Shown in pieces: positions 1 through 64,000 of a stretch of DNA of 64,000 bases. The notes under the pieces were generated by a model. That model was given only the letters and a program-made list of their open reading frames with translations. It was not told the DNA's origin and did not search any database. The position numbers and the translations under genes are program-made. The stretch comes from Podarcis cretensis (Eukaryota). Every line of letters begins with the position of its first letter. The stretch's first letter is position 1. The DNA is taken from assembly GCA_951804945.1 (NCBI GenBank), contig OX638152.1, positions 105,338,001 to 105,402,000 of the forward strand. Direction: 5' to 3'.

Positions 1-3000
1 TTCACCCTTGCTAGTATTCCTGTTTCTGTGGGAGCTTGTTCTAAAAGGGGTGGAAATGGATCAGAACTCCTCGCTCCTGCAATTGCCATGTTGTGCTGCC
101 TTTTAGATTTCATGATTTATAACACAATAACTGTTCCAGATGCATAGTATTACAAAATGTAGTCTATTCTGCAATCATGCAAAAAGGAAATAAACACCCA
201 GAGAGTTTTTCTAGTAGATCTTTTTTTTTTGGGGGGGGGGCGGTTTAACAGTTTGTTCTGAAGACTAAAAAGCATGGAGATTTAAAGAGTTCACAGTTAC
301 AAATGTATGGGGGTAAGGGATTGGGGTTCCCTTTTTAAAACACATCCCAAAAAAATATTTGAACTATTTTAGCACTTTGGCTGTTGTGGTTCCTACTAAA
401 ATTTGAATTTGAGGTATCAACATCAGGTGCACTGATAACTTTCTACACTTGGATTATTTACCACTGTGAAAAGAAAAAGACACAGAAATCCAACACATCA
501 GTTACTTTTCCTTGTGCAGGGAGATTTTTATTTTTCCCCATGGGAAAGAATTCAAACATGAGATTCCTCCACCTGCAGCCTGATGTGATATAGTCCCAGA
601 AAAGCTGTACCGTACCATATGACTGCGACACTTGTGTAGGAAAGGTGAAGAGCCAGCTAATAACGCAGTCGCTTCCTTTTAAAGCCCATGTTATTTGAGG
701 GAAAGAGTATTATTTCACGCTAGCGCCAGCATCTTGAGGCATCCTGGCCTGCTGAGACTATGTGGGTCGAGATTCGCATTCATTTCTGAGGAAGTATTTT
801 TATTTAACTCCCTTAACCTGGGTTTCTAGCACTGGTACATCTGTACCATTGCATGAAATGGAGCAATTCAACGAGCCTTTCCCTATCCTAGCATTTTCAA
901 GCCAAAAATGGAGGAAAGTGACATTTCTGCCCGAGAAAAGACAGGAGAAGCTTCACAGGAGGTATTTAAGCAGGGGCTGGATGGCCAACTGCAGCTCCCA
1001 CACAGAACATGAGGCTGGAGCAGAAGCTCTAAGATTCTGTCCTAAGCTCCAGGATGGAGGTTTCCATTACTAGCTGCAGATTGGAAGTAGCTCCTCAACT
1101 TGTACCCAAGGAGCCTCATACCCACAACCCACAGAAATCAGTCACCTACCACTTGATTCAAATATCTTTTTCGAGAACATGTAACGCCAGGGGCACTATT
1201 ACTTATGGCCTAAACCTTGGAGCCCCTGATTTTCCCAGGTGGAAAAAAAGGAGGGAAAATTTAGTCTGCTGACTCCATAATCCCCTCTGCCACACCATGT
1301 TACAGATCCTGCAGTTAGTTCCCATCCATGGTTAGCATTTTATTACATATATACAGAAACCACAGAACACCTTTTTAAGGGAGGAAATTCCTCTTTCAGT
1401 TTTATATAAATTTCAGGACAAAAAGATATTATGCAGTATTACAATGTAAAAAAGGAAAACAAGTCATGTTTGCCAACTGGGATTTTACACTACATTAAAA
1501 TCTTTAATGATTCAGCACCATCAATACATGTGTTATTTGCTCTAGATGGATAATTACATGGTTTTAGCAAAATATAATTCTCTAAGATTTAAGTAACTAT
1601 TACACTAGATAAAAATGGTTTTGGAGAGGGTGGGTTTTAGAGGGCTTGGTATTCTAATTACTCCATTTTACATTTTTAAGACAGACATGATCTAGACAAA
1701 TGCCACTAGGAAAAAAAATATCCATTTTAAATGCATGAATTATAAATCAAATTACCTTCCGTTCTGCCCTAACCTGATATTCTTCCTCCAAGTGTCACTT
1801 TTTGTTAAAATCAATTTCAAATTTTGAGTATTGCTCAGCTCACCTAATTGATAGCAACACACATTCATGATAAGCATAAAATGAAATTGTTTCTGTAATA
1901 CAACTCAATAGTAGGAATTGAAGAATCGTTCAGTGACCTTGCAAGGAGGTTTGTAGTTATTAAAAGACATAACTCTGCTGGATCAGTGACTGCAGTATTT
2001 GGGTCTAAGGCTTGCCAGATATCAGCACCCCAGCCTCAGCAGAGCAATTGGAGATTAGGCCATCATAATGACGTACCAGGGAAGTGTGGATGGCAATCTA
2101 TTATATGGGCGGGGGGGGGCATGCTGGAGGCCCACAGGATTCCTTTTGGTGGAGACAGCTTCTGCTCTCCCCTCAACATTGGTTCCAAGAGCCGCACTCC
2201 CCACCCCCAGAAATGAACAACAGCCTATTCACCTACATAGGAACTTGAAACACGAGCCATTCAGCGACACCATTCGAGTGGGAGTTCAAAATGCGTATGG
2301 GCACATTTTGTGTTCTGTTTCTTGGTGACACTGGAGTGTGACGAAGTGTAACTTGCAGCAGGACAGAATGTAGGGGAGTGGCCTTCTGAAGCCCAATTCC
2401 ACACATGTTTACTCAGAAATAAATCCCCTTAATGTCAATGGATCTTACTCCACATATGTTTGCATAGGATTGCTGCGAGCGGCAGAAAGACAAAAAAGAG
2501 CAGCAACCTTAAGTATATGAAATCATGCAGAAATGAAAATCTCAAACCCATTATAATTTCTTTTCAGTGCACCAAGAGCAAGAGAGCAACCTTCCCCATT
2601 AAGCCTGGAACATAAATGAGTCTCTGTCACTTCTGATACACTTAGATCATTCCCCTGTGACTCAGAACAGCATCTTAGAAGCAACCCGGGACAAAACATA
2701 CAACACTGGCAACGTGCTTAGCAGCCATTATCCAGAGCCTGCACAAGGTTGTTTTGTCATAGGCAAACATCATTCCACAACTACCACTATTTGTACACAG
2801 AAGAAAACAACCCCAGGTCAAGTCCTGTTCCATAGGGCTTAGACCCAATCTACTCATCATGCAGAATAAATGAAGGGGTGGAACTTTGAAATGTACCGCT
2901 TCAAAGTTTAGGTGAGGGTAGGTCATGCTTTTTATGCTCCCTGCATGTAATAGACCAGCACATCAACAAGAGCTGAATCCCAATGTATATAGTATTTTAC

Positions 3001-4812
3001 TACCATGCAGAGACCTTGCATAAAACAGTGTTTGAAAAAAATATGACACCCCCCCACACCTGCAAACTGAAGTGGAACAATCTAGAATGCAACAACTTCA
3101 TTCTGAATTAGGTGTAGATTGAGACACACCCCAGTGAAGTCCTCAGGTTTCAGCAAAACTGAGCTTAAACGTAAGCCTCCTGGTCCAGGCTATTGAGATG
3201 CCATCTATAGCCCACTGGCTCGACAACAGCCCTCTCAAATAAGAAGGGCATGATTTGGAAATACTGAGACCCTGGGAGATGACTTCCATAGAATCATTAT
3301 TCCAAACCAATTAGAATCATTATTCCAAATCTTCCTCCTTGAAGAAACTAATTTCCTTCTCTGAATTAAAACCAATAACCAATGCACAACATTCCACACT
3401 CGTTTGAGTGGCATGCAACCCACCCCAAGATGAGCATGTTTAAATTAGTCATTACAGGTAGACAGTTGTGCATGTGCTTCAGTCTCTACTAGACTTTAAA
3501 AGTAATTAATTTTGGCTGGATCATTGCCATTCCACAAACATCTGCCATCAGTTTCAGGTAAAAGCATAATGTAGCCCCACATGTACTTGCACCATAAAAA
3601 TTAAACCATTTCAGAGCAGATTTACACATACATGTACGCTACTAGACAGTTCAGCGGTGCAACCCTTGATAAATGCTGGCTGAATGGATGAACTGACTCC
3701 ACTGAAAAGCACTATAGTCAAGAGAATGTACAATATTAAAATGTTATCCATTGTATTCAAACTCTGATGGTCCATTCATACATGCAAGTCACCATTTGAT
3801 TTGCTGCCATCAAATGAGGAGCACGCATGCCTGCAGGGTCAGCCTGAAGTCCTTGGCTACAAGGCAAAAATCAAAATGTTGATTCATGCCAAGAATAAAT
3901 ATTGTGCTTTCACTTCCTTTTTATTTATTTGTTTGTATATTTGAATCCCATGAAGTGGAGCTAAACATATAAATTAAACATACACGCAGCTAAACATATA
4001 TTCTCAATCCAGTTGAAGTTAAGCACAATCTGAGCCAACAGGGGGTGGGGGGCGGGTAACGGCACGTGGCTAAAACCTTTTCTGTGGAATTTCAAAGTGT
4101 TTAACTTTCATCAGATAGTAGCAATCTAGCAAATCTCACTGCAGAATTTATGTCTCTTTTAACTGCTTAGTTCTTTTGGTCATGAAGAAAAAGTGGCAAG
4201 GGCACACAGTACTCTTATGTCAAAAATAAATATTATGTGTACAGTATATCTCTGTGTACAGATATATTTAATAGGACATTCTAAACATGAAAACATACAT
4301 TTGCAAACAGAATTCACCTTGACATACACAAATGGAGAGCTACATTCACTGCATCTGCAAATTTCCTCGAATCAAACCCCATATGTGTAGATATATTTTT
4401 TATTAAACTGAACAATATCTACCATCTCCACTTAGCAGTGAGGGATGGGCCTTCCCATTTTCCCTGGGAATATTACAGTGAAACCTCAGACAAAGCCCCT
4501 CTGCTGGCCAATTTCCAGTTCTGAGAAACCTGATCAAACATAGTGGTTCTTAGGTGTAAATGTGCACCAGTTTCACAGTACCGTAATGCTTCATGGGTGT
4601 GCCATTTTTTTTTTTTTATTTTGCTGACCTAACTTCCAATCAACCTGCTACCGATGAACTGAAACAAGAATCAGGCCCAAATGCAGTCAGGTTTTTGAAC
4701 CCTGGGCCAACCCATCTTGGGGGATGCCTGGAGAGAGGCCTCTCAGCAGGTTTCACTGCAGACCTAAAATGCAACTGGGCAGTGAGGGAGTTTCGGGTGA
4801 TTTCTAAAAGTC

Positions 4813-4821
4813 TCCTACCTG
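4813..4821 (-). other. PCDH17: Splice donor of PCDH17 exon 1; intron 1 runs off the left edge of the window
   Basis: Minus strand reads CAG|GTAGGA directly after MSIIQ. I found no match to the expected next exon (TDNFPAEPNY...) in 1-4800. Confidence 0.85.
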
Positions 4822-7419
4822 AATTATGGACATCCGGCTCGGGGGAGCCTCACTGACGTTAGTCCCTTGCCCTGTGAAGCTGGTGTGGCACCCCACATGC
4901 CCCTGCGGCACAGTCAGGTTGTTGGAGGCAGGTTTCAGGTACATCACCTCCGACCTGGGCGAGCTCAGGGGCAGCCGGGTCTGGTAGTCAAAGTACATGG
5001 GGGACGTGGCCAAGGAGGGGCTGCTGACCACGTTCATGACATTGAGGGGCCCCCGGCTGTCCTCCCCTTCACTGGGCACGAGCATAATGTCGTTCTTGCT
5101 AATCTTCTTCTTCTTGCCCTTGCTCCCGCCGCTGCCTCCGCCCCCACCTCCGCCACCACCCCCTCCACCCAGCTGGGGGTGGCTGTACTCAGCAATGCGG
5201 CAGTTGTAGGTGCGGATCTCCTTGTTCTCCCGCTTGCACTTCACGGCAATGGTGATCATAGCAGCCAGGAGGATGATGGAAACGGTGCTCAGGGTGACGA
5301 TCAGAGGCAGGGACAGGTCCCAGTGGGGTCGCCTGTGCTGCTCGCCATTCACCTGGGGCTCACCTGCTTCAGGCAGAGGTCCAGCCAAGGCCCGCACAAT
5401 CAGCTTGGCCACTGCGGAAAGGCTGGGCTTTCCGTGGTCACTGACCTTGACCACCAGCTCAGCCACAGGGCTCAGCTCTTCCCAGTAAGGGTGCAGTGTG
5501 CGGATCTCCCCACTGGTTGGGTCCATCTCAAAGAGGTGCTCCTCATTGCCTTCCACAATCTCGTAGGTGAGGCGCCCACTTTCCCCAAAATCGCTGTCCA
5601 TGGCACGGACAGTGCCCACAGGATACCCAACGCCAGCGTTCCGCGGGACCTGGAGCTCGGCGGTGTCATTGATGAGGGCTGGCAAGACAATGAGAGGAGC
5701 GTTGTCGTTGACATCGAGGACAGTGACGCGGACGGTGGCGTTGCTCTCTCGGTGGGGGGAGCCAGAGTCTTTGGCCAACACATGGAACTCAAAGTGCTTG
5801 GTCTGCTCGTAGTTGAAGCTACGCAAGGCATAGATGGCGCCATTGGTGGGGTTGACGGAGACATAGGTGTAGATGGAGACGTCACCCACGTGCCCTGGCA
5901 GGATGGAGTAGGACACTGTGCCGTTCTGCCCCAGGTCTGGGTCCTTGGCCAGCACAGAGCCCAGGTACTCCCCGGGGATGTTGTTCTCAGGGACCTGCAG
6001 CACGTAGAGGCTCTTACTGAAGCGGGGAGGGTTGTCGTTCTCGTCCAGGATCCTGACAGAGAAGGATTTGGTGGAGTTGAGTGGAGGGCTGCCCCCGTCT
6101 CTCGCCAGGATGGTGACATTGTACTCGTCCTGCACCTCTCTGTCCAAAGGCCGGTCTGTCACCACGGTGTACAAGTTGTCATAGTTCTCCTCCAGGGTGA
6201 AGGGCACGGCCCCGTCCCCGCCGCTGCCATCCCCTTGCACCCGGCACTGCAGCTGCCCGTTTTTGCCCGAGTCACGATCCGTCACTCTCACCAGGGCGAT
6301 AACGGTGCCCGGAGGAGCCGCCTCGCTCAGCGCCCCTTGGCGCACCGAGACGAAGCCGATGGTGGGCGCGTTGTCGTTGCGGTCGACGAGGCGCACGGTG
6401 ACTTTGCAGTGGGCCGGGATGGGGTTGGGCCCCAGGTCGCGCGCCTGCACGTCGATCTCAACGAGGCCGCCCTCCTCGTAGTCCAGGTTGCCCTTGACGC
6501 GGATCAGGCCCGTCTGCGGGTCGATGCTGAAGAGCTCGCGGACCCGCTCGGGCGCGTAGCCGCTGAACGAGTAGAGCACCTCGCCGTTGGTGCCCTCGTC
6601 GGCGTCGGTGGCGTTGAGGTCGATGACGGCCGTGCCCAGCGGCGCGTTTTCGGGCAGCTCCACCACGTAGGAGGCGGCCTCGAAGACGGGGCTGTTGTCG
6701 TTGGAGTCGATGAGGCGCACGTTGAGCTGCACGGTGCCCGAGCGCGGAGGGTCGCCGCCGTCGAGCGCCGTCAGCACGAGCGTGTGGTGGCTCTGCTCCT
6801 CGCGGTCGAGCGGCTTCTGCACCACCAGCTCGGGGAACTTGGTGCCGTCGCCGCGGGCCTTGACGTCGAGCGAGAAGAGGCTGTAGTCGTCGCGGGTGAG
6901 CACGTAGGTGCGCAGCCCGTTCTCGCCGGCGTCCGGGTCGTGGGCGCTGGCCAGCGGGAAGCGGGTGCCCGGCGCCGCGTTCTCGGAGATGTCCAGGTCC
7001 ACCTGGTCCGACGGGAAGGCGGGCGCGTTGTCGTTCAGGTCCTGGATCTCCACCTTGATCATGCAGATCTCCTGGTCGTTGGCGAACACCTCGAGCGACA
7101 GCTGACACTTGGCGCTCCGCCGGCACAGCGCCTCGCGGTCCAGGCGCTGCTTGGTGTACAGCAAGCCGCTCTCGCCGTCCACGTCCAGCAGGTGCGGCGC
7201 CGAGTTCTCCAGCACGCGGAAGGTGGACTTGGCGCCGCGGGCGCGCTCCAGGGACGGCAACCCGCCGCCCGCGCCGGGCTGCAGCCGGGCATCGCGGCCG
7301 ATGTTGCCGATCACCGTGCCGGCGCCCTGCTCCTCGGGCACCGAGTAGTTCAGGTTCTTGAGCGTCAGGGCAGGCAGAGCCCAGCACAGCAGCAGGCAGC
7401 AGGCCGAAAGGGGCCACAT
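4819..7419 (-). CDS. PCDH17: Protocadherin-17, first coding exon: signal peptide, six cadherin repeats, transmembrane helix and start of the cytoplasmic tail; downstream exons are outside the window
   Basis: The 867-codon frame starts MWPLSACCLLLCWALPALTLKNLNYSVPEEQGAGTVIGNIG. It has repeated DxNDN/LDRE/AxD cadherin motifs, a TM segment LPLIVTLSTVSIILLAAMITIAV and a tail KCKRENKEIRTYNCRIAEYSHPQ...RMSIIQ that matches PCDH17 as I recall it. The exon ends at ATT CAG|GTAGGA (GT at 4818-4817), a phase-0 donor. Confidence 0.96.
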
Positions 7420-8590
7420 CCCCGGGCGCGCCCACCAAGCCCCCGACGAGGCCGCCCGCTCTGCCGTCGCTCCCCGCGGCCGGGAGTCGCGCCCGCCGCC
7501 TCGCTGCGCCCCGGCTCGCCGCCGCCGCCGCCGCCGCCTCGCTCAAGTTCCAGGACCTGTTGCTCGCCAAGATCCGCGCAGACCCGCCAGCCCCACCATG
7601 GGGGCAGCGCGCCGGCGGGTCCCCCTGGCTGCCTCCAACTTCGGGGTGCGGGGCGCGAGCGGGGCCGAGAGAATAATTCAGAAGCACGCAGCTCCTTTTC
7701 CGGACCCGAAGCAGAAATCTCCTCAAATGCAGGGACTTGAGGGCGCGAGGGCGCGCGTGTTCCTCGCTCCCAGGCGCCTGGCCCAGAAGCGCAGCCCCGC
7801 CAGCGCGGCCGGGGAGGGGCGAGCAGCCGCCGGGCGGGCGGGCGGGGGGGGGGGCCGCAGTCGCTCGGCCAAGACTTGCGGGGGGGGGGGGCGGCGGGGA
7901 AGCGACGCCTGACGGCTCCGGCGGCCGGGTTTCCTCAGCGAGCCTCTTGCTGCAGTCGCCGATGAAATCTCGCCGGCTGGGCTGCTGCCGAGCGCCGCAT
8001 CTCTCCGGCTGGACCCGCCGCCCGCTTGGCCGCCTCCTGCGGCGCCAGCAAGAATGTTCTCCGTGGGAGGGGAGGCAAAGCGCGGTGTCCAGAAGCCCCC
8101 GAAAGAGCCGGGTCTCTGCAGGTTTGTAGGTCCTGCACACCAGATCCTCCTCCGGGAGGAAGGGGGAGAGAAAGAGGATTCCGAGCCCGACAGAGCCGCT
8201 CCTCCTCCGGATCTGCAGTGGGTCTCTCGGCAAACGAGACGGGGAGGGGGGTCGGTTAAAAAAAGAAAAAATCAGCCGCCGGCCCCGTCAGAGGCACGCC
8301 GGGGGTTGCTGCGCCTGGGAGATCGGGAGGAGCCGCCGCCGCTGCTGCTCGTGGCGCCTCCGCCGCCGCCACCGCGACCAGCCCCTCGCCCGCCCGCCCG
8401 CCCGCCCGCCTCTCGCTGCTGCCTCTGTGCGTGTCTGCGAGAGCTCTGCACTTTCCTCGCTGCAGTTTAATTTCAGTTTGCCTGCCTCGCTCTCTGTCTT
8501 GGCCGTCAAGAGGAAATCAACAGGCAACTCATGGCTGGGCGCATAGAATGGAAGGGGGGAGGGGGGAAGCGAGAGGTGGGCGCTGGGTGG

Positions 8591-8630
<40 letters not shown>
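8591..8630. repeat. (GT)n(GA)n microsatellite upstream of PCDH17
   Basis: Read directly from the sequence. Confidence 0.95.
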
Positions 8631-8631
<1 letters not shown>

Positions 8632-10129
8632 GCGCACACGAAGTCTCTCCCTAAAAGGGGAAACAGCCTTTGCATTCACGAGGCAGCGCCTTCAATCGCC
8701 CCTCTTTTCTTCCTCGCGCCTCCATCACCTCCCCACCGCAAATGCCACTTTTGTCCTCTTCACCGAGTAGAGCTCACACAGCTTGGCTAAAAAAAATATT
8801 TTCGAATCCTTTTATTTAAAAAAAAAATGCTCTCAGAAACTGGGAGGGAAAATCCTGAGGCTGCAGCAGCCAGCAGCTTCGGTGCATTTTCACAAGCTTT
8901 TTAAAGAAATACGTGTCTGTGGAGAGACAGCAAAATGGGGAGAGATTTTTAAGGGGGGTGGAGTTGGCTGGCGGGAGCGGGGGTTATTGCTGGTGGATGA
9001 AGGGTCTTCAAAACAAACACGCGCACAACTCCCTCCCTTGGACGGGATGTCAGGATTTCACAGAACAGTCTTTACTCTCTCCCGGCTGTCGTCCATGGAA
9101 GCCAGAGCCAGAACTGCAGGTGTTTCGAAGCGTCTGGGTGAGTCAAAGCTCGCCGAGCAAAAACAGAAAGCACAGAGCACCCAGTCAGTGGCGCCTCACG
9201 TTGCTCCGGGGCAGGCGAGAGTTGCAGCTTCCAGGGCTCTGGACACGCAACACACACCCCCCCCCCGCAGTCCGGGCTGGAGGATGCAATTCTACAGTCT
9301 CAGGAGCGCCGAGTGGGAGCAGGAAAAGAGGCTGCTTTTAAAAATAATGCCATTTGTTGCAATCCACGCAGAGCTGGGGGGAGCCCAGGTGTGGGGAGGG
9401 TGCTGGCCTCGGATCCACTTCTGCTCGCCTCGGCCCCTGGAGGTTGAAGGAGGGTCCGAGAGGCGAGAAGCAGCCTGGAATCCCCACCCCACCTCCGCTG
9501 CTTTTGGATGCAAGGTTGTTGTGCCCCCTTGTTTTCCTGGGTATCACGTGTGATAGAAACACCCAGAGTTCAGATGGAGTGGGGGGGGGGCGGGAGAGAA
9601 ACACGCCGCACGCTCGCACTGCGCACACACGCAATCTGAAAAGCACAGCTCGGGCAAGTTTCGGCACTGCTTGGATGTACGTGAGAAGCAGTTGTCTTCT
9701 CTTGCTGTTATTTTGTATCTCTATGTAAGTCCTGAGGAGGATCGACGGGCCAGGAGCGAATCCTGCAATCCGCTGGAAGGCGAAGGCTGCTTCGGTCGCT
9801 TCCCACGCCTGAAAGCAAAAAATCCTCTCGCGGGTGGGTCAGTGGGTCAAACCCCACGCGCAGCAGGAGGGCGCGCGGAGCCCGCAGCGAGCAAATCCAT
9901 CCCGCTTCGATCCCGCAGCAGGTAACGGCTGGGAAGACCGGAGGCAGATGCAACAGTTGGATGTAGCCGAGGAGGAGGAGGAGGAGGAGGATCGGCAGTG
10001 GCGCCTCCCCCTCCTCCCTTTCTGCAGCATTCGCCGGATGCGGCAGCCGCGCAGCCCCGCGCTCCCTCCCTCCCTCCCTCGCGCTCGCTCGCTCTCTCTC
10101 TCGCGCGCGGGCTCCCGCCTCCGTCTTGC

Positions 10130-10275
10130 CGACTGACTCTAGTCACCTCACGCCGCCGCTTAAACATTGATACTGATTTCTCGCCAGCCAATGGCGAAGG
10201 AGGCCGAGGGGCCGGCCTCCAATGAGGGGCGAGTGCCGGGCTGCCGCGGGGCGGGGCCAACCCCCCCCCCGCTTC
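10130..10275. promoter_or_regulatory. Candidate core promoter cluster: two CCAAT boxes and a GC box
   Basis: GCCAGCCAATGGCG (~10183-10196), CTCCAATGAG (~10217-10226) and GGGGCGGGGC (~10248-10257) lie close together inside the CpG island. Confidence 0.5.
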
Positions 10276-13200
10276 GCTGTCATTGATGAGAAGGGAGTCG
10301 GAGGGAAGAAGCCGGAGCGGAAAGCGGGACGGGGCGCCGCCGCCGCCGCCGCCTCTTTCGCGGGCGACGCGGCGTCTCCTTCTGCTCCGGGGGCTTTTTC
10401 TAGGGGGTGCGCCTCACGGTGTATGCAGCTCCCCCTCCCTTTCGCAGGGTCCACGTGCAGCCAGATTCGTCCACGTTCGCCTCCGGATTTGCCATTTCCA
10501 AGAAACGCATGAGAAAACACAGCGCAAACCTGTTGCCAGTTTGCAACGCGCAGCACCCCACTGGGCATCTCTCGACAACACCTCTTGCCATCTTTCTTGA
10601 CTGATGGCTGTTGCAAAATAAGGGGGGTGGGATTGAGGTTCCCACGGGTCCTTCTGCCCCCAGCCTAGGGGAAGGTATACTGGCCTGCCCACGCCCTGCA
10701 AGGCGTCCTTTGGAGGAGGCTGGGTGGAGGGGACGCCAGGAGCTCCGCACTCGCTCCCTTGAGAAGCTGCGCGATTCAAGCAGTCGCGCAGTGGACGCGA
10801 GAGTGGCGCTATGGGAAGCACCTTTGGAGAAGGTAGCGGAGAGGTCACTGAACTACTCCCAAGGGTGCCAACGCACCTCGGTCACCCTTTTGCAAAAGCG
10901 CAACAAGGCGAAGATGATCCGATTCAGTCCCGCGCAAAGGGGCGGCACATAAACGCATCCAAAGTCCCCTTTCTCCGCTACTCAAAGAGCGCAATGATTT
11001 GTACCAAGCCAACCCTCCTGAGGTTAAGGCGCGAATTTAAAATATTTTAACCAACTAAAAACTAGGTGCGCTGGGGTCGGCGGGCAGGCAGCGGCGGAGA
11101 CAAGGCTGCAAGTCTGTGGGGTGGCTCCCGAGGCACGCAGCTCTTCGCCAACTTTGGGCACTCTAATTGAAACAAAAGTTTCTGGTCCTCGTTGAGAAGG
11201 GAGGGGAGCTGAGATCCTGTAGACCGGTCTTCGGCACCCTGATCTACAGCTCCTCTTCCTTCTCAATGAGGACCAGAAATAACAGCGGAGAGTTGACTAG
11301 GCGTCGTGTTCCTTCCGGCTCTCCCAGTCCTAGTAGAGGTGTAAACGCACCGGGGCCAAGGCCGCGCTGTTGCTCCCAACTCGTCACTTGCTCTGGAAAT
11401 CTCCGTTCAAGGCACGTCAGGACTGGTTGGGGAAAGAAAGCATTGTGCGCTTGGCCAAGGGCGCTCTCTTCATTATTCCTGCTAAGGCTAAGCCCTGCCC
11501 TGGCATGGAAAGAAGGACTTAAGCCCCTTACACTTGGGATGCCCGTCCCCCCCCCCCAATTCCTCTTTGCCACGCAAGTCTTCAGTAGCGGGAGGGGAAT
11601 CCGCACACCACCGTGCCTTATTGTACCCAGGAAGGGGATTTCCCCAGGTGCACCCTGTCCTCCACCAGGACTAAGAGAATGAAAAAAGGTCCAAGGCAAA
11701 AAGGGGAACGCCTCGCTCGCTTTGCCTCCTGCGCGATCTCGAGAGAAGCAAACCCGGCAGCAGAGGAGGGCTGGAAGAGAAGGCGGGGAGGCGCGCAGGG
11801 TCGCCTTCTGGGCCTCCCTCCCTCCCTCCGCTGTGGTTGGAGGGGTTAGTCGTGAACATCAAACTTTCAGGGAAATAAGGCGCGCAGACTCGCCCTCGCC
11901 CCCTCCAGGAGGCATTTGGGGAAAGGTGAACGTTTTTGATTGCTTAAAGCATTGATCTCGATTCATAAATACTAAAGTCAGGTTGCCATTTATAAATTGT
12001 GAATGACTCCCGCGTGAGAGACTGACATGAATCACTTAAGGATGGAAGGGAGGGAGAGAATATCAGATTGTGAGGGCAATTACAAAAGCCCCTGGAAATT
12101 ATCTAAAGGGCCGGGTTTCTTTCTTTCCTTTTTTCTTCTTTTCTGGGGCTTGGCAGATTTCTCCCGGGATAGCTGCTGGGACTCTTCTCGAGCGACGCTG
12201 TTCATAAATCTCAGTCCGAGACGCGTTTGGGAGGATTTGCATTCCGGTTCCTGTCCTCCTCGAGACGCCTCCCCAGCCAAGCCCCCTCGGCAGCCTGCAA
12301 ATGGGCAGCTAGCCGGGCAGAACGGCGCTGCTGCTGCTGCTGCTGCCTCTGCTCGCCATTATCAAGCCGATGCAGAACTGTGCAAAAAGAAAGGGGGAAA
12401 GGCGCGCGAGCGCGGGGCGGGGGGAGAGAAAAGGGAACAAAACCCACAAAAGCGCATCACGTCCTGCATGCATCCATGCGCTGCGGCTTAAGTAGCATCG
12501 CACTGAGCAGCACCGGAACAGACTGAAACTCAGGATGCGATTGGCTGAGAAAGGATCTCCCAGGATCATAAAAAGATCCTGTGCTGCGCGGTGGGGAATG
12601 CCTCCTGCTGCAGCGCCCACGCCTCTTTCCCTCGCTCAGCCAGTCACGCAACTTTGCAAATTCACAACAACAACAACAACAACAACAACGTCTAGTCAGA
12701 TAAAACTGCGAGCCGCGGGCGGGTGCCCTATCTGCGCTGCTGCTTGCTGTGGTTGCAATGCACCTTGCAAAGTTTGACCGTGCTTTATCTTCTCCATAGG
12801 AAGCGGGGGGGGGGCGCCTTGCGATGAGGCTGTGCCTCCCTCTAGTGCGCAGAGCCAGTAGCACGGCCTTGGGGGCATGTTCGCTGGCAAGGAGCAAAGG
12901 ATGCCCTGGGCCAGGCGCAGCGGGTGGCGCCTCAAAGACTACTGAAACGGGCGGGTGGTGCACGCTCAGTAGTGCTCAGTGGTGCACGCTTATTCGCACC
13001 ACAGAGTGGTTTTAGCTTTTTTTTTTTAAAAAAAAAAGTTAGATGGTCTTTTATTTCTAGAGGTTAGAATGGTACTGAGAAGGAGCAACCCAGTATGTGT
13101 TAATGGCATTGCCAATGTTAGGATGTCTATGTTATCAACAACTGCTTTTCTGCATTTGATATCTCTCTGACGTTGCTGTTTACAGCAGCCACCCCTCCTC

Positions 13201-15776
13201 CCCCAGGATAACATGTCATGCATCTGACAAAGGGACTGAAGTCTGCAAAACTCATTACAGTATAAATGTGCTATATTGGTCTTTAATGAACCAAAATGCT
13301 GTGTTGTTTCTAATGTCTATCATGCTACACCCTATAATTTATTTAGGAATTCTAGCAGGTTTTATAACTGAGATGCGTCATGTTGTTCTATGTGCCTTTT
13401 TTTTCTTAACTCCCCCTCTGACAAAAGAAAAAAAATCTGTTACCACCACAGAACCTTCCACTACAAAGTAATGGAATAGAGACATGATCCACATGGGATG
13501 AGCATCTTAATTATTGCAAAAAGCACATAGTTTAAATGGAGTTCCATTTAAACAAAGAACAAGACCACTACCAAAAACAGCCACTGCCCAATTTTTTTCA
13601 TAAGGTTTATGGAAGTTTGACAAATCAGTCCTTTTGAGGAGGCAATGGGGTATGTTAGTTATTTGGTGAATTGCAATAGTTTTATTATCTATATAAACAG
13701 TTTTCAACAATGAAATTGGAAATACATATTTTCTTTTTTGTAATTTTCAAATTACAATCTTGATGGACCTCATCCTTACAATGAAATCATTGGGAATTTG
13801 AGGTGAGATCCAATATAATGGGAGTGAGCTCACGCAGTGGGGCTCACACAGTGAGGCTTCTACTTTCTCTTCTACCTCTGTATCAGTTTTGGAGGTTTGA
13901 GGAACCATCCAGAACTGATTTGGAGGGCACATGGAAGGCACATGTAGGGGGGAAATGAGAAACCAGAAGTCTTATTTTTCAAGTGTTTGTCCATAAGCAA
14001 GCAGACATCACTGGAAGTCACCCACAATTCCCTAGTAAATATTGCTTTTGTAGAATTTTCCCACCTCTTTTGTTTGCTTGCTCTGGATCAACTGATGTCG
14101 TTTCTCAGAATTCCATGCAAATTGCGTCAACATACATGCACACAAACATGTTTGTTATGCTAAAGAAGTTGTGGCCATTATCCAATGACTTTTCATCAGT
14201 AAATAATGGTGCTACTGGTTTGCTGAAATTATTGAGTCATGTTTTTAAATAACCCTTTATGTTTCATGCTTTATACATAGTGGTGCCACATATATAAACA
14301 CATGAGGGGAATGGTCTATTAATGTGGTTGAGGTGGACACTAAAAAGTCTGATGAATCTTATACTTCACTAGATCATCAAGTGATCTCCATGTGGAGAAA
14401 GTGTTGGTAGCAAGCAAGCTTACACAAAGGCTTGAATTGAACATACAAGCTTTTCCCTGAACACATGAAGGTTAAAGGTGTGAGCATGAAGATCTGAAGG
14501 AGGCTTCTGCATGTGTGTAGTTGCACCCGCTTAGAAACCTCCATGCAACTGGGAACCTTTGCTTATCAGGGGATAATGGATGGGGGGATCTCATACTGAC
14601 AAAAATATTGCCATTTTGCTATCGTTTTTTGGAAAAAGGAAAAGCAGTTTTGTTTTAACATCACTGAAAACCAGCTGCCAGTGGCTCTTTAAGCATTTGT
14701 TGAAACAACCTTTTAGGTTACACTTTTGCTTGTGCTTTTTTGCCTCCTCCGTATTTGTATATTGTTGTGTGAGTTTCGAGCGTAAACAAAAAATGGTAAA
14801 GAGCATACTGTAGATAAGCTTTCAAATTGTTATGTGGCATTTTACCCACATATCTGTCAAGTAAAAGGTTAGAATTTTCACTCTTCTGAGGAAAACATAC
14901 CAATTAGCAGCAAGGCAATCCTGTTGCAAGCTTAAGGCTTGGGGGGAAAGTTTTGACATATTTGCAGATATAGTCCCTGCCATTTGTGGCCGCATATTTC
15001 CATGATTAATCTTCTAGCTGACCCAGACTTTGTGGTGCCTGACATGCCTACTAGAAAAGGACACGATTCAGCCAAGCGTATGCACAATGCAGCATGATAC
15101 TAAGATATGTTTACTCTGAAGTTGGGCACACTGGTGGGGGAATTAAATCCCTGTGACTTACATGTGTGGGGTGGATAACAAAAGAATTGGCTGGATTCAA
15201 AACTTGAGGCTTAGCACACTCTCCACCAGGAGGAGAGAACAGCACCAAAGTCCCCAGCTGGGGCTTCCCATCACTGCTCTGCATGCAGCCAGTCCATGAC
15301 ACATATGCTCTAAGGAAGCATGCGGAGGACTTTATCCCCAAAGCCACACAGAGATCAATGGGAAAATCAAGCAAATGCAGAAGTATCTCCTGCTGGAATA
15401 AAAGTGCTTCATTTTAACCTGGTGTTTTTAATTACTCTCTTTGTCATTGGAACCCCACAAACAGGAAGTGCAACCATTCCCCTCCCACCACATCCTCTCC
15501 GTGTGCCAGACTGGAATCACGAGGGCAGCTGCCATTTCCTTCCAAGGAGGTGCACCATTGTTCCCTGTGGAACACAAGTGCAAGGTTAGAAGCAGCACTA
15601 GGAGCAGAGGGGAGGGAGAGGGCCAAGAAAGGCAGATGTGCTGCTCCATGGGAAAATGAGAGGACATTACCATCCCACCTGCATTTGTGACTCAGCTTTA
15701 AAGTGTGCATTTATCTGCCTATACACGCTGCCTGTCCACATGAGCACTATGGATGTTAGAAATGAGTAATCACAGC

Positions 15777-16331
15777 TAGGGATGGACAGATGTCATGTCA
15801 GTTTCACATGCACTCAGCTTTAGGTTTCTTTCTTCCTATTTGGTTAAGAGCGGTAGTCTCGTAATCCTGGGGAACCAGGTTCGCGTCTCCGCTCCTCCAC
15901 ATGCAGCTGCTGGGTGACCTTGGGCTAGTCACACTTCCTTGAAGTCTCTCAGCCCCACTCACCTCATAGAGTGTTTGTTGTGGGGGAGGAAGGGAAAGGA
16001 GAATGTTAGCCGCTTTGAGACTCCTTAAAGGGAGTGAAAGGCGGGATATCAAATCCAAACTCTTCTTCTTCTTCTTATACATACAGTATTTAAAACTTTG
16101 TTCACGTATTATATACACTTTGTACACAATCTTCCCCTAAAATACACATTGTTTAAAATGCATTTCTTCCATAAAAGTCATGTTGTGCACATTTTTAAAA
16201 AACTGAAACAGTGTTGCAAAACTCAGAGAAGTGTGTAATCCAGTTGATTGCTGTGTTTCAGTTCATGTATAAGTTCTGGACCAGAGAATCGGGTCAGTTC
16301 AAAACACAAACTGAGCAAATTTCTCCCCCTA
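15777..16331. mobile_element. Degraded hAT-type non-autonomous DNA transposon, interrupted by a SINE
   Basis: Termini are TAGGG...CCCTA, flanked by atcacagc (15769-15776) and ctcacagc (16332-16339), a 7/8 match consistent with an 8-bp TSD. Confidence 0.5.
15841..16076 (+). mobile_element. tRNA-derived SINE, Squam3-type, slightly 5'-truncated
   Basis: Head TGGTTAAGAGCGG with B-box-like GGTTCGCGTCTCC, core GCTGGGTGACCTTGGGCTAGTCAC, an L2-like 3' stem GTTAGCCGCTTTGAG...AAAGGCGGGATATCAAATCC and a (CTT)n tail. Confidence 0.85.
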
Positions 16332-17969
16332 CTCACAGCAGAAGTAGCCACAGAGTCCCCCATGAGACCCTCCCACAGTGCTACAGTTTATTTATTTTTT
16401 AATTTAGTTTGACAATTCATATACTGCTCAATCACAGTCATCTTTAAGCAGTGTGCAGGAGATGTAATATAATGAAACTAAAAATCAGTTAAAACTCTAA
16501 AATCAGAATTCAGTCTAAAAGCCTGCTGGACGTTCTTCACAAGCATCTCAATACACAAATTATGCTGGTCTCAGGTCTCAGAAAAGGGCAAGCTACTGCA
16601 AACAGAATGATCTTTTATAGGTACGGGAGTCATTTCCAGGTGCTCATTCAGCATTCATTCTGGTTTATTTGCAGTTTATATGATGCTATGTTACCCAAAA
16701 TTGCCACTGCAATTTTTCCTTTATTTTGGCATTGGGTTTGTTGGGCAAGAGTGCCCAATTCACTTCAGCTGATCACCCTGAATTTGTCAGTATGCAACTG
16801 ATTCCCAGTCACAAAATAGTGACAGTTTGCAAAACGAGTGGCAACAAGAAATCTAGAAACTCAGAAAATACCAGAAACATTCTTGCCCACTAGTCAAGGG
16901 CCAAAGGACACTTTACATTTACATTTGTAGGTGTGCATCTAAGGTCTTTTATGTGTACACCTCAAAAGTTGAAAGAGACAGCCACAAGCATGCTTGCCAC
17001 ATCAGAGAGGCAGGTGTGTTTGACTCATTGACACACCTAAGTTTTAGAGTACAGGCGACCCCCACACACATTCAACTTGTGCTCAACCGTGTATACGTGC
17101 GGCACTGGAAAATAAATAAACAATTCCAATCAATCCATCCATCAATCAATCAATCAATTCAAACCTGAAATGGCAGGAGAGAGCTGGAAAGTCCTTGTGG
17201 CTCATGAGGAGACCCTCCCCAGAGCCTGAAGAGGATGTCAGTGAGCCAAAAGTCAATAAAGAAAAGGCTCCAAAATGATGCATGGGAGCTCTCACTGCTG
17301 CCACACTACCCTGCTCAACAGCTGTTGTGTGGGAAGCTGCATTGCAGGGGGCTCCCCACTTACATGCATTTCGCTGAGGCGTACAGGGCCCTAGAACATA
17401 CTAAGAACTTCTGAGCATGAACACAGAGTTACACAAGTTGATGCTTTAGTTCACCAACAGATTTTTGAAACTTATTTTCAAGCCCAGTTTTGTTATGGCA
17501 TTTTTTGCATTTTTTATTAGTTTTTGCTAACATAATCGGCACTCTTCATTATCTCGTTTGTCTCTCCTGCTGTTTGCTAAGTACTGATAATGTCTTTGTT
17601 CTTATAAATAAACAAACAGAAGGTTTCTTGACCAATCTCTCTAGATGTTTAAAATTTCATTAAACATGAGCTCGACTGAACAGTTGTGTCATCACAGTTA
17701 GTACACTTCAATTAATACAGTTTGATTCTATGGCAATAGCTAATGTTGTTACACGGTGAGTTCACCGCTCACTTATGCCAGGGAAGCCCTGCAAAGCAGT
17801 TCAGACGTGCTGAGCATACGCTCAACAAGAAGCTGCTGTCCATTCTGACTCCCCAGCACACTGAAACACCTTCAGGCTAAACTAGATGCAAAGGCACCAA
17901 CCACGACTGCTAAATCACATCTCCCCCCACATTCAGGCGTAAAGCCAATAATAAAGAAAGGGGTGGGGA

Positions 17970-18249
17970 CATGGGCATAGCCAGGATTTTTGCTGGGGGG
18001 GGGGCAGCCAAAGTTGTTTAGCTTTTTGGAGAAATCAAAGGTAAAAATACCTGGTAAGAGGACAGTTATTGTGCTTTTAATATTCTTTTGGGAGCCGCCC
18101 AGAGTGGCTGGGGTATAAATAATAATTTAAAATTTAAAAAATACATTACAGGAGATGGGATGGGCAAGCTTCTGCTGGGGGGGGGCAGAACCTCAGTTAA
18201 TTGAGTACTTTCAATGCTTTTCAATACTATTTGTGGATCTACGCCCATG
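17970..18249. mobile_element. MITE-like element with CATGGGCRTAG terminal inverted repeats, containing a short L2 3' tail (~18085-18130)
   Basis: catgggcatagcc ... atctacgcccatg; the internal ggagccgcccagagtggctggggtataaataataa matches the L2 tail at 22508-22565. Confidence 0.5.
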
Positions 18250-19000
18250 GGGTGAGGGCTGCTTTTAAGATCAAAATGGGCACACAGGTGAAGAAGCTGA
18301 ACCTCCCTCCTAACCACAGCCAAATAATTTTTTTCTCCCAATCAACCTGGTAGTAAAGGCAGAGAAACAAAGGGGCTCAGGGATCTGACCATGAAGAGAT
18401 GAGCTCCCCAAACCCATGTGCCCCTTTTGATATTAAAATCAGATCCTATCCTCATATTATTTCTTATATTTATTCAATCAATTTCTATGCTGCCTTTCAT
18501 TGGAGGATCACAGGGCAGTTTACAATATAAAAGCACAAAAATACATAATGTAGTAACAAGCAAAAACAATAACCTAACTAGACATCATGGCAGCAGCAAC
18601 CGTTGTTGTCACAAATGTGCTCTGTGGGGAGGCAGTTTCCCCAAACCACGCCCATTTGACAATCAGCTGACATCACGAGAGGGATGACTGGGTTAAATCC
18701 TGCATTGGCCTCACACAGATGTTCGGAGCACACAACCAAGGGCCAGGATTTAACACTCTCCCATCAGCTGATGAGTAGGGCTTAAATCCTGTTCAGTTAG
18801 GCGGAATTCCATGCAAATCCTTCCAGATTCAGGAAGGGGTTTGCATGGAACGCCCCCCCCCCCCGCCTTAAGAGGAAGCCTGTCCCCTTCATCCAGGGAA
18901 GGGATTCCTATGCAAACTCCTTCGGCAGCCAACATGCCTTTAAACAACCATGCACATGGGCTAAGGACTCCTGGCAAAGTTCTCAGGCCCAAGAATATGG

Positions 19001-19001
19001 G

Positions 19002-19047
<46 letters not shown>
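19001..19047. repeat. (GAAA)n microsatellite
   Basis: Read directly from the sequence. Confidence 0.95.
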
Positions 19048-19050
<3 letters not shown>

Positions 19051-20622
19051 CATTGCTGACACTTTGCCATAGGAAAACAGGGCAATTGCAACAACGCTAT
19101 CTTCCAGCAATAGATTGCCTAGTTGTCCTTAATGGGAATGCCCTAGACTGAGTGGTCTTAGTTAAAAGATCAGAGCTTAATATCCAAAAAGTATATTCAA
19201 ATTAAGATTTGCATTTGCAGAGAAAATGAGTAAGTTGTACCCATACTGCACAATTTGTTTTAATTTAATATGTACAACAGTTTTAAGTTTTCCAAATGGG
19301 TAACTTAGGATAATTGCCCACATCATTTATGTGTTTCCTCATTGGTGAGTCCATTGTGCTGTAAAATAGCAGGCAGAATTGTTTGGAAGAAGAGTTGCAT
19401 TTTAAATTAAACTTCCCATTGAGTTGTCATATGGATTTGATCAGACTGTTATTGTACATGAATAAAATATAGAAAACTTCTACAGCACATTTATTGAGGC
19501 TTAAATGTTGCCTCTTAAGGGTTGTGCTTTTCCATTTCACTCTTTATTGAGGAGTAGTCAATAGCCAACATCTAGAAATGGTCACATTCAACCTTAATTA
19601 AATGCATATTTGGGAAACTTAATGTAAAGTGCTAGCCCAGAAGGTTAGTTAATTTGGCTGTAAAGTGAAAACCATATTGATTGATGCAGGCCACAATACT
19701 GATGTGAATTCCTCTGAAATATAGCATTTGCTGTCCTGACTGTTGGAAGTACCTCGGGTCATCAAATTGATGCAGAGGTTATTGAACTCTTAATGCAAAA
19801 CTTAATTACTCAGAAATCTGTTGAATATGCATCTTTTAAAAACTTACCTACTGTTATATTCTTTAAGGGACAATGACCTCTTCTGACCTTTGCCTTGTAA
19901 GAATGAAATGTTCTCAATTCAGATTGAAAATGGCAGGTTTCCTGAGCCTGCAAATACCTAATGGCATGCATTTGTTTGAATTAAACCACCCCTTGTGTTG
20001 AGCCAGATAAAAATGTACTTGGTTAATATGCAAGGGCCATCTGTGAGCATTTTCTATGAAGCAATTACTGTGATCAAGGAAGAGAGACCCGCACACATCT
20101 TGATTTGGGTCAAGCACAGGCATGAAGGAGTTCTCCAGCCATCAAAATGCCTATCCTACTTTTACTGAATGGCTGGATACAACTTTTGAGGTGATCCCCA
20201 CATCTAGCGCCACCATTTGTATTTAACTAGTTGCTCCTGACTACTGCTGGAATCGGAGCCAGTTTATTTCTCTACATGTAAAGGTATGTCCTGTTCTTGT
20301 GACTGTAACTTGTTAAGCAGCAGGTCAGCTGAGTACTGCCACCCTACCCACCCCGCCATCTCCCATTTATATGAGACCCAGCATGGGATGCTGAAAATGT
20401 GGCCGTGCAGGCCTCTCCATGGAGAAAATTCCTGGGGCGTTACACTGCAGTTTGGAAATGCCTTCCCTGAACTCCCTGTTGATCCATCTTCCCTAGCAGG
20501 TTTGACCCAAAGCAAAGCCTCCTCAGACGATTTTAAAAATAAAAAACAAAGCACTCTTTGAAATGCATTGGGCCCACCAAAAATATTACAGTGAAATTCT
20601 GATTCACGTGAAGTTAGTGGTT

Positions 20623-20979
20623 AAAGGTAAAGGTACCCCTGCCCGTACGGGCCAGTCTTGACAGCCTCTGGGGTTGTGCGCCCATCTCACTTAAGAGGCC
20701 AGGGGCCAGCGCTGTCCGGAGACACTTCCGGGTCACGTGGCCAGCGTGACATCGCTGCTCTGGCGAGCCAGAGCCACACACGGAAACGCCGTTTACCTTC
20801 CCGCTGGTAAGCGGTCCCTATTTATCTACTTGCACCTGGAGGTGCTTTCGAACTGCTAGGTTGGCAGGCGCTGGGACCGAGCAGCGGGAGCGCACCCCGC
20901 CGCAGGGATTCGAACCGCCAACCTTTCGATCGGCAAGCCCTAGGCACTGAGGCTTTAACCCACAGCGCCACCTGCGTCC
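20623..20979 (-). mobile_element. Full-length Sauria SINE (Squam1)
   Basis: Minus strand starts GGACGCAGGTGGCGCTGTGGGTTAAAG (A box), has B box GGTTCGAATCCC and an (ACCTTT)n tail. Perfect 14-bp TSD tgaagttagtggtt at 20609-20622 and 20980-20993. Confidence 0.93.
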
Positions 20980-22069
20980 TGAAGTTAGTGGTTGGATAAT
21001 GCTAATTTTCAGATACAGGCTGACTGTCCAACTGTTTGTGGTGGTGTGGGAGTCAATGGCTTAAAGTACTTTAGTTTATCGATGTAAACAAATATGCCTA
21101 GTACAAAACCTACATTAGTGCAATGAATTTCAGCATCACAGGGGTCAGGATTCAGCTTTGTGGGGGCATTCCCAAGACCCCCTGCTGACCAACGGAACCA
21201 CCTTCCAGCCTTAATCTTCCACCTTGCTGCTTCTGTCTGTTTGCCAGCTTCTCCAAGCAGGAAATTAGAGATGAGACAAGAAGAAGGAGCAGCTTCCATT
21301 GGGCGCTGAGGAAGAAAACTCTGGTGTGAGCAGCAGTGACAGCGGCAAGAAAGCAGGCCCACTCAGCAGGGGAGGAGCCCCACTGAAAACCTCTTGCCCA
21401 AGAGTCCTCTAAAGTCTGGAGCCAAAATGGAGTTTCTATAGTATCTATAGAATACGTATTTGTATATAGTATTCTCCAATCTCTATTATCTATCCTCAGA
21501 TTATTTTACTTAAAGTTTTGAAAGCCTTTTTAAAATCATTTTATGTTGGGGGAAAGGAAGGGTTATCAGATAAGATGCAGCACCAGTTACCTTGCAAATC
21601 TGGAAGCTGTGGAAGTGATTGTGTGTTTGAAACTGTGCACCGCGAACATCCATCTCAGCTCAAGTCAATTGGCTGCAAGCTCTGGCACACTCTAATTAAG
21701 GTCTTATTTCTCATCAGGAGAGGGCGGTGACAAAAAAACCCTTTTGGTTAAATGAGAGTGGGATGGACTTGTTTGTTGGCAACATACTATTTACAATACT
21801 TAGGACACTTAGGACTGGAAAACAAAAGTGTGACCCAATATTCCCTCAATGGTGAGTGTACGACCATAAGAATGAGATTTCCAAAGCAACAATCCTCTGT
21901 TTTCACCAAAAAATGTATGTGTTTAGCTAGCGTTACCCTGAGAGATATTGCCCATCAGATTTTCCTGGGTATTTGGAGAGCATAGCATTCATATGAACAA
22001 GTGCATTCATATGAATGAGTCTTGTGTTTCTGGAATAGCTTACTTATCGTAGAATAGTAATTACTTACA

Positions 22070-22564
22070 ATGTTAAAACTGTACTGGGGAGACTTGAGTT
22101 AACATTTATTCTCAGCTGTGAATCTTGTTGGCTGAGCTGGGCAAGTCGTTATCTCGCTGCCTAACCTACCTCACAGAATTGTTGTGAAGAAAACATGGGA
22201 TAAACCAGTACGAGCCCTAAACGGCCTCGGTCCAGTATACCTGAAGGAGCGTCTCCACCCCCATCATTCTGCCCGAACGCTGAGGTCCAGCGCTGAGGGC
22301 CTTCTGGCGGTTCCCTCATTGCGAGAAGCAAAGCTACAGGGAACCAGGCAGAGGGCCTTCTCGGTAGTGGCGCCCGCCCTGTGGAACGCCCTTCCAGCAG
22401 ATGTCAAAGCGATAAACAACTACCTGACATTCAGAAGACATTTTAAGGCAGCCCTGTTCAGGGAAGTTTTTAACGTGTGATATTTTACTGTATTTTGGGT
22501 TTTTATGGAAGCCGCCCAGAGTGGCTGGGGAGGCCCAGCCAGATGGGCAGGGTATAAATAATAA

Positions 22565-22608
<44 letters not shown>

Positions 22609-22680
22609 ATCATTAAGCCTGGACCTTCATAGAGGAAGAGTGGGATAAAAATTAAATAAGTAAGTAAGTAAGTAAGTAAA
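22070..22680 (+). mobile_element. Old Squam3/MIR-like SINE split by an L2 insertion
   Basis: Core ctgggcaagtc...cctaacctacctcacagaattgttgtgaagaaaacatggga lies before 22207; the 3' end gaggaagagtgggataaaaattaaataag(taag)n resumes after 22607. Confidence 0.6.
22208..22606 (+). mobile_element. L2 LINE, 5'-truncated 3' end
   Basis: Encodes ALNGLGPVYLKERL...RTLRS...RAFSVVAPALWNALP...FRRHFKAALFREVFN, a typical L2 ORF2 C-terminus, followed by a 3' stem and a (TTA)n tail. Confidence 0.9.
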
Positions 22681-22714
22681 TTCCACTTTCCCTTTAATTT
22701 CTTAATCCTGTAGG

Positions 22715-23392
22715 AAGATATAATCCCACTCTATTCTGCCTTGGTCAGACCACATCTGGAATGCTATGTCTAGTTCTGGGCACCACAATTTAAGAAGGGT
22801 GTTGACAAGCTGGAAGGTGTGCAGAGGAGGGAGACCAAGATGATCAAGGGTCTGGAAACCACGCCTGATGAGGAATAGTTGAAGGAACTGGTATGTTTAG
22901 CCTGGAACAGAGGAGACTGAGAATAATAATAATAATAATAATAATAAATTTTATTTATATCCCGCCCTCCCCAGCCGAAGCCGGGCTCAGGGCGGCTAAC
23001 AACATTAAAACAGTGTGACATTATAAAACATTATAAAAATGAATTAAAATCAAAATTGATGGCAATAGAGATATAATAGTCATCTTCAAATATCTTAAGG
23101 GCTGTCACATGGAGGAGGGAACAAACTTGATGTCTCCTGCTCTGGAGGGGAGGACCCAAACCAATGGCTTCAAGTTAAAAGGAGATTTCGACTCAACATC
23201 AGGAAGAACTTTCTGACAGTAAGAGCTGTTTGGCAGTGGAACAGACTCCCACGAGAGGTGGTGGACTCTCCTTCCTTGGAGGTTTTTAAAGAGAAGTTGG
23301 GTGGCCACCTGTCAGGGATGCTTTAGCTGAGATTCCTGCATTGCTGGACTAGATGACCCTTGGGGTCCCTTCCAACTCTAAGATTCTGTGAC
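22715..23392 (+). mobile_element. CR1 LINE 3' fragment, interrupted at ~22923-23066
   Basis: Degenerate CR1 C-terminal coding (PLYSALVRPHLEC..FWAPQFKK.VDKLE.VQRR.TKMIKGLE) and the 3' end GGTCCCTTCCAACTCTAAGATTCTGTGA. Confidence 0.9.
22923..23066 (-). mobile_element. Short L2 3' tail inserted in reverse orientation into CR1
   Basis: (AAT)n tract followed by the reverse complement of GTTGTTAGCCGCCCTGAGCCCGG...GGCTGGGGAGGGCGGGATATAAAT, the same tail as the L2 at 57200-57288. Confidence 0.85.
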
Positions 23393-23591
23393 TCCACTAC
23401 TAAGGATGGAAGCTTATTTTTCATGGCTTTCCTCCTCCTCTTCCCTCCCCATTCCTTTTCATTTTGCATAATGTCTATTAGATTGCGAGCCTTGGGCAGG
23501 GTCAGTCTGTACCTGTACTGCGCTTTGAAAATCTAAGCAATTTAGAAGTGATTCTTATGATTATTTGTTATTATTAGATGTTGAAGGCGGT

Positions 23592-24674
23592 GAGAATTCT
23601 GTTAGACGCTTCTAGCCTCTTGCGTAGAACTTCACAAAGGAATTACTATTAAATCAGTTTAATTCTGTGGTGCAGATTAATTTGCATGGATGAGGATGCT
23701 GGTGGGAAATTAAACATGCATTCACAATGGAGAGAGTCATCCAATCATATCAAATTTACTGCATGTAATGCTTTAAAAGAAAATATTATGAAAATGATCT
23801 ACCGGTGGTACATGACCCCAGTCAAGCTTGCAAAAATTTACCACTTGCCTAACAATAAGTGTTGGAAATGTAATGAGACTGAAGGCACCTTCTACCACCT
23901 TTGGTGGACCTGCCCAAAGGTTAAAGCTTTCTGGGAAATGATCTATAATGAAATTAAGAAGGTCCTTAAGTGGACTTTTCCTAAGAAACCAGAGGCTTTT
24001 CTCTTGGGCATGGTTGGCCAAGTGGTGTTAAGGAAGGATAGGACTTTCTTTATGTATGCCACTACAGCAGCAAGAATTCTACTGGCAAAGTATTGGAAGA
24101 TGCAAGAACTACCTACTCTGGAAGAATGGCAAACAAAGGTGATCGACTTTATGGGACTAGCCGAGATGACGGGCAGAATCCATGACCAGGGGAAAGAGAC
24201 AGTGGAAGAGGACTGGAAGAAATTTAAAATATATCTTAAAAACAATTGTAAAATTGAGGAATGTTAAGATGTCAGGGGTAAGAGGTAAAGAATTGCAGCA
24301 GTAATTAAAAAAAAATTAAAGGAAACTTTATGAAAGGGAATTAAGACAATGGACCTAAGGGTTGCTAAAGAACCATTAAACAAGGATGCAGGGATGGGGA
24401 GGTATGGGGAAGTCAAAAGAAAGAAGGGTATGAAATGATGATTTTGAAGCTATATTGATCTATATTGTTTTTGTTATCTGTCTGAAAAACGAATAAAAAT
24501 TATTAAAAAAAAAAGAGAGAATTCTGTTAGACGCTTCTAGCCTCTTGCGTAGAACTTCACAAAGGAATTACTATTAAATCAGTTTAATTCTGTGGTGCAG
24601 ATTAATTTGCATGGATGAGGATGCTGGTGGGAAATTAAACATGCTTTCACAATGGAGAGAGTCATCCAATCATA
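23592..24674 (+). repeat. 158-bp direct repeat pair (23592-23749 and 24517-24674) flanking the L1 fragment
   Basis: Both copies run gagaattctgttagacgc...gtcatccaatcata with one mismatch (catgcAttcac vs catgcTttcac). Confidence 0.95.
23750..24514 (+). mobile_element. L1-clade LINE, 5'-truncated: ORF2 C-terminal Cys-rich domain, 3'UTR and poly(A)
   Basis: Open frame IKFTACNALKENIMKMIYRWYMTP...CWKCNETEGTFYHLWWTCPKV (CX2C-X8H-X4C) ends at 24267. It is followed by a G-rich 3'UTR, AATAAA at 24492 and an A-tail at 24505-24514. Confidence 0.92.
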
Positions 24675-24711
24675 CCAATTTCCATAAGAATGAATCTTTG
24701 TGCATATGTCT

Positions 24712-24790
24712 CCTGTCATAGAGTTGGAAGGGATCCGGTGGTCATCTAGTCCCACCTTCTGAAATGCATCCATGACAGATAGCCATGACC
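24712..24790 (-). mobile_element. CR1 3' tail remnant
   Basis: tcatagagttggaagggatcc...ggtcatctagtcc is the reverse complement of the CR1 3' end seen at 23345-23390. Confidence 0.65.
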
Positions 24791-27700
24791 CTCTGCTTAG
24801 AGCATTGGGAGTGACTCCTTGGTCCACCTTCATTCTGCTTCTTTGGGTTATTGATTCCATGCCTTGAGAATAGCCTGGCAGTCAATGGCTGAGGGCACTT
24901 CTCTCCCTTTTGCATAGGAAGAAGATGCAATACTGATAAAGTCTGCAGTCAGTAAATCATGGGAGGCTTAACACATCAGCCTGCGTATAGCCTGCGTTAG
25001 CAAAAGGCAACGTAAATTATTTAAAATTAAATATGTAAATATATTTTGCTGCCACTCTGAAATATTGCTCTAATTTGGCTCAGACATATGTTGTGGGATT
25101 AAAAAGAAAGAAACTGTGGGCTGTTCTGGTGGGTTGTGGATTGCCTCTCTGAATAGAGGCTTTCAATCAAAATATTTAGACCATTCCACGCTGTGAGTGC
25201 TGCTGACTCACTGGTGCCATCCGACAGCTTGGCAAGGAGGCGTCACAGCTGAGCTGTCGGGTGAGCTCCAAAGCAGAGTCCTGTGCAAGGATGACCAAGA
25301 GTCACCCCAGAGAAGAAGAGCCCAGGCGGGATCTCCAGCTTCTGCTTCCAAAAATTCTGCTACCTGGGCAGGGCTAGGCATGGGAGTCAAAAAGTCCCTG
25401 GTTCAAATCTTGTTGCGTCATGAACTTGCTAGTTGGCCTTGGGGAAGCCATTCTTCATCACCTGCCTACCCCCACCCCCATCTGCAGAAGGAGTAAACTC
25501 TGAATTACCAGTGATGGAAAAGTTCAGTTTCATCTCCTGTGGCTTGAATACACAGAATGAGGAGTTGTTGTTTTTTATCTCACATGTGCTAATGTGATTA
25601 CTAATTAACTGAGCAGCAACATTGCTTTGTGAATGGTCACCATTCAGCTGTAATGTGATTGTCACTCTCTGTGTTTTGTGCATGTCTATCTTGAACTGTT
25701 TACAGTCCAACCTTCACATCTCACCCCCCCCCAAACCATGTTTCTGTCTACCTGCAATTTGGGCTACAATTTCCTGGACTCTTCTCCATGAAAGCTTATG
25801 TTATAAGAAGAGAGCTGGTCTTTAACATGCTGCAAGACTCCTCTTATTTTAACCCACCTTAGAGGAGGTTTTAAGTGCACTCTGCTTTAGGGAGTTTATT
25901 TAAAAAAGCCTGGTGACCTTTATATTTTCCATCTGATCTGGAGACTCCTCAAACCCAGTCCAGTGGTGTAAGGCTTTTGAAAATTCAATCTGGCTTTAAG
26001 TGGCCTGGGATATGGTGAAATCATTTGTATACTGTGAGTTCAAGCCCTTGGGGTGGTGCTGGCCATAGCAAGCCAACCCTTCCAATGTTCTGATGATCAG
26101 CTGAGAGACAAGAGTGGGACACCCAATGGCGACAGCCTTTCTCGCGCCTGGGAGAATTTCAGTGAGTGTGCACATTATCTGACCGACAAGCAGATGCTTC
26201 TGGCCAAAGTGCTGACACCATGCAAAACATGCAATAGCAGCTGAGTGATTTATGATTACTCCAGCTTTTCAGCAAGTGCTGAATTTGGACTCATAATGGG
26301 AGTATCAGAACCAACTTCAAATCATTTGAATATATTAACAAAAACCCTGTGATGTGAAAATCAGGACGAAAAGTCCTGTCTTGGTAAAGATTAATGAAAG
26401 TTTTGCCACCAACTTCAAAGGAACTGTAATTTCCCCATTAACTTTTAACATTTGCAATGCATCTGTTGCCATCTTATGTTGAGACAAATAGCAGGTGTCA
26501 ATTAGAAAAGAAACAATAGATTATGTAACCAATTACTTTCACTTTCCAGACAACAGTTTGCAATCAGAGGGATGTGTGATAAGGTTTAATCAAAGATTAG
26601 AACTTTTTAATTAAATAGGGCCTTTTGTGGCTAGTCGTTTGACATTAATTACTGTTTTAATTTGATGCATTTTGATTTGTAAGAGGCCTGAGTACAACAA
26701 AAGAGAAAAATGCATCATAGAAAGTGTTGATTATTAAAGTGGAGATAGAAACTTTTTTGTCATGTAGTTCCCACCTTTCTAAAAAGCAAATGTTATTTCA
26801 AATGCGAGGTGGCTGTGTTAGATAATCAGAGCAGTGAGCTTTTAAAGCTACATAGCAGATGGCTCTTGGAGCTGAGAACTACACAAAGACTTAATTGTCA
26901 TGACTGAAGATCTTATCAATCAATGTTGCATAAAAACTTTCAGGGGGCAAAATGTTGGCATGAGTTACATTTGGCGTTTTAACTAGATGTCTACCAATTG
27001 GGCATCTTAAAGCTAACTAACACCACCAGCATTAATAGAGGTCATCAATCAAAACGAAATGCCAAAGCCGGAAACTTTGGGAGAGATTTTCATTTGTTGG
27101 CCCACAGAGAGGCAGATAAATGTTAACAGCATTCTTGTGATAACTTTAAATTCAGGTCCAGGGATGGTGCTGGCAGCAGCTTTTGCAAGCCACTCTTCTG
27201 CAAAACCTTCCTTTCCATTTCCTCCAGTTATTCCGTATAATGTGGTGCTTCTATGGACAATGAACTTCCCCTCCCCTCTCAGAATTGACAGCAGAATGGA
27301 AAGGGGGGGGGGAGGAAAAAGGACAGAGAGAGCAGCAGTTATCATTTTCTCATGGAGGATGTGAGGGTGATATATACAGAGGCACAAAAGTACCCCTCTC
27401 AGGAGAGAGTGGTGGGAGGGAGAGAAAATGAGAGAGATTCCTGATTTCCTTGGAGGGAAGATAGAATCTAGCTTCAACCTAACAGACAGATACATATCCT
27501 CCAACTCCTCAAAAATGAAAATAAGAAGAGTTGTGTGCTGGTTTTTTGTTTGTTTCTTCTGATGATAATTATTTGGCTGATGGAAACTTGTGCTCTGTTA
27601 AAGCCTGTCCTTCAGTCTTTTTCCCCTGAGAAAGAGTCTTCTGTTTTTCTGCCTGATTCTTGCGGTACTTTGGAATTTCTTTGGAATTACTGAGGAAATG

Positions 27701-28007
27701 GGATTGAGCTTACTTTTTATCATTGTGATGTAGCCACTGGTGGTGTACATGTGTGTTTTCTTTCTGTTAAAGGTCTGTCCAGCATTCTGCAGCCTTATTA
27801 ACTGCCTGGACCTTTTGAACAGAGAAACCCCCATGGATGGTGTTCCCTGAGCTCTCACTGCAGTGTAGGAAGTTCCCTACTAAATGTCTGAAATTGATGT
27901 GTTCCCTGATTTTGTTTTTAAAGGAACTGATTCCTTTTACGTTTTTTTCTAAAAAAAATAAATAAAATAAAAGGAGTTCTACATTGATTTATTCAAAAGG
28001 AGAAATA

Positions 28008-28786
28008 CAAGGTGTGACCGGAAAGTTCGGTGAATGGTCACGGAAATCGGACAGTGAGAAATATTTGAATATACATGCCTTACAGACCTTCAAAGTAGGC
28101 CCCCTCTGATACAATGCAACTTTGACAAGGTTCGTAGAACTGTTGGAAACTTTTGGAGAAGTCCTCTTTCATACTGCTTTCAGCTCCCTCATCACAGCAG
28201 CTTGGACGTGCGAAATGTTGGAAAATCTGTGCCCTTTCAGTGCTGATTTCAGTTTGGAAAAAGAAAGAAATCTGGTGGGGTCAGATTGGGAGAATATGGA
28301 GGGTGGGACAATTCAGTAACCTTAGTAATTATTGCATGTGGAATATGCAATTCTTCCGCCATCATTCAGACGGACAAACACTAATCCCGCATCAATAACT
28401 CATGAACTCTGTTGACATTTGCCACCATTCTGCCCATTGACAGTCTGCCAGAGCAAGGGTCATCTTCGATGGTTTGCCACCCTTCATGGAAACGCTTAAA
28501 CCACTCACACACTGTCTTTTGAGTTACAGCTTCATCTCTGTACACAATTGTGAGCATTTTGAGGGTTTCTGATGCCGATTTACCCTATTTGAAACAGAAT
28601 TTCATATTGATCCTCTGCTCCATTTTCAACCACAACGCACTGCACTATCAACAGCTACTAAACGCTACTGCATGAATGTAGGCCTGTCAACACATGCTGA
28701 GACATGTGCGCATATGTTAGCTGAAATCCGGCAGTTCCCATTATCACATACAGGGGTGATTTGCCCTACCTTCCAGTCCTACCTTG
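28008..28786 (-). mobile_element. Internally deleted mariner (Tc1/mariner) DNA transposon with transposase pseudogene
   Basis: Minus strand from 28623 reads MEQRINMKFCFK*GKSASETLKML..VY.DEA...KTVCEWFKRF.EG..TIEDDP.SGR (mariner HTH region), then jumps to HPPYSPNLTPPDFFLFSKLK..LKGHRF...CIVSEGAYFEGL* (YSPDLAPxD-like motif). TIRs at 28006-28035 and 28759-28788 match at 22/30 including the flanking TA. Confidence 0.88.
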
Positions 28787-29139
28787 TATTTCACTGAAAG
28801 AAATGACATTGAACAGCTGTCAGGTACCCAGTGAGAAGTTTCCTATACTTAGCAGGAAAGCCCCACGGAGGGTCCATGATAATTCTAGGAAAGGAAAGCA
28901 GCACAGAAGACTGCAGAGTGAGGATGTGTACAATGGTGGAAAGAGCATTCACAAACACAAAATACTCCTAGGCTACCTTGAGAGGTAAACATGAAGCCTT
29001 GATAATTCTTTTCCTAAAATGTTTTCTTCCATTTAACAATCTTCATGTAATTTTATATTGTCATTAATAGATGGGAAATGGTTTTTAAAATGAGAGAAAT
29101 TTTGCTTCCAATTCTGAGTAGCCCCTCAGCTGTAATGCA

Positions 29140-29505
29140 CAGGTGAGGAGGGCCATAGCTCAGGGTTAAATCCCATGCCTTGCATGCAGGTTAGATCCAG
29201 GTTAAATCCTGGCATCTCCAGCACCTACTAATAATAGCAGGCTGCTTTATACTAAAACAGACTTCAGCACTGCTTGTTGTGACAGGCAGTGGTTCTCCAG
29301 GTTTTTGTGTTGTTGTTTTTACCAGCCCTACTGGGGAAGCCAAGAACCAAACCTGGGATATTCTGCATATAAATCATGTGCTCTACTACTCTACTGAGCT
29401 ATGGCTCACCTGCTGCCTCCAGGTAGGGCTGGAACAGACTACTTTTTGAAAACCTAGCAAGTCACTTCCCCCCTTATGCTAGATGGGCCAGTGGCTGGAC
29501 TCCTC
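29140..29505. mobile_element. Degraded tRNA-derived SINE fragments in both orientations (Squam2-like)
   Basis: gggccatagctcag...tgcatgcagg...aaatcctggcatctccag on +; ccagccctac...aacctgggatattctgcat...ctgagctatggc is a similar head on the minus strand. Confidence 0.45.
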
Positions 29506-31969
29506 TCTGCCTGTTGAAAGTGGTTTTCCTCACTCTGCAATACAGTGTGTTCTTTTGCCTTCTGAAGCATGGTGTGTTAGGGCAGCCCCATACTTTACAC
29601 AACAGCGGTGTTTGCCATGGGTACACTAGTGTTTTTCCAAGAAAGAGCATAAAGTAAGAGTGGCAGCTGGGTGCCCCAAAGCACCTGGTTGCTTGGCACA
29701 CACCTGGGAGCCCTAGTCCAATCAAAGCTCTCAGGCACATGGGCACAGGTGTTGAAGAAAACACATCTGTTGTTGACATAGTTTATGCATTTGGTGTGAG
29801 AGATACTGATACCTGGAGTAAGTACAACTGCCACATAAAACGCACAACTGCTCCAAATAAATATACCAGAACAATTTCCTTAAAACAAAAAAGTTTTACT
29901 TGACAGAATGCTTGGAAAATTCAGCTTTCATTTTGCAGCTGGAGATGGGATGTGAATTAGGAAGTGAGATATATGAGTTGAAGACAGATCTAACCCTTAT
30001 TTGTTCTTCCACTTAATTTGCACAATGAGTTTATTGGCTGGAAGGATTTATATTAGGAACCTTCATAACCAATGCAAAGTTTAGAAGGAATTTTTGATTT
30101 CTTGAGTACCTTTATTCTCAAGCAATTTATAGGTTGGAATTTGGATTGTTTTAAGCACATTTCCTTTAAAGGGACTAAAGTCATCTTTGTTGGATCTCTT
30201 GGACATCAATTGTAATGGTGGATCAACCTGTATAAGCTGTATCAATATTCTTGAAAGATAAAACTGTGACGAGAGATAGAGAGAGAGAGAAGAAAATAGA
30301 ATTCAAATCAATACTTTTTAAAGCTAAAGTACTTAAAACATCACTCATGAATATTTGTAAAATACTATTTTTTTGGGGGGGGGGGAATACGCACTGCAGG
30401 GATCTCAAAAATAATACTATTTTGTATTCGATACACCTGCTATTTCTCTAAGAAAGCCTATCAGTTAAAATGATGAATTTTAACCTTTCCAATTCTTCCA
30501 GGGAACATCCAATTTATATTCTTCAAGCTCTGTGCTACTAGTTTGCCATACTGATGCAAAAATTATTGTTTTTGCAATATTTATAAAGATCTAGTTACAG
30601 TTTTTCAAGGGCATAGATTACATTTCCTCTGGATTTGACTGATCAAGTATAATTAAAGGGGGAAAGAACTGCTTAGGCTCTCATGATATGAGTGCATGTT
30701 ATAGTACATTAAAGCCACCACTATAGGTTTCCTATTAATTCAGCTCTTGTGGTCAATATAAAGCACAAAAATTGCATCATCACAGAATGCAGGAGGATTA
30801 TGGACATGAATTTCAATGGATCCAAACTTCTGTGAAAAAATTATAATTTTTTGTCCATTTTAGACATGTATTATTAAAAGCTATAATTCCACAGGCATAT
30901 GACAGAATACGAGACCTTTAGCGGAATCAATAGTTATAATACAAAATTTGAAATATAACAGTTAGACAGGTTTAAGAACAGCAGGTCCTGTTGGTAATAA
31001 TATAATAAATATAAGTGTTAAGAGGTGCTTATTTATATTATTCTTCATGATACTTACCTTTGATTATATACTTTGTAGTAACATTAAACCCCAGTCTTAT
31101 TCACAGCTACTTGAAAGTACCATTGAAGAAAATGGGACTTTCTTCTGAGTGTACCTATAAGGAATATGTCTGCACACTCTCACATTATTGTTACTGTAGA
31201 ACTCTTAAAACACAATTTCACTGAAATTTAGCATATTGGCTTTTATGGATTATCCCAACACACCATATTTCATACTGGAAAATATTTGCAGCTGCCCTAT
31301 CACCCTACCCATGCCTGGATTTGACAGTTATTCAAATATATATGCCCCTTTTATCTGTGCTTAACACCCCCCATTTGTTGTTTCAGCATCACTCTCTGTT
31401 CTCTGCTTCAAATGGGGTTCTGAGCTGCTCTGTATTCCCCATTCAGTGTAATGGGAAATGTAACTATGGCTATAATATTTCCCCCTCTTGGTCAAAGTGG
31501 ATTAAATTTACAGGCACAGGAACCCTTCCTGAAGCCTGCTGAATTTCGGGCAAATAGGTCCTAAGACTTTATGTGGGAGAAGTAAAAGAGATTCACTTTC
31601 TTCCATAATATTTTATGAACGGATTTGTCTCTTGCTCTGTCTTAGCTTAAAATAATTAATAGGGGGCTTGGGTGCGGTATATTTTTGCTTGTGCATTTTT
31701 ATAAGCTTTGTAGCTTTTCACTGGCCTTTTCTTACAAAGGAGGCTTTCCAAAATGTTGCCTGGGGAGTCCTGAAGGGTTCGGAGGGCTTTGTCACTGTTG
31801 TTGCAGAGCAACAGGGGATTAAAACATTCAGCAACCTTAAATGAAACTTCTATCTATGAAAGAAAACAACTTCCACTACAGTGCTTTAACAGAACAAAAC
31901 AAAAAACAAAAACAGACCTTGTTCTTTGTGCTCCACAACCAAGGTTTTAAACAGTATTACTTATTGTGA

Positions 31970-32391
31970 TGTATGGAAGTGAGAGCTGGACCATAAAGAA
32001 GGCTGATGGCCGAAGAATTGATGCTTTTGAATTATGGTGCTGGAGGAGACTCTTGAGAGTCCCATGGACTGCAAGAAGATCAAACCTCTCCATTCTGAAG
32101 GAAATCAGCCCTGAGTGCTCACTGGAAGGACTGATTGTGAAGCTGAGGCTCCAAGAGTTTGGCCACCTCATGAGAAGAGAAGACTCCCTGGAAAAGACCC
32201 TGATGCTGGGAAAGATGGAGGGCACAAGGAGAAAGGGACGACAGAGGATGAGATGGTTGGACAGTGTTCTCGAAGCTACCAGCATGAGTTTGACCAAACT
32301 GCGGGAGGCAGTGGAAGACAGGAGTGCCTGGCGTGCTCTGGTCCATGGGGTCATGAAGAGTCGGACACGACTAAACGACTAAACAACAACA
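31970..32391 (+). mobile_element. RTE-BovB LINE, 5'-truncated
   Basis: Encodes MYGSESWTIKKAD.RRIDAFELWCWRRLLRVPWTARRSN...EDSLEKTLMLGK...GRQRMRWLD...KSRTRLND, with a (CAA)n tail and TSD acttattgtga at 31959-31969 and 32392-32402. Confidence 0.95.
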
Positions 32392-34784
32392 ACTTATTGT
32401 GAAGCTCTTAGACCTAGATAAACATAGAGCTAAAGCAGAGTATAGAGCTATAAGAGGCATAAATTCTAGAACAACATGAGGCTCAGTGTTGGGTGGGTGG
32501 CTGATCTGACTCAGGTGGTTTACTGACATCATGCATTACCTTGAGAAGGGGAAAAGGACTCAGATCACCCCAGATCGCATTAGTCAGCGCACATGTACAA
32601 ACACACATGCTGATGCTTTTATGTCAATTCTGTGAGTTGGCTGAAATTTTTGCTGGGCTAAAGGGAATAAACTTATGCATCCTCTCCCCAGTTCTTGCTG
32701 CAAATATTTTCTTACCTATGAAAATGTGAGACATATCACTGGTATTGCAAGAAAGAGCGAAGAGTAGACAGTTAAGATGAGGATTTCAGGGTTCGCTAGT
32801 CACCCAGGGATCTCTGCTCTGTGAAAAATACAAACAGCCTTAGAAACAGCCCTCTCTTCCTTCTTCTGGAGTAACCAATGCTCCTGTCTCACTTACGTGC
32901 CTCTGACAGCTGCCATTTTTTGTTCGGTTTATAATGTGGGGAACGGGTGGAATGCTCAGCATGTCTTCAATACAGATTTGCCTGACAGTGTTTGAGAAGT
33001 TAAGATCAAGCACCGTCATTCTGGCGAGCTTTGTGGTGCTGCTGCTGCTGTTTTTATTTTGCAAAGGGCAGTTTTTCAACAAGACCTGTTTTTCTGCAAA
33101 CCTGTGTCATGGGAGATGTTTCCACCCTAATATCTGCAGCTCATCTGCTGAGTACACTGGAAAGATTCATTTTACGTTACATGATACCAAATACTATTGT
33201 AAATTTTCTGACACTGTTAAATACTAAATATTAGTGCATGCCAACTGTTAAATATTGTCAGCTGCTGGCTGGTTGTCCTTTGTAAAGGTAAGCTGCAAAT
33301 AGTTTATGATCAGTTGCTGTTTTATTAATGGCAACTAATAATAACAGCTGTTTTCCCGACAGTGATATCTGGAACATGACGTTCACCAAAGCTTGGAGAA
33401 GGTGGCAGCTGAGAGGAGGGGGCAGTGAAATAGCAAAAAGTAGTAATCCAAATGTGAATGGACAGTCAGAAGCATTTTTCAGTATTCATTTCATTGATAG
33501 TGAAAATGCATGGGGGTTAGTACCTCTCCCTGTGTTACAAATGGCTTAGGCTTTCTTACCAACAAGTGGTATACAATTTTTGTAAATTAGAATGATGGAT
33601 ATTCAGCTGAAGAAAGCCCACATGCATACAGTTAGGTGTGTATAGGATCTCTTCTGATGCTATACACACATGGATGCTTGAAAGGGACTTCAAAGTCTTC
33701 AATGTCTTGTTGGGGTGCAGCCTTGAAATGAGTTTTTTGTGGGTGTGATGTCTGCTCTTAGGAACTGGCCTGCTTCCAGTAGGTTCTGCTTGCTTTTCTG
33801 TAAGTAAAGCAAATATTATAAAGACATGGAAATTCTCCACTGGGATCTCATACGAAGGAAGTCCTCGTTGCTTAAGGAAGTAGGGTATGAACAATGATAC
33901 AAACAAACACTTAATATCATTACATTTCTAGAACATGCTCTCATATTAGATGTCAATTGTAGATGCCAGATCTTGAATATTTGGCGAAAACCCACATAAT
34001 TGGCAAATATTTGGCACTTAACTCCAAAGGATGGTTTTCAGGGTTTTGAATTTGTGAATCATGTTCATTTCAGCTCTGGAAGTGCAAGTCAACATAAATA
34101 AGCCTGCTGGCTTTAAATAAGGTTTTAATTTGTGCTAAAAATAACGTTATGAAAAAGCTGGGAAGTGTTTTGACAATTCTTTATGAGAATTAAGGCTGCG
34201 TGGGGCACATTCTTCTGTAAAACACATAGCTTAAAGGAAAAGAAAACACAAGTCAACAGAAATTATTTGTGGACTAAACATTGTGACGTATGCTTGCTGC
34301 TGAAGCACAGATTTCACAATTCAATCCTAATCTAGATATCTGATGTCTTGAATGGAATTTAGAAGAGATTTGAGGTTCTGGCAATCAGAACCTCAGAAAG
34401 ATATGAGGTCTTTCCTGTGCAAAGACCTCAGTTGTCATCTGAGGCTGATGACACTGGGTGCAACACAAGCATCCTTTAAGCTGGACTGTTGGGGGAAAGT
34501 GACTGAGTGGGCGCATCACTCCTCTTGCTTCTGCCAGCTCAGCTGGCCTCCCACTTGCCACTGAACATGCAGGCAAGCGGTAGCTCCACTGGTGGTATCT
34601 CTACTGTGGAAAGCCCCAAAAGGTGGTGTTACAAGAACAGGGCTGAGGCAACACAGTATCTGCTGAATCCTGTGCTGATCTTACAGTCAGCATTGAGCCA
34701 GCTCCTCACCATTTGCCTGGTCCAAACTTTTTGCCACTGCTGCCGTAAGTGGCAGGGCTGTGGATGTGGCAGAAGGTCCACCAA

Positions 34785-35940
34785 TGTTGTGGATTGGATG
34801 GACACAGAGGAGTGGTGGGAGGAACCAGCTGGGGAATCCTCAAGGGAAGAAGGCTCAGAGCCAAGGGAGTGGTAGTGGGACAATGATGAATGGTCAGAGG
34901 GAGAAGAGGCAGAAGATGAGGAAGAGCAGGTGTCAGAACCTGAAGAGCTAACAGGGCTTAATGAGCAGGGAGAGTCTGTGCAGAAGCAGAAGCTTCAGAG
35001 GCAGTGGGAGGAGGGCAGTTGAGAAGCAGAGATAAGGCAGGCTGGTGGAGAGTCATGGGAGCCTCCTCCTTCTGCTGCAGCAAACTCCCCCCCCCCCCCG
35101 CCTTCCAGAACCAGGAGAGGCATGAAATGGGAGGAGCAAAGACAAGCTGCACACAGGTACAGTCACTGACTGCTTGCAAGAAGCCCTGGAGAGGAGGAGA
35201 CATAGATGGCTGTGGACTTTTAGACTTGGCAACTGATTTCATGAAGCATATTATGGACTGGTTTGATACAGAGAAGTGGTGGGAGGCAACAGCTGGGGAA
35301 CCCCCAAGGGAAGAAGTGGTGGTGGGATGACGATGAGTGGTCAGAGGGAGACTGGGAGGAAGAGGTGTTGGAAGCTGAAGAGTAGGGCTGGGCAATACCT
35401 GGTTTTCAACATTGTGATATATTAGCAGCTAAATACTGTGATATTCAGATATATCACGATGTCTGAAATGCATCTAGGCTGCTTCTTCCTCCCCACCTTA
35501 GTGGAAGAAAAAACAGTCAAAATACATCACCAAGCCCTACATGAGCAAACCCCAATGCCTCTCTGGTTCTTCGTTAACTGCTCAGCTGGGGGTTGGGAAG
35601 CCTCCCACCCCTCAGCTGAGCCAGCCCCCATAATGCTCCGGCTTGCACAAAGGCACAGGCAGGCAGAGCCCAAGAATGTGCTCTCCCAGAACCTTCTCAG
35701 GTTCTGCCTGGCTGTGCTTTTGCCGTCTGCAGGCAATCTGAGTTTGAAGGTTGTACTGCCAGCTCAAATTGACTGAAATCAGTATCACGATCTGAACACC
35801 ATACTGGTTTCAGGCAATTTACCAATCTATCACCCAGCTCTACTGAAGAGGTAACAGGTTGTAGTGAGCAGGAAAAGGCTCTGTCACCAGAGACTGGAGA
35901 GGAAGGGGGCCAAGAGGCAGAGGTGTTATAATGGGCCACA
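34785..35940 (+). repeat. Two diverged tandem copies of a purine-rich, possibly LTR-like repeat (starts ~34785 and ~35249); the second is split by a MITE
   Basis: tggattggatggacacagaggagtggtgggaggaaccagctggggaatcctcaagggaagaag vs tggactggtttgatacagagaagtggtgggaggcaacagctggggaacccccaagggaagaag. The element class is inferred only. Confidence 0.6.
35383..35842. mobile_element. hAT-type MITE, 460 bp
   Basis: TIRs TAGGGCTGGGCAATA / TATCACCCAGCTCTA and a perfect 8-bp TSD ctgaagag at 35375-35382 and 35843-35850. Confidence 0.88.
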
Positions 35941-36927
35941 ACCCAAGGACCAAATCTGTGGAATAGTAGCTTGACATCCTTTTTAGACCATTTAGGGAAA
36001 GAAAAGCTGACTTTGGGAGAGTGACCTGGAACAGAGAAACGGCATGGGAGGGAAAATTCAGCCTATTTTCCTCCTGTGAAGTTTCAAAAGAAAGTTGTTT
36101 TTTATTTTATGTATTTGAAGAATTTACACCGCACCTTTACATCATTCAGTGGCCAAAATGACTTAAACAAAATAATGAAAACATCAGTTAATACAAGCCA
36201 AAAATACAGTATGACCAAACACATCCAAAACTAGGTTAGAAAAGCAGATCAGCTAACAAGCAGTGACAATTAGGAAAACACCAAAAGACAAAATAAAAGT
36301 TTTACTTGCCATCTAAATGGGCGCAGAGACAGTAAACTGCTTTGCTTGTTAACACCACCAATAAGCCAAATTGTGTTTTTTTATTTATTTTAAAAATAGT
36401 CATATTTTGGTTTCTGTTAAAAATCTTCCTTATTATCCTTCTCAACATACTTCATGCACCTTTTCACTACAGCCTGAATGGTGCTGAAGTCACACAAATT
36501 TACTTATTTATTGGGGGCAGTGAGTGGTGGAGGAGCTTAAATATATCAAATGTTCTGAGCTTAAAGGACAGAAAAGATTTGCTTTGAATGAAGCCAAAGT
36601 TACTTTTAATGAAGTTTAATGAAGTTCAAAGGCAGATCCTGGAACAGTCTTTGAAACTCAAGTTTCAGTCCTTGAATAAAACCAATCTCACATTTTAGAA
36701 CATGCGCAGATAGTTTCCCAAAGCTGAAGTGTTGGTCCAAATACAGAGCAGTGATGAGAGAATAAGGGAGAGAATGTCTGTCCAGGGGATGGAGGGACAA
36801 AGACAAAGAGAAATGGCTGTTGCTGCCAGAGGTCCTTTAACCAGGAACTTCACCATCTGAGGCTGGGGAAAAGAACAGGGTCTTTTGACTTTCCAATTGA
36901 ACTCAACATGAACCTCACGGTTTCTTT

Positions 36928-38527
36928 TCTTTTCATTCCCTCGTTTCATCAACCTCCTCTCACCTCCCTTTTTGTATTCCACTTCTATTAATTATTTCAG
37001 CAATTCCTTTCCATCTTTCTCTATTTTCTGTCATATAATTATCTTAATTTATTTTAACCTTATCTTCCATTAATGCCATAATACTTATTTATACTTAACT
37101 CCTTATAACATTTCTACTAAAGCCATATAATTTCATTCCAACATTTTTCTAACACTCATTAATTTTACAATATTTCTATAAATAAACTTTAAACATTTTC
37201 CAATCTTCTTCCACCGTCTCTTCTACCTGGTCTCGGATACTGCCAGTCATTTCCGTCAATTCCATATAGTCCATCAACCTGGTGATCTTCTGTCCGAGGC
37301 TCTTAACTCTTTTCCAAGTCCCTTCTGCATGTCTTCTTCATATTTATACATGCACTTTACTTTGTCTTCTGTTGATCTTGTTCTTAATTTCCTTCCTTTG
37401 ATGCCGAGGAGTAGATCTCGGGGAGGCTCCAACCTAGCAATGTTTTTATTCCTTCTCGACAGGTCAGCCAAATCTCCGTAGTTAGCACTATAGTCCAAAA
37501 GATGTTTCAGGACGTGTTTCAAAATCCCTCCAAAACTGAAAGTCCCCACAACTCCAATCTCCTCCTGGCCCAAGTCCAAATCCCAAAGATCAGTACATCC
37601 CTGCATGAGGGAATCTATCCAACTTTCCTTCTCAAATCCAAGCAGGGTTCCAATCCTCAAAATCTGACTTTCTCTAAATTCAGTCATAGAAGGCAACAAC
37701 TTATATTCATCAAATTGCCTCTGTAAGACTGGAACTCTCTCCACTTGTATTACTTTAGGTTCAACAACAACTTTCCCCCTTGCCTTCTCAACAATTTGCC
37801 ATGTCAAAGTAGATTCCTGAAACAATTCCTGAATAGTTTCTGTATAGATGTTCACTTTTTGTCCCAAATCAGTCACTTTTTGTTCCAAATTGTCAGTTTT
37901 GATAGTCAACACATCCGTCTTCTTCTGAAGCTGTTCCAATGAAGCACTTATCTTGCATAATGCTTCTTCTGTCGACATTCTTACCAATCCAAGGCTTCTT
38001 CTGTCGACATTCTTACCAATCTAAGGTCAATCCCTGGTTCTCACAGTTTTTTATCTCTGCAGCTGGTAATCCCCCCAGCTCCACTCCTGTAACAGTTTCA
38101 AAGGCTCCCTCTAGAGGGAAACAATTTCTATTTGTATCAATCCTTTTAAACACAGTTCAAGCAACAAAATTAGTTTCAATTTTCGGTTACTTTTACTCCT
38201 TTTTAAACGCAGAAGGAAACAATGCAAACAATATATTTCTCTTATTTGCTATCTGTCCACATACGTTTTATTCACAGTCAATGAACTTTCCCAAAACGTC
38301 AGTCTTACTAGCAGCCCGTTTCTGGTGGTAATTTATCTTTCTTCACTCTCTCTCCTGCAGGCTTACACAATCCAAAATTTCCCCCCTCTTCTCCTGCTTC
38401 CAAGAGGGGGTTTAATGATTTTAACCGATGGAGGTTTAATCCTTTACAGAAGACTTTCCGAGACTTTAGCTTGCAGCCTCTTTGCTTCAGCCTATTTACA
38501 AAAGGGGAAGGCGGACTTCTTGTTTTA
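36928..38527 (-). mobile_element. Non-autonomous L1-derived retroelement A (HAL1-like): partial 5'UTR, ORF1-like frame, last ~40 codons of ORF2, 3'UTR
   Basis: 17-bp TSD aacctcacggtttcttt at 36911-36927 and 38528-38544. Region 37276-37149 translates LMDYMELTEMTGSIRDQVEETVEEDWKMFKVYL*KYCKINEC*, homologous to the L1 ORF2 end at 24140-24267. No endonuclease or RT is present. Confidence 0.85.
37274..37978 (-). CDS. L1 ORF1-like coiled-coil protein (234 aa from ATG) of element A
   Basis: Uninterrupted frame with a heptad-like N-terminus LEQLQKKTDVLTIKTDNLEQKVTDLGQKVNIYTETIQEL, located between an L1-type 5'UTR and the ORF2 tail. C-terminal motifs are shared with the ORF at 47938-48504. Confidence 0.6.
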   Translation of the reverse strand: MSTEEALCKISASLEQLQKKTDVLTIKTDNLEQKVTDLGQKVNIYTETIQELFQESTLTWQIVEKARGKVVVEPKVIQVERVPVLQRQFDEYKLLPSMTEFRESQILRIGTLLGFEKESWIDSLMQGCTDLWDLDLGQEEIGVVGTFSFGGILKHVLKHLLDYSANYGDLADLSRRNKNIARLEPPRDLLLGIKGRKLRTRSTEDKVKCMYKYEEDMQKGLGKELRASDRRSPG

Positions 38528-38925
38528 AACCTCACGGTTTCTTTGTTGCTACTTAGCAGGATGGTTCAGCAGCCTTGGAAGCAAGTCGATTTTTCTTTTT
38601 CTTTTTGATTTCTTTAAGCTTTATGAAGATACTCAAGACAGGGGGGTTTATTACAGCGGAAAACCAGACAAAAACAATCACTTCAGTAGATCGCAAGCAC
38701 CCAAACATTAAAGGTTTCTTTCAGGGTCTTTTCACATGTTATGCTGTTGAAACAGCAGAGTTGCCATTAAATGTAAACACAAAAGGGAACCACAGCTGAT
38801 CCTGGATGCTTGATCACTAGGGTTGCTAGGCAACCAGACCAAAATTGCCCGGCTTGACTTTTCACCTGGGAAAATTGCCAGATGTTCTTCGGTAAAGACC
38901 AGGATGTTGGCTGGTTGCTTTTTAA

Positions 38926-38958
<33 letters not shown>

Positions 38959-38970
38959 CATCATCATCAT
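38926..38970. repeat. (ATA)n(ATC)n microsatellite
   Basis: Read directly from the sequence. Confidence 0.9.
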
Positions 38971-39145
38971 GGTGTTTGAGCAGAACCCAGTAGTTTCATT
39001 TCCACACCATACGCAGGCTTGAAATGTTCAGCTCACACATGCTTGCAAAAGAACCCGGTCATTGAGCTCAGCTCCAGTGCACCATTTTCAGGGCTAAATG
39101 CAGAATTTGGGGACCCATTAAGTGTGCTGCCATTGGCTGCCTTCA

Positions 39146-39147
<2 letters not shown>

Positions 39148-39199
<52 letters not shown>
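39148..39199. repeat. (TC)n microsatellite
   Basis: Read directly from the sequence. Confidence 0.95.
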
Positions 39200-39203
<4 letters not shown>

Positions 39204-41639
39204 TCTCTGCCCATCTCCCCTCCCCAGTTAGAAAGAGAGTTGGCAGTCCTACTTACTGCTGCCACCAATTCCAGGTGAGCAAATGACTTCCAAAGATGCC
39301 CATTTCCTATTTGGAAATAAGTCCCCGTGATCTCCACAGGACTTAATTCCTACTTGTGTCCAATGCAGTTGCTCATAGATAGGATGGGTGCCTCACAGCC
39401 TCCCCCTTTACTTCCAGGAACATAGGCTTAGTTATAGTTTTCTTCCACTTCTTTGAACTATCCTGATAAAGATCTTCTTAGTACTATAATTTACAATCCA
39501 CTCCTAGATTCTGAAGATGTCCTGTCCTTCATCACACTCTCATTAAGCACAGCTGAAGGCAGAAAGTGATTAATCATTCTGATTAATCAATTAATGTTTA
39601 ATTGCTGAGTGAGGCCATGTACTTTATTTGCACAAAAACTTTCTCTCTTTCGTACGAAGCTGCCACAGTTCTCACCAGGCTTCCACAACCACAGCTATAC
39701 ATAGCCTCATATGTCCAACCCCAGCAATTTCTGTGGCTGTCATGAATGTCTGCATGCCTCTTTCCCCTTGTACTGCACCATCACATTGCTTTCCATCGTT
39801 CATTTATTTAACCCTGACCCTGCACCCAGCTGCTGCTACTAGAGCCCTGTCTCATTTCTCTCTCTCCCCCAGGTACACATCAACACTGCTTCCTTTTATT
39901 TATCCGGTTTCATGTACTTGAGAAAAAATATATTCTGACCTTTGGTTGTCAAAATAGCACCCATGGTGGTTTGCAAAAATTTTAACAAAAACAATAACAT
40001 TCAATAAAATAATTAAATAACAATATAAAGCAGAGACAACTGCAGCAAATGAAACCAGCTAAAAAGCAATGGGATCAGCTATTAAAATCTGCCTCACAAA
40101 TTCTGCCTATAGTGGTCCATGTACTATCATGCATATACAGTACTGGTAATCCCTAACCTGTTTCTGTGTTTTTAACAGTCACCTGACACTGACCTACAGA
40201 AACTTAGCAGGTGAAGCAAACCTTTTTTGGGGCAGAGATATATGGCAGGTAAAGCTTCACCCTCTTACTTAGTTTCTGAGCCAAATTAGAAGTGCTCATA
40301 ATCAAAAATTTGAATGCTCCAGGTCTAAGATACTTGAGGGAGCATCTTCACCCACATTTTACTCCCCATATTTTGAGAGCAGGAACTGAAACCACCTGAG
40401 ATTAGTCTGGGTTTTGGTGGGGCTTCCTCACCTCTTGAGCTTTCTCTTGCTGAAATGCACCACATCTCCTCTGCTGGCCCTTTTAGGAGAGTTATGGATC
40501 ATTTCCAGACATGTGAGTTGCAATTGTAAATGTTGTCTTCTCTCATATATGGATTTCTAAGCTGCTATTATTTTAATTTTTGATATTTTATACACTTCAC
40601 AATGGCATCTTATCTAGGCTTTGAGCTGGTTTAGGGATTGCAGTGGAAAAGAAGGTTATCTCGCGACAACGTGAAGAATACCTACAATGTCTGTGTAGAC
40701 TGCTGTCAAAGTCACATGACCAGAGCCAATCAAACAATGACAACTTTTGTGTAGCTGCTTTTAAAGGCACTTAAAGCTGTCATTTACTGGCCCTGCTCCT
40801 GTCCTTTAACAGCAGCTTCTGGAAAAGAGAAAGAGAGAGAGATGTGGATTGGATTCAGTGCCTCAGCGGTATCGAAACGTGATTTATTTGGATTACACAA
40901 TATAGGGTGTTCTCACATATTTATCATGTTATTGCTATTTCATGAATACAAAAGATACATTTATTTATATGAGATATGGATCCACATTTTTCAGTATATT
41001 TATGTGAATAATTTTTTTTTTATATTCTTGGTACATTGGATGAAAACTTTGGTGGAGGGGGGAGGTACACTATTAAACAGCCAAGCAAAAACAAATTTTA
41101 ATGGCTTTAGGGTAGTAAAGTTAACCCTAGTCAGATGTTTAAAATGTGCTTTTCTGCAGATAAATTAGTGTATGTAAAAATCACACAAATATGCGCCCTC
41201 TTTCTTTGTGATATGTTTCCTCTTTTCGTGTGTTCCTCCCAGGAGAACTTGTTGCAGAAGTGTAGCTAGCTGGGGGGGGGGCAGTCTGCACCGGCAGGGG
41301 GGTTGTAGGGCGGCATGGGGTTCTGTCACCTGCGCACCTCGCCTGGTTGTCCAGAGCCCAGGGACAGCAGGGAGGAGTGGGCAGACTCATGGCTACTCCA
41401 AGCCAGAGTGGACAGGCATGATGATTCCACCCCCAGGCCTGTGCCATCGGTGGGGGCCAACCTGGCCAACTCCTAGGCATGCCCCCCCCCCCCGGTAATA
41501 TGGTAGCTCCACTTTGATCTGCAGGATAAGGTTTGGAAAATAGCACTCAAGGTTTCTGCTTAATCCTGCATTTGAGCTATGGCTTCCTGCAAAGTTCCAC
41601 TTCAACACTCGCACTCAACAAGCTTTTTAACCACCTTTA

Positions 41640-42050
41640 AGTTGCTGAGGGAGGTCATCCAAGGATTTGGACTCTGTGTATGTGTGTGTTGGGGTTATCA
41701 GGGTGCAGGTGGCAGTCATGAAGCCCTCCTTGTCACTGGAGTCAGGAGAGGCTTTGGAAGTGCTGAATTGCTATATGGACTTGGAATGGCCTGGATAAAC
41801 TGGAGCAGAATTAGCAAGATAGTGGCACTGTGAGTTGGCAGTTCCTGGCCCAGGAAGTTGTATGCCACCTGTTTTGGATGGGGTTGTACTCCCCTTGAGT
41901 GAGGTGTGCAATTTGGGGGTGCTTCATGATCCAGTGTTGTCACGTGAGACCCAAGTGGTCTCAGCAGTTCAGAGCATCTCTTTCCAGCTTAAGCTGGTTC
42001 ATTGGCTGTGACCTTTCATGAATAAGACTAATTTGGCTACAGTGAACCCT
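41640..42050 (+). mobile_element. Highly degraded L2 ORF2 (post-RT) fragment
   Basis: cctgttttggatggggttgtactcccc...gtgtgcaatttgggggtgctt...gatccag...acccaagtggtctcagcag...ttccagcttaagctggtt parallels the L2 region at 56420-56600. Confidence 0.6.
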
Positions 42051-43039
42051 GAATTAATGGGAGATAACTGCGTTTAAGCAAACATGTTCAACAGGCTTTG
42101 TTTTAATTCAATAAATTTCTCCTATAATTGTGGTTTCTTTTAAAAAAGAATCATAGCCCTAAACAGTGCAAGCTCAATATGCAAACTAGGATCTTGTCTT
42201 GTGCTTTGTAAGGAACTTTCAGCTGCTTGTGGTTCACCTACTTAGTTTATGTGAAAGGCTAAGGGAGATGTTAAACAAGGGTAGAGGGAATTGAGGAGTG
42301 ATGCTAATTGAAGCAAAGCATTTTATTAATGTGGAGCACTGGCTCTAGTCATGCCTGAAATCTGAATAATCATCATAACGCTGAACACTTAATAATGCTG
42401 TCTTGTATTCTTTGTTGCACCCCAACTCCCACCAGTCTTAATCATTGTGATCATAAGGAATTGATTGATTAGAACTATGTGAGGAGGCAACAGTGTGTTG
42501 AACCTTCACACTGACCCACCTGCAGACCTGATCAGAAGCACAAATAGGTGGGCTGGAGGTGGGGCAGTGCAGCAGCAAGTGACCATCAATGCCAAGGCCC
42601 AGGACTTCATGGCTGCCATTATGACCATGCAGGGCCATCCCACCCATGAGGCAAGTTGACACAGCAGCCATGAATGGCAGATCTGCCACCTACTTGGCAG
42701 CCTTCCCCTGATGCCTTCTCTACAGAGACCTTTAGGTGAATAGGAGGTACTGCTGGTCCCCTTCCACCCCTAGGGAGGAAATGGAAAGGGCTGCCCTCTG
42801 GGCTCTGCACTCACTCAGCTCATTGCCTCCTCCCATGACAGCCTTTGATTCATCATCATCATCACTGACATCTGATGGAAGGGCGTTCCACAGGGATGGT
42901 GCCACTGCTGAGAAGGCCCTCTGCCCTACTTCAACTGTCGAGTAAGGTTTATTTGATTCCCCACTTGCTCCTGATGTGGATCTTTATTCTCTCCTTGTTC
43001 CTTACATTGTTCTTCATCCACTCCTTCTCCCCTGGCATG

Positions 43040-43935
43040 GAGCAAGCACCATTTTGTGGTTCATCTAAGGTGCCAAAATGTATTGGGCCAGCCCTAAGGC
43101 CATGGGGCAGTTTCAACATGTGGTCTGAAAATGGAGATCTTGACATTGGTCCCTTGTCATGGTCAGATCACCTGCTGCTGTGATTTAGGCTTCAGTACCT
43201 TTTCCCTTCTGCAGAGGTGGACCATAGTCCATCCTTGGAGGCTGATAGATCCAATTGGCTTCCAGGTGAGACTGGAGGATTTTCTGGCTGATAATCCTGT
43301 CAAAAGCTCCTGTCAAAGCCCTGGCCAGCTTGTGGAATATGCAAGTGGCTTGGGCCATTGGCATGAGTGCCCTTTCCCCCTTTGTAGAGCTGGTGTGGCT
43401 CCTTGGTATACACCAGAGCTCAGGGCAATGAAACAAGCTGGGTAAGCTCCAGGCAAATGCAAACTCTGGTGAGTGCTCATCATTGAGTCTACTCGGTCCA
43501 GAGCACTAGCTAGTCCTTTTGTGTTGGATGACTTTCAGTTAGGAAGGCTTGAGGAAATGGACAAAGTGATTGGTTCTATCTGGACAGCCACCTGTGCCCC
43601 ACATGGCTGATAAAAACTAGCAAGGAGGGGACAGCTGGCTGGGCCAGGGAGGTGGTTCATGTCTCTTTGTGAGATGAGTGGTCCCTGGCTGCTTAAAGGA
43701 GGCAGTCATGAGTTCTTAAGAAACCCTCCCTAGATCCAGAAAATCAAAATAATTACCAACAAGTCACCAGTGTCCCTTCCTGGTCAAGGTTCTTATGCTG
43801 GTGGTTGGAGGCCAGATCCAGGCTCTCTTGGATGAAGTCAGCTTTCAAGATCCATTTGAGTTGAAGATTAGGTCCAGTTCTGGCTGAGAAACTGCCCTGG
43901 TCACCCTGAATGATGCCCTTTGTCAGGAGAGAGTG
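43040..43935 (+). mobile_element. Degraded L2 ORF2 fragment from the end of the AP-endonuclease to the start of RT
   Basis: Remnant motifs PLSWSDHLLL (endonuclease SDH), APWYTPELRAMKQAG and LKEAV..KKPSLDPENQNNY, with stops and frameshifts. Confidence 0.75.
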
Positions 43936-43939
43936 TGGC

Positions 43940-43971
<32 letters not shown>

Positions 43972-46151
43972 GTTAACATTTTCATCTTTTGTTATTTTAT
44001 AGTATTCTAGAAAAAACATAAGTTCTATAAGAATTACTGTGCTGTTGGGAGTATTTGTTAATTTTTTTGTCCTCTGCTGCTGGATTTATGCTGTTTTGGG
44101 TTTTATGGTTATTGGTTTTATTTTTATGTAATTTTTTTGTAAAGCTGCAAGCTACCTGTAACACATTTTGTTATAGGGGGACACAAATAAAAAAACAGGC
44201 ATATATGAAGAAATAGCCATTACAAAAAAAATGCCAGGTTAGAGACTTCTGTCCTTGTCCCCTTTTCTCCACCTTTCATTTCCCCTCCCACCACTTGGAT
44301 AACTTATGTCAAGGCAGGTGGGTCAGAATTTGTGTGTGAGAGAGAAGGAGATGGGGCCAGCAGTATCGGTGGTGTCTTTATCAATGACAGGTAATGAGAG
44401 GGGAGTTCATGTATATGGGAGGAAGGGATGGAAACCGTCACAACAGGTAGCATTTCCAAACACAATGCCAAATTTATACTTTCTTTTTTTTTGGTAGATT
44501 TCACATTCCACATTTAGTTAGCTGTTCATTTTGATGGAGTTTAACAGAAAAAATCCCTCAAAATACATTACGGATAAGAACTGAGAAAATCAATGTGGGG
44601 GTAATTTTTGCACACATTCAGAAATATTACGTTGTAGCTGTTAGATACTCACAAGTGCCATTCAGGTCTTCAGATGAGGGGAATAAGTGAGGGGCAGAGT
44701 GAGGGTGGCCGCATGCACCAACCCAGCCCCCAGTCTCCCTGTGCCCACTGATTCCACCATGACTATCCTGAAAAAGCTAAGGAAAGTCTGGCCAAAGGTG
44801 CTTAGACTCCTCCCTGCAACTGAGAACCCTGATTCTGCAAAGTTCTCAACTGTGGGAAAGATTTGAAGGACATTCAGAATGCAGGAAGAACCCCATGAAA
44901 GTGGTTGGCCTCAGTGCAAGAAGCCATGGTCCACCTGCTACTCCCGAGAAATAACACTGAGCTAATTGGAGGAATGTCCAGAGCACAAAGAGTGAAGTGG
45001 CAGAGAGGAAACAGTGGAGGAGGAGGATCATTCATTTTGACAGGCAGATCTGGCTTTTAATCACAGTGAATTATTTCCCCAAGGCACTCCAATCACAGTG
45101 ACTTGGGGAGGAATTAAAAATTGTTTGATTTCCACTTGGATCCTTTCCCCATTGCAAGTCAAGGGAAAGATTGCCATTGTATCCCTCAAAATCCATGGGA
45201 GAGAAAGAAGCTACTCTCCACCAATGGCACTTGGGGTTACAAGGTCCCTGTTCTAGGGTGACATTTTCCCCACAACAGTCTGTCCTGGGGATTTAGGCTG
45301 TTTTTTTCCTCCAGCATGCATTTACCTATGCAAGATTTATTTCTATCCCAAGGAGAAGAGGCTGAGGGAATTCCATAGGAGTGAGCAGAAGCCCATTAAC
45401 AATCTTTGTGTAACAGGATTTTTGCTGGGTGGTGAGATTTTCCTCACTGCAGTCTGTCCTGAGAATCCATGCTCTTCATCTTCCACCCCAGCCCACTTCC
45501 TGAAAGTGGGAACACCTGCTCTTTTGGGAGAACTTCTGCAGCAATCATATGACAGGCTTTGGAAGGTGTGGCCATGCCTACAAATGGCATTCGATTCTGG
45601 CAAAAAATGAGAACGTTATGGACTTTTCCTTTTTATACAAAAAAGCAAAATGTAAAGGTAAATAAACAAACAAAACAAAACAAAGCTAGCTGGATGGATG
45701 GATGGATCTGCCTTCAATCTGGCAGGATTAGTCTAACCTTGAGGGACTCCTATGCCTGTAAATTTCATCCACTTTGGTCCACAGGAGAATGTTATGAGCA
45801 GAAAAGGACTGTAGGGCTCTGACTTTAGGACCCCCTTCTCCCAAAAAACCACCAGGTGCTCATGATCTTCCAAGGTTCTCCACTTTTCTCCACAAGGAGA
45901 AAAGACTCCCCACAGTGGAAGATATGCTGTATATTCCAATATAGGGAAGGGGAAGGAATGGTGCATTTTTAGCTGCATTTCCTGAAGAGGGCTATTGTCT
46001 GTGGCTATTCATTGTAAGGTAAGGTGAGTGGTGGGTGAGAGAGCAGTTTTCAGGGAAGGTTATCTGGTGTCTGCTCTTTTAACTGTGGAAGCCCTGTTGC
46101 ACTTCCTCACTGATACTCCACTGGTCTAAAGTGCTATGTAAGGCAATGGTA

Positions 46152-46366
46152 AAGGTAAAGGGACCGCTGACCATTAGGTCCAGTCGTGGCCGACTCTGGG
46201 GTTGTGGCACTCATCTCACTCTATAGGTCGAGGGAGCCAGCATTTGTCCGCAGACAGCTTCCGGTCATGAACAACGGGGGGAAGGTCGCGGGGATTCGAA
46301 CCGCTGACCTTCCGATCGGCAAGCCCTAGGCTCTGTGGTTTAACCCACAGTGCCACTCTCATCCCT
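46152..46366 (-). mobile_element. Sauria SINE with internal deletion
   Basis: Same head, B box and ACCTTT tail as the copy at 20623 but about 140 bp shorter. 13-bp TSD taaggcaatggta at 46139-46151 and 46367-46379. Confidence 0.9.
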
Positions 46367-46407
46367 TAAGGCAATGGTAGCATGCTGGGAAAACTACAAT
46401 TATAGAA

Positions 46408-46526
46408 TAAGGTTACCAGACATCCCTGTTTCCCAGGGACAGTCCCTGGATTTACACATCAGTCCCCACAATCCATTGAAGTTGAAAAGTGTCCCCAGAT
46501 TCATTGAAAAAAATCTGGTAACCTTA
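46408..46526. mobile_element. 119-bp hAT-type MITE
   Basis: Perfect 13-bp TIR TAAGGTTACCAGA/TCTGGTAACCTTA; flanks ttatagaa / ctgtagaa match at 6/8. Confidence 0.75.
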
Positions 46527-47124
46527 CTGTAGAAGCCAATTTTATGCCAAATAAATTCTGAATTTCATACCAACCTGCCCTTCCCTCATTTTTTTTTTTT
46601 TTTTTTTTTTTTTTGCCAAGGCTCAGTGAGGACCTTTGCTGTGGCTGTATGCGGATTGTGAATTAATAACCTGTGCCCTCCCCCTTTATTGCTGGCCCCC
46701 TGGCCTGCGGTCAGCAATGATGGAAGTTGTAGACCAATAATATCTAGGGGCCCACATTTTGCCACCCCTGGTTCCATCCTCAGGAGTTTTATTTGTACCT
46801 GTCTCTTCTTGCTTCCTACTGGTACAACTAAGTTCTTTTTATTCCAGCTGGACTGAGATGTTCCTCTCAGGACTGGTCCTATTATGAGGCAGAGTGAGGT
46901 GGCTGCCTTAGGCAGAAGATGCTGAGGGGGTGTGTGTAGACATTGCTGGTTGGGCCAGGCAGCTGCCCCTGCATCTCCTATGCCAGCCTGCTGCACTCAG
47001 GCGCAGTGCCCTCAGAGCTGAAGAGCGCTTCAAAGGCTAGTTTGGTCAGCTCCTGCATCTGAAATGGGGGAGACGCCATCCTGTCAATTGGCTTGGCCTT
47101 AGGCAGTCAAATATCTTGGGCCAG

Positions 47125-48961
47125 GACTTCCGGGTTAGCGCGATCTGGTTAATGGCGGATTCCCTCCGAGCTCCGGAGGGAATTGGCTCCGCTGGAGAAG
47201 GGTTCTACCGCGACGGCGACGTGGGGACCCTCAGAAACCGCAGGCGCTGAAGCCTGCGGACTTGGTGACTCGGCGGGCACCTAAAGCGCCCCCCGACCCA
47301 CGAAGAGCCTTTTTAAAGGCTGCGGAGAGGGTACGGGGAGTGGCGTGGTGCTGTGAGTGGACCGCTACTGCAGTGGAGCGAAGCCGCGAGCCATGGCCGG
47401 AGACCGCTGACTTTCTTCCCTGAAATTCGGACTTTAATTAATCCGTGAGTAAAATGGAATTTGGACTTTAAAATTTCTACCTTTGAATTCGGTACGATCG
47501 GGGGATGTGCTAAAGGGAAGTCCGCACCCCCCTGCTTACAGAAGATTTAAAGCAAGGATCGGAGAACTAAGGTGGAGAGTTTTTTCTTTTTGGTGTTTTT
47601 TAAAAGATAATATTTTCATGAATTTGACAGAAGAAGATTTGTGCTGGAGAGTAAGACTGGAATTTTAGAAGCTTTTGTTTAAACCCCCCCCAGACCCGGG
47701 AGTGTCCTGTATGTGAGCTGGAGAAAAAGGAACAAGGAGTTTGACAGCTGTCAAAGGAGTTGTCAAACGGGCAGTGAAAGTTAAAAATCTTATTATTTAA
47801 CACCTTTCTGGACTAAATTTGCTACATTTAAATTAAAGTGGTTGGGAACAAAGTAGTGAAATAATAAAGTAACGGACTGTTGGGAAAAGACTATTAAGTA
47901 ACCAGAATCCCCCTAGGGGAAACATTGAAACACTACAATGACTGCAGATGGAAAATTACAGGCAGAGATAGAAAGAATGTTTTTTCTCGTGGGAAAGTTG
48001 CAGGAGCAGACTACGGCTATGAGTAAACAACTTATAACCTTGAACTCTAAAATAAGTGACTCTGCTGAATGCACAATGGACTTGACCGGGAAAAAATCTG
48101 CAGCTGAATTAGAAGAGACAACTTCGGAGCAGGAGGAGAGGGAACAAGGGCCAGTACAGATGGAGAGTACCAACCAGAAGCCTACATTGTCAGAACACAA
48201 AGAAAAAGACCTTTGGATTACAAATCTGCGAAAGATGCGAAAGAGGAGGGAGGAAGCCCCCGGAACACTTGGAATATTTGAATTTAAAAGAAACAAGAAA
48301 TATGATTGGGGCTTCCTCTTTGAGTATGGATTGGCTGACCTTTCGCAGCAGCTGGTACTAAGTACTTTGGATGGAAGAAAATCTGATGAGACTGAGCTAG
48401 AACTCCTTCGAGACCCGAGGACCAACAAAGAGGGCTACCAACAAAATCGCCAGAGAGAGACTGACAGAGATTTAAAGGCCTCAGATGTGAGGAATCCAGG
48501 CTAAAAACAGTTTTTGTGGACATGGGGACATTGGGAAGGGACAGAAACCAGGGTGGGGGGGGGAAGAATTTTTTTTAAAAAATGTTTATGACCTTTGTGT
48601 TTGATTATTATGACCTATTTTTAAGATAAAAGGGAAATTCGTGGAAGGAATTCGAGTCGACCTTAGAAAAGGATTTAATATTTATAAGAAAACTGGATAA
48701 GTAAAATTTGGCCAAGTAATAAGAATTAAGTATTTCTTTAAATATATATATATATAATAATAATATGTAAAGGATGAGAGATATGAACTTGCTGAGCTAA
48801 TTTAATTGAATTAGGATGTATGAAGGGGGGGTGGGGGAAGGTCAAGAACTGGGGTTAGGAAAGTAAGGATATGAAACTTTATATGTGTGGTCTTGGTCTG
48901 TGTGTGTGTGTCTGTGTCTATAAAATGTGAAAACTCAATAAAAATTTTATTTAAAAAAAAA
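47125..48961 (+). mobile_element. Apparently full-length non-autonomous L1-derived retroelement B (HAL1-like), 1.84 kb
   Basis: Starts GACTTCCGGG...AATGGCGG with a ~300-bp CpG-rich 5' end. It has a single 188-aa ORF, a G-rich 3' tract, AATAAA and poly(A). 17-bp TSD caaatatcttgggccag at 47108-47124 and 48962-48978. Confidence 0.88.
47938..48504 (+). CDS. ORF1-derived protein (188 aa) of element B
   Basis: ATG-initiated open frame with an N-terminal heptad pattern LQAEIERMFFLVGKLQEQTTAMSKQLITLNSKI. Motifs YGLADLS and DLKASDVRNPG* parallel those of the element A ORF. Confidence 0.55.
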   Translation: MTADGKLQAEIERMFFLVGKLQEQTTAMSKQLITLNSKISDSAECTMDLTGKKSAAELEETTSEQEEREQGPVQMESTNQKPTLSEHKEKDLWITNLRKMRKRREEAPGTLGIFEFKRNKKYDWGFLFEYGLADLSQQLVLSTLDGRKSDETELELLRDPRTNKEGYQQNRQRETDRDLKASDVRNPG

Positions 48962-49147
48962 CAAATATCTTGGGCCAGTCCTGTTTCTTCTAAGTTGATT
49001 TTATGTGCTATACATTTTTCTGTTTTGATATCTTTATTGTCTTTCATTGTTGGCTGATGTAGTTTATTGTGTTTTTTCAAATGGTAATCAATCTCCTTGA
49101 GCACCATGTCTGCAGGATATAAATTCTACTTAAATGGTACCTGATAA

Positions 49148-49395
49148 TTTAGTGTGGCAGCCCCTGCACTTTGGAACTCCCTGCCTGTGGATATCAAGAA
49201 GGCACCTTCACTGTGCTAAATGCTAAATGCCCAAAACATTATTGTTTAGACACTTCTACCCAGATGCTTACTATATAACTTTTTGTAAATACTAGAGTTG
49301 TAAATTTTTCCTGATTTTGTTTTAGCTTTTTGTAAACCTCTTTGAGGATTCTTTTACAACCAAATGGTGTATACATTTTGTGAAATAAATACAAG
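49148..49395 (+). mobile_element. Old L2 3' remnant
   Basis: tttagtgtggcagcccctgcactttggaactccctgcct encodes FSVAAPALWNSLP, followed by an AT-rich tail. Confidence 0.65.
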
Positions 49396-50586
49396 AAAAT
49401 AAAATAAACAAACAAGCAAAACAAGCAAAAATGCAAACAAGCAAAAATGCAAAGGTGGTGGAGCTTCCACTGCATCCGGAGCCTCTACAATTTGGCAGAA
49501 AAAATGTAAAGGTAAGGATATCTGTATGTAGACACTGCTGCTGCTGCCTGGGGGAAGGCTGAGGGGAGTATGCAGAGAGAAGGAACTAATTAGGCATTTA
49601 TATTCGCCCCCCCCCCCCCCCGAAAGTCACACAAGTGACTTTATGTGATTCCAGCAGGGGAAGAGGATTAGGGATGCAAAAAGGCATTTGTTTCCATTTT
49701 GCCCTATATGAGTCACATGCAGCACTGTATCCCTTCTACCACAGTTTGGATTCTGCAAAAAACAAAACCCAACTTTATTTGACGTGCTGTTTGCTGTGGC
49801 CAGATTTAATAAAGTAAATAAGTATGCTATGGTTACATGATTCTGCACCATTTCAGGGCTGGTGGTGGTTGGGAAATGATATCAATAATACACTGAACAA
49901 AATAACAACAGTGAATTGCAGACTGGGGGAAAAATGGCAACAGCAAAAACTGTATTGTGTTTGCCTCTTTGGTTTTCATTCCTGTTTGGTGATGGACACG
50001 CAATGACACAATCTCTGGTACCATTTCCCATTTCAATAGAATTCTCCAACATCCCTAAAGAGAATCCTCAATATATTGAGCTGTATTCAATTAAATTGCT
50101 GTGCTATAGGAATCCATCACAACAACCCCCCCCCCGCCCAACGCAATGGGACTTCCCATCTTCTCCCCCAATGCCCCTCCACAGATCTGTTCAGGGGGGT
50201 TGGGAGAAGCCACAGAGCAGCACACAGAGGGTGGAGAGGGACAACGGCTTCATCCAGCAAGCACAAATGCTTGCTGAAGGAATTATCTCCTTAGCGCTAT
50301 GTTGAATGAAGCCCATTACTTTTATTCCAAAAGTTTAGTTGGCAATCAGCTCTTTTTATTTGTAGTATCTTGCCCTTGCTTATTCCTTAAAAAGCAGTGG
50401 GAAATGGGTCTTGTCTTGGTGTGGCTTTTACTTCCTTCAAGACACACCTCTGATGCAAAGCAAGAATAGGTCAAGGATAAAACATTGTCTTAAAGACAGG
50501 TGAAAAAAATACAAATGACTTCTCCTGTAATCACATGAATTTACATCTACACAAAACATGAAGTCTTGGGACATATTTGCAGGATA

Positions 50587-50820
50587 CAGTCATACCTTTG
50601 TTTTCAAACAGCTTAGTTCTTGTCCATTTTGGCTCCCGAAAGCTGCAAACCCAGAAGTGAGTATTCTGGTTTGGAAACTATTTTTGGAAGCCGAATGTCT
50701 GACAGGGCTTCCATAGCCAATTGGCTGCAGGAGCTTTCTGCAGCCAATCAGAAGCCACACTTTGGTTTTTGAACGTTTTGGAAGTCAAACGTATTCTGTT
50801 CGGCTTCCAAAGTATGACTG
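50587..50820. mobile_element. Tc1/mariner-superfamily (Tigger/pogo-like) MITE
   Basis: TA|CAGTCATAC...GTATGACTG|TA termini, with internal inverted symmetry attggctgcag-gagcttt-ctgcagccaat. Confidence 0.8.
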
Positions 50821-51622
50821 TACTTCACTGAACAAAATCAGTTCCACGGTCAGTTCCTGGAGTAGGTCAGTCTTGACCACATAAAAAGTACCCTAAAAGT
50901 GCAATGCTACTAAGTCTACTAAGGAGTAAAGCCCACTGACTTAAATGGTACCTACTCCCAGGTAAGTGTGTATAGGATTGCAGCCTTAATTACTCTATTT
51001 TGAATACATTTAATGTACATCCATGCCTGAATAAGACTAAATTTAAACAGTAAGAATTATGCCATGAGTGGATGATCTATGTTCTACATCCAATCTGTAT
51101 AAATCTACCCAAATTGATACTGCTGAAATAAAGAGCATGAAAGGGTCCAATGTAAAGATTAACACTGCAATTATTTTATATTACAATATAATATTCATAT
51201 ATTATCTGGCTTAAAATAATCACATTTAAGCTTCTTTAAATGTATTCTGAAGGTTTTATTGATAGAGCTTCCCACAAAGACCTGCCTTGGTAGGTGGTAA
51301 ACACATTTATCCTGGGTTTTATTATTTATTTATAAGACACCTTTGATTAAAAATGTTTTTTAATTCCAACCAGTATTGGGCTAATTTAAGCCTCAGCTAA
51401 ACAAACCAGCTGGGATTATAAAGCTCATTTGCTGAGTCTTGTCACATTCATGGCAAACATATCCATACTTTATCTTGTGCCTTTTTATAACCTCTCTCTA
51501 GCAATTTTCATTAGCATTAACTTTACAGATAGAAAAAGAGTTATTTTGCACAAATATCCTGAGATTTTGTTCTTTACCACTGGCAGTGTGTGTGTGTGTG
51601 TGTGTTGGAGCCAGAGACTATA

Positions 51623-52016
51623 AAGGTAAATGTAAGGTAAAGGACCCCTGAACAGTTAAGACCAGTCAAAGGTGACTATGGGGTTATGGCGCTCATCTTA
51701 CTTTTCAGGCCGAGGGAGCCGGCATTTGTCCACAGACAGCTTTCCAGGTCATGTTGCCAGCTTGACTAAGCCATTTCTGGGGCAACGGAATACCGTGATG
51801 GAAACCAGAGCACACGGAAACACCATTTACCTTCCCACCACAGCATTACCTATTTATCTGCTTGCACTGGCGTGCTTTTGAACTGCTAGGTTGGCAGGAG
51901 TTGGCACAGAGAAACGGGAGCACACCACATAACGTGGATTCAAACCACCAAGCTTCTGATTGGAAAGCCCAAGAGGCTCAGTGGTTTAGACCACAGCGAG
52001 ACCCCCATCCACTAGT
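51623..52016 (-). mobile_element. Older full-length Sauria SINE
   Basis: Colinear with the copy at 20623 but with CpG decay. Probable TSD gagactata at 51614-51622 and 52017-52025. Confidence 0.88.
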
Positions 52017-52699
52017 GAGACTATATCGCTAGCATGTAAACACTGGGGTTCCCTATCCCAGGACAATTCAGAATAAGCACAAGAGCTCCATCTAGCTTCC
52101 AGGTGCTGAGAACCTGAAAGTTGTCAGAGTTTGCTGCAAGGTTTAGCACTCATTGAGCCTGGGCAGAGTAGCCCATTGCTCAAGTCATAGCAGCTGCTCT
52201 GCCTTTAGAGCAGATCGCATTTCCACCAAGTCTCATTTAAATGAATGAGCAGTACTATGCAGCACACAGCAGAACATGTGCAGGAGAAAGTCCCAGGGTA
52301 TTGTGTCCTGAACCTGCAACTTTCTTTACTTAGTACTGTGCTCCAATGAAATCAATGAGACAATTCCATGTAAATCAGTAAATTGGGGCCATCAAAACGA
52401 TATCAAAAGTGCAGTTTGATTTTTAGTGGCATAGGCATGCTAGCACCAGTACTGTTGTATCCCACCCCAATATTTTTATTGCCTTTCCATCCTTTCTCTA
52501 AGAAGCTCAGGACAACATAGATATGTAGGAGCCACACCATTTTTGGCTTCACAACAATCCTAGAAACTAGGTTATGATGAGAGACAGCCACAGACCCAAG
52601 ACTCCAAACAATGTCTATATGACATTGCTTGGTATTTGGGTACCTGAAGGACTTCTCCCACACAAACCTGACTATCCATTGTCCAGGGTCTTATGCATC

Positions 52700-53066
52700 A
52701 ATAGACAGAGCTATTCCACCTGGCCTTTAATTTGAATTCAGCCCAATCTTTTATTTCCCTTCTCTTCCCTCCCCCTCCCCTTTTATGAAGATTACCCGCT
52801 CTGAGACCCCACAGCTAATTCTCCCTTGGCCTCCTCGCTGGCCCAAGTAAGACTAATTCAGCCAGCTAGCCCTGGTGACTATCTAATGTTTATTGGATGG
52901 ATTTTTGAACTTTGAATTTTATTGTTATTCATGCTTTTATACTGTATTTTATGCTGCTTCTATGTTGTATTACAATTAAGTGTTTTAAATTTGTTGTTAG
53001 CTGTCCTGAGCCCGGTTTTCTGAACCGGGAAGGGTGGGGTATAAATAAAAATGTATTTATTTGTTT
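52700..53066 (+). mobile_element. L2 3'UTR fragment
   Basis: agacagagctattccacctggccttt (cf. 57041-57066) ... gttgttagctgtcctgagcccgg...ggggtataaataaa. Confidence 0.75.
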
Positions 53067-54299
53067 ATCAATGAAAAATAATATTTACATTGCCAAGAAA
53101 TAGGACAAAAGAGGAGCATGATCTGTTGCACACACAGCTTAGGAAAACAAACCACAACAAAATACTTTCATAGCCATGCAGTGCAGAGTGGTTAGAATAC
53201 TGCAATTTTAGAGAACAAGTAAGGAATCCAGACAGGTTCTTCAAAAGAGGTTTAAAAGCAGGATATCTGCCCATTTCCCATTGCCAGAGGCCTGTCTCGA
53301 TATGCCTTGCCCTCTGAAGCTGACCGGAGATGGACCTGCCTTCTCAAGCGCAATGCCCTGCCTGAGGAATAGAGGAAGCTGAGCCAAAGCCTAAGTCCAC
53401 CAACTCAGCCATGTCTACCTTGAGTGGTTTCAGGCAGGGGCTTTCCCAGCTCCACCTGGAGATGTCGGGGTCAAAACTGGAAGGATCTGCATGCCAAGCG
53501 CTTCCTCAGGGAAGAATCACTTGGTGCCCATCTTCCATTCCCTTTGTGGCCAGACCATGGCATCTTTATTTTAAATGTTAGCTGTGTTGGTTTTCTTCTG
53601 CTGCGGCAGTTCCTTTATTTTACTGTTATGTTGTCTTTATTTTATTTTTAATGACTTTATTGATTTTGTTCTTTTTATCTCATTGCTAGCTGCCCTGGAA
53701 AATAGTAATGTTGAAAATTTTAAATTAAATAAATGAATTTATATGTTCATACCCAGTGAGTGTGACTGAACAGGGTAAAAGTAAAGACTCACGACACACA
53801 ACACCACATTGACTTTCACACCTCATTGGCTCACAAAGTGTTATGGGAGCAGTCATACTACAGGGAGATAACACTGATATGGATTAATAGCCCTGTCATG
53901 TTTGCTGCTGACTGGAAAAACCAATAGGACTTACATCTTAGTGAGCATATTGAGAAGCTGGGCTGAAGTCATATATAACCCTGAAGTTATCTATATGAAT
54001 ACTCAAGTGGGTATTAGTTCACTCCTGACTAGGAGTGCTTTATACATATTGCAGTCCATAGGCCACTTTTCAGGAGTTCACCAGAGTACAAGAATGTAAG
54101 GAGTATTGTGGTGGCAGCTTATTATCTGACCAATGCATCTTCAGTAGAATATCTATAGGATGTCTGCTCATACAAACCTATGGGAGGTTCCCACAGACAC
54201 TCTTCTGAACATGTGTATGTCAGGGCACATTCATTGAGCACAGATGAGCACCTGAAACATCCCATGATATACCTTCAAGAGAGGTGATGAACTTGCTAT

Positions 54300-54440
54300 A
54301 TAGTCTTTGAGAATTTTTGGAGAACTGGTGAGACCATGCAGACTGGAGGCAGGCAAATGTTGTCCCCATCATCAAAAAAGGGGGGGGGGGAGAGAAGACC
54401 CAGAGAAGGTCCTAAAACAGATAATTAAACAGTTAGTCTC
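54300..54440 (+). mobile_element. CR1 RT-region remnant with internal deletion
   Basis: Encodes DWRQANVVPIIKKG...EDP, then KVLKQIIKQ, typical of the CR1 RT start. Confidence 0.65.
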
Positions 54441-56295
54441 CTCCTTGCTTGTTTATCCAGGAACATCCATGCGGAGGCTGTACATGATGTGGCAAATGAC
54501 ATGGCTTGTTCACATGTTACTTGGTCGCTCCCCATCCAGCCCTTAGCACACTGCTGCATCAACATAGGAACTGAGCCTCACTGAGGCGGCCTACAGGGCT
54601 ACTGCACACATCACATAAATGCAATGGTAAGATTCTGAATTGTATCACTTTAGAGTGTGTGTGATATATTTGATTCACTATTTGGCAACTTTTTTAAAAA
54701 AAAACCAACTATCTCATTCTGTGTAATGTGAAGAATGAGGCTCTTAAACCTTGACATTCTGAAAGAGCTCCATTTTGAGCATCATTGCTGCTCAAAGCGC
54801 AGCTTAATTTTGTTTTTTGTTTTTTGTGTGTGTGCACATTGTGGATGTTTTCAGTTATCATTCTTTGGCTTTCAGAATAGAATGTGATGCAATCACTCTG
54901 GCCTGACTTCCCCCTAGGTTCATAAACATCAGAGACAGCAAACAAGTTTTGAATGTAGTAGCTGGTGCTAGCAGAAGAGAACATTAATATTTTCTCCTGG
55001 AAAAACAACACTTGCTATACAGTGCCAGCTTGCAAAAGAGCTGAGTCAAGTGAAAAAAACCCTTACATTTTTCCAACTGGCCATTGCTCTTCTGGGGCAT
55101 TTCACTCTTCAAAGAGGAATGCTTTCTACTTCCAGTCTTGTAATACACTTTTTAAAGGTAGTGCAAATATTTTCACCAAAGGGTACATAAGAGTATTGCA
55201 TTCAGAGATACCGGAACAATATCATGAAATGGCATTCAGTAGCACTTATGACTTGGTTTCATTTATCCTACATTTCCCTTATATGTAGGCTACATTTCCC
55301 TTATATTTTTTCTCCACCTCCCTTAATAAAAAGTAAGAAAAATTTTAAAGTTTGAGCTCACCTGTGGGAAAGCAGCGTGATTAACCTCTGTGAAGTGTAT
55401 GCAGACTCCTGGAAGCAACACCAGCTGTAACATCCTTCAAGTGACATTTCACGGAATATAGCAAGCTTGAGAGAATGTTGAACAATTACAGCAGATCATT
55501 ACCTCACGTAAAAATGTTGTATGAGGGTGGCTAAACAAATGTGCGGAGCTGCAGTTTATCCTGTTTACCATATGCTATGTCACTTGCAGTAATAACAATT
55601 CTGCTCCCCCAGAAAGTGCCCTTAAATATCAGTGGACAAGGCAGAGCACTTCTTCTTGATAGAACTTTGTAAATTGTCGATGCAAGGAAACATTTGTAAT
55701 GCAGAAAACTCAATTTATTCTTCAGGAAAGTTTTGCCTACATCAATTTGAATTGCTTTTTTAAAAAAACAAGGGAAAACAAGAAGTGCAGCACAAGGAAA
55801 TAAAATGCATATTCTGTATATTTGTTTTTCATATAGTTCTACGTTTTCCTGCATTTTACTGCAACTGGGGGTGGGGACCTCCACATTGGCCATTTATTGG
55901 GTATTTGCAGTGTCCCATACATCCCAATCACCCCTCCTCTTACAGACAGGTAGCCGTGTTGGTCTGCCATAAAGACTAGTATTGAGGAGAGAACTACAAA
56001 GGTGTGGAGATTTCCAAGTAGAACTCTGCAATTTCTGGAGTTAGTTTGTTTCTGACAAGTTATGTGGAAATCTTTGAAAGCTATCTGGTGTTTCTTGGGG
56101 GTGCACTTGGCTCTCTTGCCCTCCATTTTGCCCGAGTGAGCCAGGCACATCCTCCAGCCAAGTTCCCAAATCCAGAAACATCAGATAGGTTCTGTCTGGA
56201 AGACAGAGAAATCCCAGTGGCAATTTCCACCAGCGACAACCATCTTCTCCAGCTCACAGTGGGTATTTGACATCTCCCAAATCCCAGAAACATGA

Positions 56296-57252
56296 CACAC
56301 TGACCAGATGTTTGGAAGCTGTGGCTGGATGGTTTCATGGGAGCCAATTGAAACTAAATCCTTCGAAGACAGAGGTCCTTTGGCTGGGTCGGGATGGTAT
56401 GGGGATGAGGGACCAACTCCCTTCTCTTGCGGGGGCCCAATTAGTGCCATTGCCTTCTGTTAAGAGTTTGGGTGTAATCCTTGACACCTCCCTTTCCATG
56501 GAGGTGCAGGTTACAGCAACAGCGAAGGCAACATTTTTCCACCTCCGCCGCATCAAGCAGTTGGTCCCTTACCTTTCCCACCCCAATCTGGCCACAGTGA
56601 TCCACATGATGGACACCTCCAGGCTTGACTACTGTAATTCACTCTATGCGGGGCTGCCCTTGAAGCTGTCCCAGAAACTCCAGCGGGTGCAGAATGCTGC
56701 AGCAAGGCTCCTCATGGGGTCCCTGCCATGGGAGCATATTCACCCAGTGCTTTTCCAGCTGCATTGGCTCCCGGGGTCAGATTTAAGGTGCTGGTTTTGA
56801 CCTTTAAAGCCCTTCACGGCCTAGGACCCTTGTACCTACAGGACCGCCTCTCCTGGTATGCCCCACGGAGGACCTTAAGGTCCATAAATAGTAACACCCT
56901 AGGCATCCTGGGCCCTAAGGAAGTCAGATTAGCCTCAACCAGAGCCAGGGCCTTTTCAACACTGGCTCCAGCCTGGTGGAACGCTCTGTATCATGAGACC
57001 AGGGCCCTGCAGGATCTGATTTCTTTCCGCAGGGCCTGTAAGACAGAGTTGTTCTGCCTGGCCTTTGGCTTAGAATCAATTTGATTCTCTCCCCCTCTTT
57101 TTTCCTTTCCCTTCCTGTGAAGAGGCTGCATCTTAATGTTTTAATGTATTTTAATCTTGTTTTTAAGTTGTATTTCAATCAACTTGTTTTTATTATTGGT
57201 TGTTAGCCGCCCTGAGACCAGTCTTGGCTGGGGAGGGCGGGGTATAAATAAC

Positions 57253-57288
<36 letters not shown>
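56296..57288 (+). mobile_element. L2 LINE, 5'-truncated ~1 kb, frameshifted near 56770
   Basis: Encodes QLKLNPSKTEVLW...VKSLGVILD..LSME...SRLDYCNSLYAGLP...LQRVQNAAARLL...LHWLP, then RFKVLVLTFKALHGLGP.YL...RAFSTLAPAWWNAL, with a (TTA)n tail. Confidence 0.93.
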
Positions 57289-60200
57289 GGTTTTTTTTGT
57301 AAAAGTTATTTTGAACATCCTTTTCAATTCATTATATATCATTTCCCAGTAAGCTTTAACCTTATTTCATGGCACCCCTTTCTAAGTGCTCACAGACTAA
57401 CCGTTTAGGAGATTTCCAGGTTCAGCATCAAGCTGACTGATTGGTCTTCTCTCCAACACAAGTGTTGAAGATAAGGACAACACTTGCCACCTCCAGTCTG
57501 CAGGGAGCTTTTTGGTGCCACCTTAGCCTTGATTGGAAGGGAAGGCAAATGGCAGCAGAAGATTTGGTTTCCTGACTCTCAGCTTGATGCTGGAGACCAG
57601 AGTCCCCTCAATCCAAGGCTGGCCGGCAGGCAGGAGGCTCCTGGGCCAGATCTCACAGTACAAGGGGCTACGGAGCCAGAGCCAGGACCCTGATGGACAC
57701 CTTCCATTGGGGCCAGTGAACTGAGCACCTGTCTCCCAGTCTGGGTACATATTACAATTTACATTGTATTTTAAATTCAGTTCAAACGTTTCAAAGGATG
57801 GTTGGATCGCTCACAACAAAGGAGGGAAGATTTTCTGGTTGTTGCATGGATGATAGATGGACAGCACATCTACAAACAAATTTATTGGTCCAGCCCTGTA
57901 ATGTCTCTTAGCTTTCCCAGTGTGAGGCTTTTCTATTTTAGAAGATAATGCTAAAACATTAAGGGAATATTGCGTAAAAGATTTCCAATTCTCCTCTAAC
58001 CTTGGAGATGCATATTGCTTCCAGGCCAAGAGCCTCATTATTAACACAGAGGCGCAGGCAATTTAATGGTGGGATTTTGTCTTGTTTTTGTGTAAAGGAC
58101 CTGATTTGTATTTAAAAACAAAAAACAACAACTACTACAACAACAACAGTGAATGCAAACCACAGATGTCGGGATTCACAAACAACTTACTTATCTCACT
58201 GGCTTCAAAGTAAATGCAAAGAATTAAATTCTAGAAAATATCTAACCTTCTGCCTTTCATATGTACTTTAAATACATTAATGCATGTAATATCAGTAGGA
58301 AGCAGCAGCCCTACTCAGTAAGCATATCGAGTATAGGGATGCAACTAATACATGTGATACTTTTTTTCTGTGAAACCAATGACCATTTTGTAATTTGGCT
58401 GATGGATAGATTAATGGATACATTAATGCATTCTTATATTATTTTTGAAAAAATATAGTAATTTATTTTGGCTAGTGATGATTAGTGTGCATTTAAATTT
58501 GGGGGCAGGTCGCTAAGTGGATGTTGATAGGACTGCACAGAGCAACCTCTGGGACTCCCCTTGTAGTGTTGTAGGTTATTTATTGAATTTCTATCCTGCT
58601 TTCTCACCAAATGGTGCTCAATATGACTTCAAATTCATTGTGAATTTTGCAGTGTGCAGTGGCAACGTTGGGAGAGGTTGCTGATCTCCTTCTGCAATAC
58701 TCTGCTGGCTGCCCTCAACATTCCTTTGCTCTTTTACCTCCAAAGTCACCATGGTGGTTTGCTGAGAATTTTGCTCTAGGCCGAGTCTCAGTTCAATAGG
58801 CCCCAACCAATTAGCAAAGTCCCTCTTCAAGATGGCAAAATGTGAAATATAGGAATGGAGCTTGTGGCATCACCTATGCCTGTTCCCAGCTTTCTTTAGA
58901 GATGCTGCTAGACAGCTGTGGGTTAATCAACTACAGCTCATCACCAACTCAACTTTAATTCTTAATGTGAACATGCCTTGCCTGTCAGTCAAAGGGAAAA
59001 GGCTAGAAGCACAGAGAGCTCACTAATGAAGCTCATCTGTACCTCTAGCATTTGTCAGATAAAAGCTAGAAGAGCTGGCTCTTCATAAGCATAGCAGGAA
59101 GCAGACTGAGCAAACAGAAACTTCATCAGAAACTGTGTGAGCTCTGTGCAAGAAATTAGGGAAAGAGGGCATGTACTCACCATGTGAACTCTCCTGCCCA
59201 TGATGTTCCACATGGCTGGAAACTGAAGATAGGCTATAGAGGGACTTTTAGCTAATTACTAGAGCATCTAGCGCTTGTTTGATCTTTTAGCTGTGCACTG
59301 TAAGCTCCATTATTGTGCACTAATTTTATTCACACCAATATCTAGTATGCTGAGGGAGAACCACAGGCACCATTGCTATCAAATATGTACAGTTGGAAGA
59401 TACAAGCACTTTGTTATGTGGAAAGAAACCAAGGTAACTAAAAAATGCATTTTCCCATCCTGCTCAGAAACGATTTTCTTTCAAAAATTTAACACCATAG
59501 ATTCCTGTTCTATTTAAGCAATTTTCTACCTCTGGAAGTTGGTTGTGTTCAGCTAGGAGAACTTGCTGGCAGCTGGTCACATTAATTTGCTCTTAAGAAC
59601 CTGGCAGAAAGGCAGAGCAGAGGAGTTCAGTGTTATATCTTAAAAGGGAACTAGGAGATGAGAACATTGCAAGAAGAGGGAGAAATGCTAAAGCAGAGGG
59701 GGGGTTTTGTACCTTGTTCGGGTTCAACAATTGGAAGCATTCTTTCACCCAACTAGGCCACAATCCAACAGAATTATGGCTGAAATCCTACCTTAGAGTA
59801 AATTCCACTGAAAATAGTAGGACTAGCTTCAAAGTTAACGGGCACATAGGAAATACTGTAAATTGCCTTGAATATTATCATGGTCTGTTTTGGAGTTGAA
59901 TGAGGGTACGTGGGTCAAATTCTTGCCCAGCCCTTGATTTCTCTGGATATCCTTGTGTAGCACCTTGCTTGTGGTTAACGCTTAGCTGGAATGAAATATT
60001 CAACGCAGCAATAGAGAAATTAAAATAATAATTTATTTGTCAGACAAATAAATGAGAGGCACAGTGGTATATGGTTACCAAGCTCTGGCCTGGCCTCTTG
60101 CCATTCTGGCCAGCACTTATATTTCTTTAATCCAGCCCCCTTGCTCCTCCTGTGGCTGCCTCTGTCCAATCAGCCTGGTTGAAATTCCTATTGGTTGTTT

Positions 60201-61514
60201 ACTAGAACCAATCACAAAAGATACACCCATTTCCTTCTGCCCTTTTATGGGAAACAAAAAGCTATATATTCTTCTATCTATAAATGACAAATAAGTAGTA
60301 ATATATCTTACATGTGTCTCAACAAGGAACCTTAATTACCAGTTCACCTCGCCCTATTGCCCTCCAAAACAGATGGTTAATCTCAAATTTTTATCTTAAA
60401 CAGATGTCAAGGATCATCATTGAAAGATCTCCTTCTCTTGAAGGTCTTTTAAACAAAGGCCTGACAACCATATGTGTGCTCTAACGATGTCTCCCGCCCG
60501 GCAGGGGGGGCTGGGCTGGTGGCTGATGGCCCCTGTGATCTCCTCCAACTACATGAAATAAGAATCTAGCATAAGGATTTAACATTTCTTAAATCCTTTG
60601 CATATTACATTTAAGCCAATATATTTAATACATAACATAAATAACCTTTTAAAAGGAAAAGAAATCTTAAAAGGATCTCAGTTTAAGAAAGAAACAACTT
60701 TAGAAAAAGACTTCCCAAAATACTCTCTTCCTTTCTGCCAGCTAGATGCTTTTCCATTGCTCTTGACCTTTGAACCTTAGGAAAATATGGCTCAAGTTTA
60801 ATGGGAGGCACATGGTTTTATTTTACTATTTATCAACTCTTAATTATGTTTATCTCTGCTTTTTTTATCTTCTGTAATATGTAGGGTCAGTGTCCTCGCT
60901 CTCAGCCTGTAATTCCCTTTGACTTTGAGAATTGTTTTCTGCTATAAATCAGGGGGCCCCCTTGTCTAGGAGGAAAAACATTGCCAAGGTTCTTAGGCAG
61001 CTGCTCTTCTGCCTGGCGTGAAACATTTGAAGATCTTTAAGCTCATTTTAAGATACAGGCCCTGATCAAAATATAAGCTTGATAAAAATGCAGGCTTATG
61101 ATTAGATGCCTCACTTGAGCAAGGCATTGCCACCCTAATCTAGCTCATAGGGGTGCCATAAAGATGGAATAAGATAACCCCCCACTCAATGTGTGCCTTT
61201 CTTAGCTGCTTGAAAATGTGCATTTGATATTTGACTTCCTTTAGTAATGTCTTTTTAAAGATTTATTTATTGTTAACGTTGCTGCAGTAAAAGTGCATTC
61301 TGTAGTTGACCTTCATAATGTTTTATTCTGAAATCTTTAATATATTAGCTTCCTGTTAATTACTTTGCTTTGAATGTATGCTTTATATTTGACTTCTTTC
61401 AGTAATGTTTTGTTCTGGTTTGTTTTATTCAATGTGTTGTAAACTGCTTTAAGATTTTTTCCCCATTAAAATATAAAATAGTATTGAAACAAAATGAACA
61501 ATAATGACCACGAA

Positions 61515-61592
61515 TTTAGATTCCTGCATTGCAGGAGGGGGTGGACTAGATTACCCTCGGGTACCCTTCTGACTCCAATAGTAATCCTATGA
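61515..61592 (+). mobile_element. CR1 3' tail remnant
   Basis: agattcctgcattgcagg...tggactagattaccctcgggtacccttc resembles 23330-23375. Confidence 0.65.
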
Positions 61593-64000
61593 ATATAATA
61601 ATAAAGGGAGTGCGGAGCAGGATCAGACTGACCAGCCCTGTCAGCCCTGACCGGTGTGTGTTGCAGTCCGGAACTGGCCGGATGTCTAAGCAAACTTGGG
61701 CACCCAGATCTGCATGTATGTGCAGCTGGGAACTGCAAAAGGCAGGGCACAATCTCACAACGTCTGAACATCCCAGAGGTTTTGGGTGGGCTTCAGGTTT
61801 CCTTGGTATTGTTTCCCCTTGCCCTTTGGTGTCATTTATTTTCATACAGTTACAAATACATACGACTTACACCCTCCCTTTCTGAGCCACTCAAAAAAGA
61901 CTTACAAAAGACTTAAAACATTAAACCAGCATAATTTCAATTAAAACAAGCAAGCTATAAAAAAGAGGGAAAGACAGCAGTCTAAAATCACTAAATCCTT
62001 CACCAGTCATTAAGCAAGCCCCCCCCTCAAAAACCAAATGAAACAACTTGCCATATGTTGTTGCATACTGTTGCTGTATGCAAGAGGATTTAGAGACTTT
62101 CGTTCTTGTTTACAATGTAAGAATTTTATGACTGGGTGTGCATTAAGAGAGGGTAGGGCAACACATCTTGATTGAGGATCAAACCAAAGGCATCATGAGG
62201 AAGCCACATATATAGATCTATTGGTATATTGTCTGTGGCATTCACACAAAGCAGGGAGGAGTGCAGCATCATGCAGGGCTCTTGTGTTTTTCTTTTTTTA
62301 CATGAAATGGAGGACATGGGTGAGGGAACTCCCCTCCCCAGGGTTAACCAAGCCTCAATTCACTGTGCGCTATTGCTTCAAGGGTCTTTCTCTCAACTTG
62401 GCTGAGAAGAAACTTGCTATTGGCAGAGCACAGAGCTAGCAACAGAGCAAGATGGGGGAAGAAAGGGCAGGCGGTTTCACTCGCCTTGCCTTGTTTCCAG
62501 GGCTCTTCTCTAGCCCTCTTCTGGTGTATTTGCAAGGGAGAGCAAGAGGTGTTGAGAATTCCATTCCTCCCGTGCTGCAGATGTGTGTGGGATTGGTACA
62601 TGTCACATGTCTGTTTACATTCCAGCACTGATTATTGGAGTCTTGTGGGCGGAAAGGGAGATTACATGTGGGGAAAGTAAAGGAGGCTCCTGTTCCAGAC
62701 AGTTATCCATGAGGGCAATTGGAACAGCAATGTTGTGCTCATTCTTGTGTGTTTATCAAGCAGAAGCCATCACAGAACGCCTGAAGAGGCCAGATGCCTT
62801 GAACATGGTTGAGGCAAGAGTGGCTGAATGCTGCAGATTCAGTTAAACAGCAGTGTAGAAATTGTCTTAAATACATTGGGTTGTTGTATTCAACATAGTG
62901 GGTGGGGGTCATGCAGATGAGCAGGGGGAGGTAGTTGAATACCACCCATAAAGAATAAATGGAAACATAGAAGTTAGACCATTAACTCTTGACTCCATTA
63001 GCAAAGTTCACACGACTGCCCTGTTGCTTCTTGTTGGACCCTTGTTTGTCCCAACATTCATCCTGTGGTGTAAGCAAAGGGGGTTCTTTGAAGCAGTTGC
63101 CTGAAAGTGTGGGTGTTGGGTGTACAGGCAGAGGGGCGCGCAAATGTTGGGCCATGATTGACTGGTGTGTTCTGAAGCCTGCTCCCCTTTATGAATGTCT
63201 GAAGGGGTTTTCTGAAAAGAGTTACTGTCAGGCCTATTTGTATAAGACCAAGCCGTGGTTCACATGTACATGAATTTATTTCTCCAATGGATGGGTTGAC
63301 AGCTGGTTGTGTAAACTGACTTCCCTGAAAATTCCCTGTAGTTGTGGTGGTATAAGCTGATCTGAACGTTCCATCCGGGATGCTAGACCTGCCACAGGCC
63401 CCTTCCCTGGATGTTAGGAATCAAGTGATGAACCAGATGTATGTAGCACTACTGTTTTGCAGACTAACTGAACCAGTCTACTCTCAAATTGGGAATCAAA
63501 GGGAAGATCTAGAAAGATTCTACCCTCCTGCTGACAAGACTGCTGCTCCCAGCTCCTTATCTGGGCCTCAGGAGAATATCCTGGTTCTGTACACTCTGTG
63601 GGATCTCTGTGCTGTCCGGCACGTTCATCTAAATGTTTTAATTGAGAGACTCTTGAGTTAAAAGTAACCTAATCCATTTGTCCACAGCTGTCAAGATCAA
63701 AAGGAATCACACGTGTGTTTCTCTTCTCGATTAATATGTTTTAATAAAAGTACTTCAATGAATGGCAAGCTAAGATCATATCCTCTCACCCAGATGTCAG
63801 TGCAATTTATAAATACAAAAGCAGCTCCCCACATCTGTTCTCTTATTTTCTTTTTCGATTTAAGAGGGAAATTGACCTTACAATCTTCAACGTGACTGCA
63901 GGTCATTGTTATTAGAGATGAGAAAATGCTGGTGTTCTGCTTTTGATTTAGCCTGGCAAACCTCCCAGATACATGACAATTGCAGTATAAAAACTCTGAA

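Follow-up and report, generated by a model that had tools for sequence, protein, structure and literature searches.

The 64,000-nucleotide stretch of Podarcis cretensis DNA analysed here (the window) carries on its minus strand, from 38527 to 36928, an insert that an initial annotation had described as a second non-autonomous, ORF1-only LINE-1 (L1) derivative with its ORF fused directly to the end of ORF2. The locus raises the questions of whether this is a lone damaged L1 copy or a member of an amplified family, from which L1 it came, and why its reading frame is still open. The insert lies between exact 17-bp target-site duplications (TSDs), as had been reported, at 38528..38544 on the 5' side and 36911..36927 on the 3' side of the minus strand; by an arithmetic estimate, a 17-base match between two 160-base windows has a chance of about 1e-6. 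The last 6 bases of the TSD, and 12 of its last 14, also agree with the 5' UTR of the family where this copy was truncated.

Along the minus strand, the 3' part of an L1-type 5' UTR (37979..38527), of which the first ~390 bases (the promoter end) are absent, leads into the 234-codon ORF (37274..37978) that had been annotated, which derives from L1 ORF1, starts at an internal methionine of the parental protein, retains its coiled coil, one half of the RRM and a CTD that has diverged, and has 238 codons in the subfamily. A private duplication of the start region, absent from the reference copy L087, places a 9-codon upstream ORF (37981..38010) ahead of it. Residues 1-68 (37775..37978) make up the N-terminal helix with its heptads; no other part reached a pLDDT >50 in the model, and none inside the ORF is more constrained. 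The junction left by an in-frame deletion of 42 RRM codons lies at 37516..37536, and the junction between the ORF1 tail and the ORF2 end, where ~4 kb of the parent was removed between breakpoints with short imperfect homology, lies at 37269..37287. The ORF2 remnant (37149..37277; 42 codons plus stop) is 75% identical to an L1 3' end elsewhere in the 64-kb window and behaves like a 3' UTR, decaying as the lineage proceeds. The ORF stop TGA (37276-37274) overlaps this remnant out of frame; the proposed direct fusion holds for the junction and the overlap, but the frames differ and there is no in-frame fusion. The internal stop noted earlier in the remnant is a TAG at 37178-37176, and it is a family trait found in 49 of 50 copies readable there. 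The L1 3' UTR (36928..37148) is tailless: it ends at an internal AAAGA, ~175 bases short of the family poly(A) signal, and the same AAAGA begins the TSD.

The window copy spans approximately bases 390-1970 of a ~2.15-kb family element, so that what had been called the element is a family member with a TSD but only a copy clipped at both ends. Without the promoter end, the ~175 3' bases and the poly(A), it is therefore dead, a doubly clipped member of a large family. It probably arose by internal priming within an A-rich stretch of the 3' UTR, the 5' end being truncated at the microhomology. Tailless retropseudogenes from internal priming have been described in therians and anole (PMC5322556) and, like the window copy, show 3' truncation at an internal A-rich site with the TSD retained; this likeness accounts only for the end of the window copy and not for the family. 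When relatives were examined for a full-length L1 at this locus, contigs from three organisms entered the same clipped ends from both flanks and none of them spanned the insert. No empty-site allele was seen among the joints listed for this locus from these three organisms; a fourth gave no flank cover. About 30 kb from the element, which lies upstream of it on the same strand, the window holds a large, protocadherin-like exon of cadherin repeats (4804-7419, minus strand), which we take to be PCDH17-like. A 5'-truncated 3' end of a young L1 (23592-24681, plus strand) lies between 165-base direct repeats of 98% identity, far above the usual TSD length.

The genome searched comprised 1.5 Gb in 51 contigs. 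A 301-base junction query yielded 2,609 candidates, and all of the 40 that were scored were 96-100% identical to it; the exact 23-base junction had 719 matches (control 0), and a degenerate pattern over the last ten ORF codons and the stop had 2,795 (control 0). The junction is not confined to this locus, which rules out a one-off internally deleted L1 copy and upholds the description of a multi-copy, non-autonomous ORF1-only derivative. Complete copies are ~2.12-2.16 kb long with a poly(A) signal, an A tail and TSDs. Among eight copies of subfamily group A, to which the window copy belongs, four had poly(A) and a TSD of 11-18 bases, one had only 8 bases and three were unscorable; among ladder copies (see below) 9/12 had poly(A) and a TSD of 11-18 matched bases. 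Forty near-complete copies fell into three A subfamilies, with copies 1.2-1.5% from the majority sequences and the subfamilies 4-6.5% apart, and the window copy belongs to A1. A domain search found no endonuclease or reverse transcriptase domain in the element, while both were present in L083 of the same genome, and an autonomous L1 was thereby ruled out; many intact ORF2 frames of 1,245 aa exist in this genome. Some family copies (L284, L277, L009) were inserted into L1 copies or into one another. One young L1 with intact ORF1 and ORF2 (L081 / L117; G000:C15, ~43.667-43.673 Mb) sits inside a copy of family C, near the same 5' UTR position as the cut of the window copy, which may be a preferred endonuclease site. 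Contigs from sequencing runs bridge the junction; the run type was guessed as RNA, so these were not counted as transcription.

The parent was sought with the uncut ORF2-end pattern, which had 374 matches, 20 of which were fetched and led to a subfamily (P) with a 3' end ~80% like that of the element. One whole copy gave 30 relatives, four of them with an intact ORF1 of 384-386 aa. Compared with 20 L1 regions and one young L1, every part of A matched subfamily P best or nearly so, with identities of 84-86% in the 5' UTR, 73-84% in the ORF and 79-87% at the 3' end. The parental ORF1 is an L1 ORF1p: a profile of 19 ORF1s matched the RRM-CTD of human ORF1p (2ldy, E 6e-4), where a PDB search with the single parental sequence gave no ORF1p match, and the nine best Foldseek rows for its low-confidence model were all human ORF1p (E 5e-3 to 0.12, none <0.001). 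The homologues of this genome's L1 ORF1 that carry a species name are Podarcis proteins. Neither the element nor the parental ORF1s matched an L1 ORF1 family in Pfam, a search with PF02994 was uninformative in that it returned nothing in the genome or in the controls, and 18 family ORFs had no match at E 0.001 among 4,416 candidates of a protein collection. Because the lizard ORF1s and all 19 homologues tested fall below every L1 ORF1 family of Pfam, a screen relying on Pfam would overlook them. Many L1 families with open ORF1s coexist in this genome (L235-L264).

Alignment of the consensus to L1 of the same genome mapped three deletions, namely the first ~49 codons of ORF1, the 42 RRM codons (spanning the b2-b3 loop, b3, a2 and b4 by profile alignment to human ORF1p) and ~4 kb from the ORF1 tail to the ORF2 end. 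The loss of ORF2 had been placed at a single junction, and it was indeed one deletion, but one that begins inside ORF1, ~54 codons before the parental stop. The short imperfect homology common to the two parental breakpoints suggests that the junction may have formed by a template switch. A comparison with L114 pointed to a fourth deletion, of ~40 bases close to the end of the ORF, but this was rejected as an artefact of a repeat in the parental ORF1 tail. That tail (L166, L171-L173) contains a tandem repeat with Ser-Pro motifs, whose first unit the family has retained right at its end; L114 itself (2670-8900) is a parent-type L1 with the 5' half inverted, as in twin priming, and the whole 5' UTR present. 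One locus, L285, the only hit of a narrowly drawn pattern, shows the junction, has lost the N-terminus but only 15 RRM codons, has an open frame of 261 codons and falls on the stem between parent and A (100/100). The family originated from one L1 subfamily of this genome, with L285 as an intermediate copy and the RRM deletion growing from 15 to 42 codons, and we hold this identity and descent with high confidence.

The window also contains element B, with an ORF of 188 codons (47938..48504, plus strand), which turned out to be a far-derived member of the same lineage. The degenerate pattern matched copies of both the A and the B type, and its first 30 matches by position formed a graded series of ORFs and decaying ORF2 remnants, here called the ladder. 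An ORF tree was built from 16 representatives, that is five majority sequences and 11 ladder loci drawn from the 16 with a long ORF, five near-duplicates of B or L226 being left out. All 16 formed one clade (100/100), sister to the parent copy L171 and with B nested deepest, and this held when six other L1 families were added. Three alternative groupings were rejected with AU p 7e-6 or less, including B with another L1 family (p 7e-6) and A with the parents (p 2e-34). Four-taxon counts for B lean to another L1 family over A with two of three outgroups (39 vs 30, 38 vs 28), which we read as long-branch noise or saturation because the AU test rejects that grouping. The B ORF stops at the homologous place and aligns to A at z 8-13 versus 2-4 to the parents, and its RRM junction is shared (z 6.7 to A2, 3.8 to A1, 0.6 to C, none to the parents). 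Further losses accumulate in nested order along the ladder (a heptad, 17 codons of the CTD, additional parts of the RRM), and proteins at its opposite ends are 28% identical. The DNA behind the B stop has no significant alignment left to the A remnant (z 0.5); the junction of B looks different because its ORF2 remnant has decayed. The claim of a second lineage with a junction unlike that of B is therefore not supported: judged by tree and alignments, element B and the subfamily of the window copy are one lineage on one ladder.

Members of this lineage have travelled very unequal distances. Measured in the ORF as changes per site from the clade ancestor, A lies at a distance of 0.06-0.11, C and L229 at 0.45, mid members at 0.7-1.2 and the B group at 1.56-1.68, and at 173 third positions there were 77 private differences in B versus 10 in A2. 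Median end branches, taken from best-hit samples and therefore biased low, were 1.1% in A, 0.9% in B, 1.5% in C, 1.4-2.3% in the parents and 0.14% in the youngest L1. With end branches alike and distances unequal, subfamilies of the same age have moved away from the ancestor by amounts that differ more than tenfold. Serial copying is the probable cause; the 5' start motif was within reach at 13/30 ladder loci, whereas one of six extended parent 3' ends reached the parental 5' UTR.

The 5' end had a partly separate history. The first 300 bases of L210 are 84-95% identical to L1 family O235 and 75-82% to its ORF neighbour L211, whereas from base 400 on the values are 58-70% and 79-87%, respectively. 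Because L210 follows L211 beyond base 300, the 5' head is a later swap; by these identities, the promoter head was taken from another L1 family on the branch to L210, L222, L227, L234 and B. The swap accounts for 5' UTR trees that suggested the opposite ladder direction, which was thus rejected, and 5' UTR rates for L210 and beyond were therefore not used. Such an exchange contrasts with a report that lizard L1 5' UTRs are rarely replaced (PMC5381506).

The ORF itself was intact in 20/40 A copies and at least 179 aa long at 16 of the 30 position-ordered ladder loci. Across the lineage the frame is open over 179-241 codons and the majority sequences were open in all five families built, where ~41 nonsense changes would be expected on internal branches under neutrality. 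The stop codon varies between TGA, TAA and TAG, and TGG, which the pattern allows, occurred in none of the 100 matches listed. Indels were multiples of three in 30/40 cases in the ORF and in 35/196 in the UTRs, and omega over the ladder was 0.73 (16 representatives; 2dlnL 18 vs omega 1), both from copies picked for an open frame (11 of 30 loci and five majority sequences), which favours the result. Sub-trees gave 0.69-0.89, of which one (0.89; four non-stem sub-trees) was not different from 1 and one was borderline. By codons, omega was 0.44 in 1-25 (2dlnL 17), 0.71 in 26-60, 1.09 in 46-110, 0.88 in 111-160 and 0.71 in 161-230; the value of 0.26 for the last 11 codons was discounted as circular because the search pattern had selected those codons.

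Within the A group the signal was weaker. The dN/dS among A subfamilies was 0.41-0.49, with two of three intervals below 1 and that of A2-A3 including 1 (parents 0.25-0.33), and a codon model gave omega 0.57 for A (2dlnL 5.0) versus 0.35 for the parents (2dlnL 76). Fixed changes numbered 43.5 nonsynonymous and 29.5 synonymous versus 157 and 61 private ones (Fisher p 0.058; 0.038 without CpG). The changes private to single A copies, with 11 stops and an N/S of 2.6, look neutral. In family C, 11/29 copies were frameshifted at a G run and scattered on a star-like tree, five sharing the same change, and a frameshifted source in this family is possible. Overall the ORF was held open under weak constraint, strongest in the first heptads. 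The TGATG overlap was also considered as a site of coupled translation of the remnant and was rejected, the remnant being stopped in nearly all A copies and decaying along the ladder.

What the surviving protein could do was judged from sequence and models. Hydrophobic residues occupied 8-12 of 13 heptad a/d positions in all 11 proteins checked. The structure model of the element's protein was a helix to residue 68 and unreliable beyond, and a fold search with this low-confidence model gave no match. A mixed trimer predicted for residues 1-100 of this protein and two coiled coils of the parent, the one combination covered, scored 0.69, the best of three controls reaching 0.01; runs agreed in at least 75% of contacts, with a partner pLDDT of 71-72. 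The mark for this score was reached by 51/78 solved and 2/108 mismatched microbial pairs, and by 39/65 and 2/126 eukaryotic ones. Since the partner is a close cousin of the solved human trimeric coiled coil and can pass by likeness, the score shows compatibility only. In mammals, binding or transposition depends on conserved residues of the deleted RRM segment and on R261 (PMC6428221). In the lizard protein, the segment that holds R215 in the human RRM loop is missing, and the arginine that lines up with the human R261-R262 pair is gone; by its sequence, this protein should not be a functional RNA-binding ORF1p.

The frame was likely kept open because the surviving helix helps the element to hitch onto the intact L1 machinery. 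An internal L1 promoter would make a short polyadenylated mRNA, its translation would yield a helix joining the ORF1p trimers of autonomous L1, and entry into the trimer would bring the element's own mRNA into L1 particles, where the ORF2p of an intact L1 would insert the element in trans by target-primed reverse transcription. Mobilisation in trans by L1 ORF2p is suggested by the marks of this process on the copies and by the intact 1,245-aa ORF2 frames. Short elements would often insert whole and so give rise to further copies in their turn, a chain that would account for the very fast drift on the branch leading to B. As a whole, the explanation by a trans-copied ORF1-only L1 derivative acting via its coiled coil and not via RNA binding appears to us rather probable, and the coiled-coil role of the shrunken protein, taken by itself and resting on the models, only slightly less so. 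More tentatively, and with some doubt, the ORF1p may have been stripped to a coiled-coil 'grappling hook' that binds no RNA, enters autonomous trimers and tows its own mRNA; freed of most constraint and inserting whole, the lineage would have passed through chains of copies made from copies at more than ten times the pace of its slowest sister branch, with its promoter head swapped on the way. If this is true, parent, intermediate and each step of decay can be read in one genome. A finding from cultured cells, that HAL1-like RNA requires functional ORF1p (PMC11260458), counts against the coiled-coil explanation.

The likeliest of the alternatives, though itself unlikely, is that translation matters and the peptide does not, the open frame keeping the mRNA stable and ribosome-bound so that ORF2p is captured as proposed for Alu RNA. 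An omega near 1 over most of the ORF, the low identity between ladder ends and a model that is disordered past residue 68 and matches no fold would all suit it, as would the strong conservation of the frame and a published ribosome model (PMC11260458); the lower omega in codons 1-25 and 161-230 would not, nor would a heptad register held over 1.6 changes per site. It is improbable that the ORF is a relic in an element that moves like a long polyadenylated SINE, its open frames being due to chance or sampling. The weak p values within subfamily A, the selection of open copies and the family C frameshifts point that way, but five of five majority sequences are open where ~41 stops were expected, and the adjoining ORF2 remnant decays freely over the same tree. 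Just as improbable is an RNA-blind coiled coil that mainly poisons the trimers of L1, with the host tolerating or even favouring it in the way suggested for L1TD1. Such a role fits the modelled mixed trimer and the dominant-negative idea stated for L1TD1 (PMC4161310), but selection acted on source lineages while inserted copies are neutral, and no single conserved locus is evident. That the window element and B arose independently by deletion, each with a junction of its own, is the least probable of all, as the same stop position, the shared RRM junction, the graded intermediates and the single clade stand against it, while the vanished post-stop similarity and the nearness of the first ~300 bases of B to an L1 family other than P speak for it, the latter being the foreign head of the later swap.

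The family stands beside known ORF1-only elements. The closest are mammalian HAL1 elements, including rat RNHAL1 and guinea-pig HAL1 (PMC5753468, PMC2241872, PMC5322556, PMC3627910, PMC8535693), which likewise derive from L1, have ORF2 deleted and the ORF1 frame kept, and have poly(A), TSDs, thousands of copies and an L1 promoter. In the lizard, the L1 origin by ORF2 loss is seen in the 42 ORF2 codons left and the match of P to 5' UTR, ORF1 and 3' end, amplification with one shared junction in the 719 exact and 2,795 degenerate matches, poly(A) and TSDs in the family (the window copy having a TSD without a tail), and selection on the open ORF1 frame in the ladder omega of 0.73, weak within subfamily A. 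A complete mRNA-binding ORF1p, by sequence and model, is absent (42 RRM codons gone, CTD motifs changed, unstructured past residue 68). Unlike HAL1, the family lives in a lizard, was cut inside ORF1, deleted the N-terminus, the RRM core and later most of the CTD, has its parent and intermediates preserved, and swapped its promoter head. It is HAL1-like, of separate origin and no member of any mammalian HAL1 family. Bao and Jurka (2010) are said to have described faster evolution of the HAL1 ORF1. No HAL1 in a squamate was found in the literature searched, to which neither the text of that paper nor Repbase belonged, and the half-L1 is now extended to a reptile.

The published explanation of HAL1 is that ORF1p binds its own mRNA (PMC2241872, PMC11260458, PMC3627910), and an engineered HAL1 proxy, ORF1mneoI, consisting of the L1 5' UTR and ORF1, was moved in trans by ORF2p (PMC11260458); unlike its product, the lizard protein is without the R215-loop segment and the arginine of the R261-R262 pair. 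HeT-A, other ORF1-only Jockey-clade telomeric elements and Ag-Sponge are, like the lizard family, ORF1-only non-autonomous LINEs; an ORF1-only Jockey-clade protein is thought to multimerize with that of its autonomous partner (PMC5786205), and ORF1-only lineages can beget new ones (10.1101/2025.06.09.658640). They differ in belonging to other clades, HeT-A is telomere-specific, and they are not known to have lost the RNA-binding domain. L1TD1 likewise has a coiled coil of ORF1p origin, for which entry into the trimers of ORF1p has been proposed (PMC4161310), but it is a single domesticated host gene, whereas the lizard family is mobile. Since the RNA-binding core was lost early and the spread continued with an open frame, the lineage is a natural deletion series, which separates three candidate roles of ORF1, namely RNA binding, trimer joining and translation itself. 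For annotators, its drifted subfamilies pass recognition and resemble separate families or orphan genes. Finally, two Podarcis muralis gene models named TRIM39-like (P0011 / P0012) combine a RING, a B-box and a coiled coil with the last ~250 residues of an L1 ORF1p that is 63% identical to the parental ORF1; known as gene models only, these may be a real TRIM-ORF1p fusion or a prediction artefact.

Follow-up and report, generated by a model that had tools for sequence, protein, structure and literature searches.

The HAL1 (half-L1) elements of mammals reportedly go back to work by Smit in 1999 and by Bao and Jurka in 2010, the latter being said to have argued that HAL1 ORF1p is needed and evolves faster than L1 ORF1p. 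In the excerpts of the literature covered here, HAL1 is described from mammals as having an L1 5′UTR, ORF1 only, an L1 3′ end and an internal deletion of ORF2, and as moving as a unit with target-site duplications (PMC5753468, PMC5786205, PMC2241872). Rat HAL1 is given there as 98% identical to its L1 over the 5′ 2.6 kb. HAL1-type proteins have been suggested to multimerise with those of the autonomous partner (PMC5786205), and within these excerpts the reason that HAL1 elements keep ORF1 is argued by analogy only. HeT-A and Ag-Sponge similarly encode one ORF1-type protein and borrow reverse transcriptase in trans, but they belong to the Jockey and CR1 clades, and the portion of the source covered describes no hollowed-out ORF (PMC5786205). 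An L1 ORF1p fragment is also kept as a trimerisation module in the DUF3669 domain of KRAB zinc-finger proteins, which is a host-gene domain and not a mobile element (bioRxiv 2025.03.01.640934, in part). A literature search that stopped short of the primary HAL1 paper and the Repbase and Dfam entries returned no lizard HAL1 and no HAL1 with domain loss. The open question addressed here is how non-autonomous RNAs overcome the preference of L1 for its own RNA.

Two elements, termed A and B, lie in a window of 64,000 nucleotides, the whole stretch of Podarcis cretensis DNA that was analysed. To judge by their sequences, both are young, high-copy, ORF1-only L1 derivatives of the HAL1 type and belong to one lineage. 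The parts of element A are as follows.

36928..38527, minus strand: element A, window copy, an ORF1-only L1 derivative
36911..36927, strandless: 3′ copy of the 17-bp target-site duplication of A (second copy at 38528)
38528..38544, strandless: 5′ copy of the same duplication
36928..37146, minus strand: 3′UTR, L1-derived, cut short in the window copy (family 3′ part 82% identical to the parent L1)
37147..37276, minus strand: remnant of L1 ORF2, last ~42 codons, with no ATG-started ORF of its own
37274..37978, minus strand: ORF of 234 amino acids, open
37274..37306, minus strand: terminus LRASDRRSPG-stop
37525..37526, minus strand: site of the in-frame 42-codon RRM deletion common to A, B and intermediates
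37856..37978, minus strand: N-terminal coiled-coil segment, under purifying selection within the family
37959..38022, minus strand: 32-bp tandem duplication across the start codon, window copy
37979..38527, minus strand: 3′ part of the 5′UTR, L1-derived, holding the AGAAGTCCGC and CCCTCTAGAGGG blocks
38511-38520, minus strand: AGAAGTCCGC block
within 38095-38118, minus strand: palindromic CCCTCTAGAGGG block

Full-length members of the A family are uniformly ~2.17 kb long, many with target-site duplications; relative to these, the window copy is missing ~370 nt at the 5′ end and ~200 nt plus the poly(A) at the 3′ end. The ORF starts at Met 48 of the parent ORF1p, an internal residue, and encodes, in order, a coiled coil, half an RRM, the CTD and a tail. 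Directly behind its stop lies the ORF2 remnant, which is all that remains of ORF2. Element B is full length, and its parts are as follows.

47125..48961, plus strand: element B, 1.84 kb, from the GACTTCCGG start to the A-tail
47108..47124, strandless: 5′ copy of the 17-bp target-site duplication of B
48962..48978, strandless: 3′ copy of the same duplication
47125..47937, plus strand: 5′UTR
47938..48504, plus strand: ORF of 188 amino acids (heptad helix, near-neutral spacer, conserved tail)
47938..48057, plus strand: N-terminal amphipathic helix, residues 1–40
48472..48504, plus strand: terminus LKASDVRNPG-stop
48505..48961, plus strand: 3′UTR with AATAAA and A-tail

The B family is also of uniform length (~1.84 kb), and many copies have target-site duplications. 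The first ~330 nt of its 5′UTR are 69–70% identical to autonomous L1 5′UTRs, and the last ~40 nt of the 3′UTR resemble the end of a young L1. Splicing at a conserved GTGAGT of the 5′UTR is unsupported, as 0 of 163 copies have a deletion starting there.

The first-pass annotation had described the two ORFs as orphans within an L1 satellite system. The satellite status is supported; the orphan label is not borne out, since the A protein is 49% identical to a host L1 ORF1p (E=1e-73). Element A aligns on a host L1 family in four collinear blocks of 74–83% identity. On the B side, a profile matches the ORF1p profile with probability 72.5 (E=3e-5), the gap being bridged by intermediates, and thus the L1 ORF1p homology that had been looked for is found in both ORFs. 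Pfam matched no L1 family in A, B or the intact host ORF1p, a PF02994 search of the genome gave no match, and a PDB search by sequence returned generic coiled coils only; homology is therefore argued from direct comparison and from a fold search, where the top ten PDB matches of the parent ORF1p model are human L1 ORF1p (E=4e-10). A word-based protein search with A as query found no relatives. The families are multi-copy (406 and 772 exact matches to UTR patterns), with median nearest-neighbour distances of 0.7% in B and 1.5% in A, and full-length open relatives exist at 41–65% identity.

Within this one genome the series runs from the parent L1 to a HAL1 with whole ORF1, then to A and to B. 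HAL1 copies in 7 of 43 distinct loci (the H family) retain the RRM-coding region and have the same ORF1/ORF2-end junction as A. The step to A consists of a new start and a 42-residue RRM deletion, so that parent residues 1–47 and 207–248 are missing; the step to B adds further losses, including part of the CTD. The start Met, the RRM deletion and the terminus are common to A, B and intermediates, and a 51-nt CTD deletion that characterises the B side is already present in one A subfamily. It is these shared deletions that give the order of events. The trees disagree on A: the parent family is not basal to A in the 5′UTR tree, and A is nested among parent and HAL1 copies in the ORF tree. Intact ORF2 was found in none of seven long parent-family loci. 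Like mammalian HAL1, A and B have L1 descent, code for ORF1p only and have amplified to many copies as a deleted unit. They differ in that the intact ORF1p architecture implied for mammals (coiled coil, RRM, CTD) is incomplete: the ORF has no N-terminal domain, between half and all of the RRM is missing, the CTD is partly lost, the middle is near-neutral and the end is a Pro-Gly-stop made at a junction. As the H family of the same genome keeps its RRM-coding region, A and B are, from their domain content, a variant derived from HAL1 and not typical members. The earlier statement that most of the RRM is lost holds for B, where nearly all is gone, but not for A, where about half is.

The A and B proteins are related by BLASTP (E=3e-5), by a Smith–Waterman score of 66 that 0 of 2000 shuffles reached, and by comparison of profile against profile (probability 94.8, E=5.2e-8). 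Both frames are open and the three motif pairs previously noted are all present in the order given; they are C-terminal remnants of ORF1p. A GRK match had suggested that ARLEPPRD and TELELLRD are non-collinear, which alignment of intermediate relatives rules out. Of the 5′UTR blocks said to be shared, AGAAGTCCGC/GGAAGTCCGC and a CTAG-centred block are homologous, being inherited from the L1 5′UTR. The third, AGTAAGACTG, is probably shared by chance, because its sites in A and B are non-homologous and it is absent from several other B subfamilies. One B string reported for a UTR block had one G too many; the version shorter by one G is at 47910.

The open frame of both ORFs is selected. Among 531 internal-branch changes, those shared by subfamilies, no stops were observed, where 15, 21 or 39 are expected under three calibrations (p=4e-6 against singletons). 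Shared indels preserve the frame in 8/8 cases within the ORF vs 8/47 in the UTRs. Subfamilies up to ~20% apart in DNA share no stop or frameshift, and their UTRs have many indels of frameshift length. When 60 copies were chosen solely on UTR patterns, in-frame indels recurred among them and frameshifts or stops did not. Recurring matches with one TGA and one TAG had raised the possibility of a broken subfamily, but these stops lie upstream of the ATG.

Selection is uneven along the protein: the N-terminal heptad helix is constrained and the middle is almost neutral. Whole-ORF dN/dS is 0.77–0.83. Relative to singleton changes, the N-terminal ratio is 0.34 in A and 0.25 in B (pooled p=7e-4), although once a long-branch subfamily is included the nonsynonymous density of the A N-terminus is about that of the middle, and the low ratio stems from more synonymous change. 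Internal and terminal branches did not differ when first compared (p=0.28 and 0.64). Strict singletons were adopted because terminal-branch and loosely defined private sets include changes inherited from unsampled source copies; the loose private changes also have a low N/S at the N-terminus. Against singletons the B middle has a dN/dS of 1.00, and the A middle shows some constraint (0.62, p=0.04). In the tail the within-genome ratio is low and not significant against singletons (pooled p=0.06). The middle values near 1 lean toward refuting the earlier proposal and the lack of frameshifts or stops leans the other way; together they indicate selection on the frame and on both ends, with at most weak selection over the greater part of the sequence. 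The ORF1p descent, the satellite relationship and the selected frame of that interpretation thus stand. It had overlooked the match to HAL1, the single lineage of A and B, and the junction origin of the conserved terminus. Its two options for what is selected, a coiled coil that co-trimerises with L1 ORF1p or translation alone, are separated only in part by these data.

Among 21 B-side proteins, 20 of the 24 columns that are at least 90% conserved fall in the first 36 or last 12 residues. All 21 retain the 3–4 heptad spacing, with hydrophobic residues at positions 7, 11, 18, 21, 28, 32 and 35 of the B helix. Structure prediction gives B a confident fold for residues 1–40 only. Of 36 residues in the parent coiled coil the B helix keeps only 6, and it is also hydrophobic off the heptad core, at positions 15–17, which could serve another partner or a degron.

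At the other end, the A peptide is derived, as far as Pro, from the tail of the parent ORF1p, and Gly-stop from the ORF1/ORF2 deletion junction; on the evidence of this junction, the final Pro-Gly-stop arose with the founding deletion. The PG-stop end is found in 18 of 22 short relatives, a count inflated by a search profile that held the tail motif, and 16 of these end in RxPG. It also occurs in the main terminal types of every family that was sampled from the genome. NPG does not qualify as a 2A/StopGo peptide, for which the consensus is D-(V/I)-E-x-N-P-G with Pro next: the spacing is one residue short, Glu is missing, Asn is variable (S, D, L) and Gly is followed by a stop. The R-x-P-G ends of A and B resemble substrates of Gly/C-degron pathways, fitting both the -PG and the RxxG pattern, a likeness that in the lizard is a pattern match only. 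According to the parts of the sources covered, -PG and RxxG are C-degrons recognised by CRL2-KLHDC10 and CRL2-APPBP2, respectively; APPBP2 binds RxxG at the extreme end in vitro, and its optimal motif has one or two residues after Gly (PMC7458402, PMC10614623).

How might such a protein assist its RNA? Since A has lost half of the RRM, and B nearly all of it together with part of the CTD, the product would be unable to coat RNA as ORF1p does and would be no normal RNA chaperone. A tentative proposal, with somewhat less than an even chance of being right, is that the helix tethers the RNA during translation to ORF1p coiled coils of a working L1, whose ORF2p then copies it; the ORF keeps a conserved helix and Pro-Gly-stop around a nearly free middle. 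As a nascent chain, the helix would bind ORF1p, or itself and then ORF1p. The middle would be a mere spacer on which the sole demand is no stop, and the Pro-Gly-stop may slow release, act as a C-terminal degron, or both. In a partial source, Gly before the stop gave the slowest release among residues tested (PMC12278647). A degron end would keep the released stub from poisoning L1 trimers. The fuller version is more doubtful, namely that the helix is a hook catching L1 ORF1p, the spacer serves only to be translated, and the terminus that arose with the founding deletion holds the tether longer before directing the stub to a CRL2 ligase. A and B are presumably mobilised in trans by L1 ORF2p, as they have no ORF2 and L1-type ends and many intact L1 copies exist; a younger L1 family would be the supplier. 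Descent by successive deletions, movement as units with target-site duplications, selection on helix and frame, and retention of the terminus form the established part. Human ORF1p coiled coils that differ heterotrimerise only if co-expressed, in the excerpt covered (PMC10588031). No partner surface is evident, since the currently active L1 family is 24% identical to A and B is not detectably similar to it pairwise (E=0.14).

A close rival, judged to have perhaps a third of the weight, is that translation itself is selected and the product is made for disposal. Ribosomes on an open frame, with a short 3′UTR, would stabilise the RNA and hold it where ORF2p finds poly(A) RNAs, and the hydrophobic helix and PG end would be disposal signals that spare the driver L1 from an ORF1p fragment. 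The neutral, stop-free B middle, the stepwise deletion of RNA-binding domains, the fit of the end to two C-degron classes and the drift of the B helix toward a more hydrophobic sequence all agree with this. However, the amino-acid constraint on the helix goes beyond what translation alone predicts, and the invariant heptad spacing exceeds the needs of a degron. RNA stabilisation is also ill-fitting, as Gly before the stop is reported in part to raise, not lower, nonsense-mediated decay (PMC12278647).

It is unlikely that the finished stub forms homotrimers and uses basic patches to bind its own RNA or condense with it, as a minimal cis-acting substitute for ORF1p. This classic HAL1 view is given for rat HAL1 in the excerpt covered (PMC2241872), and an L1 ORF1p fragment can drive trimers and condensates (bioRxiv 2025.03.01.640934, in part). 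A retains a long coiled coil and a CTD 60–66% identical to the parent, but dN/dS in its RRM remnant and CTD is 0.84–1.06 (model-based estimate); both are lost in B, where the basic middle is unconstrained. Quite improbable is the view that what is conserved at the ends is a signal in the RNA or DNA, be it start context, termination context or structure, and not the peptide. Both regions adjoin the start and stop codons, and the terminal codons of B could, judging from the sequence, pair into a short hairpin; yet synonymous change is plentiful at both ends, and the invariant terminal residues, and the stop codon itself, are coded differently among families. That the frames are open through youth without selection is already refuted at the scale sampled, for although copies are young and the whole-ORF ratio is not low, subfamilies ~20% apart share no stop or frameshift while their UTRs do carry frameshift-length indels, and open relatives persist at far lower identity.

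With this lineage the usual answer of RNA chaperoning in cis falls away, and two sharply testable ones remain. The lineage provides a natural deletion series in which the parts marked by selection are the open frame, about five heptads and a few residues at the very end. If the tether proposal is true, the hook–spacer–PG device would be a protein-based counterpart of ribosome hijacking by Alu, with all evolutionary steps in one genome. Should the terminus act as a degron or cause a pause at termination, this would be an unusual mobile element that keeps a self-destruct or stalling signal.

Pieces of B occur in two runs that are merely guessed to be RNA, and they are no evidence on expression. 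In the window copy of A, the 32-bp duplication across the start codon creates an upstream ORF of 9 codons and shortens the main ORF by four residues.

Two short elements in the window, A (36928-38527, minus strand, open reading frame of 234 amino acids) and B (47125-48961, plus strand, 188 amino acids), carry the open reading frames and every motif pair reported in the first-pass annotation, all as described there. Their protein similarity is above chance (E=3e-5); the alignment score was reached by none of 2000 shuffles, and profile comparison gave E=5e-8. The B copy is full-length at 1.84 kb, ends in an A-tail and is bracketed by a target-site duplication of 17 bp. The window copy of A is shortened at both ends and likewise has a duplication of 17 bp; in its family, full length is ∼2.17 kb. 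In the genome searched (1.5 Gb, 51 contigs), A and B each have at least 150 protein matches, and exact UTR patterns occur at 406 places (A) and 772 places (B); reversed control patterns gave no matches for either. Copies are young, with median nearest-neighbour distances of 1.5% for A (61 rows sampled) and 0.7% for B (90 rows sampled). The same genome contains an autonomous L1 (ORF1 330 and ORF2 1245 amino acids) in numerous intact copies that are nearly identical, and the first ∼300 nt of this L1 are common to A and B at ∼70% identity. That A and B are derivatives of the half-L1 (HAL1) type, with ORF1 and no ORF2, and that their frame is under selection, is as a joint claim very nearly certain. 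Earlier papers place HAL1 in mammals (PMC5753468; PMC5786205; PMC2241872); neither a lizard HAL1 nor one with domain loss was found in the literature covered, the primary HAL1 paper and repeat databases being outside its scope.

A profile built from the A and B proteins yielded 18 representative relatives. In full ORF1p sequences among the profile relatives, the start (MSTEEAL) and end (RALDRRSP) of A are both internal, and a genome search with the region they bound located the parent L1 family, whose predicted ORF1p model matches human L1 ORF1p. A aligns to this parent in four blocks of 74-83% identity. Three stretches of the parent are missing from A: ∼47 codons at the start of ORF1, 42 codons within the RRM, and almost the whole of ORF2. 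A third family, H, found at 7 of 43 distinct loci examined from the parent-region search, retains the entire ORF1 region, and its junction of ORF1 with the ORF2 end coincides with that of A. One A subfamily has a further 51-nt in-frame CTD deletion at the position of the gap in B-side proteins (B and its short relatives) and represents an extant step on the way to the B type. This subfamily (L282, L286 and L287) is young and forms a long branch with ∼80% identity to other A copies. Eighteen aligned proteins can be ordered into a gradual series in which the start, the RRM gap and the end are shared; with the shared deletions and junction, this makes a single lineage from L1 through H and A to B the simplest reading. 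The junction of B is homologous to that of A and H only in its protein sequence, and trees of the UTR and of the ORF place the root of the lineage differently. Two B-side relatives have best identities of 52% and 56% to anything in this genome; thus, by sequence comparison, the lineage is also present in other genomes. One relative of B comes from Podarcis lilfordi.

Selection on the frame was assessed from trees comprising 65 copies of A and 100 of B. No stop was found among 531 internal-branch changes, where 39 (spectrum model), 21 (strict singletons) or 15 (loosely private changes) were expected. Indels common to at least three copies and outside homopolymer runs (54 of the 63 rows for A and 89 of the 100 for B retained) were in frame in 8 of 8 ORF cases versus 8 of 47 in the UTR (p=1e-5), some UTR events being clustered and perhaps over-split. 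Since these rows came from protein searches that fetched mostly stop-free matches, an ORF-blind sample was drawn, consisting of the first 30 UTR-pattern matches in each family. The ORF is open in 22 of the 30 copies of B and in 14 of the 30 of A; all disruptions are private to one copy and in-frame indels are recurrent.

Whole-ORF dN/dS is 0.77 for A and 0.83 for B. The middle gives 0.91 and 1.01 by model, or 0.62 and 1.00 against singletons, and for the 36-45 codons at the N-terminus the singleton-based values are 0.34 and 0.25 (pooled p=7e-4), with N-terminal, middle and tail bins set after protein conservation had been seen. Among 21 B-side proteins, columns at least 90% conserved number 12 in the first 36, 8 in the last 12 and 4 in the 140 between. 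Heptad positions of the N-terminal helix are hydrophobic in all 21, and this helix is the only confident part of the predicted fold. The protein consists of a helix followed by a spacer and a tail, with its RNA-binding domains disrupted or lost.

The nascent N-terminal coiled coil would join ORF1p trimers of a working L1, holding its own RNA there during translation. Such joining would explain why the frame and heptads are retained and little else. Multimerization of HAL1 protein with that of its autonomous partner has been proposed (PMC5786205). Human ORF1p coiled coils of unlike kind mix on co-expression (PMC10588031), and among assemblies formed on paired ribosomes, coiled coils make up the largest class (PMC12356879). 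However, the B helix has drifted far from every ORF1p compared here (6 of 36 residues), and, according to PMC10588031, pairing across different mRNAs was not observed proteome-wide. The tether is plausible but tentative.

Alternatively, translation itself may be selected and the product destined for disposal, which is possible but rather doubtful. The parent L1 has identical five letters at either side of the ORF1/ORF2 deletion junction, and a clean join would read on in frame as Pro-Asp; in H, one extra G gives Pro-Gly-stop. Relative to H, A has a 6-nt loss that deletes the H stop, another stop having moved into the same place, and B families use yet other Gly and stop codons. The PG terminus occurs in 18 of 22 short relatives; the remaining four stop early or continue in different sequence. 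Pooled over A and B, dN/dS of the last 13 codons is 0.19 against singletons, which is not significant (p=0.06). As a pattern match, the tail fits known C-degrons as well as a slow-release termination context. A stub protein acting in cis, the classic chaperone account, is unlikely, and weak at least for B, given these disrupted or missing RNA-binding domains. Conservation of the ends as nucleotide signals is quite improbable alongside a terminus spelled with differing codons, and neutrality is scarcely credible beside the stop-free internal branches.

Substitutions were counted on whole-element trees with midpoint rooting and parsimony, so directions are approximate. Subfamily-shared changes show strand bias: in A, C>T stands at 92 per 219 C and G>A at 19 per 391 G; in B, the figures are 173 per 287 C and 101 per 434 G. 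The bias is suggestive of one-sided deamination of cytosine in the course of replication. Terminal branches of A are almost even (C>T 173 versus G>A 258).

Further features of the elements and the window are as follows.

A 38107-38118, B 47910-47920 and young L1 (locus L071) ∼2293-2304: CTAG-centred palindrome shortly 5′ of the start codon
Window ∼47445-47452 and L071 ∼1777-1784: splice-donor-like GTGAGT, 5′UTR
4804-7419, minus strand: large first exon of a protocadherin gene, presumably PCDH17-like
20622-20960, 46150-46346 and 51632-51990: a SINE family present three times, which we take to be Sauria SINE
23592-24681: 5′-truncated L1 (ORF2 end, 3′UTR, A-tail), with a direct repeat of 165 bp and 98% identity on either side

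The CTAG-centred palindrome is retained in A and B as well as in young L1; where A differs from most B subfamilies, the changes are paired. In the parent and H copies compared it is imperfect. A perfect 16-bp palindrome, TTTGACAGCTGTCAAA, lies in the B 5′UTR (47742-47757), within the 24-mer matched 772 times. In L1, H and B, and in the majority of A copies compared, the best conserved 5′UTR block ends with GTGAGT; no spliced copy was found among 163 examined. A and B lie ∼29 and ∼39 kb upstream of the protocadherin exon. The 165-bp repeat far exceeds the usual target-site duplication length. P0027 is a predicted protein in which a RING/B-box N-terminus (TRIM-like, by reading) is joined to L1 ORF1p RRM-CTD; the fusion could be genuine or an artefact of the gene model. 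Seven near-identical parent-family L1 copies (L324-L330) share an identical stop and lie ∼250 kb or less from contig ends, which suggests spread by subtelomeric duplication, not retrotransposition.

What the first reader, a model, noticed from the sequence alone, without database searches (positions are those of the whole stretch)
47125..48961. Intact 1.84-kb L1-derived element with only one short ORF: candidate lizard half-L1 (HAL1-like) retrotransposon
Seen in sequence: an L1-style 5' terminus (GACTTCCGGG...AATGGCGG) with undecayed CpGs, one open 188-codon frame starting with a coiled-coil pattern, a 3' end resembling the L1 at 24380-24514 (G-rich tract, AATAAA, poly-A), and a perfect 17-bp TSD. 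There is no room for ORF2. Established: HAL1 elements are L1 derivatives encoding only ORF1p and mobilised in trans by L1 ORF2p. Inference: this is a young non-autonomous family parasitising lizard L1. Whether it inserted already deleted or lost ORF2 afterwards cannot be decided from one copy. I do not know whether it is already in Repbase/Dfam.
Basis: partly seen in the sequence, partly recalled or inferred. Interest (0 to 1): 0.78.

Follow-up and report, generated by a model that had tools for sequence, protein, structure and literature searches.

The report
Abundant lizard L1-dependent coding retroposon
This is a young, complete copy of a very abundant wall-lizard jumping element that has the head and tail of an L1 but no copying enzyme, and that carries its own small coiled-coil gene which is conserved among relatives yet does not look like the usual L1 ORF1 protein.

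Summary
Window 47125-48961 is a 1,837-bp insert with a perfect 17-bp target-site duplication, AATAAA and a 9-A tail. Its CpG-rich 5' end begins with the published lizard L1 terminus motif. It has one 188-codon ORF and no room for ORF2.

It is not a single-copy deletion. In a DNA run that holds this exact locus, summed contig depth is 47-54 in the flanks and 114,550-592,822 across the element.

The ORF belongs to a protein family of about 170-215 aa. The family includes "hypothetical" Podarcis lilfordi proteins on six large contigs of different lengths and a second, diverged element in this window (36928-38527, minus strand). That element is followed directly by an L1 ORF2 tail.

The HAL1 label fits only partly. 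No member matches the L1 ORF1p Pfam family, no solved ORF1p is matched, and the models show only an N-terminal helix with no RRM-like strands.

My reading is a non-autonomous retroposon moved in trans by L1, encoding a selected coiled-coil protein of unresolved origin.

The scan had already reached a similar reading on other DNA of this genome (s1-836300, s1-842343, s1-835100). Repbase and Dfam could not be checked, and expression is not shown.

The parts
47108..47124 (.). Left copy of the 17-bp target-site duplication (CAAATATCTTGGGCCAG); pre-insertion site reads GGCAGT|CAAATA
   Evidence: (D6)
47125..47937 (+). 813-bp 5' UTR. It has an L1-type 5' terminus (GACTTCCGG at 47125-47133, ATGGCG at 47152-47157) and a CpG-island-like first 300 bp. 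This is the presumed internal promoter.
   Evidence: published Anolis clade-1 L1 terminus consensus and 5' UTR length range read in PMC5381506 sections 7 and 9
47938..48504 (+). ORF of 188 codons plus stop. It has an N-terminal coiled-coil-like helix, a variable middle, and a conserved C-terminus ending ...RDLKASDVRNPG.
48505..48936 (+). 3' UTR, AT-rich with G-rich tracts. The stretch just past the stop is also present after the ORF in a Podarcis lilfordi copy (P0018 reads through into 48453-48566).
48937..48961 (+). AATAAA (48937-48942) and a 9-A tail (48953-48961). The last 34 nt resemble the end of the L1 at 24481-24514.
48962..48978 (.). Right copy of the 17-bp target-site duplication
   Evidence: D6
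36928..38527 (-). Second, diverged member of the same ORF family (element B, 1,600 bp). It is flanked by a perfect 17-bp TSD (36911-36927 and 38528-38544). Its ORF is 37274-37987 (237 aa as listed from TTG; 234 aa from the first ATG by my reading).
37150..37276 (-). L1 ORF2 C-terminal tail remnant that directly follows the stop of element B's ORF, in another frame
   Evidence: 75% over 127 nt to 24140-24266, E 1e-18; protein alignment score 160, z=27
23686..24514 (+). 3' piece of an ordinary L1 (end of ORF2, 3' UTR, AATAAA, poly-A), used here as the L1 comparator

Best explanation
Window 47125-48961 is a recently inserted, structurally complete copy of an abundant non-autonomous retroposon family of wall lizards (Podarcis). 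The family uses the L1 machinery.

Shown:
- It has an L1-type 5' terminus with an undecayed CpG island.
- It has its own about 190-aa ORF, a short AT-rich 3' UTR, AATAAA, a poly-A tail and a 17-bp target-site duplication. It has no endonuclease or reverse transcriptase.
- It is present at thousands of single-copy equivalents.
- Its ORF defines a diverse protein family whose N- and C-termini are conserved.

Inferred:
- It is transcribed by RNA polymerase II from the L1-like 5' UTR and polyadenylated.
- It is copied into new sites by L1 ORF2p supplied in trans, by target-primed reverse transcription.
- Its coiled-coil protein is kept by selection because it helps the element's own RNA to be chosen. 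It could do this by coating that RNA in cis, or by co-assembling with L1 ORF1p or ORF2p.

The protein is not a recognisable ORF1p, since it lacks the RRM and C-terminal domain. Descent of its coiled coil from ORF1p is possible but untested.
For: Insertion hallmarks:
- Perfect 17-bp TSD, AATAAA plus nine A, and a target GT|CAAATA.

L1 link:
- The element starts with GACTTCCGG...ATGGCG. The published consensus for Anolis clade-1 L1 5' ends is GACTTCCGGTGN8ATGGCG, and their 5' UTRs are 792-1,465 bp (PMC5381506 sections 7 and 9). Here the 5' UTR is 813 bp.
- The last 34 nt resemble the L1 3' end in the window, z=4.9.
- Sister element B carries an unmistakable ORF2 tail right after the ORF stop.

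Multi-copy:
- In run X1, contigs with 0 differences and depth 42-54 cover both flanks and both junctions (records 3, 7, 8).
- Flank bins read 47.1 and 54.3, while all 15 bins from 47119 to 48873 read 114,550-592,822.
- 67 X1 contigs were counted carrying the other letter at 48509, five bases past the stop codon (48502-48504). Their depth equals all the depth at that position.
- 18 of 24 listed runs, covering 8 coded organisms and 10 studies, hold part of the element.
- Seven P. lilfordi 'hypothetical' proteins of the family lie on six contigs of different lengths, 62.8-137 Mb.

Protein family:
- 7 hits at 45-62% identity with full coverage, 11 hits in 1.84 billion representatives, and 13 hits with a profile.
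- P0017 matches ORF B at 36% (E 1e-30) and ORF A at 29% (E 4e-17).
- The tree shows many deep lineages, all with open frames.

Constraint:
- Mean pairwise identity is 0.66 for residues 1-45, 0.39-0.45 in the middle, and 0.79 for the last 16 residues.
- The 4 listed differences in codons 171-182 are all synonymous.
- Under substitution-only drift to the observed divergence, only 0.2-0.9% of simulated ORFs stay open.
Against: - The depth figures are sums of contig k-mer depths. The tool itself says they are not copy numbers, so 'thousands' is an order of magnitude only.
- No run on record as RNA holds the element. The one run guessed to be RNA (X8) covers only parts of it, so transcription is not shown.
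- Of the 19 ORF differences listed (147 more differences over the whole laid stretch were not shown), 10 are synonymous against 33.5% expected. That gives P=0.067, which is not significant.
- The protein databases hold only called ORFs, so open frames are ascertained.
- The middle and C-terminal parts of the model have pLDDT under 50.
- Element A's stretch after the stop is not significantly similar to the ORF2 tail of B or of the L1 (z=1.0 and -0.3). A's own L1 ancestry therefore rests on the 5' motif, the last 34 nt and kinship with B.
- The spacing between GACTTCCGG and ATGGCG is longer than in the Anolis consensus.
- No full-length Podarcis L1 was available for comparison.
Confidence: 0.8

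Rival explanations
1. The family is real and L1-mobilised, but the ORF is a relic without function. The RNA is picked up by L1 ORF2p as a non-coding passenger, like a long SINE. Open frames are seen only because young copies and called ORFs are what the databases hold.
For: - The middle of the protein is poorly conserved, at 0.39-0.45 identity.
- It is modelled at pLDDT under 50.
- The synonymous excess is not significant, 10 of 19, P=0.067.
- There is no hit to any named family.
Against: - Lineages as far apart as 23-63% identity all keep a full-length frame with the same start and the same C-terminal motif.
- Only 0.2-0.9% of frames survive substitution-only drift to that divergence, before counting indels.
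- The N- and C-termini are distinctly more conserved than the middle.
- The four listed changes in the conserved C-terminal codons are all synonymous.
Confidence: 0.1
2. There is no self-propagating short family. Many similar short copies arise again and again from full-length L1s by internal deletion or template switching during reverse transcription.
For: Earlier notes of this scan list several different ORF2-less L1 derivatives in this genome, with different lengths and junctions. One of them, s1-842353, was judged by its follow-up to be a single deleted copy.
Against: - Depth is uniformly high, within about five-fold, from the first to the last bin of the element, including the ORF.
- No ORF1p-sized relative of the ORF exists among 1.84 billion representatives. 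A full-length parent carrying this ORF was therefore not seen.
- 67 contigs were counted at 48509, just past the stop.
- A P. lilfordi copy (P0018) continues into the same post-stop sequence.
Confidence: 0.06
3. It is a processed pseudogene, or one of several retrocopies, of a host mRNA or lncRNA that L1 copied by chance.
For: The layout resembles an mRNA: a CpG-island 5' end, a long 5' UTR, one ORF, a 3' UTR, AATAAA, poly-A and a TSD. The ORF has no TE domain.
Against: - Depth is thousands-fold above the flanks.
- The first nine bases equal the conserved lizard L1 terminus.
- The relative B carries an L1 ORF2 tail.
- Family members sit on six P. lilfordi contigs of different lengths.
Confidence: 0.03
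4. It is an ordinary full-length L1 that lost ORF2 by a deletion after it had inserted here, so the short structure is single-copy.
For: From one copy alone this cannot be excluded.
Against: The same short structure is highly repeated and occurs in another species. The ORF is not a truncated recognisable ORF1.
Confidence: 0.01

Closest known systems
HAL1 (half-L1) elements of mammals (Smit 1999; Bao & Jurka 2010). I saw these only as cited in PMC5753468 (passages). The Bao & Jurka paper is not held.
   Same: It is a non-autonomous derivative with L1-type ends. It lacks ORF2, keeps one ORF, is amplified as a family, and shows L1-type insertion hallmarks.
   Different: - HAL1 encodes ORF1p. Here the ORF lacks any detectable RRM or C-terminal domain and matches no ORF1p by Pfam, PDB profile or model.
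- The host is a lizard, not a mammal.
- The ORF is about half the length of lizard ORF1 (about 1,066 bp in Anolis clade 1).
Autonomous L1 of lizards (Anolis clade 1; Boissinot & Sookdeo 2016, PMC5381506, sections 7, 9, 10 and 13 read)
   Same: - The 5' terminus motif is GACTTCCGG...ATGGCG.
- The 5' UTR is long, with a CpG island at its start.
- There is an AATAAA plus poly-A end.
- The best-conserved part of the protein is an N-terminal coiled coil. The paper reports an unusually conserved coiled coil for lizard ORF1.
   Different: - There is no ORF2 and no RRM/CTD.
- The length is 1.84 kb against about 6.4 kb.
- The copy number appears to be orders of magnitude above the 75-144 copies per family reported for two Anolis L1 families (PMC3787681, passages). 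That is a different genus, so the contrast is indicative only.
HeT-A of Drosophila telomeres (recalled from my own knowledge; a preprint using the term 'ORF1-only' appeared in the listing but was not read)
   Same: It is a non-LTR retroposon that keeps only a gag-like first ORF and depends on another element's reverse transcriptase.
   Different: It belongs to a different clade (Jockey), targets telomeres, and its ORF is a recognisable Gag. None of this was tested here.
SINEs and SVA-type passengers of L1 (recalled)
   Same: They are mobilised in trans by L1 ORF2p through a poly-A end and can reach high copy numbers.
   Different: This element has no small-RNA head: 0 tRNA genes and 0 Rfam matches. 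It has an L1-type promoter end and a conserved protein-coding frame.

Membership tests
HAL1 / half-L1 | Ends derived from L1 (5' UTR/promoter and 3' end) | tested here: met
   - The 5' end GACTTCCGG...ATGGCG fits the published lizard L1 terminus consensus apart from a longer spacer.
- The last 34 nt are like the window's L1 end, z=4.9.
- Relative B has an ORF2 tail.
- Weak points: no Podarcis full-length L1 was compared, and the 3' likeness includes the poly-A signal and tail.
HAL1 / half-L1 | No ORF2 (no endonuclease or reverse transcriptase) | tested here: met
   The element is 1,837 bp and only 457 bp follow the ORF. The 4 ORFs tested have no Pfam hit at E<=10.
HAL1 / half-L1 | The single ORF encodes ORF1p (coiled coil + RRM + C-terminal domain; the Pfam L1 ORF1 family) | tested here: not met
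   - 0 of 16 members hit the L1 ORF1 family at E<=10.
- The best PDB profile hit has E 0.21 and none is ORF1p.
- There are no beta strands in two models.
- Foldseek gave 0 matches.
- There are no relatives longer than 215 aa.
- Only the coiled-coil part is present.
HAL1 / half-L1 | Amplified as a family: many copies at different sites with the same internal structure | tested here: met
   - Element depth is 114,550-592,822 against flanks of 47-54 in X1.
- 67 contigs were counted at 48509, just past the stop.
- P. lilfordi homologues lie on six contigs of different lengths.
- P0018 shares the post-stop sequence.
L1-mediated retroposition (target-primed reverse transcription in trans) | TSD of about 7-20 bp, poly-A tail, A-rich start of the TSD at a T-rich nick site | tested here: met
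   The 17-bp perfect TSDs, A tails and targets are GT|CAAATA for A and AC|AAAGAA for B. The TT|AAAA consensus is recalled, not taken from a call. The trans-acting enzyme itself is not testable with these tools.
Autonomous L1 | ORF2 with EN and RT domains | tested here: not met
   There is no room and no such domain.
Processed pseudogene | Single or few copies of a spliced host mRNA with an intron-bearing parent | tested here: not met
   High copy depth and an L1 terminus. A parent gene could not be searched for in the genome.
SINE | Head derived from tRNA, 7SL or 5S with an internal pol III promoter | tested here: not met
   ARAGORN found 0 genes in 47100-49000. Rfam found 0 matches at gathering score in 46100-49100.

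The most novel reading that the evidence does not exclude
Lacertid lizards harbour an old, diversified lineage of L1 parasites that has replaced ORF1p with its own about 190-aa coiled-coil protein lacking any RNA-binding RRM/CTD. This lineage greatly outnumbers the autonomous L1s it depends on. The protein would act as an adaptor or decoy, for example by joining L1 ORF1p oligomers through the coiled coil or by tethering the element's RNA to ORF2p. That would be a new way for a non-autonomous retroposon to overcome L1 cis-preference.
Probability: 0.3. Interest if true: 0.75.

Novelty: new variant of a known kind. Interest (0 to 1): 0.58.

Why it matters
Half-L1 elements are described mainly from mammals and are defined by keeping ORF1p. 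Here a reptile has an ORF2-less, L1-headed family that appears far more abundant than lizard L1 families are reported to be. Its conserved gene encodes only a coiled coil plus a short conserved tail.

If the protein is needed for mobility, it offers a simple natural system for asking how an RNA gets access to L1 ORF2p in trans and what the coiled coil of ORF1-like proteins does by itself.

It also matters for annotation. The Podarcis lilfordi gene set lists members as 'hypothetical predicted proteins', so they inflate gene counts.

Tried and rejected
Led nowhere:
- Pfam on the ORF, the antisense ORF and two 5' UTR ORFs gave nothing.
- Pfam on 16 family members gave only scattered chance hits, each in one member.
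- The PDB profile search had a best E of 0.21.
- The ESM Atlas gave a best score of 0.81, and no informative named family (one cluster, 14% Retrotrans_gag, at 0.76).
- Foldseek against PDB gave 0 matches on a low-confidence model.
- The single-sequence search with ORF B scored none of its 387 candidates.
- The metagenome scan matched 60 patterns but confirmed none.
- The bacterial-type promoter/terminator scan is not applicable to a eukaryote, and I disregard it.
- The search of earlier findings by sequence was blank.

Considered and rejected:
- By eye, the C-terminal third of ORF B looked like the in-frame ORF2 C-terminus of the L1 at 23686-24264. BLASTP found nothing there (best E 1.2), and hhalign of the family against that ORF gave E 0.22 at probability 0.3%. 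I dropped the idea.
- By eye, the stretch after A's stop looked like a decayed ORF2 tail aligned with B and the L1. Shuffle tests do not support this, either at DNA level (z=1.0 and -0.3) or at protein level (z 0.6 or less). I keep it only as a possibility.
- blastn found no DNA similarity between A and B, or between A and any other part of the window. The A-B kinship therefore rests on protein.

- I could not count full-length genomic copies or their TSDs.
- I could not compute dN/dS from DNA of relatives.
- I could not compare against a full-length Podarcis L1 ORF1.
- I could not search Repbase or Dfam.
They could bear on the ORF1 and 5' UTR comparison.

Literature searches for lizard half-L1 elements listed no paper on such elements, judging by title and abstract start. 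This covers only the held library.
Full report
**1. What is there**

Window 47125-48961 is bounded by a perfect 17-bp direct repeat, CAAATATCTTGGGCCAG, at 47108-47124 and 48962-48978 (D6). The insert is 1,837 bp.

- It ends with AATAAA (48937-48942) and nine A (48953-48961).
- It begins GACTTCCGG, with ATGGCG 19 bases further on.
- The first 300 bp have 64% GC and 29 CpG, observed/expected 0.97. The rest of the element has 0.39-0.57.
- The longest + strand frame is 47938-48504, 188 codons.
- Twelve mechanical ORFs of at least 40 aa overlap the region, including a 171-aa antisense one. None of the four I tested has a Pfam hit at E<=10.
- Only 457 bp follow the ORF, so there is no ORF2.
- There is no tRNA-like head and no Rfam family.

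The likeness to the L1 end at 24380-24514 is significant only for the last 34 nt, which include the poly-A signal and tail (z=4.9, 0 of 300 shuffles). The G-rich part is marginal (z=2.5, 9 of 300).

**2. The link to L1**

Boissinot & Sookdeo 2016 (PMC5381506; I read sections 7, 9, 10 and 13) report three relevant points for Anolis clade-1 L1s.

- They start with the conserved consensus GACTTCCGGTGN8ATGGCG.
- Their 5' UTRs are 792-1,465 bp and carry CpG islands.
- Their ORF1 is about 1,066 bp.

The element's first nine bases equal that consensus. The ATGGCG follows at a longer spacing, and the 5' UTR is 813 bp. GACTTCCGG occurs once in the window, exactly at the element's first base. The count alone is not rare, since 16 of 100 shuffles gave at least one match.

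A second element in the window (B, 36928-38527, minus strand) has a perfect 17-bp TSD at 36911-36927 and 38528-38544. It carries a 237-aa ORF. Directly after the stop, in another frame, comes an unmistakable L1 ORF2 C-terminal tail. This tail is 75% identical over 127 nt to 24140-24266, E 1e-18. At protein level it scores 160 with z=27.

Both target sites start A-rich after the nick: GT|CAAATA for A and AC|AAAGAA for B. This fits the L1 endonuclease preference, which I recall rather than take from a call.

**3. It is a family, not a one-off**

The look-up of sequencing runs listed 24 runs. Of these, 18 hold at least part of the element, covering 8 coded organisms and 10 studies. None is on record as RNA.

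I laid four runs on 46300-49800 at 85% likeness.

- In X1, contigs with 0 differences and depth 42-54 cover both flanks and reach into both ends of the insert (records 3, 7, 8). This very insertion is therefore present in that sample.
- The flank bins read 47.1 (47002-47118) and 54.3 (48991-49107).
- All 15 bins from 47119 to 48873 read 114,550-592,822, and the ORF bins read 114,550-302,503.
- The edges of the high-depth block coincide with the ends of the element.

The tool warns that summed contig depth is not a copy number. As an order of magnitude, it corresponds to thousands of single-copy equivalents over the whole length.

At 48509, five bases past the stop codon (48502-48504), 67 X1 contigs were counted carrying a T where this copy has A. 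Their depth equals all the depth there, so the ORF-to-3'-UTR stretch is contiguous in the family.

X5 (organism B) and X7 (organism D) also hold element pieces, with 302 and 23 contigs at 99% or more over the whole stretch. Their flanks have no depth, so nothing can be said about this locus in them.

No joint skipping 47125-48961 (an empty site) appears among the 15 joints listed; 13 more were not shown.

**4. The protein family**

- ORF A alone found 7 proteins at 45-62% identity with 100% coverage, 176-204 aa long.
- A profile against 1.84 billion representatives found 11 proteins at E<=0.001, all 129-215 aa.
- A profile with ORF B placed first, which admits candidates up to about 415 aa, found 13 proteins at E<=0.01 among 3,792 candidates, all 129-214 aa.
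- Two of these clusters hold seven NCBI entries named 'Hypothetical predicted protein [Podarcis lilfordi]'. They lie on six contigs of different lengths, 62.8-137 Mb.
- P0017 matches ORF B at 36% over 231 aa (E 1e-30) and ORF A at 29% (E 4e-17). A and B are therefore the same family, even though they are only 28% alike over 114 aa directly and share no detectable DNA similarity.
- P0018 from P. lilfordi continues past the usual stop. Its residues 96-129 match the other frame at 48453-48566. The sequence that follows the ORF is thus shared across species.
- A maximum-likelihood tree of 37 rows shows many deep, well-supported lineages. Five rows shorter than 160 aa were dropped (P0018, P0021, P0028, P0029, P0030). 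A sits on its own branch, and B groups with P0017 and P0019.

**5. Is the ORF selected?**

For:
- Mean pairwise identity among the eight A-type proteins is 0.66 for residues 1-45, 0.39-0.45 for 46-160, 0.67 for 161-188 and 0.79 for the last 16 residues.
- The C-terminus ...RDL[KR]ASD.R.PG is the one motif shared by A-type and B-type proteins.
- Substitution-only drift to the observed divergences leaves 0.2-0.9% of simulated frames open. Indels were not counted.

Against, or weak:
- The databases hold only called ORFs.
- Of the 19 ORF differences listed by read laying, 10 are synonymous against 33.5% expected. This gives P=0.067. The set is a subset of the best-supported differences.
- The four differences in codons 171-182 are all synonymous. 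That fits constraint at the protein level rather than the DNA level, but four is a small number.

**6. Is it ORF1p?**

No test supports that.

- 0 of 16 members match the Pfam L1 ORF1 family at E<=10.
- The family profile finds no ORF1p among solved structures (best E 0.21, unrelated proteins).
- Two AlphaFold2 models, with 9 and 16 sequences, have mean pLDDT 53 and 55. They give one confident helix at about residues 2-45, further low-confidence helices, and no strands.
- Foldseek finds nothing, and the Atlas gave no informative named family.

What is present is a coiled-coil-like N-terminus. LIVMF occupies 75% of a/d positions in residues 3-45, and 3 of 2000 shuffles reach that.

The published remark that the coiled coil of lizard ORF1 is unusually conserved parallels the conserved N-terminus here. 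That is only a parallel. No Podarcis ORF1p was available to compare, and coiled-coil-only homology would fall below the thresholds of the large searches.

**7. Most likely mechanism**

Shown: the anatomy, the insertion hallmarks, the abundance, and the protein family with its conserved ends.

Inferred:
- The element is transcribed from the L1-like CpG-island 5' end and polyadenylated at AATAAA.
- The coiled-coil protein is translated.
- The RNA is reverse-transcribed at a nicked target by L1 ORF2p supplied in trans.
- The protein's role in getting the RNA chosen is either cis-coating of that RNA or co-assembly with L1 proteins.

Expression is not shown. X8 is only guessed to be RNA and covers parts of the 5' UTR and the ORF, but not the first bin or the last 320 bp.

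**8. Comparison and novelty**

Functionally the element resembles mammalian HAL1. I saw HAL1 only as described in PMC5753468 (passages), and Bao & Jurka 2010 is not held. It fails the defining feature 'encodes ORF1p', so I file it as a new variant of a known kind rather than as a HAL1 member.

For two Anolis L1 families, 75 and 144 copies are reported (PMC3787681, passages). The apparent thousands here would make the parasite far more abundant than such autonomous families. That comparison crosses genera and rests on a rough depth measure.

Four literature searches listed no paper on half-L1-like elements in lizards. Repbase, Dfam and paper supplements could not be consulted.

**9. Earlier notes of this scan**

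Follow-up agents had already described the following on other pieces of this genome.

- A multi-copy ORF2-less L1 retroposon family in 'this wall-lizard genome' (s1-835100).
- A half-L1-style element with a novel small coiled-coil ORF kept in diverged relatives (s1-836300).
- A very abundant one split by a SINE (s1-842343).

My results on this copy agree with them. They add the protein bridge between the two diverged elements of this window, the P. lilfordi annotation, the depth contrast at this locus and the match to the published 5' terminus.

The species name rests on those notes and on the P. lilfordi homologues. The runs' organisms are coded.

Noticed in passing
window 36911-38544 (minus strand): Second member of the ORF family (element B, 1,600 bp) with a perfect 17-bp TSD and almost no A tail. 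An L1 ORF2 tail follows the ORF stop directly, in another frame. A 32-nt tandem duplication at 37959-38022 (94% identical) duplicates the start-codon region and creates a short upstream frame.
   Followed up: partly
window 46150-46360: A SINE fragment on the minus strand with extreme summed contig depth in X1 (7.6 million in bin 46300-46416). The loose-end consensus looks like a tRNA T-arm. From memory it resembles the squamate Squam1/Sauria SINE. ARAGORN and Rfam report nothing there.
   Followed up: partly
window 46400-46623: Another abundant repeat (depth 546,598 in bin 46417-46533), followed by a run of about 26 T at 46590-46615. This suggests a minus-strand poly-A retroposon just upstream of the element.
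   Followed up: no
window 4807-7419 (minus strand): An 871-aa open frame with five cadherin repeats (E 7e-94), a Cadherin_2 N-terminal domain and a weak cadherin cytoplasmic C-terminal hit (E 0.0022, below Pfam's cut-off). It looks like a single-exon protocadherin-type gene, so the window seems to lie in or near a protocadherin cluster. A 957-aa frame on the opposite strand has no Pfam hit.
   Followed up: partly
window 49108-49224: A short block of repeated DNA downstream of the element (summed depth 103,629 in X1, with many loose ends at 49148 and 49186). Its identity is unknown.
   Followed up: no
window 47913-48428 (minus strand): A 171-aa antisense frame (TTG start) overlaps most of the ORF. 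It has no Pfam hit, and I take it as mechanical.
   Followed up: partly
proteins P0018, P0024, P0027-P0031 (Podarcis lilfordi, NCBI): Members of this transposon ORF family are annotated as 'Hypothetical predicted protein' genes in the P. lilfordi gene set. Some are truncated or read through the stop, so they are probably TE copies counted as genes.
   Followed up: partly
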